Shown here: positions 1 to 64,000 of the stretch, in pieces
How positions within the stretch are numbered: the first letter of the stretch is position 1
Layout: each line of letters opens with the position of its first letter
Assembly: GCA_020696385.1 (NCBI GenBank)
Contig: JAEHCQ010000006.1
Coordinates: 32,001 to 96,000, forward strand
Source of the DNA: Methanobacteriota archaeon
GTDB taxonomy: Archaea; Thermoplasmatota; Thermoplasmata; SG8-5; JAGLSY01
Direction of reading: 5' to 3'
Length of the DNA: 64,000 nucleotides
Made by a program: the position numbers and the translations under genes
The notes under the pieces: model-generated
Database searches by the model: none
What the model saw: only the letters and a program-made list of their open reading frames with translations
Told to the model about the DNA's origin: nothing

Positions 1-276
1 TAAGCATCATTTAATGTGCATTGTTTATATTTTATTGCTGTATTTGTGTAATATAGTTTTATATTTATCTTCTTACATTATACATCTGTGGAAATAAGAT
101 GAAATACAATTTGGTAATGGCGCTGTTGATCCTTGGTATTATGTCAATCTGGCTATTTAGGTTGATTCCTGTTGTATACATGTTTATCAAATTAATGCGA
201 TTTGCCATGTTATCATTAGGTAATTGGTATAGGGGTGATCGAATCCAACAAATGGGAAGTCTGGCTCTTGTATGAT

Positions 277-1326
277 TTATTTTTTCATAGTGTCCAGTTC
301 TGCTATTTTCTCCTTCAGAACACCAAACGATACCTTTTTTCTATCAATAGAAACTGTCATGTTCTCTGATAAGTATATTTTCTTCATTACTCCGAAGCAC
401 TCGTCCTTGAATTTCGCATGCAGGATCTCCTCCCAGTTGAAGTGCTCCTCCACATTGGGGAAGACCCCGAAATACAATAGATTGTACTTGCCCACATGAC
501 CTCTGTAAGCGATCGGAACGCATGGGTCATCTCGAATATACTGGATGATCTGTTCCTTGCATTTGTCTATCCTGATGAAGCTCACAACAAATACATGGCC
601 TGGTGGTATGCAGAATTGAGGGAATCTGCAAACTGGCTGTGTGATCAGTCCGGCCTGTGTCAGGGCTTCTATTCTTTTCTCAATTGTCTTTCTGTGTGTG
701 TCCAGTTCCTTCGACAGTAGATGTTCATTGGTCTTGATGCCCTCTCCTGCCAGCAATTTTTTCAAGATATTGAATCCCAGTTCATTCAATTTGTAGCCAT
801 TGAGTATCAACTCGCCATCCTTATCGAACCTCTTATCCATGCATGCTATACTGGAATTTGGATCATATTTGAATAGGAGTTCATTATTGACAAAGACCAC
901 GTCAGCAGGGAATCGGTTCTCTAATGGGGGGAGCTTATCGTCCTCCACTATCTTCTCCTTCCAGTAGAAGTATGAGGACATGCTCTTGTGGAATTCGAAG
1001 AGCAGTGTGTTATAGCCATCATCCCATGATTTGAAGGAGGCGAATATTGTATCATCCTCGGCCAAGAACTTGTCGATCCTGGCTTGCCTTGGAAGATCAG
1101 CCCTTACAATGGAGAAAAGAGGTCGCTCCTTGAAAAGTCCAGTGAAGGGATAGTATGGGGCTGTCAATATTCCATTCTCGAAAAGTGCGGTCACCTGTGA
1201 CTTAATTGTATTTCTGTGGCGATCGAGGCTTTTGGCCAGAGCACTAACATTGATGCTCACTCCAACACCATCACATATTTTTTCGAGTATCGCGAGAGAA
1301 AGTTCGTCTTCTAGCATATCGGCCAT
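277..1326 (-). CDS. Transcriptional regulator with two tandem Lrp/AsnC-like HTH + effector modules (paralogue A)
   Basis: Two HTH-like segments (ALAKSLDRHRNTIKSQV; LLSKELDTHRKTIEKRIEAL), each followed by an AsnC/RAM-like beta-alpha region. Aligns end to end with 9599..10648. Divergent from hydrogenase operon 1. Confidence 0.7.
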   Translation of the reverse strand: MADMLEDELSLAILEKICDGVGVSINVSALAKSLDRHRNTIKSQVTALFENGILTAPYYPFTGLFKERPLFSIVRADLPRQARIDKFLAEDDTIFASFKSWDDGYNTLLFEFHKSMSSYFYWKEKIVEDDKLPPLENRFPADVVFVNNELLFKYDPNSSIACMDKRFDKDGELILNGYKLNELGFNILKKLLAGEGIKTNEHLLSKELDTHRKTIEKRIEALTQAGLITQPVCRFPQFCIPPGHVFVVSFIRIDKCKEQIIQYIRDDPCVPIAYRGHVGKYNLLYFGVFPNVEEHFNWEEILHAKFKDECFGVMKKIYLSENMTVSIDRKKVSFGVLKEKIAELDTMKK

Positions 1327-1544
1327 GCGATGTACAATATTTTATCATTATTAATATCTTTTGTATGGGCTAATATCAAATCTGCACTGCATACATGTAC
1401 AATTTTATATATCATTGTTACTATTGTTGGATGGTAAATATGGCAATAATGGCAAATTCAATATGTTGCCAGTAGCAATCTTAACAATCTTAATGTTATT
1501 TTTTATGAGGGGTGAATATATACTAATATTTCCTTCATGAATGT

Positions 1545-3326
1545 ATGACTATGGTAGTTTCAGATATAGAAAGTGTCAAAAATGCCCAAAGTATGTCTAA
1601 GTATAAGGTCGGTATTTTTGATTTTGCAAGCTGTGAAGGATGTGAACTGCAGATAGCCAATCTTGAGGAGGATATCCTCGAGCTTTTGGATACGGTGGAG
1701 GTAGTATCATTTCGTGAGGTCATGAAGGAGCATTCCGATGACTACGATATTGCTTTCATTGAGGGTTCGATAAACAGGCCAGTTGATGAGAAAAGGCTGA
1801 AGGAGATCCGGGCAAATGCCAAGATCCTCATCGCCCTTGGTGATTGTGCCACAACTGGTTGTGTTAATAAACTGAGGAACCAATGGCCAGATGCGGAAAA
1901 TCTCAAAGAGGTCTATGCGGATGCAGACATTGCGAATAATGAGTATTTCGATGTCTTCCCGACAAAGAAGCTCAATGAGGTCGTGGATGTTGATTTCTAT
2001 ATCCGTGGATGTCCAGTCAGGAAAGAACAGGTCCTGTACTACATAAGGCGTCTTACCACGATGGCTCCAAGGAAGAACCTGGATCTCCGATTCGGTGTCA
2101 CCGCCAGGGAGCTTGAATCAGATACAAGGTCCATCATCCAGTACGATCCTCAGAAGTGCATACTGTGCAGGCATTGCGATGTTGTTTGCAATGATATCCT
2201 GGACATACACGCTATTGGATTGACCAATAAGGGAAATGAGTCCATCATATCCACGCCTTTCAATAAGGGTCTGGATGATAACAAATGTATCTCATGCGGA
2301 CAGTGTTTGGTCAACTGCCCGGTTGGTGCATTCTCCGAGCATTCCGATGTGGAGAAGGCTATAGGATTGCTTGACGATCCAAACAATTTCGTTGTGTTCG
2401 TTATAGATCTAACAGCTGCTGCAACAGCCATGGAAGTCCTGCCAACAGACAGAGAGGACTTTGGCGAGGCTTTGGGAAGTCTCATAGCGTCATTGAAATC
2501 ACTGGGAGCTGACAGAGTTGTGGATTTCACACATTTCAATTATCTTTCACTGGCAGCACAGGGAACTTATGTTAGCGAGAATGACGACATGATTTTCACA
2601 TCATGGTGTCCAAGTGCCAATTCGTACATCCGAAAATTCCATCCTGAGTTCAAAAAGAATCTGCAGAAGGTGTCATCACCCGAGCAGATTATGTTGGATG
2701 TCCTGGGTGAGAGATATACAAAGGGAGAGAAGGATCTGAAGATAATCCTTCTGTCACCATGTATCGTCCACAAGGGTAATTCAAAGATCGATGCGGTCTT
2801 GACTGCCAGGGAACTTCCAAGACTTCTCAAGCAGAAGGGCGTGGACATTGACTTCTATGAGCCTTCGGAAGGTGTGTTCGATTGCGAACTTGGCTTGTCC
2901 AGTGTCTTTGTCAAGGGTGCCAGTAGCGACTATGCTTACTCATTGGCAATAATACAGACGGCTTACATGAGAAAGTTCAATAATCTCGATGCCCGGCTGG
3001 CTGTGACCACTCTTGAGGATTATGTTCATGAAATGGCCTTCGACAGTGAAGAAGGCTTCTTCAATGCTCTCATAATCGAGGATCTGGCGAAGGCGAGTAA
3101 GTATCTGACAAAGGACATTGCCAAGAGATACAATGTGGTGGAACTGTACCCATGTTTCCACGGTTGTCTAACAGGTGGCGGAACCGTACCAACTACTTCG
3201 ATAGATGTTATTGACCAGCGTAGGGACCATCTGAAGAATTTCAAGGGCGAGTCCAAGGGGCCTGTCTGGTTCTCAAAGCAGATAATAGAGGCTTATGACA
3301 AGCAGATAAAAGGAGGTGATGAGTAA
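1545..3326 (+). CDS. Chimeric hydrogenase subunit: group 3b [NiFe] small-subunit N-domain + 2x[4Fe-4S] + degenerate [FeFe] H-cluster domain
   Basis: DFASCEGC / GDC / GCP proximal-cluster motifs (C30, C33, C101, C156); CILCRHCDVVC and CISCGQCLVNCP ferredoxin motifs; H-domain L1/L2/L3-like FTSWCP, LSPCIVHK, ELYPCFHGCLTGGG. The true start may be ATG 1593 (MSKYKVG), which matches the start of the paralogue at 13590. Confidence 0.85.
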   Translation: MTMVVSDIESVKNAQSMSKYKVGIFDFASCEGCELQIANLEEDILELLDTVEVVSFREVMKEHSDDYDIAFIEGSINRPVDEKRLKEIRANAKILIALGDCATTGCVNKLRNQWPDAENLKEVYADADIANNEYFDVFPTKKLNEVVDVDFYIRGCPVRKEQVLYYIRRLTTMAPRKNLDLRFGVTARELESDTRSIIQYDPQKCILCRHCDVVCNDILDIHAIGLTNKGNESIISTPFNKGLDDNKCISCGQCLVNCPVGAFSEHSDVEKAIGLLDDPNNFVVFVIDLTAAATAMEVLPTDREDFGEALGSLIASLKSLGADRVVDFTHFNYLSLAAQGTYVSENDDMIFTSWCPSANSYIRKFHPEFKKNLQKVSSPEQIMLDVLGERYTKGEKDLKIILLSPCIVHKGNSKIDAVLTARELPRLLKQKGVDIDFYEPSEGVFDCELGLSSVFVKGASSDYAYSLAIIQTAYMRKFNNLDARLAVTTLEDYVHEMAFDSEEGFFNALIIEDLAKASKYLTKDIAKRYNVVELYPCFHGCLTGGGTVPTTSIDVIDQRRDHLKNFKGESKGPVWFSKQIIEAYDKQIKGGDE

Positions 3327-3805
3327 TGGAAGCTAAAGATAAATTCATTATAGATACTATACTACATACCTATTCAAATATAGATGACCCTCAACTTGTG
3401 ATATTGCAGAATATTCAGGAAATTCTCGGATATGTCGGAGAGGAATATCTCACATATGTTTCCGAGAACAGTGAATATTCACTTACCGAACTTTATGGTG
3501 TTGTATCCTTCTATCCTCAATTTAGATTTGACCCACCTGGAAAACACACCATCAAGGTCTGCAGTGGTACAGCATGCCATGTTAGAGGTGGCTCTGGCAT
3601 CGCACAGGAATTGGAAGATATTCTGGAGATCAAACCTGGCGGAACCACAAAAGATGGATTGTTCTCACTAGAGTCCGTCAGATGTCTGGGATGCTGTGGT
3701 CTTTCACCTGTCATCATGATCGATGAAGAGACATATGGCCGTGTGAAGAAAGGTGGCCTTCAAAAGATACTTGAATCTTACAAAACCGAGGAGGTTGCTG
3801 AATGA
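3326..3805 (+). CDS. hydC: HydC/NuoE-like [2Fe-2S] subunit
   Basis: GVVSFYPQF, VCSGTACHVRG and VRCLGCCGLSPV thioredoxin-like [2Fe-2S] motifs; start overlaps the upstream stop (TAATG); RBS GGAGGTGA. Confidence 0.9.
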   Translation: MEAKDKFIIDTILHTYSNIDDPQLVILQNIQEILGYVGEEYLTYVSENSEYSLTELYGVVSFYPQFRFDPPGKHTIKVCSGTACHVRGGSGIAQELEDILEIKPGGTTKDGLFSLESVRCLGCCGLSPVIMIDEETYGRVKKGGLQKILESYKTEEVAE

Positions 3806-3861
3806 GAGAGCATAGCGATTTCATTCTGGAGCCCGTAACGCAGAGGAGGGGTCTACAATGA
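3802..3861 (+). CDS. Intercistronic mini-ORF 1 (MREHSDFILEPVTQRRGLQ, 19 aa)
   Basis: ATGA overlap with the hydC stop and with the hydB start; GGAGGT at 3790-3795; homologous to the mini-ORFs at 7010 and 7748. Confidence 0.5.
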   Translation: MREHSDFILEPVTQRRGLQ

Positions 3862-6800
3862 AAATAAGCAAGATCGTCCACCTTAGGGACATGGCCCAGA
3901 GGGGTAAGGAATCCATGGATAATGGAACACCCCAGGTGATATTTGGATTGGCCACCTGTGGAATAGCAGCTGGCGGAATGCCGCTCAAGGAATATGCAGA
4001 GCTGTATCTGGATGAGAACGATGTTCATGCGGACATCGTTTCCGTGGGTTGCATCGGTATGTGCCATGCGGAACCATTGGTCGATATCAAATTACCCGGA
4101 AAGCCACGTGTTACCTATTCGGACATGGACATTGAAAAGCTGAAGAAGATACTGGATGAGCACCTTGTTGGGGAGGAGCCCGTCAAGGACCTTGCAATGT
4201 GCCAGCTTACAGATGAGATATCCGAGTGCGAGCATGGTGTCATTGCCGAGACCGATATCTATGATGGCATTCCAAGATATCAGGATCTACCTTTCTTTGC
4301 CAAGCAGATAAGGGTGGCCTTGAGGAACTGTGGAATTGTGGTTCCTGAGGATATCGAGGAATACATCGCCAGGGGCGGCTACCGAGCTGCTTACAGATCA
4401 CTGTTCGAACTAACGCCAGAGGAAATAATTGGCGAGGTCAAGACATCTGGAATACGCGGAAGAGGTGGAGCTGGTTTCCCAACTGGTTTGAAATGGGAGT
4501 TCTGTCACAAAGCACCAGGTGACGTGAAATACGTTATCTGTAATGCAGATGAAGGAGATCCAGGAGCTTACATGGATCGTGCAGTTTTAGAAGGTGATCC
4601 GCACAGTGTTATCGAAGGTATGATAATCGGTGGATACGCAATGGGAGCCTCGGATGGTTATATCTACATCCGTGCTGAATACCCGCTGGCCATCGAGAAA
4701 CTGAAGAAAGCTATTGCTTCTGCAGAAGAACATGGCATACTTGGTGACCGTGTCTTTGGAATGGATTACAGCTTCAGGATACACATTCGTGAGGGAGCTG
4801 GTGTTTTCGTTTGTGGTGAAGAAACTGCGCTCATAAACTCCATCGAAGGTAAGAGAGGCGAACCGAGGCCAAGACCGCCATTCCCGGCTGTCAGCGGTCT
4901 TTGGGGCAAACCTACAAATATCAACAATGTCGAGACCTGGGCCAATATCGCCATGATACTTCAGAAGGGCGGAAAATGGTTCTCCACCATGGGAACAGAG
5001 AAGAGCACTGGGACTAAAGTATTCTCTTTGGTAGGGAAAGTGAACCGCGCAGGTCTTATTGAAGTTCCAATGGGAATTCCGATGAAGGACATCATCTATG
5101 AGATCGGCGGCGGTATCATGGACGGCCGCAAGTTCAAGGCCGTTCAGACAGGCGGCCCCTCTGGTGGTTGTATTCCGGAGGAACATCTGGATATTCCCGT
5201 GGATTATGATAATCTGAAAACACTGGGTTCCATTGTTGGATCTGGTGGAATGGTGGTTCTCGATGAGGACACCTGCATGGTGGATGTTGCAAGATACTTC
5301 CTCACTTTCACAGCCGAGGAATCATGTGGGAAATGTACTCCATGCAGGATCGGAACAAGAAGATTGCTGGAGATACTTGAGAAGATATGTCACGGAGAAG
5401 GTGTGATGGAGGATCTCGAGGTACTTACGAGCCTTTCCGAGCAAGTGAGTGCAAGTGCGCTCTGTGCCCTTGGAGGAACAGCACCCAATCCGATCATCAC
5501 CACCATGAAGTACTTCATGAACGAGTATGTGGATCACATTGAGAACAAAATATGTGATGCATCTGTTTGCGCAGCCATGTTCAAGTCGCCATGTCAGAAC
5601 ACATGCCCGGCAGGAACCAATGTGCCTGGTTACATCCAGCTGATAACAGAAGGCAGGTATGCAGAAGCATATGATGTCAACAGGGAGGCAAACCCCTTCC
5701 CATCCATTTGTGGAAGGGTCTGTGAGCATCCTTGTGAAGGTAGATGCCAGCGTGCGCAATTGGACGAACCAATCGCCATTCGTGAGCTCAAGAGATATGC
5801 TTCTGATGAGGCATTCAAGGCAGGCGTTGGAAAAATATCCACACTTGATGATGTGGATAAGACCATCGCCATTGTGGGTGGAGGACCATCCGGTCTTTCA
5901 GCAGCCTATTTCCTGAGAAGGATGGGGTACAAGCCAACTATCTATGAAGCCGAAGAGAAGATGGGTGGCTGGGTACGATACGGAATTCCAAAGTACAGAC
6001 TGCCACATGAGATAATCGACAAGGAGATCCAGGATATCATCGATCTGGGTGTTGTGGCCAAGACAAATACCAGTGTGGGCAAGGACGTGACAATGGAAAC
6101 ACTGCTCAATGATAATGATGCGGTATACCTGGCCATCGGAGCCCAGAAGGACACGAAACTGGGACTGGAAGGTGAAGATCTTCCAGGCGTGCTTCCAGGA
6201 CTTCAGCTGCTCAAGGAAATGAACAGCGGCAAGTCTGTAGATCTGGGTCAGAGCATTCTCGTGATAGGTGGAGGAAATGTGGCTATCGATGTCGCAAGGA
6301 CCGCTGTCAGGATGGGAACCAAGGTCACCATATGCTACAGACGAGAAGAGGATGACATGCCAGCTTACGATGAGGAGATCGAACACTGCAGAGAGGAAGG
6401 CGTGGAATATCACTTCCTGGTCGCACCCGAGAAGCTCATTGTGGAAGGCGGAAAGGTCGTTGGAGCAGTCTTCAGAAAGAATGTCATGGGCGACTTCACC
6501 AAGTGGGGCCGCAGATCACCTGTCGCTACCGATGAGACTGTCGAGATAAGGGCTGACCGTGTGGTCAATGCCATTGGACAACAATTGGATACTGACTTTG
6601 CTGGTGGAATGAATATCGTGGGTGATTCAAGGTGGATACCCGTAGAAGGAACAGGAAGCTCAGCTTGGTTCCCGAAGATATTCGCTGGTGGAGACGCAGT
6701 AACTGGACCTGCAAGTGTGATAGATGTGGTGGCTGATGGTAAGAGAGCGGCCAAGAACATTGATCTGTTCTTGGGTGGCAATGACCGACTGGCCGAGTTG

Positions 6801-7013
6801 GAAAAGATGAACAATACCAACTATTCCAATGTCGAGCCAGACAATGCCGAGCCAATGCAGAGACAGGGCGTTAAGGAACTCAATGCTGATGATAGGACAT
6901 GCGGCTTCGAGGAAGTTGTCATGTGTATGGATTCAGAATGTGCAAAGAAAGAGGCATCCAGGTGTTTGAGGTGTGATCTCAGTGCGGACACAGATGGAGG
7001 TGATGTTGAATGA
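3858..7013 (+). CDS. hydB: HydB/NuoF-like FMN/NADH subunit fused to a GltD/NfnB-like FAD/NADPH module
   Basis: N-terminal thioredoxin-like [2Fe-2S] (TCGIAAG, GCIGMC); GRGGAGFPTG, NADEGDPGAYMDR, CGEETAL, SCGKCTPCR; then PCQNTCPAG, CGRVCEHPCE, GGGPSGLSAA, GGGNVAIDVAR, CYRR, FAGGD, EASRCLRCD. Confidence 0.9.
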   Translation: MKISKIVHLRDMAQRGKESMDNGTPQVIFGLATCGIAAGGMPLKEYAELYLDENDVHADIVSVGCIGMCHAEPLVDIKLPGKPRVTYSDMDIEKLKKILDEHLVGEEPVKDLAMCQLTDEISECEHGVIAETDIYDGIPRYQDLPFFAKQIRVALRNCGIVVPEDIEEYIARGGYRAAYRSLFELTPEEIIGEVKTSGIRGRGGAGFPTGLKWEFCHKAPGDVKYVICNADEGDPGAYMDRAVLEGDPHSVIEGMIIGGYAMGASDGYIYIRAEYPLAIEKLKKAIASAEEHGILGDRVFGMDYSFRIHIREGAGVFVCGEETALINSIEGKRGEPRPRPPFPAVSGLWGKPTNINNVETWANIAMILQKGGKWFSTMGTEKSTGTKVFSLVGKVNRAGLIEVPMGIPMKDIIYEIGGGIMDGRKFKAVQTGGPSGGCIPEEHLDIPVDYDNLKTLGSIVGSGGMVVLDEDTCMVDVARYFLTFTAEESCGKCTPCRIGTRRLLEILEKICHGEGVMEDLEVLTSLSEQVSASALCALGGTAPNPIITTMKYFMNEYVDHIENKICDASVCAAMFKSPCQNTCPAGTNVPGYIQLITEGRYAEAYDVNREANPFPSICGRVCEHPCEGRCQRAQLDEPIAIRELKRYASDEAFKAGVGKISTLDDVDKTIAIVGGGPSGLSAAYFLRRMGYKPTIYEAEEKMGGWVRYGIPKYRLPHEIIDKEIQDIIDLGVVAKTNTSVGKDVTMETLLNDNDAVYLAIGAQKDTKLGLEGEDLPGVLPGLQLLKEMNSGKSVDLGQSILVIGGGNVAIDVARTAVRMGTKVTICYRREEDDMPAYDEEIEHCREEGVEYHFLVAPEKLIVEGGKVVGAVFRKNVMGDFTKWGRRSPVATDETVEIRADRVVNAIGQQLDTDFAGGMNIVGDSRWIPVEGTGSSAWFPKIFAGGDAVTGPASVIDVVADGKRAAKNIDLFLGGNDRLAELEKMNNTNYSNVEPDNAEPMQRQGVKELNADDRTCGFEEVVMCMDSECAKKEASRCLRCDLSADTDGGDVE

Positions 7014-7066
7014 GCGACTATAAGGAGCACATTCAAAAGCCCGTAATGATAATGGAGGGATTCTGA
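7010..7066 (+). CDS. Intercistronic mini-ORF 2 (MSDYKEHIQKPVMIMEGF, 18 aa)
   Basis: ATGA overlap with the hydB stop; perfect GGAGGTGA at 6996-7003; its stop abuts the next ATG (TGA-ATG). Confidence 0.5.
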   Translation: MSDYKEHIQKPVMIMEGF

Positions 7067-7747
7067 ATGGCAACGACTTCATTCAAAATAAACATAGTGA
7101 TTGATGGAAAGGACTATGCTGGAGAGCCGAACCAGACAGTACTGGATGTAGCAAGGGCGAACTCGGTTGATATACCAACCCTTTGCTTCAATCCACTGTT
7201 CCCCGACCACAGGATCGGGTCTTGCAGACTGTGTCTGGTCGAGGTGAAAGCAGGGGGCAGACCCGGTCTGCAACCAAGTTGTACGATGCCAGTTTCTTCT
7301 GGATTATCTGTATCCACTATCAGCGATGCGGTGTATCAGGCAAGGAGGACTGTTGTAGAACTTCTGCTATCCGAGCATGTTCAGAAATGTCGCGATTGTC
7401 CAGTCAGTGGCGAGTGTAACTTTGCCAAGCTGTGCAGGGATTATGATATTAATGGAGTACCCGTATGTGCCGAATGCCCGAATCAGGGAGAAGGCTGTCT
7501 TTTGACAAGAGGAGAGCTTTGCCTGGGACCATTGACATATGCCAACTGTAATGCTTTCTGCACCCGAAAAGGGTACAGGTGCGAGGGTTGTCATTCGATA
7601 ATGGCCAATGAGGATATTCTCAGGTTCGGATTGAAGGCATACAAGGATGCTGGCTTCACAAAAGAAGAGATACTTGTAGCGGCCAAGGTCTTCTCCTATG
7701 ATTCGATGGAGATGCTTGAGCGTGTGATGACCGAGGAGGGGTTTTGA
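7067..7747 (+). CDS. Chimeric Fe-S subunit: HydA/NuoG N-terminal [2Fe-2S] + His(Cys)3 domain fused to the C-terminal 8-Cys domain of a group 3b [NiFe] small subunit
   Basis: IPTLC..GSCRLC..PSC and EHVQKCRDCPVSGEC, then Cx2Cx6Cx7Cx8Cx3Cx6Cx2C with spacing identical to the C-terminus of the small subunit at 13590..14366. Confidence 0.85.
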   Translation: MATTSFKINIVIDGKDYAGEPNQTVLDVARANSVDIPTLCFNPLFPDHRIGSCRLCLVEVKAGGRPGLQPSCTMPVSSGLSVSTISDAVYQARRTVVELLLSEHVQKCRDCPVSGECNFAKLCRDYDINGVPVCAECPNQGEGCLLTRGELCLGPLTYANCNAFCTRKGYRCEGCHSIMANEDILRFGLKAYKDAGFTKEEILVAAKVFSYDSMEMLERVMTEEGF

Positions 7748-7804
7748 ATGCGAGAACAAAGTGATTGTATTCAAGAACCCGGAATGCCAAAGGAGGGATT
7801 CTAA
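7748..7804 (+). CDS. Intercistronic mini-ORF 3 (MREQSDCIQEPGMPKEGF, 18 aa)
   Basis: ATG immediately follows the upstream TGA; GGAGG at 7735-7739; its stop lies 1 nt before the large-subunit ATG (7806). Confidence 0.5.
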   Translation: MREQSDCIQEPGMPKEGF

Positions 7805-7805
7805 G

Positions 7806-9131
7806 ATGAGTGAAATAAACATTAATGTAGAGCATTTGACAAGAGTAGAAGGACATGGAAACATCGTCCTGAATGCGAAAGATGGTACCATTGAGAAGAT
7901 ACAGTGGCAGGTCTCAGAGGCCCCACGTCTCTTCGAGTCCTTCGTCAGAGGCAAGCCATACAATCAGTTGGCTCCAATAACATCCAGGATATGTGGTATC
8001 TGTTCAATAGGCCACACACTGGCCTCATTGAAAGCTACTGAGGCCGCTATGGATATTGAAATATCCGAGCAGAGTCAGAAACTGAGACGATTGGCTATCC
8101 ATGCCGAGAATCTTCAGAGCCACATACTCCATGTAGGATACCTTGTAGCTCCTGATCTTTTTGGTGTTGGGAGCGTGGTGCCACTCGTTGGTTCAAACCC
8201 CAACGAGGTATTGGCTATCGTCAAGCTCCACAGACAGGCTAACTTGATGTCCGATCTGATATGCGGCAGGACGACACATCCTACAAATCTGGTGCCAGGC
8301 GGTATCTACAAAACACCATCTCCATATGCGCTGAAGGATATCAAACAGAACCTGCTGGATATGGTTCCAACAGGCAATGCGGTCGGCGAGGTCATACTTG
8401 CCAATGCAGGAGCCCTTCCGGATTTCAAGAGAGATACGGAATACATCGCTCTTGTTACGGATGATGAATATGCCCTGTATGATGGAATGGTTGGGTCAAC
8501 CGATGAGGAGCCACAGCACGTGGATGCTTACAAGACCATTGTGAATGAGTTCGTGGTCCCATATTCCACAGCCAAGTTTACCAAGAATAAACGCGACTCA
8601 TACATGGTCGGAGCATTGGCCAGGTTCAACCTGAATGCCGACAAGCTCAGTCCTATGGCCAAAGAATGGGCCAGCAAGTTCGGTCTAAAACCAGTTAATC
8701 CAAATCCCTTCATGAACAATGTGGCGCAATTCGTTGAATTCGTTCACTCCATCGAGGATTCCGTCAGGATAATCGACGAGCTATTGGACGGCGGATTGAA
8801 GCAGGAGCCAACACCAAAGGTCACGCCAAAGGCAGGACGTGGTGTAGGTGCTGTGGAAGTTCCAAGAGGTCTTCTCTTCCATGAATATGAGTATGATGAC
8901 AAGGGAAACTGTGTAAAGGCGAACTGTGTGATACCGACCAATATGAACCACAACAATATCAACCAGGATTTCGCGGCTATAGCTCCAACACTCCTTGATC
9001 TACCAGAGAAACAGATCGAGCTGACATTGGAGATGCTTGTCAGAGCGTATGATCCGTGCATAAGCTGTTCCACCCACTATCTGAATGTCGAGTGGGCCAA
9101 TGGCTCTGGGACAAAAACGGGGGGGAACTAA
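7806..9131 (+). CDS. hyhL: [NiFe]-hydrogenase large subunit, group 3b-like (copy 1)
   Basis: TRVEGHG, L1 SRICGICS, EVPRG, L2 YDPCISCSTH plus a 17-aa cleavable C-terminal extension. Start set at ATG 7806 (MSEININVEH) by the RBS and by the paralogue. Confidence 0.95.
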   Translation: MSEININVEHLTRVEGHGNIVLNAKDGTIEKIQWQVSEAPRLFESFVRGKPYNQLAPITSRICGICSIGHTLASLKATEAAMDIEISEQSQKLRRLAIHAENLQSHILHVGYLVAPDLFGVGSVVPLVGSNPNEVLAIVKLHRQANLMSDLICGRTTHPTNLVPGGIYKTPSPYALKDIKQNLLDMVPTGNAVGEVILANAGALPDFKRDTEYIALVTDDEYALYDGMVGSTDEEPQHVDAYKTIVNEFVVPYSTAKFTKNKRDSYMVGALARFNLNADKLSPMAKEWASKFGLKPVNPNPFMNNVAQFVEFVHSIEDSVRIIDELLDGGLKQEPTPKVTPKAGRGVGAVEVPRGLLFHEYEYDDKGNCVKANCVIPTNMNHNNINQDFAAIAPTLLDLPEKQIELTLEMLVRAYDPCISCSTHYLNVEWANGSGTKTGGN

Positions 9132-9553
9132 TGGAAAGTGTATCACAGAATTCGTATGAAGCAAATGATATCCTTGACCTCATCCAGGCCTGTGGAACAG
9201 GAACTGGCATGGAGCAACAAGGTGCGCGCAATTCTCTTGAAAGGGTAGGAGGATCTGCTGTTGGTCCACTGTCAGAGGCACTATTGCATGACACGAATGC
9301 AATAGTGAGATACAGGTCTGCCGAGGCCCTTGGTCATATTGGGGACCCCTGTGCTATAGAACCATTGATAAAAGCTCTGGGGGATGATGATTCATCGGTC
9401 CAGTGGAGGTCCATCGAGGCATTGATAGATATCGGTGAGCCAGCAATGGAAATGATCGCTTCGAAAGTAAATGGCAGGAATATCAGTAAGGATCTGCGAT
9501 GTAACCTGCGCTATGCTTTGATGGAGATCCTGGAAAATCGAGGTAAGCAATAA
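9131..9553 (+). CDS. HEAT-repeat (PBS-lyase-like) protein
   Basis: VRYRSAEALGHIGDPCAIEPLIKALGDDDSSVQWRSIEALIDIG repeats; ATG 9131 overlaps the large-subunit stop (TAATG). Confidence 0.8.
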   Translation: MESVSQNSYEANDILDLIQACGTGTGMEQQGARNSLERVGGSAVGPLSEALLHDTNAIVRYRSAEALGHIGDPCAIEPLIKALGDDDSSVQWRSIEALIDIGEPAMEMIASKVNGRNISKDLRCNLRYALMEILENRGKQ

Positions 9554-9598
9554 AGGAAGACCAAGCGTAAATAGAATAATGGTCGGATGAGTAATACT

Positions 9599-10648
9599 TC
9601 ACTCATCCGATCTCTTTTCATTTTTTCTCTTCAAGTTCTTTATGATGCCGTGTGATATCTTCTGCTGATCGATATGCGTGGCCATTCTGGGTGAGAGGTA
9701 TATCTTCTTCATGGCTCCTATGCATTCCTTGAACCTGTGATCGTACTTGTCCTCCCAATCAAAATGATCCTCCACACTGGGGAACACACCAAAGAGAAGG
9801 AAATTATATCTGCCGATGCCAGCTTCCCACGCCATCGGTATATGATCATCATTCTCTATTGCCTTTAGTATCTTTGATTTGGTCCTCTTGACCTCCATCA
9901 GGTAATAGACAAGTATCTGGTCTGGGGGTACGAAGAAATTTGGAAATCTGCATACGGGATCCGAGATTATGCCCGCCTCTTTCAATGATCTGAGGCGTCT
10001 TTCGATGGTCTTTCTGTGGACATCCAGCTTCTGTGCCAGCATGTTCTCATTGGTTCTTATCCCATCTCCCTGTACCAGCATTTTGAGTATATTGAAGCAT
10101 AGATTGTTGATATTGTATCCATTGAGGCTTAGCTTGCCAGTCCCCTTGAACTTTTTCTCCATTATGAATATTGGAGAGTAAGGTTTGTTCTTTATGATGT
10201 CCTTATTGCTGAACACCAGGACATGAGCTGAATTCCTCCTGTCTCTCTGCGGGATCTTATTGGTATTGACTATCTCTTTTTTCCACTGGCCATAGGAGTG
10301 TATGTCCTTGTGGAATTCGATCAATAATGTATTGTATTCCTCGTCCCTAACATGGAAGGCTGCGAAGATGTGCTCATCGCTCTTGAACCAGTTCTCGGTA
10401 TCATCATTTCTCGGAAGCTCAGCTCTTGCGATCGCGAGCATCGGGTATTCATCATACAGCCAGCTAAATGGATACACTGGCTTATTGATAATTTCATGGC
10501 TGAATAATGCATTTATCTGGGACTTGATAGTGTTCCGATGTCTATCAAGGGTCTTTGCAAGGTGGCTTATGTTCACTTCCACTCCTTCACCGGTGCAAAT
10601 ACTCTCCAGAATTTTCAGATTCAATTCATCTTCTAGCAGTTCTGTCAT
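9599..10648 (-). CDS. Transcriptional regulator with two tandem Lrp/AsnC-like modules (paralogue B)
   Basis: HLAKTLDRHRNTIKSQI and MLAQKLDVHRKTIERRL HTH segments; homologous to 277..1326; GGTGA RBS before ATG 10648; divergent from operon 2. Confidence 0.7.
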   Translation of the reverse strand: MTELLEDELNLKILESICTGEGVEVNISHLAKTLDRHRNTIKSQINALFSHEIINKPVYPFSWLYDEYPMLAIARAELPRNDDTENWFKSDEHIFAAFHVRDEEYNTLLIEFHKDIHSYGQWKKEIVNTNKIPQRDRRNSAHVLVFSNKDIIKNKPYSPIFIMEKKFKGTGKLSLNGYNINNLCFNILKMLVQGDGIRTNENMLAQKLDVHRKTIERRLRSLKEAGIISDPVCRFPNFFVPPDQILVYYLMEVKRTKSKILKAIENDDHIPMAWEAGIGRYNFLLFGVFPSVEDHFDWEDKYDHRFKECIGAMKKIYLSPRMATHIDQQKISHGIIKNLKRKNEKRSDE

Positions 10649-10855
10649 TATCACCTGGATAAACTGTCAATATAAATACATTTTCAATGATATAATGCTA
10701 TAATTTATTATTTGAGGTGTGAAAATATATACATAATACGCGCGCCCTCATCTAGGTGATATTTTGTATGTTATAGCACTAATTATCATTAATAGTATCA
10801 TTTACGACACTTTATTTCATTTATGTTATCATAATTTATTAATACATATCTGGTG

Positions 10856-10869
10856 TTATCAATTGATAA
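10856..10869. promoter_or_regulatory. Perfect 14-bp palindrome TTATCAATTGATAA, candidate operator
   Basis: Palindrome about 57 nt upstream of the KaiC-like gene, in the divergent promoter region. The AT-rich context weakens its significance. Confidence 0.3.
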
Positions 10870-10925
10870 TGACTGGTTAGTTCAAAGTTTTAAGACAGAA
10901 AACCAGGAAATATGGAGTAGATAAA

Positions 10926-11657
10926 ATGGAAAAGACCTATAAATTAAACATTAATGGTTTGGATGATAAAATGGATGGAGGCATTCCTGAAAAACACATA
11001 ATTCTTCTGGCAGGAACACCTGGAACCATGAAGTCCACATTAGCCTACCGTACTTTGATGGCCAATGCACAGGACGGTGAGACCAAGGCTCTATATCTAA
11101 CACTGGAGCAGGATCGGGACAATTTCATGTACCACCTGACCAAGCTGGGTATGGGCGATAATGTGGAGGGAAGACTGAATCTCTATGACCTCACCACGAC
11201 AAGAGAGCAGTGGTTGAAGCTGAGTCAGGACTCGGGGATCCATCCAGAGGACCCGACTGGCAAAGTGAACATGGAGACCTTCAAGAGGCAATTGGAAACA
11301 TTGAAGAATGCTCTGGGTTTTAATCTGTTGGTCATTGATTCTCTACCTGTGGTCGAGATGATGTTCAAAATGGATGATCCGAGGGATGAGTTGTTCCACT
11401 TTTTCAAATGGCTGAAGAAGCTGGGTGTAACAACATTCTTGATAACCGAGATGAGCCAGGATTCTCCAAAATTCAGCAAGCATGATATCGATTTCCTTGC
11501 TGATGGTATAATCAAATTATCAATGGAACAGATAAATCCTACCAAGAGCCAGAGACAGATCCAGATAATCAAGATGAGAGGTGTGAATCACACCACAGAT
11601 CCATTTGAGCTTCGCTACACGCCAGATGGGTTCGAAGCACTAAAAGTCATTAATTGA
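10926..11657 (+). CDS. KaiC/RAD55-like single-domain ATPase
   Basis: Walker A GTPGTMKST, LYLTLEQ, Walker B LLVIDS, FLADGII, RQIQIIKMRG. Confidence 0.85.
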   Translation: MEKTYKLNINGLDDKMDGGIPEKHIILLAGTPGTMKSTLAYRTLMANAQDGETKALYLTLEQDRDNFMYHLTKLGMGDNVEGRLNLYDLTTTREQWLKLSQDSGIHPEDPTGKVNMETFKRQLETLKNALGFNLLVIDSLPVVEMMFKMDDPRDELFHFFKWLKKLGVTTFLITEMSQDSPKFSKHDIDFLADGIIKLSMEQINPTKSQRQIQIIKMRGVNHTTDPFELRYTPDGFEALKVIN

Positions 11658-11676
11658 TAGAAACGGAGGAATAAGA

Positions 11677-13593
11677 ATGAAAATAATATCAAAACAAGAT
11701 TTCGATGCCTTTATAAATGCCCTGATCCAGGATGAATCTTTGGATGTTGAGGGTGTGAAAGCCAAAGGAGATAAGTTCGTATTTGGACCGTTAGATACAG
11801 CAACAGAGCTGCGCCTGGACTATGATGTGACCATACTTCCACCCAAGAAGTATTTCCTTCCTCAGTACGAGACCATGATGCATTTCGATATATCAACTGG
11901 GAAGGCCACGGCTCCAGCAATGGACACGAAGAAGGTCATTGTGGGAGTTCATCCATATGACCTGATAGCGATCCAGCAGATGGACAAATACTTCTTTGAC
12001 ACCAATGTTGATGACATATATCTGCAGAAGAGGAAGAACTCTCTTCTGATAGGTGTAATGCCCGCGAAGGCCTCTGAGAAGGCCTTCTATGGGGATCTGA
12101 TGAAAAATGCAGGTACTCCAGAATTGCACTTCGATCTGATGGTGACTGACCTGGGTGTGCTATATGCTGTCCTTCCAGGAACTCCGGAAGGGGCACAGCT
12201 CCTTTCGAGAGCGACATCCCGGGATGCACAGCCCCAGGAGATAGAGGCTGCCAAGAACAAGCGGCAGGAAGCGATAGACAGGGCAACAAGAGGTTTGAAG
12301 GTTGGTCCTAAGGCATGGCATTCTCTTCTATCGAACAACTACATGAGCTCAATATGGAAGGAGATGGCAGATCAGTGTCTGGCATGCGGTTCCTGTACTC
12401 TCGTTTGTCCAACATGTTTCTGCTATGATGTCAATGACGAGGTCGGATTGGACCTCAATACCGGTGTCAGGACCAGAACCTGGGATGGCTGTCTTCTTAG
12501 AGACTTCACAAAGGTCGCACCTGGCGAGATATTCAGGGAGGATATCGTCGAGAGATATCGCCACAGGATAAACAGGAAGGGCAAGTACCTCCCCGAATCA
12601 ATGGGCTTCGTTGCCTGTGTGGGATGTGGGAGATGCTCAAGCCAGTGTGTTCCTGATATTGCTGATCCGGTCAATTTGATCAATAAATTGGCTGAGGCAA
12701 CTATGGACACGATACCCGACACGAATATGGGCCATGTGCCAGAGAAATCTGACCTTGGAATAATTGCCAGTGATTCATTGTACATACCAAGGACCGCGAC
12801 CATAAGACGGATGATGAAACTCACCAAGACAGAGACTTTCTTCGAGATCGGTCTAGATGATGGCCAGCCTCTTGGACATGTGCCTGGTCAGTTTGTCGAG
12901 GTATCCATATACGGTGTGGGTGAAGCACCAATTTCAGTATCTTCTCCTCCCGGAGGGAACACATTCCAATTGATAGTAAGGAATGTGGGGGATCTGACCA
13001 ATAAGCTCCATTCATTGAGCGAAGGAGACAAGATTGGGATCAGAGGTCCATTCGGTACTGGCTTTGACACGGAAGGTATGAGGGGAAAGAACATTTTGTT
13101 CATTGGTGGTGGATTGGGCATAGTTCCAATGCGCTCCCTTATCAAGTATGTGCTGAACAACCGTGCAGACTATGGCAAGGTCATGATCCTCTATGGTTGC
13201 AAGGATCCCAGTGAGCTTCTCTTCAAGGATGAGATATCTCAATGGGAGAATACACCTGGCGTCGAAATGCATAGGACAGTGGATACCTGTGCAGAGGGCG
13301 AAAATTGGGATGGGCAGGTAGGTGTCATAACCACCATCATGCCTATGGTGACCTTCGACCCATTGAATACCATCGCTGTGGTAGTTGGACCACCGATCAT
13401 GTACAGGTTCGTGAACCGCGATCTGCTTAACATGGGTATGCCTGAGGAGAATATCATTGTCTCTCTGGAAAGGCGTATGAAATGCGGCGTGGGCAAGTGC
13501 GGTCACTGCCAGATAAATGGAATATATGTCTGTAAAGAGGGGCCTGTATTCAATTATAAAGACATTAAAGATGAACCGGAGGCGTTTTCATGA
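11677..13593 (+). CDS. Fused sulfhydrogenase beta (AsrA-like 2x[4Fe-4S]) and gamma (FAD/NAD(P), [2Fe-2S]) subunits
   Basis: CLACGSCTLVCPTCFC, RTWDGC, CVGCGRCSSQC; then PGQFV, GEAPIS, RGPFG, GGGLGIVP, VGPPIM, ERRMKCGVGKCGHC, CKEGPVF. Confidence 0.9.
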   Translation: MKIISKQDFDAFINALIQDESLDVEGVKAKGDKFVFGPLDTATELRLDYDVTILPPKKYFLPQYETMMHFDISTGKATAPAMDTKKVIVGVHPYDLIAIQQMDKYFFDTNVDDIYLQKRKNSLLIGVMPAKASEKAFYGDLMKNAGTPELHFDLMVTDLGVLYAVLPGTPEGAQLLSRATSRDAQPQEIEAAKNKRQEAIDRATRGLKVGPKAWHSLLSNNYMSSIWKEMADQCLACGSCTLVCPTCFCYDVNDEVGLDLNTGVRTRTWDGCLLRDFTKVAPGEIFREDIVERYRHRINRKGKYLPESMGFVACVGCGRCSSQCVPDIADPVNLINKLAEATMDTIPDTNMGHVPEKSDLGIIASDSLYIPRTATIRRMMKLTKTETFFEIGLDDGQPLGHVPGQFVEVSIYGVGEAPISVSSPPGGNTFQLIVRNVGDLTNKLHSLSEGDKIGIRGPFGTGFDTEGMRGKNILFIGGGLGIVPMRSLIKYVLNNRADYGKVMILYGCKDPSELLFKDEISQWENTPGVEMHRTVDTCAEGENWDGQVGVITTIMPMVTFDPLNTIAVVVGPPIMYRFVNRDLLNMGMPEENIIVSLERRMKCGVGKCGHCQINGIYVCKEGPVFNYKDIKDEPEAFS

Positions 13594-14366
13594 AACCAAA
13601 AGTAGCATTCTTTGACTTTGCCAGTTGTGAGGGGTGTCAGCTTCAGGTCGTGAACCTGGAGGAGGCTATCCTTGACGTATTGGCATTGGTGGACATAGTG
13701 TCCTTCAGAGAGGCCATGAAGGAACACTCGGACGATTATGATATAGCCATAATCGAGGGTTCCATCGCAAGGCCAATTGACATAGATCGAATAAAGAAGA
13801 TACGCGAGCAGGCCAGCATACTCATAACCATCGGAGCATGCGCTCACCTTGGCGGTGTGCAGAGGCTGGGTAATCAGTGGGATGCCGAGGCAAATAAGGT
13901 CGAGGTCTATGAGAGACACCCAGGCTCGGAGATAACCAAGGGTGATTCCAACCCATATTTCGCACAGATAAAGCACAGAGCGGTGAGCGAGATAGTGAAG
14001 GTGGACGCTGCCATACCCGGCTGCCCCATTGACTCCAATGAATTTGGCAAGGTCTTGGTCGCACTTCTGACTGGCAAAAAACTACCCATACCAGACTACC
14101 CGGTATGTGTGGAGTGCAAGAAGAACGAGAATATCTGTGTATTCGAAACAGGCGGATTCTGCATGGGTCCAGTCGCTCGGGCTGGATGCGGTGCGCCCTG
14201 CCCAACACATGGTGGCGAATGCGAGGCATGTAGGGGATATGTGGATCATCCGCATACTCAGGCGCATGGTGAGGTCCTGAAGAAATACGGACTCAGTCCG
14301 GATGATATCATGACCAAGAGGACCATGTACAATTATCGCGACTTCGAAGATAAAGGAGGTGACTAG
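13590..14366 (+). CDS. hyhS: [NiFe]-hydrogenase small (delta) subunit, group 3b
   Basis: DFASCEGC, GACA, PGCP and a C-terminal 8-Cys domain (VCVEC...CMGPVARAGCGAPCP...CEACRG); ATGA overlap with the upstream gene. Confidence 0.93.
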   Translation: MKPKVAFFDFASCEGCQLQVVNLEEAILDVLALVDIVSFREAMKEHSDDYDIAIIEGSIARPIDIDRIKKIREQASILITIGACAHLGGVQRLGNQWDAEANKVEVYERHPGSEITKGDSNPYFAQIKHRAVSEIVKVDAAIPGCPIDSNEFGKVLVALLTGKKLPIPDYPVCVECKKNENICVFETGGFCMGPVARAGCGAPCPTHGGECEACRGYVDHPHTQAHGEVLKKYGLSPDDIMTKRTMYNYRDFEDKGGD

Positions 14367-14367
14367 A

Positions 14368-15666
14368 ATGGGTGAGATAAACATCAATGTAGAGCACTTG
14401 ACAAGAGTTGAAGGCCATGGGAATATAGTATTGAACGCAAAAGATGGAACCGTTGAGTTCGTCCAGTGGCAAGTATCCGAGGCTCCAAGATTCTTCGAAT
14501 CATTTGTCCGAGGAAGACCGTACAATGAACTGAGCCACATCACCTCAAGGATATGCGGTATATGCTCGATAGGACACAGCCTGGCCTCGTTGAAAGCGAC
14601 CGAGGCCGCAATGGGCATCCAGATAACTGAGCAGACTCAGATATTGAGAAGACTAGCCATCCATGCAGAGAACTTGCAGAGCCATGTGCTCCATGTAGGT
14701 TACCTGGTCGCGCCCGATCTTCTGGGAGCACCAAGTGTCGTACCTCTGGCAAGCAGTCATACCGATGCGGTCCTGAAAATTGTCGGGCTACACAGATTGG
14801 CAAATGAATTCTCCAATCTGGTCTGTGGAAGGACAGTACACCCTGTAAGCCTCATAGTTGGTGGTTTCAGCCACATACCCTCAGAAAAGCAATTGAAGGA
14901 AATTCGCCAGAAATGGGTGGATGCGATACCAGATGTGGTCGCGGTCGCTGAGATCGTTCTATCACTGGCTCACAAACTTCCGAACTTCACAAGGGAGACG
15001 GAATTCATCGCGCTTACGGCTGACGATGAATACGCGATCTATGATGGCGACATCGGTTCGACCGATGGCGGACGTTGGCCAGTTGCAGAATACTTGGACA
15101 TAACCAATGAGTTCGTTGTGCCGCATTCGACTGCAAAGTACACCAAGCACAAGAGGGAATCGTACATGGTGGGCGCACTTGCCAGGTTCAATTTGAACTA
15201 TGACAAGATGGGGCCACTGGCAAAGGAATGGGCTGGCAAGTTCGGACTTCAGCCAGTCAACCACAATCCTTTCATGAACAATGTCGCTCAGCTTGTAGAG
15301 ATCGTCCACAGTATCGAGGATACACTGGCTCAGATCGACAAGCTACTGGAAATGGGTGTCAATGTCAATGAGAGGCCCAAGTACGAAGTGAAGGCTGGCC
15401 GAGGTGTCGGAGCTGTTGATGTACCACGTGGAATTCTTTTCCACGACTACACATACGATGACAAGGGCGTATGTGTAAAGGCAAACTGCATAATCCCGAC
15501 CAACCAGAACCACAATAATATAAACTTGGACTTCCAGGCAATAGCCCCAACATTACTGAACCTCCCGGAAAAGGAGATCGAGCTGACATTGGAGATGCTC
15601 GTCAGAGCGTATGATCCATGCATAAGCTGTTCGACCCATTATCTGGACGTGCAGTGGAAGAGATAG
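14368..15666 (+). CDS. hyhL: [NiFe]-hydrogenase large (alpha) subunit, group 3b (copy 2)
   Basis: SRICGICS and YDPCISCSTH plus an 8-aa extension; RBS GGAGGTGA at 14355-14362 supports ATG 14368. Confidence 0.95.
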   Translation: MGEININVEHLTRVEGHGNIVLNAKDGTVEFVQWQVSEAPRFFESFVRGRPYNELSHITSRICGICSIGHSLASLKATEAAMGIQITEQTQILRRLAIHAENLQSHVLHVGYLVAPDLLGAPSVVPLASSHTDAVLKIVGLHRLANEFSNLVCGRTVHPVSLIVGGFSHIPSEKQLKEIRQKWVDAIPDVVAVAEIVLSLAHKLPNFTRETEFIALTADDEYAIYDGDIGSTDGGRWPVAEYLDITNEFVVPHSTAKYTKHKRESYMVGALARFNLNYDKMGPLAKEWAGKFGLQPVNHNPFMNNVAQLVEIVHSIEDTLAQIDKLLEMGVNVNERPKYEVKAGRGVGAVDVPRGILFHDYTYDDKGVCVKANCIIPTNQNHNNINLDFQAIAPTLLNLPEKEIELTLEMLVRAYDPCISCSTHYLDVQWKR

Positions 15667-15700
15667 ATCCCCCAAAAATAAAAGGGATGGAAATAACAAT

Positions 15701-15728
15701 GGAAGAGGCAGTTTAATATGCCTCTTCC
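15701..15728 (+). terminator. 10-bp stem-loop after the hydrogenase 2 structural genes (terminator, attenuator or stabiliser)
   Basis: GGAAGAGGCA-8 nt-TGCCTCTTCC followed by a pyrimidine-rich tract. Confidence 0.45.
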
Positions 15729-15744
15729 CCCTTTCATATTTTAC

Positions 15745-16194
15745 ATGAAACAGGCAATTATCGGTATTGGCAATCCTCTTATGGGGGATGACGGCGCTGG
15801 CATAGCGGTTCTCAACCTATTGAAACAGCGCAAGTCCGAGCTCCCGGAAGACATCGATTATGTCGAGATGGGAACTGGTGGTATCAATCTCGTTCATGTA
15901 CTGGCGGATTATGATAAAGTCGTGCTGATAGATGCAGCCAAGTTTGGAGGCCAGCCTGCTGAAATAAGAAAATTCAGGCCGGACGAGGTGCATACACTGA
16001 AGACCCAGGGCTACAGTCTTCATGATTGGGACCTTTTCACAAGCCTGGATATCTCCAAAAAAATGGGCGAGCTGCCCGATGATATTATTATTTTCAGTGT
16101 GCAGATCATCGATGCATCGCCAGTGGATCACATGACACCACAGGTGGAAAAGGCTGTGGTGGAGATGGCTGGTATGATTGTAGATTTATTTTGA
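15745..16194 (+). CDS. hycI: Hydrogenase maturation endopeptidase
   Basis: IGIGNPLMGDDGAG, VLIDAA, SLHD motifs. Confidence 0.9.
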   Translation: MKQAIIGIGNPLMGDDGAGIAVLNLLKQRKSELPEDIDYVEMGTGGINLVHVLADYDKVVLIDAAKFGGQPAEIRKFRPDEVHTLKTQGYSLHDWDLFTSLDISKKMGELPDDIIIFSVQIIDASPVDHMTPQVEKAVVEMAGMIVDLF

Positions 16195-16256
16195 TATTAT
16201 TATATATTTTATTTCATAATATATATTTTGAAGTAGGCTGGCAATAAATATTATGG

Positions 16257-16307
16257 CTATGTTCGCTCATTCCCTTTCCCATACTTGTACGCTATAGCGC
16301 ATACGCC
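16257..16307 (-). pseudogene. Diverged relic copy of a hypD 3' end
   Basis: The minus strand reads *GVCAIAYKYGKGNERT*, against the HypD C-terminus EGGCSIAYKYGKRGN*, about 80 bp away. Confidence 0.6.
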
Positions 16308-16342
16308 CTATCGCTCGTTTTCAACTCGCTTACGGGCTATGC

Positions 16343-17428
16343 TCAATTGCCTCTCTTACCGTACTTGTAGGCAATTGAGCACCCTCCCTCGAAAGACACC
16401 ATACAAGGTCCAACCGGGCTCCCTGGCTTGCATGCCTTTCCAAAGAGTGGACAATCCTGAGGTTCCATGATCCCTCTCAGGATCTCCCCGCACTTGCACC
16501 CAGCTGGCTCCGGAAAATCCATGTCCCATATGGGGCTGAGCAGGTCTTCGTATTTCTTTCTGGAATTGAATGCCTCGAACTTGTCAGATATCTCAAGGCC
16601 AGTTCCCGGAAGAACTGGGAATCCGCGCCATTTCACATCACTTTCTACCAGTGTCTTTGCCATAGCTTCGATAGCTTTGGGATTTCCCTCTGGCTTGACA
16701 ACGCGGAAGTATTCATTTTCAACTTCCGCTCTTCCCTCTTTTATCTGTTGGGTGAGCATGAAGATACTCATCAGAAGGTCCAGGGGCTCGAAGCCAGCTA
16801 TCACCTGGGGGATATTGTATTCTGTAGAAAGGAATTGGTACGGCTCCTCGCCGATAATGGCGCTGACATGGCCTGGTTCGATAAGGCCATGGAGCTTGAC
16901 TTCGCCCATATTCACAAGGGCGCGCAATGCCTTGGGAACTGTCCTGTGGCATGATAGAATTGAAAAGTTATCTGGAGGCTGGCTAAGTAATGCGAGGGAA
17001 GTCGCGGGTGTTGTTGTCTCGAAGCCGATGCCCATGAACATGAATTCTTTATTTGGATCATCTTTGGCCATTCTGAGCGCGTCCATGATGGAATAGACGA
17101 TCCGAACATCTGCGCCATCACCCTTTGCATGAGCCAGTGATCTCTCCGCGCCGGGGACTGTGAGCATGTCCCCGAAGACCGTCACCACGATGCCCGAATC
17201 AGCAAGCTTGATCGACTCCTCTATCTCATTGGGTGTTGTTACGCATACCGGGCATCCGGGACCCTGTAAAATTCTAATGCCAGTTGATTCCAGCATGGCA
17301 TCCAGGCCATTACGGACTAGTGTGTCCTGGTGTGTTCCGCATACATGCATGAACTTCGCTTCCACACCAGACTCTTTGATCTTGTCCAGTACTCTTTTCG
17401 CCATGTCCCTGTTCTGAAAGTCCGCCAT
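16343..17428 (-). CDS. hypD: Hydrogenase maturation factor HypD
   Basis: MHVCGTH, GPGCPVCVT, GFETT, PGHVS, CKCGEILRG, CPLFG, PVGPCMVSFEGGC; start taken at MADFQNRD. Confidence 0.97.
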   Translation of the reverse strand: MADFQNRDMAKRVLDKIKESGVEAKFMHVCGTHQDTLVRNGLDAMLESTGIRILQGPGCPVCVTTPNEIEESIKLADSGIVVTVFGDMLTVPGAERSLAHAKGDGADVRIVYSIMDALRMAKDDPNKEFMFMGIGFETTTPATSLALLSQPPDNFSILSCHRTVPKALRALVNMGEVKLHGLIEPGHVSAIIGEEPYQFLSTEYNIPQVIAGFEPLDLLMSIFMLTQQIKEGRAEVENEYFRVVKPEGNPKAIEAMAKTLVESDVKWRGFPVLPGTGLEISDKFEAFNSRKKYEDLLSPIWDMDFPEPAGCKCGEILRGIMEPQDCPLFGKACKPGSPVGPCMVSFEGGCSIAYKYGKRGN

Positions 17429-17429
17429 A

Positions 17430-17834
17430 TTAGGATTCCTCCTTTTTCCCATCATCTTCGTCATCCACTATGAGCCTGACATTTCGTACCGTGCACTGTC
17501 TTCCATTCAGAATATCAACAGCTCCATTGCATTTTGGGCACATGATGATGGGTGAGGCATAATGGTACTCGTCATCAGGAGGATCCATAGGGCCGGTATA
17601 TCCACACTCTTTGCACCTGACATTTGCCACCATGTTGGCGATCAATAGCTGAGCTTTGGCCAGCAGTGTGTTTTTCTTGAGTGCATCAAAGGCAAATATA
17701 AGCTGGGCGGAGTTCAGAAAGGCCAGGTCGCCTACCTCCAAATAGACTTCTTCTATTCGGATGACCTTCTCATGCTTGCCAGCTTCCTCCAGAACTGCCT
17801 TAACAATACTTTCCACAACCGCGAACTCATGCAT
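17430..17834 (-). CDS. hypA: Hydrogenase nickel metallochaperone HypA
   Basis: N-terminal MHE; CKEC and CPKC Zn motifs. Confidence 0.95.
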   Translation of the reverse strand: MHEFAVVESIVKAVLEEAGKHEKVIRIEEVYLEVGDLAFLNSAQLIFAFDALKKNTLLAKAQLLIANMVANVRCKECGYTGPMDPPDDEYHYASPIIMCPKCNGAVDILNGRQCTVRNVRLIVDDEDDGKKEES

Positions 17835-17958
17835 TTTATTTCCTCTTTATAATATAATCATTTTTATAATTCTAATATGTATATATGTGGCCAGTTCATT
17901 CATTATTTAATCTCTCAATTCTTTCGAGCTTTTGAATGTTCGAATACGATTCGCACAT

Positions 17959-18177
17959 TCAAGTCTTCTCCATCAATTCCTCAAAGAGCTTCAGGGTCTC
18001 TTTTGCCTCTTTCTCATCCACCTTCTGGATGGCGAAGCCTGCGTGAACTATTACATAATCACCGATCTCGATTTCCAACATCGACATGTTCACTTCTCTG
18101 ATCACGCCAGAGCCGAAATCAACCTTGCTGATAGCTCCATCTAAAGCTATCACCTTTCCTGGTACTGCCAAGCACAT
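17959..18177 (-). CDS. hypC: Hydrogenase assembly chaperone HypC
   Basis: MCLAVPGKV ... GDYVIVHAGFAI. Confidence 0.97.
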   Translation of the reverse strand: MCLAVPGKVIALDGAISKVDFGSGVIREVNMSMLEIEIGDYVIVHAGFAIQKVDEKEAKETLKLFEELMEKT

Positions 18178-18289
18178 AAGGATACCATATGTTAATCTAT
18201 ATTAAGGATTTGTGGCAGAAATCCACATTTTAGGTCAAAAATATGATACACATCAACTTTTAATATCTATTTTCTGATACCATAATTGT

Positions 18290-18688
18290 ATGACTCAAGT
18301 CAATGGATCAAAAGAGGGCTGTGTATTCTGCTCTCCAGAGGTAATTGGTGGCAGAGTGGCCGAGCACGGCCTTGTGATCGCGATAAAGGACATATTCCCT
18401 GTGTCCGAAGGCCATCTTCTTATCATTCCAAAGCGCCACGTGGATAATTATTTCGAGATGACATCGCAGGAAAGACTGGATGCTGATACTCTTCTCATCC
18501 AGCTGAGGAATAAGATGCTGGCAGACGATCCTTCCATCAAGGGCTTCAATGCCGGAACAAATACTGGCTTGGTCGCAGGCCAGACTGTGATGCATGCCCA
18601 TATCCATCTGATACCAAGGCGCGAGGGAGATACGGACAAGCCTCGTGGCGGAGTTAGAGGCGTGATCGAGGACAAGAAGGACTATTAA
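18290..18688 (+). CDS. HIT family hydrolase
   Basis: CVFC, FPVSEGHLLIIPKRH, AGQTVMHAHIHLIPR histidine triad. Confidence 0.92.
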   Translation: MTQVNGSKEGCVFCSPEVIGGRVAEHGLVIAIKDIFPVSEGHLLIIPKRHVDNYFEMTSQERLDADTLLIQLRNKMLADDPSIKGFNAGTNTGLVAGQTVMHAHIHLIPRREGDTDKPRGGVRGVIEDKKDY

Positions 18689-18728
18689 TCCCATCAAGTT
18701 TTAATACCAACTCATCGATACCCGGACA

Positions 18729-20423
18729 ATGACCCAGGATATCGAAGGAATGGCAAGAAAATATGCGCTGAACAATGCATTGCAACATGGCGGCAGTGCC
18801 AATGCTGGCCCGATAATCGGCATGATCCTGGGAAAGAACCCTGAGCTCAAGCAGAAGGCGAAAGAGGTCGGCCAGATAGTTGGAAAGGTCTTGGCCGAGA
18901 TAAACAAGATGAGTGCGGAGGAACAGCAAAAGGCACTTGAGGAACTGGCTCCTGAACTTCTTGTAAAGGAAAAGAAGGAGAGGATCCTTCGATTGGAAGA
19001 CATCGAAGGAGCTGAGGGAGGTGTTGTCATGCGCCTGGCCCCCAATCCATCTGGCCCTCTGCATATCGGTCATACTCGAATGGCGGTATTGAATGATGAA
19101 TATGTCAAACGTTATGGTGGCAAGCTCATCGTGAGGCTGGAAGATACCAATCCAGATACGATCATGTCAGAAGCGTATGACATGATACTCAAGGATCTTG
19201 ATTACCTTGAGGTCGAATACCATGAGGTCATTAATCAAAGTGATAGATTCGAGCTTTACTATGAATATGCGCGCCAGCTCATTGAAAAGGGCGCGGCGTA
19301 TATGTGCCAGTGCGAATCCGAGCAGTGGCGTGAGATGAAGGATAAGAAGACAGCTTGTGAACACCGGGATTCAGATATTGATGACAATCTGCAATTATTC
19401 GATAAGATGATGGCTGGTGAGTTTCACCCAGGCGATATCTCCATGGTTGTGAAGACCGATATCGGACATCCCAACCCCGCGGTGCGGGATTTCGTGGCCC
19501 TGAGATTGCTGGATGATGCTCATCCCATGGTTGGTGATAATTATATTGTTTATCCATTATATAATTATTCAGTCGCTATAGACGACCATCTAATGGAGAT
19601 GACGCACGTGCTCAGGGGCAAAGATCATCTCAATAATACCATTCGTCAGGAGTATGTATATGATCATCTGGACTGGGAAAAGCCAAAGTTCTATCACTAT
19701 GGCTGGGTCAGTATCGATGATACCGTATTGAGCACCAGGCAGATCAAAGTGGCTATTGCAGAAGGGAAATACTCTGGTTGGGATGATCCAAGGCTGGGAA
19801 CCGTTGCTTCTCTGGCACGACGGGGAATACACCCTCAGGCCATTCGTAATTACTGGGTCGAGGTTGGCATCAAGGCTGTGGACATCAAGTTCGCTTGGGA
19901 GAATCTATACGCCTACAACAAAACCATCATTGATCCAATCGCTCACAGATTCTTCTTTGTCTGGGATCCCGAGGTCGTGCGGATCAGTGGAGTTGACATT
20001 CTGAAAGGCAAATGTTCTCTACTGCCAGACGACCCCGATGCAGGTTATCGAGAGACCACTCATGAAGCCGATGAAAATGGCTTCATCTATCTAAATATCA
20101 CGGCAGAGGACCTGGCCGACACTACGCCAGGTCAGATCATTCGCTTCAAAGACCTTGGTAATATGGAATATCTGGGTGAAAAGGGATTCAAGTATATTGA
20201 TAATGATCTGGAGATGATCAGGAATGGAGTCCGTATAATCCATTGGGTAGGTAGCCAGAACCATGAGGTCCGGGTGAACATGCCAGATGGGGAAGTCAGG
20301 CAGGGTGTTGTGGAGCATGATGTCATGGGCTCGATAGGTAAAGTGGTGCAGTTCGAGAGATTTGGCTTCCTGAAACTGGAGAAGGGAGAGCATGGTCTGG
20401 AGGGCTATTTCGCGCATAAATAA
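18729..20423 (+). CDS. gltX: Glutamate--tRNA ligase (archaeal type)
   Basis: Archaeal N-terminal extension, RLAPNPSGPLHIGH (HIGH), THVLRGKDH, GWDDPRLGT, VQFERFGF. Confidence 0.96.
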   Translation: MTQDIEGMARKYALNNALQHGGSANAGPIIGMILGKNPELKQKAKEVGQIVGKVLAEINKMSAEEQQKALEELAPELLVKEKKERILRLEDIEGAEGGVVMRLAPNPSGPLHIGHTRMAVLNDEYVKRYGGKLIVRLEDTNPDTIMSEAYDMILKDLDYLEVEYHEVINQSDRFELYYEYARQLIEKGAAYMCQCESEQWREMKDKKTACEHRDSDIDDNLQLFDKMMAGEFHPGDISMVVKTDIGHPNPAVRDFVALRLLDDAHPMVGDNYIVYPLYNYSVAIDDHLMEMTHVLRGKDHLNNTIRQEYVYDHLDWEKPKFYHYGWVSIDDTVLSTRQIKVAIAEGKYSGWDDPRLGTVASLARRGIHPQAIRNYWVEVGIKAVDIKFAWENLYAYNKTIIDPIAHRFFFVWDPEVVRISGVDILKGKCSLLPDDPDAGYRETTHEADENGFIYLNITAEDLADTTPGQIIRFKDLGNMEYLGEKGFKYIDNDLEMIRNGVRIIHWVGSQNHEVRVNMPDGEVRQGVVEHDVMGSIGKVVQFERFGFLKLEKGEHGLEGYFAHK

Positions 20424-20508
20424 TTCAATTTATCTAATTAATATAATAAAATAATAATAATATAAATAAAAAAATAAATAAGATGGAAGAAAATAAGGAG
20501 GAAAGAAG

Positions 20509-21669
20509 ATGAAAACAGCAGACAGGATGAAGAACGTGCAGCCATCACCAACAGTTGCACTGGGTAATAAGGTGGCGGAGATGAAGGCCGCCGGAGAGGA
20601 CATCATATCATTCACAGTGGGAGAACCAGACTTTGACACACCAGCTCATATTCGTGAAGTGGCAAAGAAGGCACTCGATGATGGGTGGACGCATTATGCG
20701 CCATCTAGTGGATTACCTCAATTTCGCGAGGCCATTGCCAAGAGCGAGGGTAAGAATGGTATCTCATGTGATGCCAGTAATATCATCGTGGCTCCGACCA
20801 AGCACACTCTGTACATGACCTGTACTGCACTTCTGGATCCTGGTGACGAGGTCATAATTCAAGATCCCGCATGGGTCAGCTACGAACCATGCGCGACAAT
20901 AAACGGCGCAAAGCCCGTCTTCATAGATTCTTCCAAGGATGAACTTCATTTCACTCCAGAAGCAATAGCCGAGGCCATAACTCCAAAGACAAAGATGATC
21001 ATCGTCAATACCCCCAGTAATCCAACTGGTATCGTGATGAGCGAGGCCGAGCTAAGAGGCATCGCGGACCTTGCCAAGGATCATGATCTTATAGTGCTGG
21101 CTGATGAGATATATCAGAAGATATTGTACGAGGGGAAGCACCATTCCATAGCATCATTCGATGGAATGTTCGAGCGCACCGTGACCATCAATGGTCTTTC
21201 CAAGGCCTATGCGATGACCGGTTGGAGAGCTGGCTGGCTCATTGCTCCGCCAATGCTCTTAAAGGAAATATCCAAGGTACAGCAGCATTCTATAACCTGT
21301 ATCCCGCCATTCATACAATTGGCGGGAATCGATGCATTGGAAAACTCCGCAGATGATGTGCGAGGGATGGTCACCGAATTCAAGGCTCGTCGTGACCTCA
21401 TGCACGGACTTTTGAATGAGCTCGACTCATTCACATGCTCCAAACCCGAAGGAGCATTTTATCTGTTCCCTAAGTTCAAGTCATCCTTCAATTCTATGAA
21501 ATTCGCCGAGGCATTGCTTACTGAGGCCAAGGTCGCGATGACCCCCGGCTCTGCATTTGGTTTATCGGTCGATGATCATGTCAGGATATCATATGCAGCA
21601 TCCCGAGAAGTAATAAAAGACGGGGTTGCGAGAATAGCCGAGGCCGAGAAAAAAGGACTGCTCGGTTGA
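20509..21669 (+). CDS. aspC: PLP-dependent class I/II (aspartate-type) aminotransferase
   Basis: GEPDFDTP, NTPSNPTG, DEIY, NGLSKAYAMTGWRAG (PLP lysine), GAFYLF, RISYA. Confidence 0.88.
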   Translation: MKTADRMKNVQPSPTVALGNKVAEMKAAGEDIISFTVGEPDFDTPAHIREVAKKALDDGWTHYAPSSGLPQFREAIAKSEGKNGISCDASNIIVAPTKHTLYMTCTALLDPGDEVIIQDPAWVSYEPCATINGAKPVFIDSSKDELHFTPEAIAEAITPKTKMIIVNTPSNPTGIVMSEAELRGIADLAKDHDLIVLADEIYQKILYEGKHHSIASFDGMFERTVTINGLSKAYAMTGWRAGWLIAPPMLLKEISKVQQHSITCIPPFIQLAGIDALENSADDVRGMVTEFKARRDLMHGLLNELDSFTCSKPEGAFYLFPKFKSSFNSMKFAEALLTEAKVAMTPGSAFGLSVDDHVRISYAASREVIKDGVARIAEAEKKGLLG

Positions 21670-21742
21670 TTATGTGTGTATGATAGGGCTGAATTGAGAT
21701 TGTATTGGTTAAATAAGAAATCTCTCTGCCTAATTTTAATCC

Positions 21743-23935
21743 TCACTCCAGCTTCTGTATCTCTCCACAATGTGGACACATGACCTCAATTGGTCGCCTG
21801 GAAGTTGTGACTTCAATGGGTTTCTCACAATTGGCACAGCCGACAATGGCTGCAGATCCTGATGCTGATGGTACAGTACTTCTCTTCTCTGTCCAGCTTT
21901 TATTATCCAGAATTTTATTGTATTTCAAATTGTTAATGGCCTTTCTCTGTCTCATGACCATGAAGGTACACAATAGGACGAGCACGAGTATGAAAAAGGT
22001 CAGGATGGGTATTCCGAATATCGTATTGTACCAAAGTGGATTATTGCTGTGATCTATCGTGATGATCTCGCTGGTGGATCCACCAATATCTGTCGTGGCG
22101 TAGAAGACCTGATCGCCTTCGTCTATGTTATTCGGGATCTTGTAAAGCAATCTGCCAGTTCCCAATTGCGTATGCAGGGTGATCGTTTGTCCATTTATCA
22201 ACCCATAGGTGATCATGAAGGTCGATGGTATCCTGGACTGCCCTTGTGGGATTATCTCATAATCTACCGCCAATGTATCTCCTGGAGAATAGGAACCTCG
22301 GTTGAATTCCAATTTGAGAAGATATCCTGTGAATAGATCTGATGAATGCTCTCCATGGACAATTATACCATCTTGGCTGGCATAAACTGTGAATATGTAT
22401 CTTTGAGATGGGACATCTGGCACAATGAAGCCAAAGCTTCCACCTAATGCGATTCCTTCTGCGACGACCGAGTTGTCAGTGTCAGTTATTGTGTAGAATA
22501 CTTTTGGATTGGTCATCAGGGTGCTTACCACCTCGTACGAGATCAGGATATTATCCTCTGCCAGATAGCTTGCTTGATCCGCATTGACCAGTACGATGGC
22601 ATAATTCACCTTGACAAGCTTCGTAACATTGACCCTGTTCCCCTGGCCATCATCCACTGTGACCTGGAGCCACAACCATCCTTTGAAATCATTAAGTATG
22701 GAATATGAGAATTCATATGAATTCTTGGTATCTCTCGAGAACAGATCGCCAGAATCACTGCCATCTCGAACTTCATAGATATAGGTGAATGAGCTAACAG
22801 GTCCCAATCCCGAGGCTACAGCACTGACATTCAGGAAAAGAGTTTCACCACTCACATATTCATCTTTGTCAAGACTTAGAACTAGAGTGATCGAAGGAAA
22901 TTGTGAGATCTTGAATGAGGCTATTTTTATATTGCTGTTAAGGGCCTTATCCCATTTGTAGGCCGAAACTTCTACTTCATATTCTGTTCCATTTGTGTAA
23001 CTGATATTGGCTCCCTGGTCATTGTTCAATTGTAGAATATGCCTCAGGCTTCCATGTGAATCTGTAGTAAGTCCCAAAGCGGAATCCAATGGATCGCTGT
23101 GGTCGTTCTTCTTGTAGATCTTAATGTCCAATGTACATCCAGGTTCTGCTATCCCATAAGATGCGGATTCATTTCCCACATATGTCTGCACATCTATGAA
23201 CATGAGAGAGCCGAGGGAATACTGGGTCTTGTCTAGGTTCACCTGCACTCCCAGGGATTGGATTGTAAAATTTGCCCTTGAATATTGATACCTCTTTGCA
23301 AAGGCCTGTGTATCATTGAACCATCCATCAACCCAGTAATTGGCTGTTTTGTCAAAAGTATTGCGGATCTCGAAAGAAGTGCTTCCTGCTGGGCTTCTGA
23401 AATCCTTCTCCTCCAGCATTGTTGTGTCATTCCATATCCTTATTACCAAATAGCCGTCCGGTGGTAGTGTCTGATCTTTAAGGTGATTGGCGGTCCAGAA
23501 TATCTTGATCTCATCTCCAACAAGGTAAGCACTCCTGTCTGTTTCTATGCTCAGAGTGTATGATTGTATCTTATATGGTATCTCATCAACTATGGTGCCC
23601 ATGTGCCATACACGGATCACATATGTTCCATCTGGTGTTGTGTCACCTATTTGGTATGTGAGTTTGGCACTTCCATCCTCTCCTATCTTGAAATTATTTA
23701 CAAGTGGGTTCTCGCTTCCAGGGGTCACTATTGTTAGATTGTAGACATCTTCTGGACTTGCGTGCAATATCATCTCGATGGTCTCACCAGGTACATAAGT
23801 GCTATTGCCTGTGTATCTGCTGGGTATCAATTCCAATCGATCCCAGGTGGCGGAAGTATTTCCCGGGGTGAAAGTGAAGGTGAAGGCCAATGCTAGAAGT
23901 ATTGAAATTATGATTCTCATATGGTTTTTTTTCAT
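21743..23935 (-). CDS. Secreted, membrane-anchored protein with about 6 MG2 (macroglobulin)-like Ig repeats and a cytoplasmic Zn ribbon
   Basis: Signal peptide from MKKNHMR; repeated D-x-x-x-Y-x-x-G-[DE] strands (ETDRSAYLVGD, LDKTQYSLGS, LDKDEYVSGE, FNRGSYSPGD); TM helix; CANC...CPHC. Confidence 0.7.
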   Translation of the reverse strand: MKKNHMRIIISILLALAFTFTFTPGNTSATWDRLELIPSRYTGNSTYVPGETIEMILHASPEDVYNLTIVTPGSENPLVNNFKIGEDGSAKLTYQIGDTTPDGTYVIRVWHMGTIVDEIPYKIQSYTLSIETDRSAYLVGDEIKIFWTANHLKDQTLPPDGYLVIRIWNDTTMLEEKDFRSPAGSTSFEIRNTFDKTANYWVDGWFNDTQAFAKRYQYSRANFTIQSLGVQVNLDKTQYSLGSLMFIDVQTYVGNESASYGIAEPGCTLDIKIYKKNDHSDPLDSALGLTTDSHGSLRHILQLNNDQGANISYTNGTEYEVEVSAYKWDKALNSNIKIASFKISQFPSITLVLSLDKDEYVSGETLFLNVSAVASGLGPVSSFTYIYEVRDGSDSGDLFSRDTKNSYEFSYSILNDFKGWLWLQVTVDDGQGNRVNVTKLVKVNYAIVLVNADQASYLAEDNILISYEVVSTLMTNPKVFYTITDTDNSVVAEGIALGGSFGFIVPDVPSQRYIFTVYASQDGIIVHGEHSSDLFTGYLLKLEFNRGSYSPGDTLAVDYEIIPQGQSRIPSTFMITYGLINGQTITLHTQLGTGRLLYKIPNNIDEGDQVFYATTDIGGSTSEIITIDHSNNPLWYNTIFGIPILTFFILVLVLLCTFMVMRQRKAINNLKYNKILDNKSWTEKRSTVPSASGSAAIVGCANCEKPIEVTTSRRPIEVMCPHCGEIQKLE

Positions 23936-24297
23936 GGTCCTACTCCTTCTGGGCCCCTTCAGGCGTGGAACATGTACCATTTTCCCCGTCCAGTTCCCAC
24001 TGGCAGTATAATATCTTAGAGTATATATATAAGTTTGTACAAGGCTTTGTAAATATTTAAATCTATTTTTAATATATATTAATAATAATTATTTAATAAT
24101 TATATATTTAAATAATATTTATTATGCTATATTTTATTTTTACTTAAGTTATACATAATATACTAAAAAAGAATATAAATAATAATATATATTTAATCGT
24201 ATTTATTATCCAGTGAATCAATATAATTTAATATCATTTATAATATATTATTATCTATATGGAACTTTTAACACAGGTGTTATAAACTTATTGGGGC

Positions 24298-25590
24298 TTA
24301 TTCTCTCTCAATAAGTCTCTGTCCAACTGCCTGTGCTCTCTCTTTTATATCACTCTCGTCCAATGTTTTTAAGACCCTGTTTCGCATGGTCATTTGCCCA
24401 TCGATCAATAGATCTCTCACATTATTCGATTGACATGAATAGACCAAATGAGATATGATATTTTCCCTTACGGCTGGTATCATGTTCGCCTTATTCAGAT
24501 CAATGATCGCCAGGTCTGCCTTTTTCCCGATCTCGATACTGCCTATCTCATCATCCATTTTCAGAGCCCTTGCGCCATCGATCGTGGCCATATCAAGAAC
24601 TTTCTGAGCTGGAAGCACAGTGGCATCCCACCTGTGCGCTTTATGCAATAGCGCACATGTTTTCATTTCACAGAACATGTCCAGGCCATTATTGGAAGAC
24701 GAACCATCAGTTCCGAGGCCCACCACCACTCCATTATCGAACATCTCTGGAAGTGGTGCGACACCGCCAGTTGCCAGTTTCATATTGGATACTGGGCAAT
24801 GTGCTACTTTTGCTCCTTTATTTGCCAAAGCTCTCACTTCATTGATGGTCACCCAGCCACAATGGGCCGCGATAAGTCTATCTGAAATGAAGCCGATATC
24901 GTCCAGCCAGTGTACGGGTCTTTTTCCATATTTCTTCTCATGCTCGTACACTTCCATCCTCGTCTCGGAAAGGTGCGTGTGAGTCAACGTATTTTCTTTC
25001 TCTGCAAGTTCCTGTGTTCTGGTATAGGTCTCTTCATTGCAGACATAGACTCCCTGTGGAGCTGGAAGTGGGTATATTCTTTCCTTATTCTTGTGTTCGG
25101 AAATGAATCTCGCGGCATTGTCAACCGGATTTCCTTTTTGGGTGGTGAACTCTTCATCCAGTACGGCCCATCCAAGGAATCCACGCATCCCAGAAGCTTC
25201 AGTGGCCTTCGCCATCTCATCTTGAAAATAATACAGATCTAAGAAAGAGGTCGTACCGCCCTTCATCATCTCGACGGTTCCCAGCTCTGTTCCCAATCTG
25301 ACATCTTCCCTGGTGCGCCTGCCATCCACCTCGAATGTCTTGTTCAGGAAGGCATCCAGATGGACATCATCCGCAATTCCTCTCATAAGTGTCATGGATA
25401 TGTGAGTGTGGAGGTTGATAAGTCCAGGGATCACTGCGCATCCTGTGCCATCTATTGTTTTATCCGCATTATCTGTGATATCGCCGACAGCACTGATCTT
25501 TCCACCTTCTATGAGAATATCTCCTTTTATCAATTCTCTCTTGTGGTTCTGAGTCACTATCCATGCATTACTTATCTTCAAGGATTCCAT
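24298..25590 (-). CDS. mtaD: Amidohydrolase, MTA/SAH (5'-deoxyadenosine) deaminase family
   Basis: PGLINLHTH, HTHLSET, AAHC, HCPVSNMKLATG, LGTDG, GSIEIGKKADL. Confidence 0.8.
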   Translation of the reverse strand: MESLKISNAWIVTQNHKRELIKGDILIEGGKISAVGDITDNADKTIDGTGCAVIPGLINLHTHISMTLMRGIADDVHLDAFLNKTFEVDGRRTREDVRLGTELGTVEMMKGGTTSFLDLYYFQDEMAKATEASGMRGFLGWAVLDEEFTTQKGNPVDNAARFISEHKNKERIYPLPAPQGVYVCNEETYTRTQELAEKENTLTHTHLSETRMEVYEHEKKYGKRPVHWLDDIGFISDRLIAAHCGWVTINEVRALANKGAKVAHCPVSNMKLATGGVAPLPEMFDNGVVVGLGTDGSSSNNGLDMFCEMKTCALLHKAHRWDATVLPAQKVLDMATIDGARALKMDDEIGSIEIGKKADLAIIDLNKANMIPAVRENIISHLVYSCQSNNVRDLLIDGQMTMRNRVLKTLDESDIKERAQAVGQRLIERE

Positions 25591-25724
25591 AACATCTCCT
25601 CTATAGGAGTTGGTAAATCGCGCATTGATTAAATAATTGATGATATCTGTATTGTGTTAAGTAATATGATTAATTAATTACGACAATACAGTTATTCGCA
25701 TATTTATTTAAGTACAACTATTTA

Positions 25725-26297
25725 TTATGCCGGTAATGGATGATCAAAGTAATCTTGTTTGATGTCATCTCCTGTAATGTCAAGATATATCTGCGTGGTC
25801 GTCAGGGATGAATGACCTAACATCTTCTGTACAGTCCTTAGATTCATACCCGCCTTGAGGCAATGCACGGCGAAGGAGTGCCTCAGCATGTGTGGGTGGA
25901 CATGCTGGGTGATGCCCGCTCTTTTCCCGTATTCTGCTACTAATCGCTCTATCTGGCGAGTGGATATCCTCTCGCTGACAGCGGATTGGAATAAGAATCC
26001 CGTTTCAGATATGTGGTCGCCAGTTCTCTCATTACTTATGAAATGCTCCACCATGTCCAGTGTATAGTGGTCGACAGGCACTATGCGGTCCTTGCCGCCC
26101 TTTCCCTGTCTAACAATAAGATCATTATCATTGAACATGATATTCTCTATTTTGAGATCGGCCAACTCTGAAACTCGTAATCCACACCTGTAAAGGATCC
26201 TGAGGATCAATCGATCCCGGATATTATTCCTATCCGGTGCATTAAGTAATTTCTGGATCTCGCGCTCTTTTAGATATTTTGGCAGTGTCTTCGCCAT
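25725..26297 (-). CDS. Xer-like tyrosine recombinase, catalytic domain only (about 190 aa)
   Basis: LPKYL, RDRLIL..LY..GLRVSEL, GKGGKDR, HPHMLRHSFA, LGHSSLTTTQIY; all R-K-H-R-H-Y residues are present. No N-terminal core-binding domain, even from the alternative ATG at 26342. Confidence 0.9.
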   Translation of the reverse strand: MAKTLPKYLKEREIQKLLNAPDRNNIRDRLILRILYRCGLRVSELADLKIENIMFNDNDLIVRQGKGGKDRIVPVDHYTLDMVEHFISNERTGDHISETGFLFQSAVSERISTRQIERLVAEYGKRAGITQHVHPHMLRHSFAVHCLKAGMNLRTVQKMLGHSSLTTTQIYLDITGDDIKQDYFDHPLPA

Positions 26298-26462
26298 ATT
26301 TATCCCATCCTTTGGGATCTCGCATCCCAACCCTATATTCATTTGATGCTTTTTATAATTATCGTATTTTTTAATAGAAAAAGCGACATTAACGCAGTTA
26401 ACTCTGCTCTTGAAAATACTTAATATGTTTTACGACGTCGCCTCTTATATTATATAAATTTG

Positions 26463-26490
26463 ACGTCGTATAATCTATGTTTTACGACAT
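26463..26490. other. dif/res-like recombination site (11-6-11)
   Basis: ACGTCGTATAA-TCTATG-TTTTACGACAT, inverted arms around a 6-bp spacer; an extra arm copy TTTTACGACGTC at 26428-26439; about 170 bp upstream of the recombinase. Confidence 0.6.
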
Positions 26491-26998
26491 CTCTAAGATT
26501 TGCTTATAAATCTTTTGGTAATCGCAACTTTTCACAAATATTGCCATTTTGCAAATTTATTTTTGATAAACTCTAATATTTTTTGATGGTGATCTTCCGA
26601 TCCCTAGAATTTTCAAGATATACATATATAATCATGAAATAATAAAAACATCATGAAACCATGCTTTTCAGAGGTGAAGGGTACACTCCATCGTTGAAAA
26701 CACATATTCTATGCAATCTTAGGCACGAAAACACCTCTTTTCAGAGCTGTTTTTCGTAATTCTCATATAAATTAATGCAAACAGATAATTAATTATTGTA
26801 TTTAATTAATCGTCTTATTAAATAAAGCATTGTACTTAATTCATATGTTTTATTTTTATTTTATTATTTTTATATAATTAAATTAAGCTTAGTCAATTAA
26901 TAATAATCATTGTAAAGTATTTAGCTTAATAATTTATTGTTTTGGCATTAAATGGTGAAAAGCACAATGTTTATCTATTTTCCCCGGGATGTGGGTGC

Positions 26999-28237
26999 GT
27001 GACAGATGAAAATGTGACGAAAGAGAAGGAAGAGGTGGGAATTAAAAAACCAGCTGTTCCAAAGCCAGATGCTGATAATGCTGATAAAAAGCCAGATGGT
27101 ACAGTTCCACCTACAGTTCCAGCAAGCTCGGTTCCAGTAACCAAGCCGACACCAGCTACTCGGCCAGCTCCCACACCCGCTCCAGCCTCATCAAAACCTG
27201 AACCCATGCCAGTAATCGAGATCGCAGACGGTGATGAGGTGATAAAGGTTGTCTCAAAGGAGCCCAAACCCGAAGTCCCGAAACCAGATGGCTCAGATGA
27301 ACCTGCAGATGAAAAGATAAAATGCCCTGTATGTGGCAATCAAAACCCACCAGGATCTACTAAGTGTACGGTATGCTGGACAAACCTTTCTGTGGACTCC
27401 GAAACAAAGAAATTATCTGTGTCCTCTCCCAAAGCCCAGTCTGATATCTTTGAGATGATCGACCTGGAGGATCCAGCAACGCGAAAGAGACTGGAGGAGC
27501 TTACCATGATACCTGGTGTGTCCAGGCGCAAGGCTCTTTATCTTTATAGATCAGGCATAACGAGTCTGGAAGAATTCGTTGAAAAGGCCTTCCATGGGGA
27601 TCAACATGGTGCCAATTATTCCCGTATAGTCGCGAATAAGATCATCGTGAGCAGTATGAGAGGTGAGAAAAAAGAAGAGACTATCACATGCCCTTCTTGT
27701 GATTCCGAAACCGAAGCTGATTCTGTCAATTGCAGGGTGTGTGGTAAACCCATTGAGACTATCGACGTGGCGGAGATCAGTCAAACACTGGGCGATGTTG
27801 CCAATGCCTACCTTGATGAGCTCGTGGAGGACGAGGATTTCGCAGCCCTTCCTGAGGATATGAGGGCGCAGATGGCCTCTATTCTGGAATCCGATTCCGA
27901 GGATGTGAATGATATCTCCGGAGCTGTTGAAATGCTTGGTGAGGAGTTCAAGGAATTGGACATTATCGCACCCGAAAAAACAGCCGAAAAACTGGATGAT
28001 TCTTCTGGAATTAATGCAGATGATGAAGCTGGGGATGGTGTCGCACAAACCGAAAAACAACCCGCAAAAAAGAAAAAGATCAGTACGGAAAAGAGGAAAG
28101 AGGTCCTTGTAAAGAAGATCAAGGACTGGTATGCCGCGGGCTATGATGTTTCAGGTCTCTTTGAGCTTGTGGATGGTGATCTGGATACCTTCAAAGATGC
28201 GGCCAAAGAGATGATCAAAAAAGGCAAGGCTAAATAA
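26999..28237 (+). CDS. Pro-rich, double Zn-ribbon and helix-hairpin-helix protein
   Basis: PT/PA-rich N-terminus; CPVC..CTVC and CPSC..CRVC; HhH LTMIPGVSRRKALYLYRSGITSLEE; C-terminal WYAAGYDVS helix motif. Start uncertain (GTG 26999 chosen; the ORF is open from 26942). Confidence 0.7.
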   Translation: MTDENVTKEKEEVGIKKPAVPKPDADNADKKPDGTVPPTVPASSVPVTKPTPATRPAPTPAPASSKPEPMPVIEIADGDEVIKVVSKEPKPEVPKPDGSDEPADEKIKCPVCGNQNPPGSTKCTVCWTNLSVDSETKKLSVSSPKAQSDIFEMIDLEDPATRKRLEELTMIPGVSRRKALYLYRSGITSLEEFVEKAFHGDQHGANYSRIVANKIIVSSMRGEKKEETITCPSCDSETEADSVNCRVCGKPIETIDVAEISQTLGDVANAYLDELVEDEDFAALPEDMRAQMASILESDSEDVNDISGAVEMLGEEFKELDIIAPEKTAEKLDDSSGINADDEAGDGVAQTEKQPAKKKKISTEKRKEVLVKKIKDWYAAGYDVSGLFELVDGDLDTFKDAAKEMIKKGKAK

Positions 28238-28410
28238 TAATATACTGTATTATATAAAAATAAAATAATATCTATATCGATATATTTTTAATAATATTTT
28301 TATAAAATTATAATTTATTTATTTTATATTATTAAATATTTAATTCATTTTATATTTTAATTATTATTAATTGTAATGGATATTATATATTATTTAATAG
28401 TGATAATCCT

Positions 28411-28484
28411 CTATATTATCATTCAAAATCATCATCCATTTGATGATGATGATTCCCTATATTATTATTCAAAATCATCATCCA
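28411..28484. repeat. 28-bp direct repeat duplicating the larC 3' end, with an inverted segment between the copies
   Basis: CTATATTATYATTCAAAATCATCATCCA at 28411 and 28457 (1 mismatch); GATGATGATT at 28445-28454 is complementary to both copies. Confidence 0.7.
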
Positions 28485-29214
28485 ATATTTGCACTCGTAT
28501 GGCTCCCAGAGTCCCACCAAATTTCTTTGTGCCGGCTCCTGTGCCTGTTTTCTGTGGGATATCGTCCGGCATCTCCATCTGTATCTGTAGAAGTCCGCTT
28601 AAAATGGCGACTCCGGTGGGCGTCGCCATCTCCCCCTCATGAGGGCCTGGCTTGAAGTCCATCGTTTGCAAGATCTCGGCGGTTGCTGGTGCTGGCACAT
28701 CGACGATCCCATGTGCTATTTTGACCTTACCCTTGCCTACTGAAATCGGGGTGCCGCATATCTTTTCATCGTACAATTTCAATTTTTCATAGAAATAGGC
28801 CATACCCAGTATGTCCACAAGAGTATCCGGGCTGCCTGTCTCATGCAGGTGTATGTCATCCATCGAGCATTCGTGAACCTTGGTCTCTGCCACCAGTATG
28901 GTATCCAGTACCTTCCTGGCAAAATCCTTTCCACGCCTGAGCCCGATGATATCCGCGCCCCTCATGATATGTGCCTGCATTTGCCTACCAGAAACATGGG
29001 AGAACTCATCGTGGGTGATGTCTAAGCCAGTTGCTTCAAATGGCTCATCTATCTTTCTTATTCTCACACTGGTCGGGCCCATTACATTGCCTGCTGTTTC
29101 AAGAACCCTGCGTACCTTCTCCCTGTCAAGGATATCAAGGTCTATGAAGGAACTAAGGAGCATATCGCCCGCAACACCCATACTCGAGTCAATGAAGTAC
29201 ATCAGCCCAGGCAT
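28465..29214 (-). CDS. larC: Nickel-pincer cofactor nickel insertase LarC, N-terminal (LarC1) part only
   Basis: GVAGDMLL, AETKVH..IHLHE..DTLVDI, AHGIVDVPAPATAEIL, GEMATPTG, GAGTKK. Confidence 0.85.
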   Translation of the reverse strand: MPGLMYFIDSSMGVAGDMLLSSFIDLDILDREKVRRVLETAGNVMGPTSVRIRKIDEPFEATGLDITHDEFSHVSGRQMQAHIMRGADIIGLRRGKDFARKVLDTILVAETKVHECSMDDIHLHETGSPDTLVDILGMAYFYEKLKLYDEKICGTPISVGKGKVKIAHGIVDVPAPATAEILQTMDFKPGPHEGEMATPTGVAILSGLLQIQMEMPDDIPQKTGTGAGTKKFGGTLGAIRVQILDDDFE

Positions 29215-29274
29215 GACATAGTGGTATAAAACATTATCAAAAATTTAATAGTGGGCCAACACTTTGTCTTGTCA

Positions 29275-30126
29275 ATGACCACAGCTAAAGGCCAATATGA
29301 TGATGTATTTCCAATTCTAGATACCATTAGAAAAGATGACCCTCAGCTGGCCTTACGGTTCGAGAAATTGTGTGGTGTGGTATCTGGCCCCGGAAAGGCA
29401 ATAGTTGCCTATTCGGGCGGAACTGATTCCGCGCTTCTGTCCTACCTTTCCACGAGGTTACTGGATCGCTGCCTGTGTATCACTTTCAATTCATTTCTGA
29501 TATCACATAGTGAGATAAGCCAGGCGATTGCTCTTGCTGAGGAGAATAAGCTGGAACACAGGGTCGTGGAGTTCGATGCCCTTGATAAAGAACCTATTCG
29601 AAATAATCATCCTGAAAGATGTTATCATTGCAAGTCCAGTATCCTGGATGCTATTATTGGGATAGGAAAGATGGAAGGCATCTATGTGATATTCGAAGGA
29701 TCTAACACCAATGATCTGGGCGAGTACCGCCCGGGTAGGAGGGCGGTCGAGGAGAAGGGAGTGAATAGTCCGTTTTTGGATGCTGGCATGAGCAAGGCCG
29801 ATATTCGCAAGATCTCAAGATATTTGGGCCTTAGAACATGGGACCATCCGGCCATGGCATGCCTGGCGACACGATTTCCTTACAATACCGAACTCACCAT
29901 CGTGGGACTTGCCAGAGTGGAGAAGGCGGAGCTAGTCCTTCGTGAAATGGGTTATCTGGATGTCCGGGTGCGAGCACATGGTGGTGTGGCAAGGATCGAA
30001 CTTGGGAGGGAAGAGGAAATCGATATCATTAAATTGAGAGGATCAATTCCGGAATTCAAGGCTCTTGGTTTTAGACATATCACGCTGGACCTTGAGGGAT
30101 ACAGGACGGGGAACTTCGATGAATGA
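29275..30126 (+). CDS. larE: Nickel-pincer cofactor sulfur transferase LarE
   Basis: PP-loop AYSGGTDS, RCYHCK, DLGEYRPG, ACLATRFPY, VRVRAH, LDLEGYRTG. Confidence 0.92.
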   Translation: MTTAKGQYDDVFPILDTIRKDDPQLALRFEKLCGVVSGPGKAIVAYSGGTDSALLSYLSTRLLDRCLCITFNSFLISHSEISQAIALAEENKLEHRVVEFDALDKEPIRNNHPERCYHCKSSILDAIIGIGKMEGIYVIFEGSNTNDLGEYRPGRRAVEEKGVNSPFLDAGMSKADIRKISRYLGLRTWDHPAMACLATRFPYNTELTIVGLARVEKAELVLREMGYLDVRVRAHGGVARIELGREEEIDIIKLRGSIPEFKALGFRHITLDLEGYRTGNFDE

Positions 30127-30802
30127 TAATCACAACAATCACAATGTGGATCCACATAGAAGTCATAGGACCAATATTCCCGAAGTGGTGCTGGCTCGTT
30201 TCAAGGACAATGATTCTCTGATCAAGTCAGTGGCTGGTCTTTTACCGGGTAAAAGAGTTCTGGTCACCAAGGCCAGCAAAGAGCAATTGACCCTTCTTCT
30301 TGATAATTTCGATCCGTGTGTGGAGATGATGGATGCGGTATCTGGAACTATGGTGATATCTGATACGAGTACCCGTGCGCCAGATATAATTGGCTCCATC
30401 GCGGTTCTCAGTGCTGGATCATCGGATTATTTCGTGGCAGAGGAGGCAAGTGTCTCTGCCGAATACCTGGGTCTGAAAGTGCACCGCTTTTATGACTGCG
30501 GGGTGGCTGGCTTCCACAGAGTGGATGAGGCTTTGCAGGTAATTGATGAGAACAAGGTGGATGCGATAATTGTTGTAGCTGGGATGGAAGGCGCCCTTCC
30601 ATCAGTCATCGCCAGCAGGGTGAAACAGCCCATGATAGCTGTACCCACTTCAGTTGGCTACGGGACAAGTTATGAGGGCATTGCCGCGCTTTTGTCAATG
30701 CTCAATTCCTGTGCTCCCGGGATATCTGTGGTGAATATTGATAATGGATTTGGAGCTGCTGTCTGCGCCTTCAAGATGATGAAATGGATTCATGATAAGT
30801 AG
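30119..30802 (+). CDS. larB: Nickel-pincer cofactor carboxylase/hydrolase LarB
   Basis: DPHRSHRTNIPEVV, SAGSSD, DCGVAG, AGMEGALPS, VPTSVGYG, MLNSCAPG, VVNIDNGFGAA. Confidence 0.93.
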   Translation: MNDNHNNHNVDPHRSHRTNIPEVVLARFKDNDSLIKSVAGLLPGKRVLVTKASKEQLTLLLDNFDPCVEMMDAVSGTMVISDTSTRAPDIIGSIAVLSAGSSDYFVAEEASVSAEYLGLKVHRFYDCGVAGFHRVDEALQVIDENKVDAIIVVAGMEGALPSVIASRVKQPMIAVPTSVGYGTSYEGIAALLSMLNSCAPGISVVNIDNGFGAAVCAFKMMKWIHDK

Positions 30803-30894
30803 CTTTGATATCTATCATCTTGTTTTGTGCCATAATCAATATGTGTCTAAGTCTGTCAAAACTCTTATATCATATATCCTATTAGACATTCCCA

Positions 30895-32238
30895 ATGGTA
30901 CTTGAAAAACTGGGTTCATCCCTTCGTGATGCCCTGAAAAAAGTTGCGAATTCATCCAATATCGACCAGAAGGTCATAAAGGATCTGGTCAAGGAGATCC
31001 AGCGAGCGCTTTTACAGGCCGATGTCAATGTCAAGCTCACGCTCCAACTTACCAAGGAGATCGAGAAGCGGGCGATGACTGAGAAGCCCAAACCAGGCAT
31101 GAGCTCAAAAGCCCATGTCATCCAGATCATCTATGATGAACTGGTCGGTATTCTGGGGGAGAAGAAGGAACTGGATACCAAGAAGCAGGTCATCATGATG
31201 GTTGGCTTGTATGGTAATGGTAAGACAACCACATGCGGTAAGCTTGCCAGACATTTCAAGAAGAAGGGTCGTAAGGTAGGCCTTATAGCAGCCGATGTCC
31301 ACAGGCCAGCTGCCTATGACCAACTCAAGCAGATCGGAGAGCTTGTGAATATCCCTGTGTATGGTGAGCCCGGTCAGAAGAAGGCCCCCAAGCTTGTGAA
31401 GAATGGTCTGGATCATTTTAATACTTACGATATTATAATAATAGATACTTCAGGTCGCCATAGCCTGGAGAAGGACCTCATCGATGAGGTGAAGGCCATA
31501 TCCAAGATAGCCAAGCCAACCGAGAAGATCCTGGTCATGGATGCCACCATAGGTCAGCAGGCTGGCCCTCAAGCCAAAGCCTTCCATGATGCAGTTGATG
31601 TGACCAGTGTCATTATCACAAAACTGGATGGTAGTGCCAAGGGTGGTGGAGCTATTTCGGCTGTGTCCGAGACAGAGGCTCCGATAATATTCATTGGAAC
31701 TGGCGAACATATCGAAGATATCGAGACCTTCGTGCCAAACCGTTTCATATCACGTCTTCTGGGAATGGGGGATATTGAATCCCTTCTGGAAACTGCGGCT
31801 GAGGCTATTGATGAGAACATGGCTGAAGAGACCATGAACAAGATAATGAGCGGTAAGTTCACGCTCATCGAGATGCGTGACCAGATGGAGATGCTGGCCA
31901 ATATGGGTCCTCTGAAAAAGATAATGGGTATGCTCCCTGGGGCAACAGGCCAGATGTCAGATGATGATCTGGAGAAGACCCAGGATAAGCTGAGCAAGTT
32001 CAAGATCATAATGAGTTCCATGACTGAGGAGGAACTTACCGATCCAAAGATAATAAAGGCCTCCAGGGTGAAGAGGATCGCTTTGGGATGTGGCATGACA
32101 ACGAAGGACGTTAGAGAACTTTTGTCGCATTACAATCTATCCAAAAAACAGATGAAAGGCATCATGGGTAATCGGAAGATGAGAAAACAGCTCCAGAAGC
32201 AGATGAAATCCAGTGATATGTCACAATTTGGACTGTGA
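30895..32238 (+). CDS. srp54: Signal recognition particle protein SRP54
   Basis: IQRALLQADVNV, GLYGNGKTTT, DVHRPAA, DTSGRH, TKLDGSAKGGGA, Met-rich M domain with RVKRIALGCG. Confidence 0.97.
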   Translation: MVLEKLGSSLRDALKKVANSSNIDQKVIKDLVKEIQRALLQADVNVKLTLQLTKEIEKRAMTEKPKPGMSSKAHVIQIIYDELVGILGEKKELDTKKQVIMMVGLYGNGKTTTCGKLARHFKKKGRKVGLIAADVHRPAAYDQLKQIGELVNIPVYGEPGQKKAPKLVKNGLDHFNTYDIIIIDTSGRHSLEKDLIDEVKAISKIAKPTEKILVMDATIGQQAGPQAKAFHDAVDVTSVIITKLDGSAKGGGAISAVSETEAPIIFIGTGEHIEDIETFVPNRFISRLLGMGDIESLLETAAEAIDENMAEETMNKIMSGKFTLIEMRDQMEMLANMGPLKKIMGMLPGATGQMSDDDLEKTQDKLSKFKIIMSSMTEEELTDPKIIKASRVKRIALGCGMTTKDVRELLSHYNLSKKQMKGIMGNRKMRKQLQKQMKSSDMSQFGL

Positions 32239-32242
32239 TAAT

Positions 32243-32833
32243 ATGCCTGTGTTCGTAGTTGTAGGCCACAGGGTCAATACCGATGGACTTTTCACACTCA
32301 ATGATCTGGCTGGATCAACAGGCAGGCTTGATATTTTACTCCGATGCGTAAATTCCACTTTCTTTCTTTCCAATGATATCCGTAGAGATGCGGAGATCTA
32401 TCTTGTGCTTCTTGGTGAGCCAGACGCTCCAAAGACCATACGTTTTGCAGGTTCAGAAATAAAATATTTGAACCCGGATGAAAGAAGCACTGCTGCCCTT
32501 GTAAAGAATGCCCTTATGCAGAATGTAGGTGCGGGTGAGGAGATCAATACATCACCCGGCGTTTATGTCTCTCGCAGAGGCCTCAAGGAAGTGCTTGACG
32601 TCTTTGAAGGGCGAAAGTTCATTCATTTGATGGAGGCCGGAACTCCTATCAATAATATGGATCTCGATGATGATCTTATTGTGGTTTTGGGTGGGCAATA
32701 TGACCTGACGGAGGATGAAGAAAATATGGTTAAAGGCCATGAACCAACTCCAATTTCTCTTGGTCCAAATAAGCTTCATGCAAATCACTGTATTACTATT
32801 TTTCTCAATGAGCTGGATATTAGTAAACAATAA
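32243..32833 (+). CDS. trmY: tRNA (pseudouridine54-N1)-methyltransferase
   Basis: LNDLAGSTGRLDILLRCV, LNPDERS, SPGVYV, ISLGP..LHANHCI SPOUT motifs. Confidence 0.92.
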   Translation: MPVFVVVGHRVNTDGLFTLNDLAGSTGRLDILLRCVNSTFFLSNDIRRDAEIYLVLLGEPDAPKTIRFAGSEIKYLNPDERSTAALVKNALMQNVGAGEEINTSPGVYVSRRGLKEVLDVFEGRKFIHLMEAGTPINNMDLDDDLIVVLGGQYDLTEDEENMVKGHEPTPISLGPNKLHANHCITIFLNELDISKQ

Positions 32834-33039
32834 TTATATATAATTAATATTAGTTAATAATAATATATTATTGAAATTATATATGTATATTTAAAATAAT
32901 TAAATTATATAATTTTTATTTTTAAATTATTAATATTTAAATAATATTTTATATTTCTGGTCACACGCCCGTAAATACCATTGCAAATGTTTTAATATGT
33001 ATAGGGGCATTTTGTACTTGGGTGAGGGACCCTGATCTG

Positions 33040-33058
33040 TTGCAGACTTAGTCTGCAA
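33040..33058. promoter_or_regulatory. 19-bp palindrome TTGCAGACT-T-AGTCTGCAA
   Basis: Perfect 9-bp inverted arms 43 nt upstream of the vWA/chelatase-like gene. Confidence 0.4.
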
Positions 33059-33100
33059 AAAAATATACGGTTATATATAGGAACAGTGGGTGTTTTTTAA

Positions 33101-35866
33101 GTGGCATCGAAGGAACTGAAGAAGGCGATGGACGATCTTCTGCGAAAGAAGAACAGGAGGATAGTGACAGGCACTGTCAGGTCTGGCCGCCGAACTGAGA
33201 TCATCACTGTTGGAAAACAGGGTAAATATATTCGTTACAGAACCCCAAAATCCGGTGATGCCAGTGATCTTGCTTTATTGCCTACTATTACATCTGCAAT
33301 AATCAATTCCAGGGGCGGAAAGATCCGTGTCAAGAAATCAGATTACAAGGAAAAGGTAAGGAGAAGGAAGATATCCACGCTTATCTGCCTAGTTCTCGAC
33401 ACATCCAGTTCCATGGTGATGGATGCCAAGATGAGAGGTATAAAGGATTCTTTGAATGGCCTTATGTTGGACATATACCAGAAGCGGGACAGGATATCTC
33501 TCGTGGTCTGTTTCGGTCGGTCGGCCGAGGTCGTACTTCCCTTCACATCCAGTGTTGAGAAAGGAAATCAATTTATAGAGCAGCTCAAGTTCGGAGGAAC
33601 AACTCCTCTTGCTGCTGGGATGCGTAGGGGGATGGAAAATCTTCTAACAAAGACCCGCATAGAGAAAGATACCAATTCTCTTCTCATAATCGTGACCGAT
33701 GGATCTGCCAATACACCTCTTGTTCCTGGCGTGGATGTTGATAATGAGGTGAAGGAGACCGCGGCAAATATCCTGAAGCATAATATCCCGGTTTTGGTCA
33801 TTGACGTGAATATCAAAGGATCGGAAATGGCCGAAGAGATCGCAAGACTATGTGATGGAAAATATTTCAAGATCGATCACTCGGAAGTTCTGGGATCTAC
33901 AACTTCGATAGATGATGTCATGAAGTTCGACAGGGTGATGGAGCATGTAACATTGGCTCTCGTGGATCCAAATATGAAAGGAATACTTTTCAAAGCACAA
34001 GACAGGAACATGGTCTCGGATGTCCTGACATATCTTGATACCCTCGCGATTGAGTTCAAGGCAGTTTCCGGTTGCCATTCCGGTTGTGATCCCGATGATC
34101 CCGAAGCTTTCTGCCACCATTGTAAATTGAAATATGTGGATCAGGAAGAACCTCCTGAGATGAATACCTCACTCAGGACATATCCGATAGTTTCCCTATC
34201 ATCCTTCGGCACAGCGGATGAGCTAATTGGCGATATATTTGTCAGGTTCCTAGCAACCCCAAGTTACCTTCACAAGGTCAATCGAGGTATCTTGTTCATC
34301 AAGGATATCGACACACTCTCAAAGGAAGTTGTGGACATTCTGGTCGAGACCTTGAAGACCAGAAATTACACACTCGAGAAAGATGGTATGTCAATGACCT
34401 TCCCGACCAAGTTTTCCATCATTGGAACATTGAGCAATGATGAAGCATCCGTGCCAAAGGAACTTGAAGGTCAAATGACCATGGTGATCGATACAGAACC
34501 CGAAAAGAATCTCGAGTACAATACCAAGTTCATACAGTACGAGAAGGAATTCGATGCAGACCCTGCTGGTTTTGAGAATAAACTGGATCGCGGTCGCAAG
34601 GAATCCATCATGGAGATAATAAAAGCGAGGAAGATGTTGCGCGGTGTCTCAACTCCCGATATATTGAACATGGCCCTTGATATTTATAGCCAGGATCTGA
34701 GCAAGGAGGATTGCTTTCCTTCCAAATTGAAAGCAATGGCGAAGGTCATGGCCGCAAAGAAGATGAAATCCGAGGTAACAGAGATCGAGGCTGTGGAAGC
34801 GATAGAGATATTGCGAAGGCAAAAGCGACTCAAGCCGGGTACGATAGAGATATCCCCCAACCTAACTCCTTTCATAGAGATCAGTGAGAGAGTTGCCGAA
34901 GCCGAGATCATTAGGGACAAGCTAATGTCCACCCTGGTCGCAAAGGATGAGATAGGTGGTGTGATGATCAGAGGCTTCAATGCCGATGCTGTAAGAACTG
35001 CATTGAGATCATTACAGGATATGTCCCTGCATTTGATGGTCCCGAAAGGCTGTAAATATGAATGCGATCCAAACCGTTCGGAGGAATTCTGTCCTGAGTG
35101 TCGCTTGAAATATCATGATGATAGATTAGAGATAGAGGAACAGCCAATGCCCGTTGTTTTCCTGCCACCTGAAGTTGGATTGAAGCAATTAAAAGGCGAG
35201 ATCTTTGTCAAGTATGTTGTCTCACCCAATTTACTTAGTAGAGCCCATCGTGGAATCGTCTTTATAGAAGATATTGACCTATTAAAACCAGATATCGCTG
35301 ATGCAATGGCGCAGGTCATGAGCACAAAGACGAATATTGTGGAGAGAGGAAGTGTTCTAATCGAAAATCCATGCAGAACACTTGTTATTGGAACCATCAG
35401 TGACCCTGATGCTGAAGTACATCCTGTTATTATCGATCACATGACAGCCATGTTAGAGGCTTCCGATCATGATAGGACAATGATCAAATTAAAATCATTG
35501 GGATATCTTGAAGAATTCGGTTCGAACCCTGAAATGTTCAGCAAACAGATATTGGCAGACATTGATAGGGCGACATCATCCGTGATCGAAGGTCAGGAAC
35601 TTTTCAATGAGGTGAGCATTCTTGATTCACAGCTTGATCTCATTGTCAGGATATGTAATGAGTTCGATGTTGAAGGAAACAGTACGGAATTCAATGTCGA
35701 GAAGGTTGCGAAGACCCTTGCGGCCATAAGAGGTTCCAAGAAAGTTGATGATATGGACATCATCAATGCTTCCAAGATGGTCTTACCATTGGCCGCATTG
35801 ACAAGTCAGGAAATGCAGGATTATATTTCAAGATCTTTGAAGGATATGGTGCTACAATATGCATGA
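33101..35866 (+). CDS. vWA domain followed by two degenerate ChlI/BchI-like AAA+ domains (permuted ChlD-like protein)
   Basis: MIDAS LDTSSSM, GGTTPLAAG, VTDG; two ChlI-like repeats with CxxxCDP...FCxxC and [NH]RGI motifs but no Walker A lysine. Confidence 0.75.
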   Translation: MASKELKKAMDDLLRKKNRRIVTGTVRSGRRTEIITVGKQGKYIRYRTPKSGDASDLALLPTITSAIINSRGGKIRVKKSDYKEKVRRRKISTLICLVLDTSSSMVMDAKMRGIKDSLNGLMLDIYQKRDRISLVVCFGRSAEVVLPFTSSVEKGNQFIEQLKFGGTTPLAAGMRRGMENLLTKTRIEKDTNSLLIIVTDGSANTPLVPGVDVDNEVKETAANILKHNIPVLVIDVNIKGSEMAEEIARLCDGKYFKIDHSEVLGSTTSIDDVMKFDRVMEHVTLALVDPNMKGILFKAQDRNMVSDVLTYLDTLAIEFKAVSGCHSGCDPDDPEAFCHHCKLKYVDQEEPPEMNTSLRTYPIVSLSSFGTADELIGDIFVRFLATPSYLHKVNRGILFIKDIDTLSKEVVDILVETLKTRNYTLEKDGMSMTFPTKFSIIGTLSNDEASVPKELEGQMTMVIDTEPEKNLEYNTKFIQYEKEFDADPAGFENKLDRGRKESIMEIIKARKMLRGVSTPDILNMALDIYSQDLSKEDCFPSKLKAMAKVMAAKKMKSEVTEIEAVEAIEILRRQKRLKPGTIEISPNLTPFIEISERVAEAEIIRDKLMSTLVAKDEIGGVMIRGFNADAVRTALRSLQDMSLHLMVPKGCKYECDPNRSEEFCPECRLKYHDDRLEIEEQPMPVVFLPPEVGLKQLKGEIFVKYVVSPNLLSRAHRGIVFIEDIDLLKPDIADAMAQVMSTKTNIVERGSVLIENPCRTLVIGTISDPDAEVHPVIIDHMTAMLEASDHDRTMIKLKSLGYLEEFGSNPEMFSKQILADIDRATSSVIEGQELFNEVSILDSQLDLIVRICNEFDVEGNSTEFNVEKVAKTLAAIRGSKKVDDMDIINASKMVLPLAALTSQEMQDYISRSLKDMVLQYA

Positions 35867-36956
35867 TGATAATGATAATGCAGAAAATATTGTACTCGTT
35901 AATAATGATAATGTCGATCCTAATCTTACTAATATCGTTCCAGATGACCATGATGATAACTCTAACCTTGACTTTGAGGACCTGTCCCGATTCAATAAGA
36001 AAAAAGACAAACTTTTCTTTCCGTTCACTGGCATAGTTGGTCAACAGTCTATGAAGAAAGGCCTTATTCTTGTCTCCGCCAATCCGCGCATCAGTTCTTT
36101 ATTGATAATCGGGGAAAATGGTACGGGGAAAGTCACAGCATCCATGGGATTACAGGCTTTTCTTCCCGATCTCGAGGTGTCTGCTCAGTGCACATCCAAT
36201 TGCGATCCTCGAAACAGTCTGTTCTTATGTACCACATGCAAAGATAGTGGGGTCACGAATGATGATAATATCATCCAAATACCAACTCCCTTCATGGTAT
36301 TGCCTGTTGGTACATCTCATGAGAGGATATTCGGTTCTTTCGAGAAGGACGGAAGCTTTGTTCCTGGTCTGATATCAATCGCAAATAGAGGTTATATCCT
36401 AATGGAAAGGGTCAATCTCCATGATGCCGATATGATAAGATCACTATTGGATATTCGTGACAAAGGAGTATGTGAATGCAAATGTGAAAAGGGTGAGTTT
36501 ACATTCACTCACCCTGCTCAGTTCACATTGATCGCAACTCTGAACCCGTCCGAGGGTGAACTGGATGAAGATATCTTGAAACGATTCCAATTAGTGGTTC
36601 ACACAAGAAGTCTGAAGGATATCGAGGAAAGGATAGAGATCGTGCGGAGGGTGGAGAGCTTCAAGGAGGATCCTCAGGAATTCCTGGATAAGAGCAAGAG
36701 GGAGCTCGACGGACTTAGGGCCGTGATAGAGAACTCAAGGCGATTATTGAAGAGGGCGGACATACCTTCGAAATCCATGGACGCGATAATCAATATCCTG
36801 AAGAGCCATGATACTGATAATCCAGCCATGCGGGACGCCATGGTCGAATCCACCAAGGCCAACACGGTCATCAATGACAGCACATGGGCATCTATCGAGG
36901 ATATTGCAGAGATAGTTGATATGGTCATGGCCTATCATATGAAGAAAGAAGCTTGA
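35859..36956 (+). CDS. Magnesium-chelatase subunit I-like AAA+ protein
   Basis: FPFTGIVGQ, Walker A GENGTGKVT, CTSNCDP, PGLISIANRG, HPAQFTLIATLNPSEGEL; atypical Walker B (LMERVN). Confidence 0.82.
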   Translation: MHDDNDNAENIVLVNNDNVDPNLTNIVPDDHDDNSNLDFEDLSRFNKKKDKLFFPFTGIVGQQSMKKGLILVSANPRISSLLIIGENGTGKVTASMGLQAFLPDLEVSAQCTSNCDPRNSLFLCTTCKDSGVTNDDNIIQIPTPFMVLPVGTSHERIFGSFEKDGSFVPGLISIANRGYILMERVNLHDADMIRSLLDIRDKGVCECKCEKGEFTFTHPAQFTLIATLNPSEGELDEDILKRFQLVVHTRSLKDIEERIEIVRRVESFKEDPQEFLDKSKRELDGLRAVIENSRRLLKRADIPSKSMDAIINILKSHDTDNPAMRDAMVESTKANTVINDSTWASIEDIAEIVDMVMAYHMKKEA

Positions 36957-37035
36957 ATCTTATCCGATAATGTGCAGTATAAATGAACACTGTTCTATAT
37001 AGACAATATTAATATCTATTATATCATACTGTATT

Positions 37036-37383
37036 ATGATAAATATGACATATTATTTTGATCAAAGTGAAATTGAGCAAAAGGAAATTATTCCCGGGGT
37101 CTTTCAGCAGATATTATCTGGAAGAACACATGATGAAAAGATGATGATGGTAAGATACATCATCAAAGAAGGATCTGTATTTCCTGAGCATGCACATCCT
37201 CATGAACAACACGGCATCATGATAGAAGGAGAAGCGGATTTCATCATCGGCGGCGAGAAAAAAAGAACAAGAACCGGGGATGGTTATATCATCCCCGGCA
37301 ATGTCTTGCATGGTGCGGTCTTTCTCAAGGACTCTATTGTCATAGATATGTTCGATCCACCGAGAGAGGATTTTCTGGTGTGA
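37036..37383 (+). CDS. Cupin domain protein
   Basis: PEHAHPHEQ and IPGNVLHG metal-binding motifs, DMFDPPREDF. The start could be 37045. Confidence 0.88.
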   Translation: MINMTYYFDQSEIEQKEIIPGVFQQILSGRTHDEKMMMVRYIIKEGSVFPEHAHPHEQHGIMIEGEADFIIGGEKKRTRTGDGYIIPGNVLHGAVFLKDSIVIDMFDPPREDFLV

Positions 37384-37433
37384 ACAATTCTATGAATGAC
37401 GCCGAAATCATTTTATAACGTTCAATCTATTTT

Positions 37434-38372
37434 ATGTATGAAAGTGAACATATGGCATTAACCGAAGAATCCAAGGATCTGATCATATTAATTCTCATAG
37501 TGTCAATGGTCCTTGTCCTGGTGGTTGAACTAATGTACATGCGCTCAAAGAAGAAACAGAAGAAAAGTAAGTATGAAGAGAACAAGGCAGACGAGGCCTA
37601 TAATAAGATACATACTGCAGATCGTATCATATCGACCATGAGATCCCAGGGTGTGGATGTTCACGAGGCAGAACTTTTGCTCAAAGAAGCAAGGCGTTAT
37701 GAATCATCGAGAAACTTTGATTCTGCAATTGAAAGGGCCGAGAGATCGAAGATAATTTTGAGAAATGCCAAGAGAGACCATGATATGAAAGAAGCCACCA
37801 ATCAGAATGGTATAGGATCTGAACAAATTAACACAGTATCTGAGATAACTTCAAATAATATCCCTGCAAATGCTCCTCTTCCCTCACCTATTGAAGAGGT
37901 GAGGTCTGCAAAGCGACCCAAGAATTTCCTGCAGGCGAAGTTCTTGCTGACCACGGTCAAAGATCTTATGGAAAATGAAGAAAATCAGGGGATCGAAGAA
38001 GCAAGGCAGATGTTCGAAGATGCAAAAGATGAATTTGCCAAAGAAAATTACACAAAGGCTCTATCACTTGCATTGAAGACAGAAAAGATGCTAAAAGTAG
38101 GTGGCTTTGATCACATTGCGGAAACCTCACAGCCGCATTCTGAAGAACATACGGATGATGATCCACACAACCATTATGATGAGGAAGAACCTAAGATCAT
38201 CGATCTCGAAGGGGCCTCTTGTGATAGTTGTGGAACTGATGCTGATATATCCGATGCTTTCTGTAGAAAATGCGGTGATAAGCTGGAGTTCATCATTATC
38301 TGTCCAAGTTGTGATGCAGAAGTACAGCCTGATGATGTCTTCTGCAGGAAATGTGGACAGAAGCTTGGTTGA
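37434..38372 (+). CDS. Membrane-anchored helical-repeat protein with a C-terminal double zinc ribbon
   Basis: N-terminal TM; GVDVHEAELLLKEA helical motif; CDSC..FCRKCG, CPSC..FCRKCG. Confidence 0.75.
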   Translation: MYESEHMALTEESKDLIILILIVSMVLVLVVELMYMRSKKKQKKSKYEENKADEAYNKIHTADRIISTMRSQGVDVHEAELLLKEARRYESSRNFDSAIERAERSKIILRNAKRDHDMKEATNQNGIGSEQINTVSEITSNNIPANAPLPSPIEEVRSAKRPKNFLQAKFLLTTVKDLMENEENQGIEEARQMFEDAKDEFAKENYTKALSLALKTEKMLKVGGFDHIAETSQPHSEEHTDDDPHNHYDEEEPKIIDLEGASCDSCGTDADISDAFCRKCGDKLEFIIICPSCDAEVQPDDVFCRKCGQKLG

Positions 38373-38505
38373 TCTTTCTTATTAATGATGAAGATGAAAT
38401 AATGCTCAATATGAAATAATGTTCAATAAGTAATGTAATATCAATGGTAGTTATGAATTGAGATAATTATGAAGAATGAACATTTATGTTTTTGAAAGGA
38501 TATGT

Positions 38506-39543
38506 TCAAAGGACCTTTCCATTCTTTATGATATCTTTTGTGGTTCCATCCATGTATGTTACCGCCATACTTGGTTTATTGAACAGGAAATCACGGTGTG
38601 TCTTTGAATTATTGGTCCCGTTGTTCATGTCCATATTGTTACCAAAGGCAATATGGGCTGTTTCCCCTGCCTTTTCATCCTCCAGAAGGTTTCCGACCAG
38701 TCTAGCATTGGGATTGAGCCCTATGCCAAGTTCTCCGATCGTTGAGGCCATCTCATCTATCGTGGTCAGTTCCCATAGATGTTTCACCATCTCCTTATCC
38801 TCACATTCCATGTCTGTCAATATACCATTTTTGATGGTCAATGTAAGTGGAACATCCAACATTCCAATGTCTCCGATGCTCCCATCCACAACTACTTTTC
38901 CACTACCTTTGGTCTCTGTTGGTGCACACCAGATCTCCCCTGCTGGGAGGTTTCCAAAGCTTTTCTTGTCAATAATGACGTCCGTGGAGAAGCACCGATC
39001 CTGAATATCAAGTATAAGATTAGTTCCTAATTCAGTGGTTATGTGAACCTCTTTTGCCTTATTGAACTTACTTTTCAAATCCATGGCATCCTTAACTATC
39101 TGTTCATAATCCACATTCATTGGCCCCTTGTACATCATTTCCTTTGTTATACCAGGGGCATGAGCCACTCTGACATCATAGGCGATCTCATCATAAAGCA
39201 ACTCAACACGAAATGGTGTTTCCTTCGCATCGCCATGGAAGGCATTGACAACCACATTATAATCTTTGAAAATTCCTTTTAACTGTTCCGGAAGTTTTTC
39301 CAGAGGTCTTTGGTGTTGAGAAATGGAATATAGATCGGTCTTCAGACCACCTAATCTCTTGGCACCACTGATGAAGGCATGACCGATATCCTGTTTTTCT
39401 TGATCTGTGACCACAAGAATATTCTGACCCTGGTCAAATGAAAGCACATTCTTCAGAGCTTTCTCCGCACCTTCGACCATCTTATTATAATTGGAGCATC
39501 TCTTGAAATCATCTTTGTTTGCTAATTCCATTATTTCAGCCAT
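38506..39543 (-). CDS. Aminopeptidase, M29 (thermophilic metalloprotease)-like
   Basis: GNLPAGEIWCAP, VVDGS, IGELGIGLN, EDEKAGETAHIAFG, HRD. Confidence 0.85.
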   Translation of the reverse strand: MAEIMELANKDDFKRCSNYNKMVEGAEKALKNVLSFDQGQNILVVTDQEKQDIGHAFISGAKRLGGLKTDLYSISQHQRPLEKLPEQLKGIFKDYNVVVNAFHGDAKETPFRVELLYDEIAYDVRVAHAPGITKEMMYKGPMNVDYEQIVKDAMDLKSKFNKAKEVHITTELGTNLILDIQDRCFSTDVIIDKKSFGNLPAGEIWCAPTETKGSGKVVVDGSIGDIGMLDVPLTLTIKNGILTDMECEDKEMVKHLWELTTIDEMASTIGELGIGLNPNARLVGNLLEDEKAGETAHIAFGNNMDMNNGTNNSKTHRDFLFNKPSMAVTYMDGTTKDIIKNGKVL

Positions 39544-39672
39544 ATTCTGCCTCCTATTTACGTGGGTTTTTATATTCTCATTCTATAGACTCGTTCAGCA
39601 TCAGACCATGCCTTTCAGTGGGCCTGATGTTGCGGTCTTGTCTCTCAGAGCGGTATGAGGGGTGGGTCTCGA

Positions 39673-42600
39673 TCAGTTTTCCTTTAGCTTAGCAAGGTTC
39701 TTCTCGAAGAGTTCCTCAGATATCTTTCCATCCTCGAATGCCTGCCTCAGTCGGAGAACACGCTCGTCCTCTTCAGGTGCTTCGAGAGTGGAGTCGATCG
39801 CTTCCTCTGTTTCAATGTCAGGTTCCACTTCATCTGTAATTTCAGGTTCTGCATTGATATCTGATTCAGTCTCAATATTTTCGGTTTCCATCTCGGATGA
39901 TATATCTTCGGATATATCAACATCTGAATCCTCTGGAATCTCATCATCAATGATTGAATCGCCTATCTCTTCGGGAGACATTTCCTCCTCAGGTATAGGT
40001 GGTTCTTCCATGTTGTCGATGTCTTCTGGAACTTCATCATCAATGATAGAGTCACCTATCTCTTCGGGGGACATCCCCTCCTCCGGTATAGGTGGTTCTT
40101 CCATGCCGTCGATGTCCTGTGGGATCTCATCTTCTGGCAGATATTCATCATCTGTCATATCGCCATCCAGTTCATCTCCGCCATGTAACTCATCATCTTC
40201 GATGCTTGTAACCTGGGCTGGTGTGTATTCCTCCGATTCAGGAGTATCTTTCCAGATCATCATGGCAATGAACATGCCGACCACAAGTCCAACGATCAAA
40301 AGAACGATCATCATTCCGATCGCTCCATAGTTGGTGGACTCCTCTGGTGTCAGTTCAACTGTGTGTCTCAATTCGACAATGTTACCTGCTTTGTCCTCTA
40401 CCTCTATTACAATGGTATTGAGTCCATAGCTCAGGAACACGGTCCTTTCGAATTCGGATATTCCTCTTGTAGAATCCACAGTCACCTGCTTTCCATTGAC
40501 CAGAACTCCTCCGATCTTCAGTTCTTCTTCATCTATCTCAGCACTGAAGGTGAAGTTGTCAGTATGTACCTCTGTTGGGAGTTCATCAAGGGTGATCATA
40601 GGCATTGTTTTGTCAAGAGTGATGTTCAACCAGTCATCAATGGTATTGCCTGCCATGTCCATGAATAATAGGTGTAATACATTCTCACCTTCCAATAGGT
40701 CCACAACCGTCGAGAAGGATCCATCGCTGTTCACAGTGATCTCTTTTCCATTTATGGTCATGTATCCTGATTCATCAACTTCTCCAGTTATTGTGATCTT
40801 GTCCTTATTGGTCCTTGAGCCTTCCTCGCTAACGAATCCCTCAAAGACTGGCATATTCAGATCCAACACGATTGTCCTTCTGACCTCTGCTTTGTTTCCT
40901 GCAAGGTCTATGGCAGATATAGTGATCATGTTCTTGCCATCTTCGAGGATGACATATGCGGAGAATTCTCCATTTGCCACATTTACATGCTCAACCTCGA
41001 CACCAAATATGTCCAAGGTGGCATCTGTCTCTATGAGACCTGAGATCTCATAATGATCATCTGTTGTGTATTCTGTGTTTGTTTCTGGGGTCTTAACATT
41101 CAGGGATGGCAATCCTGAATCTATCAAGAAGGTCCATGATTCCGTGAAGGTGTTGCCAGCCTGATCCATTATGGATGCTTCGACACTGTGGATACCATCA
41201 TCCATTTCAGATGGTGAAGAATAACTGATAGTACCTAGTGGGAAGCCTTGTACTGGCGATGGTGCTGTTGAATCTAAATCATCGACAAAAGGTACATTGG
41301 TGGAGGCCTGTGGTGTTACATCGACTCCATCAACTATCATCTTTGGACTATCCGGTACCAATTCTCCGAAATCATCCTTGAAATTTGCTGTTATTATTGG
41401 ATTGCTGTCGCGCATCACTTCCCCATCTCCTGGACCAAAGCCACTGCTTGTAGGTGCTATGGTATCGTACCTGAGATCGATTGGAAGTAGCATTGTGAAT
41501 GGAGCTTCACCAGGTCCAATGTACAAAGCACCTTGTAATGTTACTCCTTCCTTTGCACTTGGAAGATCATATCCCAGATCCAATTTTGATGTTGTGTATG
41601 CGGATAATGGTGTATCCGATTTCCACTGATCTGGGTTGTCTGGTGTAAGATCCACTCCTTCACCCTCAACACCAAATCCAAGTCCCTGCACATTTGTTAT
41701 ATCTATATCAAAGTGAGCTGGTATTGTTTTCAGAGCGAATCCATATATTATGATTATATAGTTTCCATCTGGAGGTCCTATGAGTTTCACCTGTTCATCT
41801 GCATCGAAATCCGCACCTATCGCAAAGCCCTCCTCTCCTTCAGCCTTTCCGTCTCCATTTTCATCATAGAAGACTCCAAGATCCAGGTCGGGGGCATTAT
41901 CATGACCGTATATGTGCACATCGAATATTAGGCAGTCTTTCAGGGTAACTTCTATTGTTGTATTACCTGAAGCCAGCTGATCCTCGAAGGTATCGTAGTT
42001 GCTCCAGTCTGGGTCATCCTCCCATACCTCCAAATCTTTGTAGCTGACTGGTGCTGATGGTCCTGCTGCTACACCACCGAAGTGTCCGCCGAGATCTATA
42101 TTGGAAACTCCACTTACACTTGCTGTACCCGCCAGTTCATTGGTGACTATGCTTATTTTATCAGAGTCTAGTGAGTAGGTTCCGACCCTTCCCTTAATTG
42201 GCTCAAGGTCTGAAGTACCATTCATGTGTACATTGTGTAGAGCGATGACATTCAGTCCGGCTCCTATATCTGGAGCACTGTATTCAAGTGGCCCGCCACT
42301 TGAAGTGAAGAAGGTCGCGGTCTCTGTACTACCACCATTTAATTGTAGTCCATGTGGTCCGTATCTATCTCCTGTGAAGGTATCTCCTGACTCTGGATTT
42401 ACTATCGTGAGTGCTCCAAAGGCAAATGCATCGATATCTGTTTGGCCTTTCCACCATTCTGCATTTATGAGCAGCTTGGTGTTGGAATCTGTGAAAGTTC
42501 CCTGGTCTGGGATGTCTACATAGTAGAATCTCCAGTCACCAGCCTTTCCTCCAGCTCCATCATATCCTGAGAGCATCATTGCCGGGTCGAAGAGTCTGTT

Positions 42601-45600
42601 CGTGTCATAGTATGAGTAGGTGACTTCCACATCTGCTCCATCTTGCGGCGCTGAAAGGAAATCTAATTGTCCAACTATTGGGTCGAAGACATATCTTCCA
42701 TAGCTGTAATCGATCTCAAAGAAATCCCCCGATTTCAGACCTGTGTAATTATAGTATGCTACTACTCTGTCCCCAGGTGCCATGACCCAGTTGTTAAGAG
42801 TTATGTCTCCAGTAACTGTATCTATTTTGTAATTAAGAACCCCATCAGTATCTGACTTTACCAATTTGAAGACACCGCTGGTATTCTCGTAGTAGAATGT
42901 ATTTGGTGCTGAATTTCCTATGGCATTCAAGTTATCATAGAGTACGGAGAACGAATCCTGGCCAGCACTGGCAGAATCAACCACTACCTCATTCTTTACT
43001 TCATTGAAGGTGTTCAGTTTTATCTTTCCTTCTATAGTTCCAGAATAATCGTAGTATGAATGAACAATCTCTCCGGCTCCAAGGGTCCAGCCATTAAGGG
43101 TTACCAAACCTGTATTGTAATTGATATTATAATTAGGTGATCCCGCGCTGGCACTCTCAATCATCGTGGTCCATACACCTGCATTTTGAAGATACAGAGT
43201 ATTGCCGGTGGTTGTCGATATTCCTTTATTTACCAGATTGAATTCGCTTTCTCCTCCTACGGCTGTAATGCTGATCTCATCCTTGACTGGTATCTGAGCC
43301 ATAAAGTATTGAAGCCCATCTGTCAAAGCATTTCCATTCCTGTATACCTGGTATCCAAGACTATCAGTGATCGATTTTGCACTATTATACAAGTTGACAT
43401 TGGCTATCGTTAGCTCTGTGACACCAACAGCGTATGTTCCATAGTTGGCTGTCACGACCATACCCCAATCAAGGGTAGTTCCGAACAAAATATCACCTGT
43501 CTGAAGGTTCAATGTATAATCGATTCCCTCGATCAGCAGTTCACCGTCAATGAACACAGTATAAGTTCCCGGTCCGATCTCGTATCCTGCTTCGAACGTA
43601 TCAATGTTGGCAGTTGTGGTGCTATTATCTTCTGCGATCAAGATCTCCTGATTTAAATACTCTCTACTATTATTCAATATTATCTCTCTGGATACTGTAT
43701 TGAACTTGGACAGAGCAATTCCATCCTCCTTCGTCACAAATGAATCCGGTATGATATTGGTATGTGAAAGCGTGAATTCAGTCTTTTTCGTTATGTTTGT
43801 GTATTCGACTCCGTATTCGTACTCTACGCACACTGAAGCTCCTTCAGGGATTCCACTTTCAAGCTCATAAGCTGCGGATGTATTGAAGGTGATGACTCCA
43901 GTATCATAATTTACATCATACCAGGATTCATTAGTGATTGGCAAAGTTCCATTGTAATAATTTGTGGAATTATAGCTGTACCAAGCGTATAGATAATCAC
44001 CAATCTCGAAGTCCCAGTCGAGAGTGAAAATACCCGTATTGTAGTCGAATGAAGCCCAGCCATTGTCCCATGTATCATCAACAGAGCCGTTGAGTGTTCC
44101 AGGGGCTCCAAGGTAATACCAGGCGCCATATGTGTACACATAAAATACTTCAGTACCAGGAACGATATTTTCATGGTCAAGTAGTACCGAAGTGAACCCT
44201 CCTGTTGCAGAGTTCTCAAGGACTGCTTCGTTGGTGATATTATATGTGTTATGATAAGTGTATGATACGTTATCCAAAGCAACACTTGTTACGTTATTCA
44301 AACTTCCATAAACCTCATAGTATGGGACATGATCTAGTGTGAACTCCGTCTGGTTGAATGTTGCATTGGAAGTAGACAAATGCGTCTCATTTGATATTGT
44401 GTAGTTCAAGGATGTGAACGAAAATGAATCAACACCGACAAAGTTCTCAACAGCATTCATTGCTGGCTTATCACCGAATTCGAAATTCGGGTTGTTTGCT
44501 GCAACATTGATGACCATTGGAATAACAGTGGTCTTTCCAACATTTGTTGTTGATGTTATTGCTCCCTCGTATGAACCGACACCTTCTGCTATTGCCTTTG
44601 CACTGTCAAGTGTGGCTGTGAAGGTTCCAGATGCTCCTGCTGGGATCGTCAATGCGCTATCTGAAAGTGTTACCCAGTCCCATGTTTGTCTTGAATAGTA
44701 CTCTGCTTTTATGAATATATCCAATTCTTCTGCGAGTGCCGCCATGTTACGGCTCCATATAGCAATTCCATCATGTATCCTGTTATTGTCGCTTTGATCA
44801 TGTACTCTACATTCCAGAACATTTCCACCTATGAATGCTCCTGACATTCTGTTCCTCTCTGCAAATAAGACTGGTGGATTATCGTATGGTCCTGCATTCA
44901 GATCACCATTCAGCTTTCCATCGCCATTCTCATCGGTCCAGTCATATAGTTCCAGCCAATAATCTGATGAAGTCGAGTATTGTGTTATCTTGACCAGATC
45001 TGTGCTTGTCCAGAGGCTGTTATCGACTTCGCTTATAAGTTCTCCATCTGGTGTGTAGAATCCAGTCTCATTCAATATGGTCCATCCATGGCCATAATCT
45101 GCATCTCTTGTTATGGTAGCGATCCCTTCTCCTGCCTTGAGTATCTCTCCTGCCATCAGATCGACATCGATACTGTTTGATAGGTCATGATTGTCAATGG
45201 TGAAGGTCTGTTCCAGATTCTCAGGGAGTGTATTCTCACTCACTAATTTGGCGAAGGCATCATACCTTTCTCCACCATAATCGCCAGGTACCCATGATGT
45301 TGGTGTTATAACTGAACCACCCATGTTTGATGCGATCTTGGCAGATTCCATAACGTCAACAAATCCAGCTCCCTGTGAGAGCACATCATAATCGATATCC
45401 TCTGCTCCAGACATTAGAATTGAACGTGCTGTTTCTATGTCCAGTGGATTGGTATGTGTGTCATCATATGCATCAGCTATTACTGCAATAGCAGCTGCCA
45501 GGTTTGAACTTGTCAATGCCTGACCAGACCAAATATTGACCGTGTCTGTGTAAACCGCATTTGGGCCTCTGTCATATTCTGCCCAGAGAGGTTCTGATAC

Positions 45601-48600
45601 GAATCCGAAGTAAGCTCCAGAAGCAACAACATCTGGCTTTGGATTTCCCATCATTGTCGGTCCCCTTCCGGAGACTGTGATTATATCACCATATGATGGA
45701 TTGGGTCCGCTATCCTGCTCTTCGACTATCCTGTAGAAGAAGTCAGTTGATAAACCAGCTGTGATAACTCCTGGTGCTGATCCAGGTGAGGAAACAGTTC
45801 CATATCCAGAGCCTGCACCACCTGATGTGGCTGTGAATATTGTCTTTCCATCTCCATATTCTGTGGCTAACCAGTCAACATATCTTGATGTGAAATCTCC
45901 ACCTGCTTCATAAGCACTTGTGGCCAGGGAACTACTGTATATATCTGCTTCATCGCCAGTTCCTGGAATTCCATCATAACCTTCTATAGCAAAGATCATA
46001 CCATCGTACATTGGATCAGTTATGCCTATTATTTTTGCATCTGGTGAAATTCCCAGGCAGGGCTTGACATTTATGTCGTTCCTGTGGTTTAATAATCCTT
46101 GCCCGGCTACTGCCGAGGCTCGAGATGTTCCTGCTGTCAGATCAAGTGCGTACTCACCATACATGGCAACCATCTCACCGTTCAAAGGAATGACATTATC
46201 AACACCGCTCCTTTCGGCAAGTCTTTCTGAATATGGTATTGGTAATCCATCATATTCATAGCTGATCGTAATGGCATTTCCAGTCTGGTTACTCGAGAAT
46301 GTTATGACAACCTCTTCAGAGTTCTGATAGTCAACTGTGTAATTACCGGACTCATCAACTAATAGTCCATCGATGTGAACCTCCCAGGAATTGTTCATAA
46401 CTCCAACATTGCCAAGCACGGCAGTTGTTCCTGTATCAAGGGTTAATGCTTCATCAGTAACAACACTTGCCTGACTGATATAGTATATCATACCTCCAGA
46501 TCTGTCTGCCAGACCATTTCCATCCATGTCTCTCCAGGATATCTCGTCACCCATCACACAAGCCTTTTCATCTGTGAAGTCTTGGTCATAATCCAGATCC
46601 ACATAGACAGTATCATAAACACTATCTATAGTGGAATCCACAAGAAGTACCTTGGAGTAATTGAATATTTGGCCAGAATAATTGTTCACGTATGTAGCCA
46701 GGTTCTCATCCATCAGAGTTCCAAGCCTGTAAACACCACTTACACTATCGATTCCAGTAACTGTGTATGCTGTCTTGATCACTGTTGGGTTAATAGTACC
46801 AATAGATTCAATATCTGCATCCACGAAGTCATTTTGATAATGTGCTTTCACGTATCTGATTTCATACTTAGTAACTGTTCCGACATTTCCATCGTCACCT
46901 GGTGCTGCCCAAGTAAGGTCTACTGTACCATCCCGACTTGTTGCGGTAGCAGTAAGGCTGATAGCATCTGGTGCTACATCATCGACCCTTGCAGTTCCAT
47001 TTGGTGAGTTTGATACGAGAGGGTTGTTCATACTCATCTCATCCTTTGCTATTAATGCAAAGAAATATTTGACGCCCTCATCAAAACCTGCGCCACTGAA
47101 ATTAAGGTATACATGGTCGCCACCTACAGGAACAAAGCCAAAGGTTGCCTCAAAGTTGGACTGGACGATAGACGCTCTCTGAGACACTGGTGTTGAACCC
47201 CATGTCGCATCTGTTACTGGGGCTGTATCATATCTGATCTCATAATTTTTAACCGAGCCTACCATTCCATCATCTCCTGGTGATATCCAGTCGAGCATTA
47301 TTTGTCCATGGTTATCGCTCTGCCCTACGTTAAGAGTGGTCACTGCGGGTCCAATGATATCATTCTGGACTATTGCATTATCGCAGTTTGATACAGAGGC
47401 ATTATTATCTCCATCATCTGCCTGGATCGCAAAGTAATAATCTATTCCTGCCGGTGGAGCAGACCAAACGGCTCCATCTGTTGTTCCTATGATAAGGGAT
47501 TGGAATGAACCACCTTTAAGTGGTGCGTCAACTGAGAAGTCTCTTGAGTACGTTCCAGATACACCATAATCAGATACAGTGTCTGGAATTGTATCCCAAT
47601 TTGTTTCATCTATTGTTGATGTGTAGTATTTCACAATATATTCCTGTGCCCATCCAACCATGCCATCATCTCCTGGTGCGGTGAAATTGAGATAAACAGT
47701 TCCGTGATCTGGGCCAGTTTCGACATTAAGGTCAGTGATCTGTGCTGGCTTGATAGTGTCGCTCGCTCTTGATACTGCTGAGCCATTGGGGTTTGAAATT
47801 GCTCCCATATTACCCGCTATATCAATTGCTATTATGGAGAAATAGTAAGTTGTGCCTGATAGGGGCATCATAAGAGTGTAGTTCTCAGTACTTCCTACGG
47901 ATTTAGGGTTCCAGTTCAATGAATCTGCATAAACTGTAGCGGCCTGGAACTCTGTATCATTTGTGATGTCGCTGGTACTGTATCTCAGCTCATAGCTGTC
48001 TGTATCTGTTATTGCAGTCCACTCTAAATATACTTGAGTGGAATTAGCTCCAGGGTATGCGGTTGGATCGATTCTTGCTGGTGCTATAATATCATCTGTG
48101 ACAGCTGCATTGTCTGTATTTGATACTTCTCCTGCATTACCTGCTTCATCAACAGCAACTATAGCGAAATAATAATCAGTGCCAATATCAAGTCCTGTCA
48201 AAGTATATGTTTCGACCAGGTTTGCATCTTTTGGCATCCATGTCTGCACATACTCATCGGCTAAGTAATCAAAGCATACCCAGTTGGTGATCGGGTCTTC
48301 AGAGTATTTTATGACATAATTTGTTGCAGTTCCTACGTCTGCATCATCTCCTGTTGCTGTCCAGCTTAGGTCCACTGTGCCGTGTATAACTCCATCTGTT
48401 GCCATAAAGTCAGTGATCTGGTCTGGTGCTGTGGTGTCCTCATTGGTCATTGCATCTGGGTTGTTTGAGAAATCACCATGGTTATTTGCTTCGTCTGTTG
48501 CTACTATATTGAAAAGGTAGTTTGTGTTTGCATCTAATCCCGTAACTGTGTAACTCTCTGCACCGCCTACGGATGTTGGAATGTATCCATTTGATTCTTT

Positions 48601-49875
48601 CAGAACTATGCGCTGTGAGTCAGGAACATTATCCCATGTGAAATATATGTATGATACTTCGATCTTGTTGACGAGGATAGAGGGAGAAAAAGAGATCTCG
48701 CCAAGATCATAGTTCACTGAATAAGCTGCTCCTGGAACTTCGACACCATCTGCATAAACTACGATACTGCCGATCTTCACGCTGCCATGACTCAATTTTG
48801 TGGATAATTTGACTTCTGCAGAATCACTGCTGAATGTGAGTTCCTTGATAACAGGAACTTCAATGTCCAGTTCAGGGTTATTTGGTGTGGAATATACGGT
48901 TGCTGTTTCATTTGTGCTCACATACCAGGTATCGGTTGTTTCGCCAGTATCAAGGTATGTGCTCATAGAATTGTAGTCGAACACAATTGGCCATCCAGCA
49001 TAGGGTGAATTGAATTGATAATCTGCTGTTACGATATCTCCCAATTCCAAAGCTGGTGTGAATGCGATAATGCCAGTATCAAGATCAAGTGTGTAATCTG
49101 TACCAGAGGTGATGGCTGTACCGTTCACGTAAATCGCGAATGTTCCAGGCATTATTCCACCAGATGATAATGATGTCTCATTCTCTCCACCAACTGCTTC
49201 CAGTATGGTCTCTCCAATTGCTTTTAGAGTGGCTGGAACTCTTGCCTGTGTGCCTTGAAGATCAGGGTGACCGAAATCTATCCCGCCTTCTGGTATAGCA
49301 ACATTTGAGCCAGTGCCTATGTAACCAGCAACCCAGGCATCCTGTGCATAGTGTTGCTTAGAGTCATACAATGATGCAGGTGAATTACCATTATCATTTC
49401 CATTGGCAAACAGGTTCTTCTCTTCTGGGTTTGTCATATCTAGTGATGTGTCTGGGTAAGCATAAACTCCATACACTCCAGAAAGACCTGCAATCTCATC
49501 CAGGCTGTTCAATGGGACGTCAAGAACATGGGTCATGAGCATGTTCTCATCTCCAGTATTCTTTGTGCCAAGAAGACCTTTGTATTCATATTTAGCAAGA
49601 GCAGTAGCCAGTTGTGCAGTATCTGTTGTGGCGACTATGACCTTGGTCATGCCCTTTGTGCCTTCTTTCATGAATTCTCCCAGGGCTGGATCTATCTTGG
49701 AAGATATATCACCAGCTAGGGTAGTGTCATCTACGATCTCATCGATCAGGTTGTCTATAAGCCCGTCAGATGTGGCATCATTGGTCATAAGGTTGCCCAT
49801 TGATCCAAATGCAGATAGCACGAACAGCCAAACTATACATACGCTCAAATATTTCTTTGTCTTGGTTTCAGACAT
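39673..49875 (-). CDS. Giant (3400 aa) cell-surface pyrolysin-like S8 protein with substituted catalytic residues, FN3 and Ig-like arrays, TM anchor and acidic tail
   Basis: Signal peptide; S8 scaffold motifs GIDFGHPDL, PGSAPGVITAG, SGRGP..PKPDVVASG, ILMSGA, QGAGFVD; FN3-like repeats (DxxAP..I..L...W.APGDDG..G...Y.I.Y); C-terminal Ig repeats (A.D.AGN), TM helix, SHOCT-like end. Confidence 0.85.
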   Translation of the reverse strand: MSETKTKKYLSVCIVWLFVLSAFGSMGNLMTNDATSDGLIDNLIDEIVDDTTLAGDISSKIDPALGEFMKEGTKGMTKVIVATTDTAQLATALAKYEYKGLLGTKNTGDENMLMTHVLDVPLNSLDEIAGLSGVYGVYAYPDTSLDMTNPEEKNLFANGNDNGNSPASLYDSKQHYAQDAWVAGYIGTGSNVAIPEGGIDFGHPDLQGTQARVPATLKAIGETILEAVGGENETSLSSGGIMPGTFAIYVNGTAITSGTDYTLDLDTGIIAFTPALELGDIVTADYQFNSPYAGWPIVFDYNSMSTYLDTGETTDTWYVSTNETATVYSTPNNPELDIEVPVIKELTFSSDSAEVKLSTKLSHGSVKIGSIVVYADGVEVPGAAYSVNYDLGEISFSPSILVNKIEVSYIYFTWDNVPDSQRIVLKESNGYIPTSVGGAESYTVTGLDANTNYLFNIVATDEANNHGDFSNNPDAMTNEDTTAPDQITDFMATDGVIHGTVDLSWTATGDDADVGTATNYVIKYSEDPITNWVCFDYLADEYVQTWMPKDANLVETYTLTGLDIGTDYYFAIVAVDEAGNAGEVSNTDNAAVTDDIIAPARIDPTAYPGANSTQVYLEWTAITDTDSYELRYSTSDITNDTEFQAATVYADSLNWNPKSVGSTENYTLMMPLSGTTYYFSIIAIDIAGNMGAISNPNGSAVSRASDTIKPAQITDLNVETGPDHGTVYLNFTAPGDDGMVGWAQEYIVKYYTSTIDETNWDTIPDTVSDYGVSGTYSRDFSVDAPLKGGSFQSLIIGTTDGAVWSAPPAGIDYYFAIQADDGDNNASVSNCDNAIVQNDIIGPAVTTLNVGQSDNHGQIMLDWISPGDDGMVGSVKNYEIRYDTAPVTDATWGSTPVSQRASIVQSNFEATFGFVPVGGDHVYLNFSGAGFDEGVKYFFALIAKDEMSMNNPLVSNSPNGTARVDDVAPDAISLTATATSRDGTVDLTWAAPGDDGNVGTVTKYEIRYVKAHYQNDFVDADIESIGTINPTVIKTAYTVTGIDSVSGVYRLGTLMDENLATYVNNYSGQIFNYSKVLLVDSTIDSVYDTVYVDLDYDQDFTDEKACVMGDEISWRDMDGNGLADRSGGMIYYISQASVVTDEALTLDTGTTAVLGNVGVMNNSWEVHIDGLLVDESGNYTVDYQNSEEVVITFSSNQTGNAITISYEYDGLPIPYSERLAERSGVDNVIPLNGEMVAMYGEYALDLTAGTSRASAVAGQGLLNHRNDINVKPCLGISPDAKIIGITDPMYDGMIFAIEGYDGIPGTGDEADIYSSSLATSAYEAGGDFTSRYVDWLATEYGDGKTIFTATSGGAGSGYGTVSSPGSAPGVITAGLSTDFFYRIVEEQDSGPNPSYGDIITVSGRGPTMMGNPKPDVVASGAYFGFVSEPLWAEYDRGPNAVYTDTVNIWSGQALTSSNLAAAIAVIADAYDDTHTNPLDIETARSILMSGAEDIDYDVLSQGAGFVDVMESAKIASNMGGSVITPTSWVPGDYGGERYDAFAKLVSENTLPENLEQTFTIDNHDLSNSIDVDLMAGEILKAGEGIATITRDADYGHGWTILNETGFYTPDGELISEVDNSLWTSTDLVKITQYSTSSDYWLELYDWTDENGDGKLNGDLNAGPYDNPPVLFAERNRMSGAFIGGNVLECRVHDQSDNNRIHDGIAIWSRNMAALAEELDIFIKAEYYSRQTWDWVTLSDSALTIPAGASGTFTATLDSAKAIAEGVGSYEGAITSTTNVGKTTVIPMVINVAANNPNFEFGDKPAMNAVENFVGVDSFSFTSLNYTISNETHLSTSNATFNQTEFTLDHVPYYEVYGSLNNVTSVALDNVSYTYHNTYNITNEAVLENSATGGFTSVLLDHENIVPGTEVFYVYTYGAWYYLGAPGTLNGSVDDTWDNGWASFDYNTGIFTLDWDFEIGDYLYAWYSYNSTNYYNGTLPITNESWYDVNYDTGVITFNTSAAYELESGIPEGASVCVEYEYGVEYTNITKKTEFTLSHTNIIPDSFVTKEDGIALSKFNTVSREIILNNSREYLNQEILIAEDNSTTTANIDTFEAGYEIGPGTYTVFIDGELLIEGIDYTLNLQTGDILFGTTLDWGMVVTANYGTYAVGVTELTIANVNLYNSAKSITDSLGYQVYRNGNALTDGLQYFMAQIPVKDEISITAVGGESEFNLVNKGISTTTGNTLYLQNAGVWTTMIESASAGSPNYNINYNTGLVTLNGWTLGAGEIVHSYYDYSGTIEGKIKLNTFNEVKNEVVVDSASAGQDSFSVLYDNLNAIGNSAPNTFYYENTSGVFKLVKSDTDGVLNYKIDTVTGDITLNNWVMAPGDRVVAYYNYTGLKSGDFFEIDYSYGRYVFDPIVGQLDFLSAPQDGADVEVTYSYYDTNRLFDPAMMLSGYDGAGGKAGDWRFYYVDIPDQGTFTDSNTKLLINAEWWKGQTDIDAFAFGALTIVNPESGDTFTGDRYGPHGLQLNGGSTETATFFTSSGGPLEYSAPDIGAGLNVIALHNVHMNGTSDLEPIKGRVGTYSLDSDKISIVTNELAGTASVSGVSNIDLGGHFGGVAAGPSAPVSYKDLEVWEDDPDWSNYDTFEDQLASGNTTIEVTLKDCLIFDVHIYGHDNAPDLDLGVFYDENGDGKAEGEEGFAIGADFDADEQVKLIGPPDGNYIIIIYGFALKTIPAHFDIDITNVQGLGFGVEGEGVDLTPDNPDQWKSDTPLSAYTTSKLDLGYDLPSAKEGVTLQGALYIGPGEAPFTMLLPIDLRYDTIAPTSSGFGPGDGEVMRDSNPIITANFKDDFGELVPDSPKMIVDGVDVTPQASTNVPFVDDLDSTAPSPVQGFPLGTISYSSPSEMDDGIHSVEASIMDQAGNTFTESWTFLIDSGLPSLNVKTPETNTEYTTDDHYEISGLIETDATLDIFGVEVEHVNVANGEFSAYVILEDGKNMITISAIDLAGNKAEVRRTIVLDLNMPVFEGFVSEEGSRTNKDKITITGEVDESGYMTINGKEITVNSDGSFSTVVDLLEGENVLHLLFMDMAGNTIDDWLNITLDKTMPMITLDELPTEVHTDNFTFSAEIDEEELKIGGVLVNGKQVTVDSTRGISEFERTVFLSYGLNTIVIEVEDKAGNIVELRHTVELTPEESTNYGAIGMMIVLLIVGLVVGMFIAMMIWKDTPESEEYTPAQVTSIEDDELHGGDELDGDMTDDEYLPEDEIPQDIDGMEEPPIPEEGMSPEEIGDSIIDDEVPEDIDNMEEPPIPEEEMSPEEIGDSIIDDEIPEDSDVDISEDISSEMETENIETESDINAEPEITDEVEPDIETEEAIDSTLEAPEEDERVLRLRQAFEDGKISEELFEKNLAKLKEN
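39932..40131 (-). repeat. 93-bp (31-aa) tandem repeat in the acidic cytoplasmic tail
   Basis: About 2.1 copies of E[IV]P[QE]DID[GN]MEEPPIPEE[GE]MSPEEIGDSIIDD; units start at 39932 and 40025. Confidence 0.85.
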
Positions 49876-50144
49876 AATGTTCCCTCTCTCTCACTTTATT
49901 ACTTTATTAAATTTGTAATAAGATATTGTATTGGGGATACACTAAGTATATTTATACATTACTCTTTTCATATACTATTACTTTATAAATGGTGGATAGT
50001 AATGGCTGAGTAATAGCCTCTCTGTTTTTCTCTCTGTTTTAACATATATCATTACGCTATTTTTCAGTAATGAATTCTATTTAGGTCTGTGTATTTTTCC
50101 ATATTATTCTATGTTTGAAAATATGATAGATCCCAATGATCATA

Positions 50145-52316
50145 TCAACTATCTTTTTTTGGCTTTTTTTCATTACCTTTTCCACGTTTTTTAACGGCGT
50201 AAAATATCGTAATAAATATACTGCCTATCAGAACCAAAAGTGCAAGAATTTTGTAGGGGGGCCATGGATTTATTTCATCAATTGTATAATCTATATCATA
50301 TATAATTCCATTTTCACCATATTCTTGCGTCATTATGACGGCTGTATAGTTCCCCGGAACTCCGTCAAGGGGGACATAGTATTTGCCAGACCATTTCCCG
50401 GATGAGCTCTTCTTCAGATTCACGACCTTGCCATCTGCCATATTGACCTGCACTCCCTCCGTCCCAGGGCTTGCTGGAACATTGAATTCAAGGGTCTGTC
50501 CGAAGAACCCATTATATTTATCGCTTTTTGGATATAATATTATCCACGACGATATTGAATCTATGAACTCAATGGTGCCCTCCTCTCCGTAATGATTATT
50601 GGTGAATGGGTCTGTATCCGATATGCCCATGACATTGTTGTCGTACATGCAGAAATCAGCATTGCTGTAGTCCTGCGAATCCTTTTCATAGCCATCTCTG
50701 GCCCCCACATCTAGCCTTTCTCCCCAGGCAGTGGAAGATGCCTCGGCCAAAACGGTCATGTTCGCTTCACTCAATAATATCCCGCTCTTATAGGCTTTCA
50801 TATTGAATCCATAACTGTGTGATATGGATGGATTGAACCCTTCCGTAATCGAGTCAGGGGATGGGTCATAGATGGTATAATATGGAAATGATAGGCCGAA
50901 TTGGCTAGCATATTCATTGATCGGAGATTCCTTTGTTTCATGTAAATATTTATCGGGCCAGTCAATTAAATAGAGCAAAGTGTAAGAATCACTCATCAAG
51001 ATATATTTTGTATCCGGATCGATGGTGGTATTTGATGGCATCTGTAGTGGGTTGACGATCATGACCGCATCGTATTTCTTGTGGTCAATATCAAGGGCTG
51101 ATGAGAACACCCTGATCCCATTGTCCCTCATCCTCTTCGCCATTGAAAGCATGCCGCTGGGGCTATCATCTACATTTCTTGTGTGGCTTCTACCGTCAAA
51201 CAATACAGAGGCCATCGTCTTCTTTGGAATTGAGAGCAGGTACACGATCTTTGAGCTCTCACCTGTTCTGAACTCGATGAACCCGTCCTCTTGAATGGTC
51301 ACGTCATATACCCACCGACCATCATTTCCATTGTCCTCGGCCTGGCCGATCTCCCCACCCTCGATCCTTACGTCTAATGCCACACCTTCCGTCACTGTGA
51401 CATTCAGCCTGAACTCCTCAGCGGTGATCAGGTCGTATTCGGGTATGATCTTGTGCTCATTGGTATTCTCTTTGCCGCTCAGCCACTTGAATATACTGAG
51501 GGTGAATTCGGTGTCGTTCCCGTATTGCAGCCCAATGACCTCATCTCCATTCCATATGAACTCTGTGTCTGTGACCGCGATGATCCTTCCATCTCCATAA
51601 CTGGATGCAGCAACGATCGGGGCGTTTGGAGGGATGCCTACATCGGTTGTGTTCGCTATCGCGATCGCATTTCCGGACAAGTTCATTGAATTGGTGAAGT
51701 AAAGGCAGAAATCCTCAACGCCCAGGAATTTTGAATCGGCGATTGGCCAAATGGTATAATCTGGATGGGAGCTGCCTACATCATCGACCTCGTTTGAATT
51801 GAAATGGATACCAAAGTTCTCGGCCAGTGGATTTAAGAAGGCCGACGTATACCAAGATGTTGCTCCCTCCATCTCGTGCTCGCTCATGATAAGCAGGCCA
51901 CCGCCCCTCTCTGTGAAGTCAAGAATGGCCTGAATCTCCTCATCACGGAATGACTCCTGATATGCCATTCCCAGGACGAGCACATCACCTTCACCTTTAT
52001 CGACTATTGCATATTCCAGAGGGGCCGTGTTGGCACTGACTAAGTATCCCTCGCCCTCCAGTAAAATGGCAAGGTCAGAATAACCTATAAACCCTGTGTC
52101 CCAAAGCGACCACCATTGACGATGGCTTTCATCGAAGATTATCTCTTTGATGTCTGTATCAGTGATTGAATTGCGTACTCCTGTATCATTATGACCTTCG
52201 TAATGAGCGCTATCATTATTCACTGCCAATACTGGCATGATTAGAAAAAGTATGATCATCGCAGATAATAGACCAATTAAATATTCTTTCAAAGGCACCA
52301 TTACATCGTACAACAT
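50145..52316 (-). CDS. Secreted, C-terminally anchored protein with two GIFT/DUF4350-like (GATase-like) domains
   Basis: Signal peptide; IIFDESH..GYSDLAILL..GGGLLIMSEH..LNPLAENFGI..YGDGRIIAVTD; second copy VLFDGRSH...INEYASQFGL; C-terminal TM helix and basic tail. Confidence 0.65.
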   Translation of the reverse strand: MLYDVMVPLKEYLIGLLSAMIILFLIMPVLAVNNDSAHYEGHNDTGVRNSITDTDIKEIIFDESHRQWWSLWDTGFIGYSDLAILLEGEGYLVSANTAPLEYAIVDKGEGDVLVLGMAYQESFRDEEIQAILDFTERGGGLLIMSEHEMEGATSWYTSAFLNPLAENFGIHFNSNEVDDVGSSHPDYTIWPIADSKFLGVEDFCLYFTNSMNLSGNAIAIANTTDVGIPPNAPIVAASSYGDGRIIAVTDTEFIWNGDEVIGLQYGNDTEFTLSIFKWLSGKENTNEHKIIPEYDLITAEEFRLNVTVTEGVALDVRIEGGEIGQAEDNGNDGRWVYDVTIQEDGFIEFRTGESSKIVYLLSIPKKTMASVLFDGRSHTRNVDDSPSGMLSMAKRMRDNGIRVFSSALDIDHKKYDAVMIVNPLQMPSNTTIDPDTKYILMSDSYTLLYLIDWPDKYLHETKESPINEYASQFGLSFPYYTIYDPSPDSITEGFNPSISHSYGFNMKAYKSGILLSEANMTVLAEASSTAWGERLDVGARDGYEKDSQDYSNADFCMYDNNVMGISDTDPFTNNHYGEEGTIEFIDSISSWIILYPKSDKYNGFFGQTLEFNVPASPGTEGVQVNMADGKVVNLKKSSSGKWSGKYYVPLDGVPGNYTAVIMTQEYGENGIIYDIDYTIDEINPWPPYKILALLVLIGSIFITIFYAVKKRGKGNEKKPKKDS

Positions 52317-52631
52317 AATGGGAGATAAGTATATTTCGGTAATATGAAATATCGTCGAAATCTATTCTGCATCTCTCTATATTTTAGAAAAGTAATTATA
52401 TATTAATTTTATTATTTAATATATTGAATTAATAGCTGTTTTTACTAATTATTTGAAGAAAATAGATATAAATAGCTTTAAATATATTAACTATAAAGTA
52501 CGCGAAAAGGTATAAATACCTGTACTTACATAATCTATTAACGATGTAGTATATGGTGTAAGTGGGCAAACACTACAACACATACTTATTACGAACCAAG
52601 ATGAAACGGAGAATTAAGAGGAGGAAACTGA

Positions 52632-55600
52632 ATGGATAATGATAAAGGAACTAAACAGTTTGTGAGCATGGCAGTTGCTATTGTTATAGCACTAAGCATG
52701 ATTCTATCCGCTACTGCACTGTTGATCAACATTCCAGTTAATGTAACTGGTGCTGACGTCAGTGAAGAGCAGGTAGTCGCACAACCACCAAGCACAGAAA
52801 TATGGTTGAAGAATGCGAGATTCAATACAGCAATGGGAGACCCGGCAATGCCTTCTACCCTTGGAATCAACGCATACCCAAACCATGTCAAGGGTACATA
52901 CATAGTGCAGAAGAGTGGAGCAGTAACCGAGGAATGGAAAGCTGATATCGCCAGGGCAGGCGGAGAAATACTCAGCTACATCCCGGACAATGCTTTACTT
53001 GTACGTATGGACAACAGTGCAAAAGGTAGAGTTGAGGCGGTAAATGGCAATCAATGGACTGGTATATACCAGCCAGCCTACAAGATCAGCCCAGAGCTGG
53101 ACGGTAGGCATGGTGAAGTGACCGTTAACATTGATATTTTCGATGGAGGCAACAATGGTCCGGCAGTAAGATTACTGAAGGACAACGGAGGTACAATAAT
53201 ATCTGTTGTTAGGAACGATAATATCAACAAGATCGTTGCAAAGTTCGATGCTTCCCTGATGGGCGATCTCGCCTCATTCCCAGATGTTAGCTGGATGAGC
53301 GAGGGCGTACAGAATAAGATCGTCAATGACGGATCAGTTCTCATCGCTCAGTCTGGTGTTCCACCAACATCAGCTATAATCCATGGCTATGGAATACAGG
53401 GCCAGGGGCAGGTAGTTGCAATTGGTGATTCCGGTCTGGCAGAAGGATTGGGAGCTACTGATGTAGACCACGACAACTTCAATGGCGGCGGATATGACGT
53501 CGGCTCTGGAGACAAGGTTTTGGACTACTACGTACCAGGAGATGCAGATGGTGCACTTGGTGACGAGGCTGGAGCTTCATACCACGGTAGCCACGTTGCA
53601 GGTACAGTATTGGGTGACGGAGCACCATATGGCGCATACACTACAGCATCATATGATGGTCACGCATACATGGCTCAGGTTATTTTCCAGGATATGGGTA
53701 GAGAAGATGATCCCGCTACACCAGTAGTAAATGAAGTGGAGTTCATCTACTCACCAACTGATTCCTACAATGATATGTTCTTTATCACAGAGGAAGCAGG
53801 CGCCAAGTTCCACACGAACAGCTGGGGCGGCGGATTTGGATACATGAGCGATGCACAGCAAGAGGATCTGTACATGTGGGACAGCCAGGATTACACCATC
53901 CTTTTCGCAGCAGGTAACGATGGCGCTGCAGACACAGTTGGTTCACAGGCAGAGTTGAAGAACGGATTTGCCGTTGCTTCACTTTCTGCAACAGGAACTT
54001 CACTGTCTTCTTTCAGTAGCAGGGGTCCAGCCGTTGACGGTAGGATAAAACCTGACATAGCATTCTGTGGAGAATCCATCATGTCTGTAGACGGCGGTGG
54101 AGGATTCCAGTCCATGCAGGGAACAAGTATGGCGACACCTGGTGTTGCCGGTAACCTTGCATTGGTTCGCCAGTACTACACAGAGGGATGGTACCCAACT
54201 GGTGCTGAGATCTCAGCAAACGGTTTCAATCCATCCGCTGCATTGATAAAGGCCACTGTCTTGAATGGTGGTAATGATATCAGCAGCTCAAGACCTGACT
54301 TTTCTCAGGGCTGGGGCAGATTGAACTTGGATGACAGTTTGTATTTCAGTGGAGATGCAATGAATGTGTTCGCACATGATAACTTAGAGGGAATGGTCAC
54401 AGGAGATTACATTGATTTCCCAATAGGTGTCGATTCTGGTGCATTGGACTTCACAGCAACTGTTGTATGGACCGATTACCCAGGTAATCCAACTGCAGCC
54501 AAGATGTTAGTTAACGATCTCGGCCTGCTTGTTATGGGACCCGGTGGAACACAATGGAGAGGTAACAACCATGCAGGTGGTTACTCTCAGGCCACTGGAA
54601 CTTCCAATAACTATGACAGTCTCAACAATGTAGAGGATGTTAGGATAAACAACCCAGCAGCCGGTACATATGTCGTAAGGGTATCTGCAGAGAACATCGC
54701 AATGGGACCACAGAACTTCGCAGTCGTGATCTCCGGTGCACTCACTGATGGATACGGAATGGTCTTCATGGACAGAACAGTTTATGATGATGCAGATTCC
54801 ATAACCGTGACAGTTGAGGACTCAAACAACCCAGCACCAACCGTTGATGTTACTTTGACAACAGCAATAACTGGTGACTCAGAGACAATAACACTTGGAT
54901 GGACAGCTATTCAGTCTGGTGTCTACAATGTAGGTGCCCCGATAGCAACCAATGTCGCTTCCGTTGCAGCAGATGGTGTATTGCAGGTCGCTCATGGTGA
55001 CACAATAACAGCATCATATGATGATGGAGACCCAAGTTTCACTGCGACAACCGTTGCATGGGCTGATTTCCACGGACCTTTGATAAGCAATGTGTTCGTA
55101 ACTGGCATCACAGGTACAACTGGTGTTCCAACATGGGACACGGATGAGAATGCTGACAGCCTTGTGACCTACAGGACTGCAGAGGTAATATCACCTCCAA
55201 TACCTGCAGGATCTTGGCTGACTTCATCTGTCGGTGACCTATCACTTATGCACAGTGTTCCATGTAAGGGCCTTGCAGAAGATACCAAGTACGAGTTCTA
55301 TGTCGAGTCAACTGACTGGCGTGGAAGGACAACCATGGACGACAATGGTGGACGTTTCTACACATTCAGGACAACAAGCGCAGCCTCTGGTGGTGCTTTG
55401 ATCCTTCTTGTGGACGATGACATCGGTAGTGTATCTGATATAGATGGTGCACCATTCGAATTGGACTGGATGAACAACCTGGACAACTACGGATGGACCT
55501 ACACACACTGGGACATGAACATCCTTGGATCTCCAACAACAGCAGATCTTAATCAGGCTCCAATGATCATCTGGACCGTGTCTGAGGGATACCCACAGAT

Positions 55601-57440
55601 CGGTGTTGATGACAGAGCCGCTCTGAAAGGATACCTTGACCAGGGCTTAACATCTTCCGGTACAGTGCCAATGGCATTGGTATCTGGTCAGGATGTAGGC
55701 TGGGACATGGGACCTGAAGGAACTGATGTCAACGTAGCCTGGCTCGCAGATTACCTGGCATCCACTTACAACAGGGATGATGCAGACGGCGGAGCCGGTA
55801 ATGAAGGTGACCGATCAGGGAACCCACCTGGGCGGGTAGACGGTATCATTCCAATGATGGTCAATGATATCGGCCATCCTCTGAACAGCATATACTCCTT
55901 CAACAACATGGACCTTGAGCAGACCGTTTACGGCGCAGACAGGTTCTGGCCGGACAGTCTCGATGTAGCACAGAATATCCAGGGAACAACAGGAGTTGCT
56001 TCATGGGACTATGACTCCAGCCAGGTCGCAGGCGACTGCGCTGCTGTCGCCCAGATCGATGGTGGATTAGCTGGAAACGCAAGGATACAGTTCGAGGGAT
56101 TCTCTCATGATATGCTGACTACCACAGGTGCAGCAAACTGGGATCCAGCAGGATCACCACCAACAATAGATGCTTACAGAGCAGGTGTTCTTGATGAGAC
56201 AGTTCAGTGGCTTCTTGGTGGAAACCACCCAACAGTCGATCTCGCAGATCCAATTGGCGGAGAGACCATAACAGCAGCAGCAACATACACGATCGATTGG
56301 ACTGTTGCAGGGGCCTCATCTGTAGATGTTTACTACAGCGCCAACAGTGGTCAGGAGTACATCAAGATAAACGGTGCTCCATTGCCAGGTACTCAGACAA
56401 GTTTGTCATGGGATATATCTGCCCTTGAAGACGCTGACACCTACAGGGTGAAGGTCGTTGCTCTCGGTAGTGCTATCTACTCAACACTGAGTGATTACAG
56501 CGAGTCCTTGAACTTCGAGATAGACCACGATATTGACAACACACCACCAATAACCATACCAGGTTCTGTTAACACAGATCTGAACCCGATCGCAGCAGGT
56601 GACACAGTTGTTCTGACAGCGACCATTGATGATTCGACCACTGGAATGTCTACAATTCAGGCAGCCGAGTGGTGCATTGCATTCTCACCAGCAACAACAC
56701 CAAGCTGGCCAGGAACCGCAATGAGTGCTCAGGATGGCACCTTCGACGCTATGATCGAGGGAGTTACGGTAACCATACCAGGCTCAACAACATCATCATG
56801 GGCAACGGGTGTAACACATCACTTGTGGGTCAGAGGACAGGACAGCGCAGGTAACTGGGCCGGTTCCTACGAGACAGAGATAACTGTCACAGGAGTCGCC
56901 GTACCACCATCAACCTATGATTTCGGAGGACTTGCAACAGGATGGAATTTCGTATCCTTCCCTGTTGACGTTACCAACACTGTATTGTCTGTATTCGATG
57001 ATGACACCTGGGGTGACGGTGGAACCGATTGGGATATTATCACATGGTATAACCCAAGCGAAGTTGATCACTGGAAGACCTATGACAAGAACCAGGCAGC
57101 AGCTGGCCTTGCACAGGACATGCCATTGGCCGATAACATGAAGGGATTCTGGATACACATCACCACAGCAGACAACGACTTCGAGGTCGGTAATGGTGTA
57201 GATGATGCATCCACAGGTATCGCTCTGTCTGCAGGATGGAACCTTGTTGGTTACCCTGCAAACGACGATTCATCCTACGATGTTAACGACCTGATAGCAG
57301 CCACTGGTGCTACAGCAGTTGAAGGTTACGGAGCTGGACCATACGATCTTGTATCACTTGCCGGTAACTACGTACTTGTACGTGGTGAGGCATACTGGGT
57401 CAAGGTTGGATCCGGTGGAACCTGGACAGTCGACTGGTAA
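52632..57440 (+). CDS. Secreted multidomain S8 serine peptidase (KP-43-like catalytic domain)
   Basis: Intact D (VAIGDSG), H (YHGSHVAG), N (AAGNDG) and S (QGTSMATP); propeptide; C-terminal beta-barrel, FN3-like, LLVDDD and Ig-like domains; terminal double GWN domain. Confidence 0.93.
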   Translation: MDNDKGTKQFVSMAVAIVIALSMILSATALLINIPVNVTGADVSEEQVVAQPPSTEIWLKNARFNTAMGDPAMPSTLGINAYPNHVKGTYIVQKSGAVTEEWKADIARAGGEILSYIPDNALLVRMDNSAKGRVEAVNGNQWTGIYQPAYKISPELDGRHGEVTVNIDIFDGGNNGPAVRLLKDNGGTIISVVRNDNINKIVAKFDASLMGDLASFPDVSWMSEGVQNKIVNDGSVLIAQSGVPPTSAIIHGYGIQGQGQVVAIGDSGLAEGLGATDVDHDNFNGGGYDVGSGDKVLDYYVPGDADGALGDEAGASYHGSHVAGTVLGDGAPYGAYTTASYDGHAYMAQVIFQDMGREDDPATPVVNEVEFIYSPTDSYNDMFFITEEAGAKFHTNSWGGGFGYMSDAQQEDLYMWDSQDYTILFAAGNDGAADTVGSQAELKNGFAVASLSATGTSLSSFSSRGPAVDGRIKPDIAFCGESIMSVDGGGGFQSMQGTSMATPGVAGNLALVRQYYTEGWYPTGAEISANGFNPSAALIKATVLNGGNDISSSRPDFSQGWGRLNLDDSLYFSGDAMNVFAHDNLEGMVTGDYIDFPIGVDSGALDFTATVVWTDYPGNPTAAKMLVNDLGLLVMGPGGTQWRGNNHAGGYSQATGTSNNYDSLNNVEDVRINNPAAGTYVVRVSAENIAMGPQNFAVVISGALTDGYGMVFMDRTVYDDADSITVTVEDSNNPAPTVDVTLTTAITGDSETITLGWTAIQSGVYNVGAPIATNVASVAADGVLQVAHGDTITASYDDGDPSFTATTVAWADFHGPLISNVFVTGITGTTGVPTWDTDENADSLVTYRTAEVISPPIPAGSWLTSSVGDLSLMHSVPCKGLAEDTKYEFYVESTDWRGRTTMDDNGGRFYTFRTTSAASGGALILLVDDDIGSVSDIDGAPFELDWMNNLDNYGWTYTHWDMNILGSPTTADLNQAPMIIWTVSEGYPQIGVDDRAALKGYLDQGLTSSGTVPMALVSGQDVGWDMGPEGTDVNVAWLADYLASTYNRDDADGGAGNEGDRSGNPPGRVDGIIPMMVNDIGHPLNSIYSFNNMDLEQTVYGADRFWPDSLDVAQNIQGTTGVASWDYDSSQVAGDCAAVAQIDGGLAGNARIQFEGFSHDMLTTTGAANWDPAGSPPTIDAYRAGVLDETVQWLLGGNHPTVDLADPIGGETITAAATYTIDWTVAGASSVDVYYSANSGQEYIKINGAPLPGTQTSLSWDISALEDADTYRVKVVALGSAIYSTLSDYSESLNFEIDHDIDNTPPITIPGSVNTDLNPIAAGDTVVLTATIDDSTTGMSTIQAAEWCIAFSPATTPSWPGTAMSAQDGTFDAMIEGVTVTIPGSTTSSWATGVTHHLWVRGQDSAGNWAGSYETEITVTGVAVPPSTYDFGGLATGWNFVSFPVDVTNTVLSVFDDDTWGDGGTDWDIITWYNPSEVDHWKTYDKNQAAAGLAQDMPLADNMKGFWIHITTADNDFEVGNGVDDASTGIALSAGWNLVGYPANDDSSYDVNDLIAATGATAVEGYGAGPYDLVSLAGNYVLVRGEAYWVKVGSGGTWTVDW

Positions 57441-57459
57441 GCAAGAACCTAAGCAAAAT

Positions 57460-57497
57460 GAGAGAGCCTTCGGGCTCTCTCCCTTTTAACTTTTTTT
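57460..57497 (+). terminator. Intrinsic-type terminator hairpin after the S8 peptidase
   Basis: GAGAGAGCC-TTCG-GGCTCTCTC (C-UUCG-G tetraloop) followed by T tracts. Confidence 0.8.
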
Positions 57498-57631
57498 AAG
57501 ATGTGCATTTCCAGGAAATGCATGCATCTTTTTTATCAAACACGAATCTTTACTTCATATATTCTAGTGTTTGATTCGATTATTTTTTATTGTTCAGCTT
57601 TGGGTTTGTTTCCATTTGTTATGCTGGTGTG

Positions 57632-57885
57632 GATAAAACCCCCGCCCATCGTTCTTAGTTCGAATCGCTTTGCGTCTCGAACTAATTATTTGCGAAATTT
57701 ACGCAAATAAGGACTCCTGGCGGGGCTCAGTTTAACTCCTCGCTTTCAATGCGAGGAGAATATCTTTTTTGCAGGGTCATCAGGTGTCACTCGAATGATC
57801 ATTGAATATAGTACCCCGACCCTGCTTTAATCGGGTCGAGGCATGCTCGCACAGATCCGCATATTCATTGTAGAGAATATGCTCT
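57632..57885. other. Multi-hairpin intergenic element (candidate ncRNA or non-autonomous palindromic mobile element)
   Basis: Three-way junction 57640-57725 plus hairpins at 57736-57758, 57817-57838 and 57859-57882, in an otherwise AT-rich convergent spacer. Confidence 0.45.
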
Positions 57886-58063
57886 GCAACAACTACGCTC
57901 TGTTGAAAATACTCCTTGTACTTTCTATTATGATATAATTGTAATCTGTATAATTTGTAAGACTACTGTTATAATATATGTATATAATGTAAATATGATA
58001 TTTGTAATTCAAATGATATTTATCTAAATAATAATAGAACAATAGAAAGAAAGTATATATTGA

Positions 58064-61000
58064 TTAAATTCTCAACTTGACACGCTTTACTTCTTTCTTC
58101 TCTTCCTTCTTTTCCTCTGGTTTTGGTGTTACAGGCTTCTGCTCCGGAGCCAGTGTTGGAACTGGGGTTGGTGCGGGCTTTGCAGGTGTTGGGCTTGGTG
58201 TTGCTGGTGTAGCGCCTCCGAGATCCCCAAGTACATCATCTTCCGCATCCTTGTCCATCTTTTCAGCAAAGCTGTTCTCGCAGTTGGTACATTTGCCGAA
58301 CCTTGTCGCACACATGCTGTGATATTCTTTGCCGCAACTGCATTTTACTATGTCAAGGCCCTTTTTCACGGTTCCCATACAAACATTACATTTCAGATCT
58401 TCAGGTGCTTTTAGCTTTTCAAAGGATGAGTCTTTCATCTTTTTCACTTCAATGTCCTCAACCACGACAATGCTTGTTGTAATTGTGTCAGTGAACTTCT
58501 GATTGTCCATCAATCTGTGATATGTTATGTCAAGGATCACTGGTTGTTCACCGATGCCCTCTGTGAACTTTATCTTGATCGGTATGGTGATCTGACTGCC
58601 GCCTCCCATGAGCTTATCTGTGTTCAGATCTCCATAGTATTCGATATCTCCTAACATTTTGATGGAGATGTCAGTACCCAATGTCTTTCCATTATTGGTG
58701 ATCGTGATCTCTGTATCCACCCAATGACCTTTGATGACCCTATCGTCTGTGATGTCGGCAGTAAGCTTGGGTCGGAAGTCATCCATTGTGCTCTGTGCTA
58801 GTTTGATACTTTGATCTACAAGCTTTATTGCCTGCTTGTGATCTTCAGATTTGATATCTCTTGCTTGCGCGAACAAAGTTTCTGCTTCTTCAACTTTGAT
58901 GCCAAATTTCTTGGCAGTGGATATCAGCGAGTTTGCTTTATATGTCAGCTCGATGAACTCTTTTTCGATACCCTTTTGAAGATCTGAGATATTGCTCATG
59001 CTCTTCTTTGCCAATTCCAATGCATTCATGTATCTCTTTATCTTCAATGATTCTTTTGCATCTTCCAGAAGGCTCAATGTTTCCGTAATATCTATGCCAA
59101 AGCCCTTTGCATGGTTTGCTGATGACTCTGAATCCGATATGAAATCTGAAACATGCTTATTCAAAATTGATACTGCTTGATCTGATGCGGTAGTGATCTT
59201 CTCGTTTGATATTCTGAACTTACCAGTTTCCATAAATGTTTTGGATTCTGCTATGATGGAGCTTAGTCCTTCCATGTCAAGGCTGAGGCTCACACCCAGA
59301 TCTATCAATTTGTAGGTGTCTGTTATCTTGGATGATAATTTTGAATAGGTTAGTCTTTGACCTTCTACCAATCCTTCCTTGGCGATTTCCTGAGCTGTCT
59401 TGTAATCATGACCGCTCATGGCATTCTCAGCATCCAATTGTAATTTTTTGGCAAGAGATATTTCGACGCCGATCTCTACAGCGGCGTCTATCTGTGACCT
59501 GAGAAGTTTCATCTGTTCTTCTGCAACCGAGAACTCCTCTCTTACCTTGTAAAGTTCATCTCCGCTTTGGATCGCATTTTCCAAAGCTTTGACATAATCT
59601 CCATTTGTGATGTTCTTCTGGGCATTTTCCAATAAGTTCTTTGCCTGTCTTGAGAATATGCCTTGTTTATCTGCCTCATCCATCTTTGTCTCTGCTGTTT
59701 TGATGGCTTTGGCGGCCATGTCTTGCTGAAGGCCGACCTTCTCGAGCTCTCCTTCACTCCTCATGGCAAGTTCCAATGCGGTTTTGTTATCGCCCTTCTC
59801 GAATGCTTCTCTGGCCTGCTCAAGAAGTTTTTCTGCAGCAGTTACAGAGACCCCATCACCCTTGGCTTTCTCAGCAGCAGACCTGAAATTTGATATGGTT
59901 TGAGTTATGTGATCATTGATCGCTTTTTCTGCGGCCTTAAGTCCATCATCTGAAAGATTGATCACACTTTCATATTTATGATTCCTCAGTTCTTCCATTG
60001 CATTATCTCTGAGCTTTTTCACATCCTCTGTGTCTGCATAGAGATTCTCTGCTTCACTGATCCTGTCCTGCAGGTCCTTGAACTTCATGGCAGCGCTCTG
60101 ACTGAGTTCTTTAATGTTCATCACTTCATCTTTTGCAGCCCTTGCGAATTCGATCGACTTGGTAAAGTCAGACTCTGTGAGCATTGTTCTTGCACTATCC
60201 AGTTTGGAATTTGGTGAGGTTATATCGATCCCGACCTCTTTTGCATCAATCAATGCCGATTCAGCTTCAGATATCAGATTGGTAATATTTGTGTTCAGAA
60301 GATCGAGTGTGCTATTCTCTATCTTTTCAGACAGCTCGATAGATGATGCAACATCCTTGTTCTTCATGGCAGTTTTTGTTTCTTCCATCAAGTTGTTAAG
60401 ATGATCAATATCGACATTCAATGTCTCCAGATGTGATAGGTATTTCCTTGCGGTTGAAAGATTATTAGCAGAAGTGTAGAGAGCAACTATATTGTCTGTT
60501 TCTTCCTTTGCATTATCAGACAATTCTTTTGCTTCAGAATATTTTGCATTCTCGAAAGCACTTTTTGCCTTGAGCAATGTTTCCATGATCGTATTGACAT
60601 CAGCATCATTTTTCTTGGCTTCTGCCACCATTGCCGCGGCCTGTGTCATGGATTCATACGCCGCCTGATGATCATCTATAATGGACCTGGCAGTTTTGAG
60701 GGTCATGCTGCTCTCGTCCATAGTGGTCTTATAATCTCCTTTCTCGAAGCCTGCCTTTGCACGCTTGAGAGCGTCCCTCATCTCATTAATATCAATACCA
60801 AGTTTCTTGGCTTCGATGACCTCTATCTTTGCATCTCCGAATTTCTTTTCTGCAGTTATCTTCTGTAGATTTATGGCATTGCGATAGACCTTTTCTGAAA
60901 GGTCTTGCGCCATTTGGAAATCCCTTCCGCTCATATTGTCATAGGATGCCTTGATATCCTGTTCAATGCTTGAAATATCACAATCCATCTCCTTGGCGAT

Positions 61001-62797
61001 CTTCACTGCATTTTCCATAAGCGATATCGTTTCCCTTGCTTTTGCGGATTGTGCTGTTTCCATCATGCTCAGGGCCTTATCCGCCTGCCTATATGCCTCA
61101 TCAAAGGCATTTTGCTCAAAGGCACTCTTTGCTTTGCCTATCAATGATTCTATCTCATTTTCATCCACTCCAGAGACTTCCTGAAGTGCTAGTTCTGCTG
61201 ATGCAATGGTATTGGAAACATGGATCTTGATTATTTCCTCTGCACGGTTTATGGCCTTGTCTGCTTCTTCCAATGCTATCCTGTGCTCCCCTTCTTTTAC
61301 TGCCTTGATCGCATTGTGCATGTAATCATTTGGTTCATCCAGGAGAGCTCCCAAACTGTCACCTGCAGAGATTACAAGTTCTGCAGTCTCTATCATGTCT
61401 GTGATGAAGGAGTACAAGGTTCCATCCAGGATCTTTGATGCGTTTTCCCTGTAGTTATTTGATTCTGAGATATTGTTGGATTCAAAATAGCTAACTGCCT
61501 TTTTGAATAATTCTTCAACATCTGCAATGTCCACTCCCAGCTCGCGTGCTTCATTGAGCTTCGCCTCGAAATCATTGAGCACATCTTCTGTCAGATCGAA
61601 CTGGCTTATTATCTCATCGACGACCTTGTCTCCTTGGTTCGCCATCTGCAATGACTCCAGGAAATCACCATCTTTCAGAGCCTCACGGGCTTTGTTAAGA
61701 AAGTCTATGGCCTCGCTAAGATCTGCCTTGTATTTCTTGGCCTTCATGAACTTGGATCGTGATTGTGATATGGTCTTCAAGACCTTCTGGAACTGTGTGT
61801 TCTGTATCTCTTCCGAGCTGTCTTTGAGAGCAGATAGGGCTTCGATATAATTACCATTCTTCAAGGCATTCCTGGCCCTGTTGATTATTTCATTGGCCTT
61901 GTCTGTATCTGCCTTGATGGTCTCGGCTTTTTCTATGTCTGTCAGCCTGTTCTCGATATTGGATGAAATGGAAATACTCAATGTCTTCTCTGCTTCTGAT
62001 TTACAGAGACGTGATGTACTCAATGCCTTTTCGAACTCACTGGTCTCCAATTCCAGCTCGATCTTTGCCAGTAATTCCTCGATCTTGGAAACATCAGCAT
62101 CAAGCTCTTTTGCACTGATAAGGAACCCTCTGGCCTCGTCCATCATCTCATCTATCTGTGCATGTATGCCCGTGTTCAATCCAGATATGCACTGTTTGAT
62201 ATTATCCAGGGCTGCTGGATAGTCTTGATTGTTCATATATTCCCTGGCATTTTCCAATAATCCTTCTGACGAGGTCATGTCCTCTCCGCTGTTCCTTGCG
62301 AGGACTATCATAGATTGGGCTGTGGAGAATTGATCTGATAAGTGTTCATGCACTACCTTTTCCAGATCCTCCCAGCATTGTTTTGATAGATCAATGGCCT
62401 TATCAAATTCATTATTCAAAATTATCTTCTTTGCTTCTTCCAACAATGCGGCAGCTTTATCAGATGGCTTGCCAAAGCCCTGGACGAGCTCCAGTAGGCT
62501 TGCCGTGGATTCCACGATCTTCATGGAATGTTCACTGTATTTCTTATTGGTCATCTCTTTGGAGCGTGTAGCAAAACCCAGTGCATTTTTATATTCCTTA
62601 TTATCAAAAGCTGCAGTAGCCTGCTGGTAGAGCTCTGTAGCTTCGGATAGGTTGATATCTGATACTTTAGCTAGCTCTATTGCTCCCTGTGCTGCCTGCA
62701 ATTCTTCCTCTGCAGATTGACGATTCTTGGTAGCTTCTTTTGCTTTTTCCTCTAGCTGTTTCGTCAACTGCATAGCTTTTAGATAGCTACTTGGCAC
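58064..62797 (-). CDS. Large alpha-helical repeat protein with a C-terminal Ig/CARDB-like domain and a C4HC3 (RING-v/PHD-like) finger
   Basis: About 20 repeats of A.e.G.D...a..ll..A..a...g.y..A; ITITNNG beta domain; CNVC-x12-CSC-x4-H-x2-C-x6-CTNC; GTG start with a GGAGTGG RBS. Confidence 0.75.
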   Translation of the reverse strand: MPSSYLKAMQLTKQLEEKAKEATKNRQSAEEELQAAQGAIELAKVSDINLSEATELYQQATAAFDNKEYKNALGFATRSKEMTNKKYSEHSMKIVESTASLLELVQGFGKPSDKAAALLEEAKKIILNNEFDKAIDLSKQCWEDLEKVVHEHLSDQFSTAQSMIVLARNSGEDMTSSEGLLENAREYMNNQDYPAALDNIKQCISGLNTGIHAQIDEMMDEARGFLISAKELDADVSKIEELLAKIELELETSEFEKALSTSRLCKSEAEKTLSISISSNIENRLTDIEKAETIKADTDKANEIINRARNALKNGNYIEALSALKDSSEEIQNTQFQKVLKTISQSRSKFMKAKKYKADLSEAIDFLNKAREALKDGDFLESLQMANQGDKVVDEIISQFDLTEDVLNDFEAKLNEARELGVDIADVEELFKKAVSYFESNNISESNNYRENASKILDGTLYSFITDMIETAELVISAGDSLGALLDEPNDYMHNAIKAVKEGEHRIALEEADKAINRAEEIIKIHVSNTIASAELALQEVSGVDENEIESLIGKAKSAFEQNAFDEAYRQADKALSMMETAQSAKARETISLMENAVKIAKEMDCDISSIEQDIKASYDNMSGRDFQMAQDLSEKVYRNAINLQKITAEKKFGDAKIEVIEAKKLGIDINEMRDALKRAKAGFEKGDYKTTMDESSMTLKTARSIIDDHQAAYESMTQAAAMVAEAKKNDADVNTIMETLLKAKSAFENAKYSEAKELSDNAKEETDNIVALYTSANNLSTARKYLSHLETLNVDIDHLNNLMEETKTAMKNKDVASSIELSEKIENSTLDLLNTNITNLISEAESALIDAKEVGIDITSPNSKLDSARTMLTESDFTKSIEFARAAKDEVMNIKELSQSAAMKFKDLQDRISEAENLYADTEDVKKLRDNAMEELRNHKYESVINLSDDGLKAAEKAINDHITQTISNFRSAAEKAKGDGVSVTAAEKLLEQAREAFEKGDNKTALELAMRSEGELEKVGLQQDMAAKAIKTAETKMDEADKQGIFSRQAKNLLENAQKNITNGDYVKALENAIQSGDELYKVREEFSVAEEQMKLLRSQIDAAVEIGVEISLAKKLQLDAENAMSGHDYKTAQEIAKEGLVEGQRLTYSKLSSKITDTYKLIDLGVSLSLDMEGLSSIIAESKTFMETGKFRISNEKITTASDQAVSILNKHVSDFISDSESSANHAKGFGIDITETLSLLEDAKESLKIKRYMNALELAKKSMSNISDLQKGIEKEFIELTYKANSLISTAKKFGIKVEEAETLFAQARDIKSEDHKQAIKLVDQSIKLAQSTMDDFRPKLTADITDDRVIKGHWVDTEITITNNGKTLGTDISIKMLGDIEYYGDLNTDKLMGGGSQITIPIKIKFTEGIGEQPVILDITYHRLMDNQKFTDTITTSIVVVEDIEVKKMKDSSFEKLKAPEDLKCNVCMGTVKKGLDIVKCSCGKEYHSMCATRFGKCTNCENSFAEKMDKDAEDDVLGDLGGATPATPSPTPAKPAPTPVPTLAPEQKPVTPKPEEKKEEKKEVKRVKLRI

Positions 62798-63231
62798 TTA
62801 TTCCACTCCAAATCCCGAGAAATCTGCCCAATCAGAAGCAATATATCCCAAATAATATAGCTTCAGCTATTTCCCATATACAGTTATAGTAACATTATAT
62901 TTATTATATATAAGTGTATCCACATACCCATTAAATAATTAATATATATGTATATTAGTAAATTGTTAGGGTGTATATCGTTAATATGTATCTGTTTCCT
63001 CAATGTTTTTACACATAATAATAACAATTGTTTTATAAAAATCATATTATGATTATATTCTCATATTAATATAATATGGTTCTTCTAATTTGTACTGTGT
63101 GGTGGTCATGTGAAGGATATAATGCATAATTTCAGCATCAAATGAATATTTATACACTCATTCATTTACTGTCCTTGAATATTGCATTGATGGGTATTCA
63201 AATTGACTTATAATGATGGATCGGTGTGAAG

Positions 63232-64000
63232 ATGTCTGAGATCGGGAGTAGCTATGATGTTATTGTGGTGGGCGGTGGCCCCATCGGCTCAAAAACAGCA
63301 TCCCTTGTCTCCCAGGCAGGTCTTGATGTTCTTGTCATTGAAGAACATAAAGCAATTGGCTCACCTTTGCAATGTGCCGGAATTGTCAGCACTCGTATCG
63401 AGGAACTGGCTTATGATGGTCTTCCAATACTGAATAGAATAAAAGGTGGAAAGATAGTCTCGCCAAATTCCACAACTCTTTCTTTAAGGTCTGATTCCAA
63501 CAAGGCCCTGATATTGGATCGGCAAAAGTTCGATGTAGGGATGGCTGCAAAAGCAGTGGATGCTGGTTCTTCGATCTCAATGGGATCGCGGTTCATTGGG
63601 ATGAAGCATTCTCATGGGAAGATCACTGCCAGTATCAAACTGAATGGTATTACTGAACTAATTTCTTCTAGATTGATAATTGGTGCTGATGGGCCACGTT
63701 CTGATGTTAGAGTGGCCAATGGCCTGCTTCCACCTCAGGAATATCTTTATGGTATGCAGACCGAAGTTCCAATATCTCTTCTTCCGAATTTGATACAGGA
63801 TGAGGTTGAGATCCATATTGGCAGTCAAATAGCCCCGGGATTCTTTTCATGGCTAATTCCAACCGGAGAAAATGTGCGTATTGGACTCTGTACATCTGGT
63901 GATGTGTATCCAAAGCGGTTCTTCAATTCCTTCATGAAAAAACTTGGAATATCAAATATTAAGACACCAATAAGTTCTGGCTCGATACCACTTGGCCTTA
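63232..64000 (+). CDS. Geranylgeranyl reductase family FAD oxidoreductase (runs off the window end)
   Basis: Not in the ORF track. Own translation gives YDVIVVGGGPIGS, IEEHKAIGSPLQCAG, LDRQKFD, IIGADG, APGFFSWLIP. Confidence 0.9.
   Translation, partial: MSEIGSSYDVIVVGGGPIGSKTASLVSQAGLDVLVIEEHKAIGSPLQCAGIVSTRIEELAYDGLPILNRIKGGKIVSPNSTTLSLRSDSNKALILDRQKFDVGMAAKAVDAGSSISMGSRFIGMKHSHGKITASIKLNGITELISSRLIIGADGPRSDVRVANGLLPPQEYLYGMQTEVPISLLPNLIQDEVEIHIGSQIAPGFFSWLIPTGENVRIGLCTSGDVYPKRFFNSFMKKLGISNIKTPISSGSIPLGL

Follow-up and report, generated by a model that had tools for sequence, protein, structure and literature searches.

Reciprocal halves of an iron-only HydA and a [NiFe] small subunit in a hybrid hydrogenase operon of an archaeon

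Can an iron-only hydrogenase subunit and a [NiFe] small subunit exchange halves in such a way that both products are kept in one operon? The question is raised by positions 1545 to 9131 of a 64,000-nucleotide stretch of DNA (the window) from an archaeon that has Thermoplasmatota as its closest labelled relatives. The original prediction took two genes here for chimeras of these parents, and thought the second one likely to be undescribed.

The operon and its conservation

Five hydrogenase ORFs, all on the + strand, lie where the original prediction had placed them, in the order hyhS(N)-hydA(C), hydC, hydB-gltD, hydD and hyhL, followed by a HEAT-repeat gene. HydC, HydB with its GltD-like C-half and the [NiFe] large subunit were all matched by Pfam and NCBIfam models. 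An ordinary group 3b-type hydrogenase downstream serves as the unswapped reference for the chimeras. The features are:

1545..3326, + strand: HydA-HyhS fusion, the first chimera (P0001, 593 aa), with small-subunit N-domain, HydA 2x[4Fe-4S] and H-domain
3326..3805, + strand: HydC, a NuoE-like thioredoxin-fold [2Fe-2S] subunit (PF01257, 147.6 bits)
3802..3861, + strand: intercistronic palindromic repeat, copy 1; a 19-codon mini-ORF runs across it, overlapping the hydC stop and hydB start
3858..7013, + strand: HydB, with an N-terminal [2Fe-2S]-like region, a NuoF FMN/NADH core and a GltD/NfnB-like FAD-NAD(P) C-half
7010..7066, + strand: intercistronic palindromic repeat, copy 2, with an 18-codon mini-ORF across it
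7067..7747, + strand: HydD, the second chimera (P0004, 226 aa), HydA N-half and small-subunit C-half
7748..7804, + strand: intercistronic palindromic repeat, copy 3, with an 18-codon mini-ORF across it
7806..9131, + strand: HyhL, group 3 [NiFe] large subunit, start moved from 7761
9131..9553, + strand: HEAT-repeat protein, the final gene of the operon, its ATG overlapping the hyhL stop
11677..16194, + strand: the neighbouring group 3b-type hydrogenase, comprising the four genes below
11677-13593, + strand: its HyhBG fusion
13590-14366, + strand: its intact small subunit (P0006)
14359-15666, + strand: its large subunit
15718-16194, + strand: HycI protease beside it

The start of hyhL is most likely the ATG at 7806, giving MSEININ... 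as in the paralogue P0009 (71% identical to HyhL), rather than the GTG at 7761. A terminator-like hairpin at 9581-9612 lies downstream of the HEAT-repeat gene. The mini-ORFs, which the original prediction listed among the parts most likely to be undescribed, are real, but they are copies of a palindromic intercistronic repeat dispersed throughout the genome and are not hydrogenase-specific.

Part of the hybrid cluster was found on 25 distinct contigs. Wherever a contig holds the fusion and extends past hydB (18 of 18), a two-half HydD comes next; of the remaining contigs five stop earlier and two start inside hydB. Of 19 contigs that continue beyond HydD, 18 have hyhL next, and fusion orthologues, 59-96% identical, share the gene order. 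It is thereby supported that the fusion, HydD, HydC, HydB-GltD and the [NiFe] large subunit form one conserved operon. The cluster was also seen on some contigs labelled bacterial. A misassembly creating the chimeras is refuted by the recurrence of identical junctions in 85 homologous fusion proteins, in all 18 independent contigs reaching that far and in a 96-98% identical operon on a 162-kb contig (L001).

The two chimeric proteins

The domains of the two proteins are laid out as follows:

1593..2054, + strand: small-subunit N-domain of the fusion (residues 17-170), proximal-cluster Cys C30, C33, C101 and C156
2133..2345, + strand: HydA-type 2x[4Fe-4S] ferredoxin domain of the fusion (residues 197-267)
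2415..3233, + strand: H-domain of the fusion (residues 291-563), H-cluster Cys C355, C406, C537 and C541 all present
7085..7456, + strand: HydA/NuoG-type [2Fe-2S] and His(Cys)3 [4Fe-4S] domains of HydD (residues 7-130)
7457..7717, + strand: 8-Cys C-domain of HydD, of the group 3b-type [NiFe] small subunit (residues 131-217)

In both genes the Pfam and NCBIfam matches change family, at fusion residues 172-196 and HydD residue 129, which are the junctions (nt 2060-2130 and about 7450) that had been proposed. Pfam assigns Oxidored_q6 to fusion residues 30-169, a Fer4 dicluster to 204-262 and Fe_hyd_lg_C to 307-545. Residues 18-192 correspond to positions 4-175 of the 261 in the NCBIfam sulfhydrogenase-delta model and residues 191-563 to positions 132-526 of the 571 in the [FeFe] group A6 model, with full-protein scores of 91 bits (sulfhydrogenase-1 delta) and 168.4 bits (A6). 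The N-domain is 54% identical to residues 2-147 of P0006. Among solved structures, fusion residues 17-168 match 9nez_A residues 1-148, and residues 180-560 match 8a6t_A residues 121-519. All eight ferredoxin-domain Cys are retained in 86/86 family rows.

HydD has Fer2_4 at residues 7-85 and NADH-G_4Fe-4S_3 at 93-130. Its residues 8-133 correspond to A6 positions 1-122 and 131-216 to sulfhydrogenase-delta positions 164-251 (110.6 bits for A6 and 57.5 bits for sulfhydrogenase-1 delta over the full protein), and the PDB matches are 7q4v_A residues 4-128 for residues 8-136 and 9e1j_A residues 160-247 for residues 131-217. In the parent small subunit, the 8-Cys C-domain is the site of the medial and distal clusters. 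The spacing Cx2Cx6Cx7Cx8Cx3Cx6Cx2C, compared by eye in the translations, is that of P0006, as had been predicted, and 16 of 16 cluster ligands of HydD are invariant across 18 orthologues. An AF2 monomer of HydD is confident in the N-half alone (block means of pLDDT are 37-71 for residues 131-190); Foldseek matches, to the N-termini of HydA, NuoG and HoxU, span about 120-133 columns and cover the N-half only.

When laid on intact parents, the halves complement each other. Residues 2-126 of a full-length HydA (P0096) align to HydD and 128-427 to the fusion; residues 2-147 of P0006 align to the fusion and 167-253 to HydD, the latter at 28% identity with the helical tail aligned too. In each parent the break sits immediately before the two-cluster relay domain. 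A6 is the best HydA-type family and sulfhydrogenase-1 delta the best small-subunit family for both corresponding halves, and segments scanned in isolation gave that result again. Chance is excluded by the E-values of the four halves (1e-16 to 1e-49) together with their conservation. The two mosaic proteins are thus exact reciprocal halves of an iron-only HydA and a [NiFe] small subunit. As had been claimed, a bifurcating-type HydA and a small subunit of group 3b type are each represented domain by domain, every domain once and cross-wired, and HydC, HydB-GltD and the [NiFe] large subunit accompany them. At the level of sequence comparison, the domain mapping supports a reciprocal swap.

Alternatively, there may have been no swap. 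In that case a bare H-domain would have been attached to an entire small subunit of FrhG type, which brings three [4Fe-4S] clusters, and HydD would be a NuoG-like conduit whose extra Cys-rich tail came from elsewhere. The main text of the 2024 description of such an enzyme is worded in this way: what is available of it ascribes every one of the fusion's three relay clusters to the [NiFe] component and calls HydD a NuoG-like conduit (PMC11216029). An FrhG model does match fusion residues 20-267 (69 bits), 3zfs_B matches residues 9-275, and Pfam has no model covering the HydD C-half. Nevertheless, fusion residues 185-290 scanned in isolation score 95.5 bits on A6 (positions 135-226), with FrhG absent from the best 25 families, and the match to HydA spans the ferredoxin domain and the H-domain without interruption. 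Scanned in isolation, the HydD C-half matches small-subunit models only (60.7, 41.9 and 19.8 bits, the first being sulfhydrogenase-1 delta positions 164-251). The reading is improbable; in place of that wording, the domain maps assign one small-subunit and two HydA clusters to the fusion and the C-half of HydD to the small subunit. To place cofactors in HydD, the methods of the same paper relied on 5ODC chain E, the structure of a [NiFe] small subunit (PMC11216029).

That HydD is instead a diverged HoxU-like protein (HydA domains 1-3), its C-half being the ferredoxin domain of HydA, is more improbable still. One phmmer alignment pairs HydD residues 9-199 with 8a6t_A residues 5-182 and so stretches across the ferredoxin domain of the latter, and in the 8-Cys domain Cys 1 to 3 are spaced like Cys 1, 2 and 4 of a ferredoxin motif. 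However, HoxU, NuoG and A6 models end at HydD residues 118-133, and the isolated C-half has no ferredoxin or HoxU match at E<=0.01.

In FastTree phylogenies, built from 94-154 columns and with numerous open forks, the fusion N-halves adjoin 57 3b-like small subunits, and the HydD C-halves form a single clade (support 99) beside 3b-like C-halves and apart from the 327-aa type. The tree thus agrees with the isolated scan and the PDB match in grouping the C-half with 3b-like small subunits, which is the grouping that the original prediction called for. A single common donor of the two small-subunit halves is not established, since they diverged unequally from P0006 and the stem branch of the HydD C-half clade is 1.14. 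Two-half chimeras like HydD are rare: six proteins were found at E<=1e-30 among 1.84 billion representatives, and five of the six are chimeras.

Relation to known hydrogenases

The operon is orthologous to a hybrid hydrogenase already known from uncultured archaea, group F [FeFe] / group 3f [NiFe], which was published in Cell in 2024 and modelled on Thermoplasmatota UBA147 (Greening et al. 2024, PMC11216029). The second chimera is therefore not undescribed; it appears there as HydD, with the whole complex. The UBA147 hybrid (orthologous loci L002 and L011) agrees in its five genes and their order, including the small-subunit/H-domain fusion and HydB with a GltD-like domain, and likewise lacks HydEFG; the fusion is 59%, HydD 75% and HyhL 74% identical. 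It is from another species, and the HEAT-repeat gene and three intergenic repeat insertions are extra here.

Similarly, the [NiFe]-HydABCSL of Acetomicrobium mobile (7T2R/7T30; PMC8880783) combines a HydBC core, a HydA-like conduit and a group 3 NiFe module. Chain 7t2r_E matches fusion residues 17-170, and 7t2r_A matches HydD residues 7-131 and fusion residues 181-264. Its HydA, unlike that of the hybrid, is a single chain with its own ferredoxin domain, its small subunit is a 179-aa N-domain without the C-domain, and its HydB lacks the GltD-like half. For both HydA-derived halves, the best matches among solved structures come from the bifurcating [FeFe] HydABC enzymes (T. kivui 8A6T, T. maritima 7P5H, A. 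woodii 7Q4V), whose HydB and HydC are homologous as well; their HydA is a single polypeptide that has Cys at the proton-transfer position, and they have no NiFe module. The two small-subunit-derived halves match sulfhydrogenase 1 delta of P. furiosus (9NEZ, 9E1J, 9E15) and P0006 best; these share the 8-Cys spacing of HydD but hold both halves in one protein of 256-266 aa. Hox hydrogenase (5XF9) also joins an N-domain-only small subunit, HoxY, to a [2Fe-2S]/[4Fe-4S] conduit, HoxU; HoxU, however, still has the ferredoxin domain of HydA and lacks a small-subunit C-domain, and an H-domain is absent from Hox.

The H-domain, electron paths and origin

The H-cluster's four Cys and GGG motif are retained in 83-84 of 86 family rows, the others being fragments. 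Trp354 of the fusion occupies the proton-transfer position, which is Trp in 85/86 family rows and Cys in 8/9 group A references; the loop that follows the second Cys motif is missing, and the Lys is displaced by one residue. The degenerate pocket of the original prediction is thus a trait of the whole family and not decay of this copy. Proton-transfer residues also differ in group F as described in the available text of PMC11216029. In the genome (94.5% complete), HydE and HydG have no match at all and HydF only sub-cut-off GTPase matches (27 bits against a cut-off of 326), and for NiFe-site maturation HypD and the HycI protease are present. With none of HydE, HydF and HydG reaching its cut-off, the [FeFe] site may or may not be active in vivo.

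These features would also suit an H-domain that is no second catalytic hydrogenase in the cell but a [4Fe-4S] relay or an H2/redox-sensing module, with H2 turned over at the NiFe site only, as in [NiFe]-HydABCSL. Such a reading is compatible with the architecture; two relatives (P0072, P0084) carry histidine-kinase and receiver domains, and A. mobile HydA holds a [4Fe-4S] cluster in place of the H cluster (PMC9304861, as far as its available text goes). On the other hand, the retained Cys and GGG motif point to selection on a bound cluster. According to the available text of PMC11216029, two group F fusions were matured artificially and one of them produced H2, at about 5% of the level of an algal reference, and HydEFG are missing from most archaea with active [FeFe] enzymes. 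We regard a non-catalytic H-domain as possible but rather unlikely.

The explanation that we hold to be probable is a group F/3f hybrid orthologue with reciprocal chimeras, with the pairing of the chimeras and the crossover as its inferred parts. The fusion and HydD would pair, each completing the wire of the other. The C-half of HydD would sit on the fusion N-domain, giving a path from the NiFe site through proximal, medial and distal clusters, and its N-half on the fusion ferredoxin domain, leading from the H-cluster through the F-clusters to the His cluster and [2Fe-2S]. HydD would then be the meeting point of the two wires, from which electrons would reach the flavin-based HydBC core. As proposed in print, this core would link H2, in a reversible manner, to NAD(P)(H) and a carrier of low potential.

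The C-B-A order is found in six NuoEFG-like or Hox-like clusters (fetched loci L008, L015, L020, L021, L024 and L028), and Hox-like clusters adjoin the hybrid operon in L024 and L028. The order in A. mobile, judged from the operon naming, is presumably C-B-A-S-L. A circular hydC-hydB-hydA unit may have integrated Campbell-style into hyhS by a single reciprocal crossover, since the gene order is that expected from one crossover; the exchange may also have run the reverse way round. Of the interpretation first put forward, the chimeric architecture and the conserved operon thus stand, the novelty of the complex does not, and the single event and continuous Fe-S wires are what we infer.

Relative to the available text of the 2024 paper, our study adds the count of Trp at the proton-transfer position, the shortfall of HydEFG, the contigs labelled bacterial, the domain mapping for a reciprocal swap and a gene order compatible with a crossover.

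Domain make-up of the two chimeric subunits

The hybrid operon comprises six genes, all in the same direction, from 1545 to 9553. A second, ordinary group 3b-type hydrogenase lies downstream.

Features of the hybrid operon (+ strand) and of the second hydrogenase, in order
1545-3326, fusion gene, P0001 (593 aa): Pfam Oxidored_q6 at residues 30-169, 4Fe-4S dicluster at 204-262, Fe_hyd_lg_C at 307-545
hydC, P0002: NuoE/HydC-type [2Fe-2S] protein
3802-3861, mini-ORF in a spacer
hydB, P0003: NuoF-type HydB with a GltD-like FAD/NAD(P) C-half
7010-7066, mini-ORF in a spacer
7067-7747, hydD, P0004 (226 aa): Pfam Fer2_4 at residues 7-85, His-ligated NADH-G_4Fe-4S_3 motif at 93-130
7748-7804, mini-ORF in a spacer
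hyhL, P0005: [NiFe] large subunit (Pfam)
9131-9553, sixth gene: HEAT-repeat protein
9581-9612, terminator-like hairpin 3′ of the operon
11677-16194, second hydrogenase: HyhBG fusion, intact small subunit P0006 (13590-14366), large subunit P0009, HycI protease

P0001 joins, in one chain, a group 3 small-subunit domain at its N-terminus to a HydA H-domain at its C-terminus. The sulfhydrogenase-1 delta model of NCBIfam (261 positions) is divided between the two chimeras, with positions 4–175 on P0001 residues 18–192 and 164–251 on P0004 residues 131–216. Similarly, the [FeFe] group A6 model (571 positions) is found with positions 1–122 on P0004 residues 8–133 and 132–526 on P0001 residues 191–563, and both halves of each parent share one best-matching NCBIfam model. 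Among solved structures, P0001 matches 8a6t_A (residues 121–519) and 9nez_A (residues 1–148), and P0004 matches 7q4v_A (residues 4–128) and 9e1j_A (residues 160–247). Alignment of the chimeras to the full-length HydA P0096 puts the breakpoint at residue 126/128; on the intact small subunit P0006 it falls between residues 147 and 167. The two reciprocal chimeras proposed in the original prediction are thus confirmed by the model maps, by solved structures and by coinciding breakpoints in real proteins.

The last 95 residues of P0004 are covered by no Pfam model. Scanned alone, its C-half hits small-subunit models only (60.7, 41.9 and 19.8 bits). This half is an 8-Cys C-domain with the ligand spacing of medial and distal clusters and a helical tail, as in a group 3b-type small subunit. 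The 8-Cys spacing was predicted to be that of the intact small subunit at 13590–14366, and it is indeed identical in P0004 and P0006; the helical tail C-terminal to the Cys is alignable too. The N-terminal proximal-cluster domain is missing from the chain of P0004 and is carried by P0001. An AlphaFold2 monomer of HydD gave a C-half of low confidence, and Foldseek against the PDB matched the N-half only. Prediction of a complex of P0001 residues 1–195 with P0004 residues 125–226, with alignments, scored 0.18 (mark 0.32), which is evidence neither way. In HydB and HydC the NuoF core, NADH_4Fe-4S, GltD-type dicluster and HydC domains were found at the domain level, bifurcating members being defined by their B2–B5 cluster ligands.

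While the predicted architecture is right, its novelty largely is not, since the five-gene cluster was published by Greening et al. (2024; PMC11216029) as the group F [FeFe]/group 3f [NiFe] hybrid hydrogenase. The window has the same contiguous HydC, HydB with a glutamate-synthase-like domain, four-cluster conduit HydD and group 3 HyhL, is orthologous in the same order to the UBA147 contigs L002 and L011 at 59–75% identity, and conserves the Cys ligands of the H-cluster and relay clusters. In PMC11216029 the UBA147 complex was modelled with AlphaFold2, and one of two artificially matured fusions produced H2. In group G, hydA and hyhS are reported to be neighbouring, unfused genes. The second chimera, thought to be undescribed, is the HydD of that paper, where it is called a NuoG-like conduit with four clusters. 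According to its methods, the cofactors of HydD were templated on 7T2R chain A and on chain E of 5ODC, a [NiFe] small subunit; because the latter is among the templates, the small-subunit likeness was already used there, though it is not discussed in the accessible text. Neither a reciprocal swap nor a crossover origin is stated in the accessible text of PMC11216029, PMC11406978, PMC12578642, PMC9304861 and PMC8880783; Figures S2–S4 and Table S2 of the first may show the make-up of HydD.

Spacers and flanking genes of the operon

The three mini-ORFs, of 18–19 codons, are about 70% alike. At the 5′ end, the ATG of each shares bases with the preceding stop codon or directly adjoins it; at the 3′ end, its stop and the following start either overlap or are at most one base apart. 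The original prediction counted them among the novelties of the hydrogenase, yet they turn out to be copies of a genome-wide palindromic repeat. BLAST of one copy found 10 further places on six contigs of the genome (E < 1e-5), with copies on contigs C11, C22, C33, C44, C47 and C48 (loci L088–L096), and a loose hairpin-arm pattern occurs at 39 places in the genome versus none in the reversed genome. The repeat begins on the stop codon of the upstream gene, and its 5′ palindrome arm holds a stop-plus-ATG; at its 3′ end, a GGAGG box immediately precedes the start codon of the following gene, and some copies contain one or two extra hairpin modules. An operon 96–98% identical to that of the window (L001) carries the repeat behind the fusion gene and behind hydD and lacks it behind hydC and behind hydB, so that repeat positions within the operon differ between the two; the remaining hybrid loci lack the mini-ORFs. 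From the dispersed copies, the stop-plus-ATG in the arm and the GGAGG box, the mini-ORFs are explained by a dispersed intercistronic repeat, either as its by-products or as coupling devices. At gathering thresholds, Rfam had no match anywhere in the window, and the repeat is therefore not a curated RNA family.

Two paralogous genes of about 350 aa, 49% identical and with HTH motifs in each, flank the hybrid operon (277–1326 and 9599–10654, both on the minus strand) and may be regulators. The gene 3′ of hyhL was considered as a maturation protease and rejected, being the HEAT-repeat protein; the HycI protease sits after the second hydrogenase. An ORF of 59 aa with a TTG start (1361–1540) has no family match, lies in the AT-rich promoter region and was treated as spurious. 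Elsewhere in the window are very long ORFs at 39673–49875 (minus), 52632–57440 (plus) and 58064–62797 (minus), of 3400, 1602 and 1577 aa.

Conservation and distribution of the hybrid cluster

A search of 5.8 billion proteins with the fusion returned 94 matches, namely 85 fusion homologues (338–869 aa) and 9 ordinary HydAs. The 29 loci fetched for synteny include 25 distinct contigs with part of a hybrid cluster, five of which stop before the region 3′ of hydB and two of which start within hydB. A HydD covering both halves lies 3′ of hydB in all 18 contigs that hold the fusion and reach past hydB, and hyhL follows HydD in 18 of 19. Its cluster ligands (4 + 4 + 8) are all invariant in 18 aligned sequences, 48–75% identical to P0004. 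A phmmer search of P0004 against 1.84 billion representatives gave 8712 matches, nearly all of them confined to the N-half; only 6 reached E ≤ 1e-30, and 5 of these are two-half chimeras. The conserved synteny, the invariant ligands and the rarity of two-half matches exclude the misassembly that the original prediction had asked to be checked, and tie the second chimera to the hybrid enzyme. P0109, a candidate HydB-HydD fusion, was rejected as a molybdopterin oxidoreductase in which the NuoG-like N-terminus is present twice.

The predicted grouping of the C-half of 7067–7747 with group 3 small subunits was recovered by FastTree, although such trees are weak owing to the short alignments. With support 99, the C-halves of the 18 HydD sequences fall into a single clade, which has a long stem of 1.14, adjoins the 3b-like C-halves and is apart from the 327-aa type. 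Likewise, 20 fusion N-halves adjoin a starred clade that holds 57 ordinary small subunits of the 3b-like kind, with the 327-aa type outside. Identity to the neighbouring paralogue is unequal: 54% for the small-subunit N-half and 28% for the C-half, with 71% for the large subunits.

Most fusion relatives (P0037–P0094; loci L006, L013–L024 and L026–L028) are about 458–529 aa, versus the 554–593-aa form in the window. These shorter proteins mostly fall under the Pfam Fe_hyd_lg_C threshold, yet keep the Trp-Cys motif and the four H-cluster Cys, and their five-gene order is unchanged. In 9 of 86 family rows (P0054, P0055, P0080, P0082, P0083, P0085, P0086, P0088 and P0089), the CxxC of the proximal cluster has Asp in place of its second Cys, a variant proximal ligand set. 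In a locus labelled Gemmatimonadales (L022:14815–16102), hyhL is split into two pieces that overlap and differ in frame, through a frameshift or a sequencing error.

The survey of PMC11216029 covers archaea only. Ten of the 25 hybrid-cluster contigs are labelled bacterial (L014–L022 and L024): Balneolales or Balneolaceae (7), Gammaproteobacteria, Gemmatimonadales and Nealsonbacteria. One such label was checked, and HydD (G001:C4:569592–570248) and a sigma-70-family gene (G001:C4:360493–361191) are on the same 667-kb contig. The loci labelled Nealsonbacteria (L024) and Thermoplasmata (L028) are almost alike in identities and layout, and at least one of the two labels is therefore doubtful. A cluster labelled Hadarchaeota (L025:119–9267) keeps the fusion, HydC, HydB and HydD with no [NiFe] large subunit after them; an HdrA-MvhD-like gene lies before it and an HdrB/C-like gene (Fer4 and two CCG domains) after it, which points to a derivative linked to a heterodisulfide-reductase-like module. 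P0072 and P0084 (859 and 869 aa, 38–39% identical to the fusion; one labelled Planctomycetota) carry histidine-kinase ATPase and receiver domains, a hint of a sensory use of the module.

Relay clusters, H-pocket and a possible crossover origin

In section 10 of PMC11216029, the three relay clusters of the fusion are given to the [NiFe] component. An FrhG-type reading of the fusion is possible, since an FrhG-type model scores 69 bits over P0001 residues 20–267. Residues 185–290 alone, however, reach 95.5 bits against the HydA A6 model with FrhG outside the best 25 families, and the HydA match continues without a gap across the ferredoxin domain and the H-domain. On these two grounds the fusion is read, from sequence, as probably carrying one small-subunit cluster and two HydA F-clusters.

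The H-pocket was predicted to be degenerate and undescribed; its altered residues are a family-wide trait, and differing proton-transfer residues were already noted in PMC11216029, as was the lack of maturases in most archaea. Where 8 of the 9 group A references have the proton-transfer Cys, 85 of the 86 family rows have Trp, the lone exception being a fragment. In the window fusion, Trp354 stands where the group A prototype has Cys directly before the first H-cluster Cys. The H-cluster Cys of P0001 are C355, C406, C537 and C541, the four cluster-binding Cys being kept in 83–84 of 86 rows with gaps in the remainder, and the loop that follows the second H-cluster motif is deleted. HypD and a single Fe_hyd_lg_C gene are present in the genome. 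Across the whole genome (94.5% complete, 0.39% contaminated), HydE and HydG had no match and HydF weak GTPase matches only, none at cut-off; incompleteness leaves a small doubt. In view of the universal Trp and the missing maturases, the H-domain might, in a less likely reading, act as a relay or H2 sensor rather than as a second catalytic site.

From the gene order, hyhS(N)-hydA(C), hydC, hydB, hydA(N)-hyhS(C), hyhL, we infer an hyhS-hyhL pair interrupted by a circularly permuted hydC-hydB-hydA. A circular hydC-hydB-hydA unit could have inserted into hyhS by one Campbell-type crossover between hydA and hyhS, just before the two-cluster relay domain in each parent; this one event would yield both chimeras and the observed gene order at once. 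Both breaks sit before a two-cluster domain. Among the fetched loci, six related clusters have the C-B-A order, as presumably does T. maritima. The reverse event would resolve the chimeras again, so the crossover may have run in either direction. A crossover within a shared Cys motif was rejected: beyond residue 147, P0006 aligns to the fusion proteins with many gaps and through Cys spacing only, which demonstrates no sequence homology at the joint, and no microhomology can therefore be claimed.

The joint reading combines one reciprocal hydA-hyhS crossover, an obligate domain-swapped pair, an H-domain serving as relay or H2 sensor, and a family that reaches bacteria with NiFe-less, Hdr-wired and kinase/receiver derivatives; as a whole, it is offered tentatively and is rather doubtful.

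To our knowledge, the hybrid hydrogenase is the sole complex that unites both unrelated H2-activating metalloenzymes. The basic picture in print is unchanged by these findings. The replaced proton-relay Cys and the missing maturases sharpen the question of [FeFe] catalysis in vivo, and the module appears to be reused beyond the published archaeal set, in bacterial-labelled contigs, an Hdr-linked form without HyhL and kinase-fused forms. The crossover model would give a simple origin that accounts for the odd gene order, and the exact-reciprocal reading provides a concrete, testable wiring diagram of which domain docks on which.

Follow-up and report, generated by a model that had tools for sequence, protein, structure and literature searches.

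The described elements closest to the repeat reported here are MIRUs, which are actinobacterial and vary in tandem copy number; the present repeat is archaeal and likewise forms tandem arrays of variable number. A 2025 review describes the mycobacterial MIRUs (Supply et al. 1997, summarized in PMC12548453) as short, dispersed, apparently mobile elements that carry a coupled ORF, insert at start codons or into spacers between cistrons, and run in the direction of the genes, with −4 as the only coupling distance given. The review also states that, in Haloferax volcanii, coupling weakens once the spacing exceeds 30 nt. Where overlapping genes are coupled by termination–reinitiation (Huber et al. 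2019 and 2023, cited in PMC12548453), and in engineered bicistronic designs, stop and start codons overlap (−4 or −1 nt) or are separated by very short gaps.

The present repeat, from an uncultured Methanomassiliicoccales-like archaeon, is similarly dispersed in multiple copies, co-oriented with genes at their starts or in spacers, and associated with a coupled small ORF, and we liken it to MIRUs as a functional kind, expecting no relation in sequence and without claiming homology. It differs in having two covarying helices, one burying the start codon of the small ORF (AUG1) and the other pairing with the next Shine–Dalgarno sequence; we know of no such two-helix structure in MIRUs. About 60% of the copies (45/71) lie in 5′ leaders, where the ORF is decayed, and the coupling distances are −4, 0, +1 and +2, compared with the −4 given for MIRUs.

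REP/BIME, ERIC and Correia-type repeats and MITEs resemble the archaeal repeat in being short, hairpin-forming, multi-copy and co-transcribed with genes, in forming mosaic or composite arrays, and in differing in presence/absence between relatives. However, most of them lie 3′ of genes or at any place in spacers, in either orientation, and they carry terminal inverted repeats or are served by a partner transposase, whereas the archaeal repeat occurs in sense orientation throughout, has a Shine–Dalgarno sequence plus start codon at its end, and showed no transposase link. Two assignments were rejected: MITE, since P1 (one of the two helices) is internal, the breakpoints vary and the size ranges over 46–67 nt, with neither terminal inverted repeats nor a target-site duplication of fixed length; and REP/RAYT or IS200/IS605-derived palindrome, since the single Y1 gene has no matching hairpin and does not track the repeat across 22 genomes. 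Rickettsia palindromic elements (RPEs), as a rule, insert inside coding regions; one archaeal copy, a 16-codon in-frame N-terminal insert in gcvPB, resembles them as a short palindromic repeat readable as protein, but in-frame fusion was observed in this one copy and is not the norm.

Repeat copies in the hydrogenase operon and at gene starts

Within the window (the whole stretch of 64,000 nt that was analysed), three ORFs of 18–19 codons occupy the spacers of a hydrogenase operon exactly (Table 1). As the earlier note had read from the sequence, each has its own GGAGG (SD1), located 6–8 nt 5′ of the mini-ORF ATG, and each contains the GGAGG of the next gene (SD2). In copies 1 and 2, the mini-ORF start overlaps the upstream TGA as ATGA, while the ATG of copy 3 lies directly 3′ of the upstream TGA. 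At the other end, the TGA of copy 1 overlaps the next ATG (ATGA), that of copy 2 lies directly 5′ of the gene ATG, and the TAA of copy 3 lies 1 nt 5′ of it. The gene names that had been proposed for the flanking hydrogenase genes agreed with Pfam, by which the products are a NuoE/HydC-like 2Fe-2S protein, a NuoF-like protein fused to a GltD-like part, a NuoG-N-terminal-like Fe-S protein and the NiFe large subunit. The three aligned spacers showed a mean column identity of 73%, and a 29-nt degenerate motif derived from them had three matches in the window versus 0.00 expected (100 shuffles). Beyond the fourth window copy, an AT-rich stretch is followed by a gene starting MHEFAVVES, which was read by eye as hypA.

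Table 1. Coordinates in the window of the four repeat copies and their parts
Feature	Copy 1	Copy 2	Copy 3	Fourth copy
Location	hydC-like/hydB-like junction	hydB-like gene/Fe-S protein gene junction	Fe-S protein gene/NiFe large subunit gene junction	3′ end of minus-strand gene; orphan or decayed
Repeat	3775..3874	6983..7083	7721..7822	17887..17985
Strand	+	+	+	−
R1 covariance-model match	75.4 bits, E 2.5e-22	75.4 bits	81.3 bits	44.5 bits, E 3e-12
SD1	GGAGG 3790-3794	6996-7000	7735-7739	
Upstream stop	TGA 3803-3805	7011-7013	7745-7747	
AUG1	3802-3804	7010-7012	7748-7750	
P1	3798-3807 with 3819-3828	7006-7015 with 7027-7036	7744-7753 with 7765-7774; inner tandem G.A/A.G and 2-bp tip	
P2	3829-3834 with 3848-3853	7037-7042 with 7057-7062	7775-7780 with 7795-7800	
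SD2	GGAGG 3845-3849	7054-7058	7792-7796	
Mini-ORF	3802-3861	7010-7066	7748-7804	
Mini-ORF peptide	MREHSDFILEPVTQRRGLQ	MSDYKEHIQKPVMIMEGF	MREQSDCIQEPGMPKEGF	
Gene ATG	3858	7067	7806	

The three hydrogenase mini-ORFs are frames built into copies of a genome-wide structured repeat and are not a hydrogenase feature. The genome-wide profile search suggested in the earlier note recovered this family with the R1 covariance model, which gave 61 matches in the host genome at E ≤ 0.1; the best 52 of these, minus opposite-strand echoes, correspond to 43 non-redundant copies, so that the note's idea of a repeated RNA element was right but understated. Each copy has the order SD1, AUG1 within the P1 hairpin, P2 and gene ATG. 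Of the 43 copies, 37 end in a GGAGG-like SD2 followed, in sense orientation, by the beginning of an ORF of 60 aa or more; the remaining six comprise upstream array modules, the gcvPB fusion and an orphan. Sense orientation was found in 71/71 copies adjoining a gene start in the host genome and its congener. By NCBIfam, the downstream genes include those for DnaK, thermosome, NAC, ribosomal proteins L3, L16 and L31e, HypE, transketolase C, Hbd, crotonase, a PorB-like protein and GcvPB.

In four relatives of the same family, 53, 39, 28 and 29 R1 matches were found at E ≤ 1e-6, counts that include opposite-strand echoes, if any, as no echo filter was applied. In the class scan, none of the 118 genomes outside the family had a match; in the order scan, four of the five genomes of two genera in a second family had 2–4 matches each. 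Both tandem and composite arrays are present. Contigs of the relatives often terminate in or near a repeat copy, and their fragmented assemblies may break at the repeat. A scan of Rfam 15 (window positions 1–17000, E ≤ 5) gave five chance-level matches and none reaching the family gathering score; the sole match over the repeat copies was to a lncRNA, with 23 bits versus a cut-off of 80.

Two covarying helices

P1 is a hairpin of 10 bp or more, the 5′ strand of which (consensus UUGAAUG) carries the stop of the upstream gene and AUG1, while P2 is formed by a C-rich stretch paired with the 3′ half of SD2. Both helices were recovered by RNAalifold from a MAFFT alignment of 20 copies, with 6/15 pairs compensated. 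Among 46 distinct copies, 97.1% of the cells were paired and double changes were detected at 13/15 pairs; none of 500 shuffles reached the observed level, and slid controls showed at most 47.8% pairing. For instance, P2 pair 58–84 was CG in 22 copies, UA in 22 and unpaired in one. The same alignment contained 37 G-U cells compared with 20 non-standard-pair cells, supporting the sense strand as the folded strand. Single-sequence folding of the three window copies gave z = −4.4 (copy 3), −1.7 and −0.9, of which one is significant. By eye, the G.A/A.G tandem of P1 is conserved and the positions flanking it covary. Also by eye, it is symmetric, with pairs on both flanks and no 3-nt bulge, and a kink-turn (L7Ae-binding) motif was not recognized in P1.

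AUG1 is replaced by AAG, AAA, AUA or UUA in 7/46 distinct copies, where both sides change and the pairing is kept. P1 and P2 are also conserved equally in leader copies that have lost AUG1 or carry early stops, and the structure therefore has a role beyond the relay of ribosomes proposed below. The C-terminal halves of the peptides shift frame through indels of 1–2 nt (MKWR.., MIMEGF, MINGG..), and many leader copies carry stubs of 3–13 codons. Together with the strong covariation of both helices, the conserved G.A/A.G tandem and the presence of ribosomal protein and chaperone genes downstream, these features would fit a purely RNA-level leader element, i.e. a stabilizer, a processing or protein-binding site or a gate on the Shine–Dalgarno sequence, in which the mini-ORF is accidental. 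We regard this reading as possible but unlikely, because it leaves unexplained that the mini-ORF terminates no more than a few nt from the gene start whichever of the three frames it uses, as well as the observations on ORF retention and gcvPB given in the following section.

ORF retention at junctions and the proposed ribosome relay

A mini-ORF was scored as retained if AUG1 was present and its stop lay no more than 10 nt from the gene start; junctions were recognized from an open frame of 80 codons or more upstream rather than from annotated genes. The ORF was retained in 22/26 junction copies but in only 5/45 leader copies (Fisher p 6e-10), and in 20/24 versus 4/36 when shared sites were dropped (p 1.8e-8); these tests overstate independence, since the copies are paralogues in subfamilies. 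The contrast was also found in the host genome taken alone (11/13 versus 4/24, p 9e-5) and within one hairpin type, the GA-type (12/14 versus 0/11, p 2e-5), which a purely RNA-level element does not account for. These counts omit 10/81 copies without an adjacent ORF start, namely, five upstream array modules, the gcvPB fusion, an orphan and three congener copies (two single, one cut by the edge of the fetched locus).

Among deduplicated junction copies with AUG1, the spacing from the upstream stop to AUG1 is mostly −4 or 0, and that from the mini-ORF stop to the gene start is −4 (seven copies), 0 (two), +1 (four) or +2 (four). Judged by their positions, the junction spacings are those of termination–reinitiation. 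At the gcvPA/gcvPB junction, gcvPB of the congener starts with ATG AGA TAC (MRYRQARHDEPLI), while the host genome has a 48-nt in-frame insert (16 codons) directly after the gcvPB ATG and no second start. Because the insert is in frame and a second start is absent, GcvPB would start at AUG1 inside P1. On this sequence evidence, AUG1 must serve as a start in at least one copy, a use that the purely RNA-level reading does not foresee.

We consider the repeat most probably (roughly 60%) a MIRU-like start-codon insert, the ORF of which relays ribosomes and the peptides of which are by-products. The ribosome relay put forward in the earlier note thus gains comparative support from the relay-placed start and stop in 20/24 junction versus 4/36 leader copies. 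We infer that a ribosome finishing the upstream gene would halt in or beside P1 and restart at AUG1, 0 to a few nt away and provided with its own strong SD1. Reading the 17–19 codon frame through P1 and P2 would then open SD2, and the stop on or beside the downstream ATG would allow a further restart there. Through this two-step relay, translational coupling could survive an insert of roughly 56 nt. The rationale for this reading lies in the weakening of coupling at wide spacings in Haloferax volcanii and in the coupled ORF of MIRUs at start codons (PMC12548453). AUG1, buried in the stable P1 stem, should be hindered in initiation unless an arriving ribosome melts the stem. As in termination–reinitiation pairs and bicistronic designs, a short upstream ORF would deliver the ribosome and unfold the next start site; the difference is that the archaeal short ORF comes with a repeated structured insert and links two pre-existing genes in two steps. 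As a counterpoint, four of the 24 junction copies have no relay-competent ORF.

If this MIRU-like relay reading holds, the clade bearing the repeat offers dozens of natural experiments on archaeal translational coupling, in which close relatives either have or lack the same cassette of roughly 56 nt at orthologous junctions, and the repeat would be an archaeal counterpart of mycobacterial MIRUs with, in addition, a defined covarying structure. A genome whose genes overlap tightly could then accommodate inserts within the 15 nt where a gene is most sensitive, and the cassette would be a ready-made candidate for archaeal bicistronic expression design.

Turnover of the repeat and the origin of the peptide pattern

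The Fe-S protein of the congener is 97% identical to its counterpart in the host genome, yet four of the five junctions across the two hydrogenase operons differ between them. The sites of copies 1 and 2 are both empty in congener locus L025, where the copy 3 site is filled (6655–6754). The earlier statement that operon 2 has no such spacers was correct for the host genome, but the congener has a copy at an operon-2 junction. Turnover of the copies is rapid: among 37 congener copies with mapped flanks, only 12 sites are also filled in the host genome and 25 differ. In six orthologous operons from other genera, the junctions are tight (GGAGG-N-ATGA), with no spacers and no R1 match. In 20 filled/empty pairs, the net insert size was 46–67 nt for apparent single units, and the breakpoints were fuzzy, varying within the interval between the Shine–Dalgarno sequence and the start codon. 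The repeat appears to have been inserted in sense into this interval in some forty genes of the archaeon and its close relatives, each copy lengthening its site by about 50–67 nt. Because the breakpoints are fuzzy and no mobilizing enzyme was found for the repeat, the label 'mobile' rests on the presence/absence patterns, and some of these differences could be deletions rather than insertions.

As to its spread, we tentatively suggest, as a doubtful idea, a mobile element that would home to translation starts without a transposase and has been co-opted by the cell as a plug-in translation module, serving as a relay at junctions and, in leaders ahead of ribosomal protein and chaperone genes, as a 5′ hairpin with a presented Shine–Dalgarno sequence. 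Its core stretch (consensus CAUUCAAAAUCCC), antisense to Shine–Dalgarno–spacer–AUG, would select its target through pairing or else through short-homology recombination at GGAGG...ATG; it would then form P1 and P2. The differences at 25/37 sites, the tandem and composite arrays, the contig ends in or near copies, the strand-specific imperfect hairpin and one Y1 (IS200/IS605-type) transposase gene in the host genome would also suit a selfish non-autonomous transposon (MITE, REP- or PATE-like), whose transposase reads single-stranded DNA hairpins and whose RNA or translation effects are incidental. We consider this quite improbable. Y1 transposase occurs in 16/22 genomes of the order without tracking the repeat, being present in repeat-free genera and not found in two repeat-bearing genomes (both incomplete); the flanks of the host Y1 gene contain no P1-like hairpin, and R1 has no match on its contig. 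Neither terminal inverted repeats nor a clean target duplication was seen at the variable breakpoints, all 71 copies beside a gene start are in sense orientation, and P2 covaries with the Shine–Dalgarno sequence itself, which is meaningful in RNA only.

The N-terminal pattern M-x-E-x-x-[DSE]-x-I is common to the three window copies and many others, and it is dictated by the paired stem, since residues 2 and 7 covary as base pairs. No regulatory codon runs were seen in the mini-ORF peptides, and in none of the three window copies is P1 or P2 followed by a T-run; a leader-peptide attenuator was rejected on these grounds. Despite the shared pattern, functional micro-proteins (hydrogenase micro-subunits, assembly peptides or amino-acid-sensing attenuator leader peptides), or the hydrogenase-specific setting of stoichiometry that the note had also offered, are hardly credible, given the stem-imposed residues, the C-terminal halves that vary with frame, the position of the repeat before dnaK, thermosome, ribosomal protein and metabolic genes, the orthologous operons without it and the 97%-identical congener lacking two of the three copies. 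Genome annotation should avoid listing the mini-ORFs of the repeat as hydrogenase subunits. The synonymous differences between copies 1 and 3, which had been taken as a hint of peptide-level selection, are real, but the signal is base-pair covariation: three of the four fall in base-paired columns. E3 (GAG/GAA) and S5 (AGC/AGT) form the two sides of one compensatory P1 pair (G-C versus A-U, read by eye and outside the 15 scored pairs), and R2 (AGA/CGA) is offset by the non-synonymous F7/C7 change (A-U versus C-G, scored pair 31–47).

A structured repeat at gene starts

The three hydrogenase-operon spacers and their ORFs, hereafter copies 1–3, were found in the window sequence exactly as described in the earlier note, and the gene names used there were confirmed by Pfam. 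The mini-ORFs would encode peptides of 18–19 residues and are homologous, the spacers aligning at 73 % mean column identity. GGAGG lies 6–8 nt before the ATG of each mini-ORF, and the GGAGG of the next gene lies inside each copy. A motif from the three spacers gave three matches in the window versus none in 100 shuffles. With a looser motif, a fourth copy was detected on another contig, followed by further copies in the same genome (GCA_020696385.1); this motif matched 4/4 genomes of the same family and 0/36 others sampled.

The genome-wide profile search suggested by the earlier note was performed with R1, a covariance model of the element built from 20 copies. At E ≤ 0.1, R1 gave 61 matches in this genome; among the best 52 of these 61, 43 copies were left after removal of echoes, namely, reverse-strand matches caused by the palindromic hairpin. 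Four family relatives gave 53, 39, 28 and 29 matches at E ≤ 1e-6 (echoes not filtered), and matches were present in 4/5 genomes from two genera of a second family of the order (2–4 per genome). In the sample across the class, R1 had no match in 118 genomes outside the family. An Rfam scan of window positions 1–17000 returned nothing meaningful and nothing resembling the element. In the fragmented relatives G001 and G003, many contigs start or finish in or near a copy; the repeat may break these assemblies, and the copy numbers are therefore probably underestimates.

The 5′ to 3′ anatomy was read from the alignment, the RNAalifold structure and the copy listing. The first Shine–Dalgarno sequence (SD1), often GGAGGUGAU, fits the 16S 3′ end identified by the search, and is followed by a spacer of 5–7 nt and hairpin P1, the outer stem of which is UUGAAUG/CAUUCAA with the mini-ORF start codon (AUG1) in the 5′ strand. 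Next come a C-rich stretch, either AAGCCC or AAUUCC, then a loop with the conserved sequence G-N-AAUG-(N)-AAUGGA, and then SD2, the Shine–Dalgarno sequence of the next gene (GGAGG(G/A)AUU). Helix P2 arises from pairing between the 3′ half of SD2 and the C-rich stretch, and the gene start codon lies 3–6 nt past SD2. The hairpin is of two types, one with an inner tandem G.A/A.G and a 2-bp tip, to which copies 1–3 belong, and the other near-perfect. A kink-turn reading of the G.A/A.G motif was rejected by eye, as there is no bulge. Composite or tandem arrays carry up to three hairpins before one tail and include a second hairpin kind, AACUUCGAA..UUCGAAGUU, not modelled by R1; the two species compared carry unequal numbers of array modules, which amounts to 87–161 nt.

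Coordinates of the repeat copies and neighbouring features
Feature	Sequence	Position (strand)	Description
Copy 1 mini-ORF	window	3802-3861	overlaps upstream stop (ATGA) and downstream start (ATGA)
Copy 2 mini-ORF	window	7010-7066	overlaps upstream stop; own stop directly before ATG at 7067
Copy 3 mini-ORF	window	7748-7804	begins right after upstream TGA; stop 1 nt before ATG at 7806
Orphan copy	window	17887-17985 (-)	at gene 3′ end
First operon gene	window	1545-3326 (+)	
Helix-turn-helix protein	window	277-1326 (-)	349 aa
Helix-turn-helix protein	window	9599-10654 (-)	351 aa
HEAT-repeat ORF	window	9056-9553 (+)	read from first GTG
gcvPB insert region	locus L059 (own-genome contig C33)	1528-1620	
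Array	own-genome contig C11, outside window	43999-44155	
Array	own-genome contig C11, outside window	37989-38140	
Array	own-genome contig C22, outside window	250659-250812	
Array	own-genome contig C44, outside window	208766-208956	
Array	own-genome contig C33, outside window	212300-212454	
Copy at or near contig end	G003, contig C183	22-121	
Copy at or near contig end	G001, contig C452	11-108	
Copy at or near contig end	G001, contig C59	1-58	
Copy at or near contig end	G003, contig C127	1	

Of the readings put forward in the earlier note, that of a repeated RNA element was borne out by strong covariation of P1 and P2. In the alignment of 46 distinct copies, which was fitted to R1 and is hence biased toward the structure, standard pairs occupied 97.1 % of the pair cells and 13/15 pairs showed changes on both sides; 0/500 shuffles reached the observed pairing and double-change values, and sliding the partner by 1–3 columns lowered pairing to 17–48 %. 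RNAalifold on an independent MAFFT alignment recovered both P1 and P2, in agreement with this result. P2 covaries with the Shine–Dalgarno sequence itself (CCC/GGG, UCC/GGA and CUC/GAG; in the second family CAC/GUG, judged by eye), and the count of 37 G-U cells versus 20 non-standard cells places the structure on the sense strand. These substitution patterns indicate that the P1/P2 structure is under selection.

This covariation also accounts for the codon differences that had been taken as a hint of peptide-level selection, a reading that we rejected. The differences at E3 and S5 exist but are the two sides of one base pair (judged by eye), and the change at R2 is compensated by that at F7/C7 (scored pair 31-47). 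The proposal of micro-subunits or similar peptides fails likewise, the mini-ORF not being conserved as a peptide across copies: AUG1 is missing in 7/46 distinct copies with pairing maintained, indels of 1–2 nt after P1 shift the C-terminal half into any of the three frames, and in several copies the frame stops after 3–13 codons.

Retention of the mini-ORF at gene junctions

The suggestion of a ribosome relay, in which ribosomes would be handed on via the mini-ORF, was supported in part, by the contrast in ORF retention between junction and leader copies. A copy was classed as junction when the P1 5′ strand contained the end of an open frame that ran for 80 codons or more upstream, and otherwise as leader; the ORF was scored as retained when AUG1 was present and the stop lay within 10 nt of the gene start. 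Retention was high at junctions and low in leaders in every subset, with p-values that are optimistic because the copies are kin to one another.

Retention of the mini-ORF by context, excluding 10/81 copies without an adjacent ORF start
Set	Junction	Leader	Fisher p
All copies	22/26	5/45	6e-10
Shared sites dropped	20/24	4/36	1.8e-8
G.A-type hairpins only	12/14	0/11	2e-5
Own genome only	11/13	4/24	9e-5
Congener only	11/13	1/21	3e-6

Age alone does not explain this contrast, since several leader copies without the ORF have no counterpart at the orthologous site in this genome. At junctions, the distance from the upstream stop to AUG1 was mostly −4 or 0 nt, and that from the mini-ORF stop to the gene start was −4 (7 copies), 0 (2), +1 (4) or +2 (4).

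The use of AUG1 was approached at the gcvPA/gcvPB junction, which in the congener, another species of the same genus, is plain (...CAATGAGATACAGG..., i.e. MRYRQARHDEPLI). In the present genome, a 48-nt piece of the element, comprising P1 and the greater part of the tail, stands in frame right after the gcvPB ATG, giving a 16-residue N-terminal addition with no second start and with AUG1 as the sole start. If gcvPB works, translation must therefore begin at AUG1 in P1, directly after the gcvPA stop. The GcvPB profile alignment starts at position 9 with the extension versus 35 without it. A mutated second start was considered and rejected, because the congener alignment shows the letters in question to be codons 2–3 of the gene itself, with the insert right after the ATG.

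Turnover and downstream genes

The congener carries an orthologous hydrogenase operon (locus L025) that is 97 % identical to that of the present genome in the Fe-S protein. The copy 3 junction is filled in both, while those of copies 1 and 2 are filled in this genome and empty in the congener. Conversely, the junction between the first gene and hydC and the first junction of operon 2 are empty here and filled in the congener. The earlier observation that operon 2 has no such spacers holds for this genome. At the first junction of operon 2, a third species of the genus has a copy, as the congener does, and a fourth species and the sister genus have none. Conservation of the spacers in orthologous operons was not observed beyond the genus: in six operons of other genera or families, the junctions are tight throughout, of the GGAGG-N-ATGA type, and R1 has no match; empty is therefore the ancestral state at the hydrogenase junctions.

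In the congener, 35 copies fetched outside L025 and the three of L025 gave 38, of which 37 had both flanks on one contig of the present genome. Only 12/37 of these sites hold a copy here, and 22 are at least 40 nt shorter, with apparent single-unit differences of 46–67 nt. The breakpoints are not sharp, lying on the left between SD1 and just past AUG1, and on the right at or just past the gene ATG, sometimes with an extra AGT codon. No mobilising enzyme was found. The single Y1 transposase of this genome was rejected as the mobiliser, its flanks being unrelated and without a shared hairpin; the gene is spread through the order irrespective of the element. Excision footprints (ATGAG..ATG at some empty sites) were dropped, since comparison with outgroup junctions identified the letters at the first junction as the last codons of the upstream gene.

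Of the 43 copies in this genome, 37 run up to the start codon of an ORF of 60 aa or more, always in sense orientation; NCBIfam named 21/25 of the downstream proteins tested, with scores that reached the curated cut-off or with clear membership of a family. Among these are chaperones and nascent-chain factors (DnaK, thermosome and NAC), ribosome and RNA-processing proteins (L3, L16, L31e and RNase P component 1), redox and hydrogenase-related proteins (HypE, desulfoferrodoxin and sulfhydrogenase-like subunits) and enzymes of central metabolism (3-hydroxybutyryl-CoA dehydrogenase, crotonase, PorB/VorB-like subunit, transketolase C-terminal half and GcvPB). With downstream genes so varied, the element is not a hydrogenase device, and the hydrogenase-specific reading was abandoned. 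The junction between the transketolase N- and C-terminal halves is filled in this genome (L037) and in two second-family genomes (L068 and L069), which may reflect one old, retained copy or repeated insertion at the site. The orphan copy in the window contains a 20-codon frame, MCESYSNIQKLERIERLNNE, and is followed by an AT-rich, promoter-like stretch and a gene starting MHEFAVVES, which is hypA as judged by eye.

The proposed relay and the hydrogenase operon

In Haloferax volcanii, coupling fades with a growing gap and is nearly gone above 30 nt, according to an excerpt of a review (PMC12548453); on that account, two genes joined at −4 would lose their coupling if 56 nt were inserted between them. 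The element would split one long gap into two short gaps bridged by the small frame, and translation of the mini-ORF would melt P2 off SD2. All functional steps of this relay are read from sequence; a look-up of public sequencing runs for window positions 1400–9600 returned none, nor any RNA holder. The model does not account for the upkeep of P1 and P2 in leader copies, for the strong conservation of the P2 loop or for the spread of copies.

The same excerpt states that mycobacterial MIRUs 'insert themselves at start codons' with a coupled ORF (its reference 77, Supply et al. 1997), and MIRUs so described share the logic of the element, i.e. a start-codon insert plus a coupled ORF. Full-text literature searches, judged on titles and abstract openings, returned no archaeal element of such kind. 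The element is thus classed here with start-codon repeats of the MIRU type, as their structured analogue in an archaeon.

The first gene of the hydrogenase operon in the window combines a NiFe small-subunit-like domain (Oxidored_q6), 4Fe-4S domains and a C-terminal Fe-only hydrogenase large-subunit domain (Pfam), and this fusion is an unusual hybrid. The two helix-turn-helix proteins flank this operon on the opposite strand and may be paralogous regulators of the two operons. Read from its first GTG, the HEAT-repeat ORF shares 76 nt with the end of the NiFe large subunit gene, here and in the congener alike; its true start probably lies further downstream.

Follow-up and report, generated by a model that had tools for sequence, protein, structure and literature searches.

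Results

Genes at the locus

The window (the 64,000 nucleotides analysed here) carries a gene of 10.2 kb, P0001, that is read without an internal stop over 3400 residues, as an earlier note on this DNA had it. Full-length orthologues of 3378 and 3322 residues with intact frames are found in other MAGs, and the synteny around the gene is kept in independent MAGs. The genes considered are:

38506..39543, minus strand: M29 aminopeptidase, downstream of P0001 (Pfam PF02073, 5.1e-18)
39673..49875, minus strand: P0001, whole gene of a predicted type-I surface protein (intact reading frame and intact orthologues)
50145..52316, minus strand: DUF4350/GIFT-like membrane protein of 723 residues, between P0001 and P0002 (Pfam PF14258, 6.5e-11)
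52632..57440, plus strand: P0002, an S8 protease of 1602 residues with D266, H318, N429 and S499 intact (Pfam S8, 5.2e-34)

P0001 and P0002 are encoded divergently, head-to-head. The 723-residue protein has two hydrophobic segments; its gene lies between the pair only in the window and in a genome of the same genus (G006), and was not detected by tblastn in six other contigs examined. The M29 aminopeptidase, which has no evident N-terminal signal, is also encoded downstream of the giant in G006, G019 and G021. P0002 ends in a domain of about 170 residues of a generic surface type, in which Pfam finds nothing and for which the ESM Atlas returned archaeal clusters without a name (0.95). The idea that this domain docks specifically on the giant was dropped, since 17 large ORFs in this genome carry it.

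Domain organisation of P0001

From the N to the C terminus the following features were distinguished:

49786..49851, minus strand: N-terminal hydrophobic segment, residues 9-30 (hydropathy scan)
49447..49713, minus strand: subtilase propeptide-like (I9-like) domain, residues 55-143 (AF2 and VIA-align)
49234..49380, minus strand: S8 N-part, residues 166-214, a helix and the Asp-strand motif GTGSNVAIPEGGIDFGHPDL with E196 (43-member alignment, two-chain model)
49009..49155, minus strand: module copy 1 (48 residues), residues 241-289, in insertion 1 (215-290) (module HMM, E 1.1e-20)
46744..48813, minus strand: six FN3-like units, insertion 2 (327-1034) (Pfam fn3 1.4e-15, iterated HMM)
46474..46773, minus strand: family-typical Asp-His insert segment, residues 1035-1134 (BLASTP to P0085 242-334, 50% identity)
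46249..46401, minus strand: module copy 3, residues 1159-1209, in insertion 3 (1135-1211) (insertion relative to the family HMM)
45316..46242, minus strand: S8 C-part, residues 1212-1520, with A1248, G1353 and A1453 (alignments, Pfam, AF2, Foldseek, PDB profile)
44464..45315, minus strand: family-shared post-S8 domains, residues 1521-1804 (BLASTP, collinear with P0085 339-941)
42604..44463, minus strand: insertion 4, residues 1805-2424, with seven module copies (1925-2423) (module HMM, comparison with P0085)
41467..42603, minus strand: C-terminal family domains, residues 2425-2803 (collinear with P0085 943-1296)
40351..41466, minus strand: membrane-proximal Ig-like stalk of Big_13 and Glucodextranase-B type, residues 2804-3175 (Pfam)
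40252..40323, minus strand: transmembrane helix, residues 3185-3208 (hydropathy)
39676..40251, minus strand: acidic tail, residues 3209-3400, in which a Pro/Glu-rich stretch is duplicated and a helix motif at the C terminus is conserved (translation)

Judged from hydropathy only, P0001 would be exposed at the cell surface: residues 9-30 are likely a signal peptide, and the acidic tail behind the transmembrane helix is presumably cytoplasmic. Pfam has no match in this tail, whose end is conserved in P0011 and in a paralogue of P0001. The second giant of the same genome carries the same transmembrane anchor.

The Asp and His positions of the S8 domain lie 1052 residues apart, in agreement with the roughly 1000 residues noted earlier. 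What had been taken for a single insertion is in part family core (291-326 and 1035-1134), and the rest is made up of three lineage-specific insertions (215-290, 327-1034 and 1135-1211, by comparison with the compact relative P0085). The segment 1035-1134 is common to compact intact relatives, in which the insert between Asp and His reaches about 200 residues, and is 91% identical to the orthologue; the median Asp-His spacing of intact family members is 239 residues. The suspected six FN3-like units were found (355-463, 480-579, 595-688, 706-822, 839-947 and 965-1044), and the iterated HMM gave six in each of eight orthologues as well. The first unit overlaps module copy 2 (366-413).

The repeated module occurs in about ten copies, one of them weak. 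It had been described as standing before and after the S8 domain; this holds for the seven copies after it, but the other three are within the Asp-His gap and the module HMM found no copy N-terminal of the Asp motif. Copy 1, which is absent from P0085, matches positions 129-176 of the Pfam PF09343 profile. The likeness to the DUF2460/TIGR02217 phage distal tail protein is confined to these positions of the 205 in the profile, matched repeatedly, and the TIGR02217 score of 36.5 stays below the cut-off of 136.65; P0001 shares a module with this family but does not belong to it. Alignments of the module to phage tail proteins by VIA-align all had Z<8 and are leads only. Insertion 4 is the least conserved region of P0001, and for it the ESM Atlas pointed only weakly to virion and tail proteins of phages (best score 0.83). 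In relatives, the same sites are occupied by WD40 propellers or beta-helices.

The remaining ectodomain is seen less sharply by profiles. A weak Fn3_5/invasin-D3-like beta domain near 1734-1794 is below the Pfam cut-off (fn3_5, E 0.013). Pfam has no match in residues 2425-2803, where a KP-43/PPC-like beta-barrel near 2655-2736 is suggested by the profile, which weakly matches the C-domain of KP-43 (10.9 bits); BLASTP of this region to P0002 668-710 is not significant alone. The stalk matches PF09136 (8.8e-36, 3 stretches) and PF19077 (2.5e-14, 4 stretches).

The S8 domain has lost its catalytic residues

Alignments to SubHal and to 43-44 family members place Glu, Ala, Gly and Ala in the Asp, His, Asn and Ser columns. 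E196 (codon 49288-49290) lies in VAIPEGGID (192-200), A1248 (46132-46134) in LTAGTSRAS (1246-1254) and A1453 (45517-45519) in WSGQALT (1449-1455), so that no Asp-His-Ser triad of an active S8 enzyme is present; the earlier note had put these three motifs and codons exactly there. Its replacement of the oxyanion-hole Asn by Gly was borne out too, the exact equivalent being G1353 (45817-45819), the second Gly of TSGGAG (1350-1355). Among orthologues the catalytic positions vary (E/Q/P/G/D, then A/W/F/S/Y/I/R, then A/G/T/S). Across a 12-sequence subclade there is no invariant His or Cys in residues 1215-1530, and the invariant Ser residues are all scaffold residues common to active relatives. The positions conserved in at least 85% of intact relatives that are relaxed here include the His, the Asn, Thr-Ser, a Pro and the S-x-G cleft strand; its relaxed residues are those which we take to be S125 and G127 in BPN' numbering.

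The conclusion that P0001 is a maintained, non-catalytic protein, reached already from the first reading, is well supported, because all four catalytic positions are substituted, no invariant His or Cys is left and the whole 51-member clade described below is triad-less; the dead core is also the most constrained part of P0001.

The subtilase fold is retained

Whole-protein Pfam and NCBIfam scans of P0001 gave no S8 match, and BLASTP against P0002 gave nothing significant (best E 0.77). The S8 homology is seen only in searches with sub-regions or profiles. Residues 1176-1575 match PF00082 with E 3.1e-14 (53.4 bits, cut-off 21.8; profile 58-286 of 288), and the family profile finds 134 PDB sequences at E<=0.001. 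In sequence and in fold, P0001 is best matched by S8A enzymes of the KP-43/SubHal/Tk-SP/Vpr type: KP-43 protease (1wmd, 2.6e-35), 5fax (1.7e-34), 3afg (1.8e-34) and, by Foldseek, Vpr (8jmw, 1.3e-11). In contrast to P0001, they keep the triad, their catalytic domain is uninterrupted and their length is 400-800 residues. The nearest solved archaeal relatives are Tk-SP and Tk-subtilisin.

Confidence in the AF2 models is middling (pLDDT 71 and 62); the model of the S8 C-part (pLDDT 71, pTM 0.74) has the alpha/beta subtilisin fold and found 191 PDB matches at E<=0.001 with Foldseek, and among the matches listed the top-ranked ones are all subtilases. The structure prediction proposed earlier for the discontinuous domain was run as two chains, N-part and C-part. 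Strand 187-193 was docked into the central sheet between strands 1279-1283 and 1311-1314 with a score of 0.85 versus 0.02 for the best control. Of solved complexes, 51 of 78 attain this mark, and of mismatched pairs, 2 of 108; solved subtilases remembered by the model may account for the pass. The partner pLDDT was at least 57, and at least 72% of the contacts agreed between runs. Profile, fold and two-chain models thus agree that the S8 scaffold is preserved, as had been noted from its motifs.

The zymogen organisation of subtilases, with an N-terminal I9-like propeptide, is recognised in P0001 by fold only. Residues 55-143 were modelled as beta-alpha-beta-beta-alpha-beta (block mean pLDDT about 53-93) and are most like the N-propeptide of Tk-SP (3afg_B; VIA-align Z 9.5, rmsd 2.8, 83 aligned), followed by those of PCSK9, CspB and cucumisin (Z 5.8-6.9). 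Pfam found nothing in this region, nor did Foldseek yield anything at E<=0.001 for the N-terminal model; an HMM of the propeptide matches 17 of 18 subclade members. Since the propeptide fold is retained and conserved cleft residues are relaxed, binding of peptides in the canonical cleft becomes less likely. Of the roles first suggested, P0001 may have that of a receptor, an adhesin, an S-layer stalk or a scaffold that captures substrate.

An ancient clade with a strongly constrained core

P0001 belongs to one clade (support 99) of 51 representatives of clusters at 50% identity, all giant Thermoplasmata surface proteins and all (51/51) without a working triad. The clade is present in 18 of the 22 genomes of the order. 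The triad state changes four times on a 175-row tree and once on a 77-row IQ-TREE that left out the catalytic columns (SH-aLRT 99). The trees (FastTree and quick IQ-TREE) are unrooted and carry no bootstraps. P0001 is not a lone decayed gene, and on these trees triad loss is a trait of an ancient clade.

The check by dN/dS came out in favour of a maintained protein, with values that are rough because dS is about 1, near saturation, and that come from one orthologue: 0.16 for the whole gene, 0.063 for the S8 C-part (residues 1226-1520; 92% identity), 0.088 for the S8 N-part and 0.12-0.22 for the other ectodomain regions. The S8 core pieces were the most conserved regions against six of six orthologues compared; the inserted arrays evolve fastest.

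Dead giants are paired with active proteases

The pairing of P0001-like giants with active proteases across the order is the main new result. A P0002-like gene lies head-to-head with 24 of the 26 dead giants that could be assessed (10 more could not), and His, Asn and Ser are intact in all 21 partners that cover these positions. The P0001 genome has a second pair of dead giant and S8 gene, 311 nt apart. The tree of the partners splits into the same three groups as that of the giants. No P0002-like gene is found upstream of two dead giants, G008_C210 and G014_C66. Dead forms are not the only ones with such a partner, since an intact giant (L041) is paired too. The connection with the neighbouring active protease, at first a suggestion, gains strong support from the conserved, co-diversified pairs.

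Discussion

We consider it fairly probable that P0001 is anchored in the membrane and, itself inert, partners the active S8 protease encoded next to it. The two halves of its S8 domain, with the Asp strand about 1050 residues before the His-Ser part, would reassemble into one domain to which the propeptide-like domain is attached. This dead core could be a rigid hub from which the FN3 units and the phage-tail-like modules loop out as arrays, and the whole ectodomain would stand on the Ig-like stalk, the transmembrane helix and the acidic tail. P0001 may be coupled to P0002 physically or functionally, as the gene pairing suggests, and its role may be substrate capture or regulation. It could hold substrates, or P0002 itself, at the cell surface without cutting or, alternatively, control the activity of P0002, again without cutting.

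More tentatively, it is tempting to speculate that each dead giant and its live subtilase make up an obligate, cognate machine of two proteins on the surface of these archaea. The conserved dead core would then be the site at which its own partner specifically docks or is activated. Duplication and co-diversification across the order would have acted on the pair as a unit, with several pairs per cell as the outcome. Inserted FN3, WD40 or beta-helix arrays, different in each pair, would set the range of substrates or targets.

It is unlikely, if worth serious consideration, that P0001 is instead an independent adhesin or surface-layer protein, in which the dead core is a folding scaffold and the arrays bind particles, polymers or other cells; the S8 gene would be adjacent through shared regulation of surface proteins. 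The arrays are indeed of binding type (FN3, Big_13, Glucodextranase-B and modules like phage tail/tailspike adaptor domains), are replaced by propellers or beta-helices in relatives and evolve fastest, as binding surfaces would, and two related giants have no partner. However, pairing at 24 of 26 assessable loci together with co-diversification is hard to explain through shared regulation alone, and the strongest constraint is on the dead core and not on the arrays.

Considerably less probable is a regulatory pseudoprotease like CspC/CspA of Clostridioides difficile, whose core would bind the partner zymogen or a small ligand and trigger or restrain activation, with no capture of substrates. 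According to PMC7200643, PMC12880746 and PMC13434707, the Csp system is a precedent for a dead subtilase acting with an active one (CspB): CspC/CspA have the subtilase fold with substituted catalytic residues, keep the prodomain and work alongside an active subtilase, for which P0001 offers the genetic coupling to an active partner. The retained propeptide, the conserved, cognate and co-diversifying pairs and the S8 core as the most constrained part all fit. But NCBIfam CspC_non_triad does not match P0001; NF040808/NF040809 have no match in P0001 and weak, sub-threshold matches in P0002 only. The Csp proteins are soluble and differ from an anchored protein of 3400 residues that carries large arrays for binding, and no ligand site was identified in P0001. 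Unlike CspC/CspA, P0001 is archaeal, has lost all four catalytic positions and has its S8 domain split by about 1050 residues with further nested insertions, and its partner is a divergently transcribed surface protease and not a spore protein.

That P0001 is still a hydrolase that uses unconventional residues, such as E196 and another nucleophile, is very improbable. Glu can stand in for Asp in some triads, and the S8 domain is strongly conserved; however, both the His and the Ser positions are Ala, the catalytic positions vary among orthologues and the domain has no invariant His or Cys. A decaying pseudogene or an assembly artefact, which the lost triad and the S8 domain missed by the whole-protein Pfam scan might suggest, deserves hardly any credence in view of the intact 10.2-kb frame, the full-length orthologues in independent MAGs with conserved synteny and the dN/dS of 0.16 overall and 0.06 in the dead domain.

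Tripeptidyl-peptidase II also has a large insert between Asp and His, with a spacing of about 220 residues (Asp44/His264), and the family profile matches it (3lxu, 6e-20) in the His-Ser part only (profile 263-528). It differs in being active, cytosolic and eukaryotic. PCSK9 is a binding protein of subtilase fold whose prodomain still occupies the cleft; this prodomain and the N-terminal model of P0001 align with Z 6.9. Unlike P0001, PCSK9 keeps its triad for one self-cleavage and is eukaryotic, soluble and without inserted arrays.

Most of what is known of subtilase-family pseudoproteases comes from the Csp germination proteins of clostridia, and no archaeal pseudo-subtilase was found in the literature at the level of abstracts. 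The same logic would now extend to a whole archaeal clade on a far different scale, with 51 or more cluster representatives spread over 18 of 22 genomes, apparently anchored giant dead subtilases that are genetically tied to live ones. Where "extracellular S8 peptidases" are tallied in Thermoplasmata genomes as a sign of protein degradation, these giants would be wrongly taken for enzymes; the number of peptidase genes is a poor guide to activity according to PMC9123169. At fixed sites, the S8 fold can take up nested insertions of 75-700 residues, which hold FN3, WD40 or beta-helix arrays in different members; this is of interest for protein engineering and for the recruitment of pseudoenzymes as scaffolds.

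Catalytic positions and S8 homology

The giant protein P0001 is encoded by a single stop-free ORF of 10,203 nt (39673-49875, minus strand; 3400 aa). The intact 10.2-kb frame claimed in the earlier note therefore stands, and all four motifs quoted there lie at the residues and codons it gave.

Catalytic positions of P0001 (minus strand), motifs read from the translation
Asp position: E196, in VAIPEGGID
His position: A1248, in LTAGTSRAS
Ser position: A1453, in WSGQALT
Oxyanion motif: TSGGAG, residues 1350-1355

Alignment to SubHal as well as MAFFT and HMM alignments of family members put the Asp, His, Asn and Ser columns at E196, A1248, G1353 and A1453. The proposed exchange of the oxyanion Asn for Gly is thus confirmed and can be assigned to G1353, the second Gly of TSGGAG. 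A direct BLASTP against the intact S8 protease encoded at 52632 (P0002), by comparison with which the substitutions had been read, gives no significant match; the best (E 0.77) covers the SxRGPxxxGxxKPD motif. Whole-protein Pfam and NCBIfam scans of P0001 did not return an S8 domain, and the homology became clear only after the region was isolated. Residues 1176-1575 match PF00082 with E 3.1e-14 (53.4 bits, cut-off 21.8; profile positions 58-286 of 288) and the subtilase SubHal with E 1.4e-5, and a profile of 32 family sequences matches KP-43, SubHal, Tk-SP, Vpr, site-1 protease and TPPII at 2.6e-35 to 6e-20. An AF2 model of the isolated S8 region (pLDDT 71, pTM 0.74) found 191 matches in the PDB with Foldseek at E<=0.001; those listed at the top of the ranking are all subtilases (best Vpr, 1.3e-11). 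Like the other AF2 models of P0001, it is of moderate confidence.

The N-terminal piece bearing E196, GTGSNVAIPEGGIDFGHPDL, aligns to the Asp-strand motif of 43 relatives. Modelled as two chains in three runs, residues 150-235 and 1215-1530 dock with a score of 0.85 (0.86, 0.85, 0.85) versus 0.02 for the best control; 51 of 78 solved complexes reach that mark, as do 2 of 108 mismatched pairs. Between runs, at least 72% of the contacts agree, and partner pLDDT does not fall below 57. The interface takes in residues 1248-1250 and 1453, and strand 187-193 slots in with strands 1279-1283 and 1311-1314 on either side. Because subtilases are well represented among solved structures, this pass denotes likeness to a known fold and is no independent proof. 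As predicted by these models, the S8 domain of P0001 is split yet whole.

Domain organization

The anatomy was mapped against P0085, a compact intact relative of 1298 aa. Segments 59-214, 291-326, 1035-1134, 1212-1804 and 2425-2803 of P0001 are collinear with it, which leaves four discrete insertions (215-290, 327-1034, 1135-1211 and 1805-2424) and a C-terminal extension. E196 and A1248 are 1052 residues apart, compared with a median Asp-His spacing of 239 aa in intact family members. The insert of about 1000 aa proposed earlier is right in size, but part of it is made up of core segments of the D-H insert of the family, and the rest consists of three lineage-specific insertions. The six FN3-like units lie in insertion 2 (327-1034), and six are found in each of 8 orthologues. 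The repeated module, said to flank the S8 domain, is 48 aa long and occurs in about 10 copies, one of them weak; the Asp-His gap holds three, and insertion 4 (1805-2424) seven. Its Pfam match is to positions 129-176 of DUF2460, a family of phage distal tail proteins. When modelled, it shows a likeness to small beta domains from phage tailspikes and tail proteins, at a Z of only 6-7.8. Relatives place other domains at the same sites: WD40 propellers in the Asp-His gap and, behind the S8 domain, a beta-helix of the NosD type.

Terminal features of P0001
Ahead of residues 55-143: hydrophobic N-terminus (hydropathy)
C-terminal region, ahead of the transmembrane helix: Ig-like domains (Pfam Big_13 and Glucodextranase-B)
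Residues 3185-3208: transmembrane helix (hydropathy)
Residues 3209-3400 (39676-40251, minus strand): acidic tail of 190 aa following the helix; no Pfam family found

From hydropathy we infer that P0001 is located at the surface. Residues 55-143 are predicted to fold as beta-alpha-beta-beta-alpha-beta, the best structural match of the model being the N-propeptide of Tk-SP (Z 9.5, rmsd 2.8, 83 aligned), followed by the propeptides of PCSK9, CspB, cucumisin and subtilisin E (Z 5.5-6.9). Within the acidic tail, a Pro/Glu-rich stretch of about 30 aa is duplicated near-exactly; the helix motif that ends the tail recurs in the related protein P0011 and in a second giant of the same genome.

A clade of broken giants under constraint

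Counting P0001 itself, a word-indexed search brought up 44 giant relatives, from Thermoplasmata archaea wherever the annotation named the source; an exhaustive search of cluster representatives gave 550 at E<=1e-3, of which 102 reach E<=1e-30. All four positions could be called in 161 of 185 proteins; Asp, His and Ser are all retained in 113 of these but not in the other 48. Built from 175 of the 185 proteins (403 columns), a FastTree contains one 51-row clade with support 99 in which every row is broken, and the broken/intact label changes 4 times versus a mean of 46 after shuffling (0 of 500 shuffles as low). A quick IQ-TREE of 77 rows, 34 of them broken and 43 intact, was computed without the three catalytic columns; here every broken row falls to the same side of a branch supported at SH-aLRT 99. 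Both trees are unrooted and without bootstraps.

P0001 belongs to a group of 20 rows in this clade that has lost all catalytic positions. The other 31 rows keep Asp and His; their Ser position holds Asp or Glu, and their Asn position is often Asp (patterns DHDD, DHND and DHDE, for example P0025, P0040, P0063, P0084 and P0098). Judged by these residues, their site could be re-tooled, e.g. for metal binding, or be an intermediate stage of decay. The propeptide is missing in most of this group.

There is free variation at the catalytic positions in the 12-sequence subclade of P0001. Across it, residues 1215-1530 contain no invariant His or Cys, and its invariant Ser residues are scaffold positions common to active relatives, which argues against a hidden alternative triad and for the non-catalytic nature proposed earlier.

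The protein is nevertheless maintained, as had been claimed. Its orthologue P0004, in another MAG, is syntenic, and dN/dS is lowest in the C-terminal S8 part.

dN/dS (Nei-Gojobori) and amino acid identity, P0001 versus P0004; with dS ~1, the values are rough
Whole gene: dN/dS 0.16
S8 C-part, residues 1226-1520: dN/dS 0.063, 92% identity
S8 N-part: dN/dS 0.088, 87% identity
Other ectodomain regions: dN/dS 0.12-0.22, 62-77% identity

In comparisons with six orthologues, whose identity goes down to ~50%, conservation is in every case highest in the S8 core pieces; it is lowest in the inserted arrays. Of the 22 genomes of the order, 18 carry the family, as do all 7 of high quality, and all matching frames are open.

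Pairing with an active subtilase

Genes flanking P0001 in the window
50145-52316, minus strand: 723-aa DUF4350/GIFT-like membrane protein with ABC_transp_aux similarity and a hydrophobic segment at each end
52632-57440, plus strand: P0002, intact S8 protease (D266/H318/N429/S499)

P0001 and P0002 are divergently transcribed, with the DUF4350 gene between them and an M29 aminopeptidase gene downstream of the giant. G006, a genome of the same genus, has the same gene order; tblastn of six other contigs did not detect the 723-aa protein. In the genomes G019, G021, G014 and G004 the two S8 genes are direct neighbours in head-to-head orientation. Pairing was scored by one rule at every giant-family locus found in the order: an opposite-strand ORF starting <=3.5 kb upstream and matching P0002 or the S8 HMM. 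Loci with 2.5 kb or more of sequence upstream counted as assessable. Among 36 broken giants, 24 have such a partner, 2 (G008_C210, G014_C66) have none and 10 could not be assessed. Four partners are truncated; all 21 that cover the His, Asn and Ser positions have these residues intact, and the Asp column holds D in 17 of the 21, with one of the four exceptions (G004) showing D in a separate MAFFT alignment.

A second pair in the same genome, at C47:146024-161621 and so outside the window (C47:32001-96000), consists of a minus-strand gene for an intact S8 protein of 2000 aa, head-to-head at 311 nt with a giant of 3096 aa. This giant keeps Asp, His and Asn, has Glu in place of Ser, and shares the TM anchor and acidic tail of P0001. 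At locus L041 (G003:C45:1-18000), a giant with His, Asn and Ser intact (9694-18000, plus strand) is likewise head-to-head with a P0002-like S8 gene, which suggests that pairing may be older than catalytic loss. The tree of the 21 partners falls into the same three groups as the giants, the partners of P0001-type, Gln-type and His-retaining giants each clustering together; this indicates that each pair was inherited and duplicated as a unit.

Since the dead core is the most constrained part and a live subtilase travels alongside, the best-supported reading of these sequence data would make P0001 a surface-anchored non-catalytic partner of the adjacent subtilase. The inserted arrays and core might capture or position substrates or the enzyme. 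Alternatively, P0001 might regulate activation of its partner, by analogy with the clostridial CspC/CspA-CspB system. Substrate capture for the nearby protease, as suggested earlier, is thus one of two sub-models. The main rival is an independent adhesin or envelope role; the ratio of 24 paired to 2 unpaired giants speaks for the link to the protease. Canonical peptide binding in the old cleft, another earlier suggestion, seems less likely because the retained propeptide fold could not be removed by P0001 itself and because cleft residues that active relatives conserve are relaxed here. With its triad substituted, P0001 cannot be a subtilisin-type serine protease.

Neighbouring genes and shared domains

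The C-terminal ~170-182 aa of P0002 (56892-57437, plus strand) form an unannotated domain without a Pfam match. It lies at or near the C-terminus in 15 of 17 large ORFs of the same genome (709-8676 aa). Two neighbouring minus-strand frames, both open, carry it near their C-termini: C11:82622-108604 (8661 aa) and C11:108580-134607 (8676 aa). In the ESM Atlas it also forms clusters of its own. It has the look of a lineage-specific domain for surface attachment or sorting.

Further genes in the window
58064-62797, minus strand: 1577-aa protein carrying a prokaryotic RING finger close to its C-terminus and weakly similar to TPR/ANAPC3, conserved beside the active S8 gene in G006 (85% identity)
33101-36956, plus strand: 921-aa VWA+AAA (Mg-chelatase/MoxR-like) gene overlapping a 365-aa Mg_chelatase-like AAA gene
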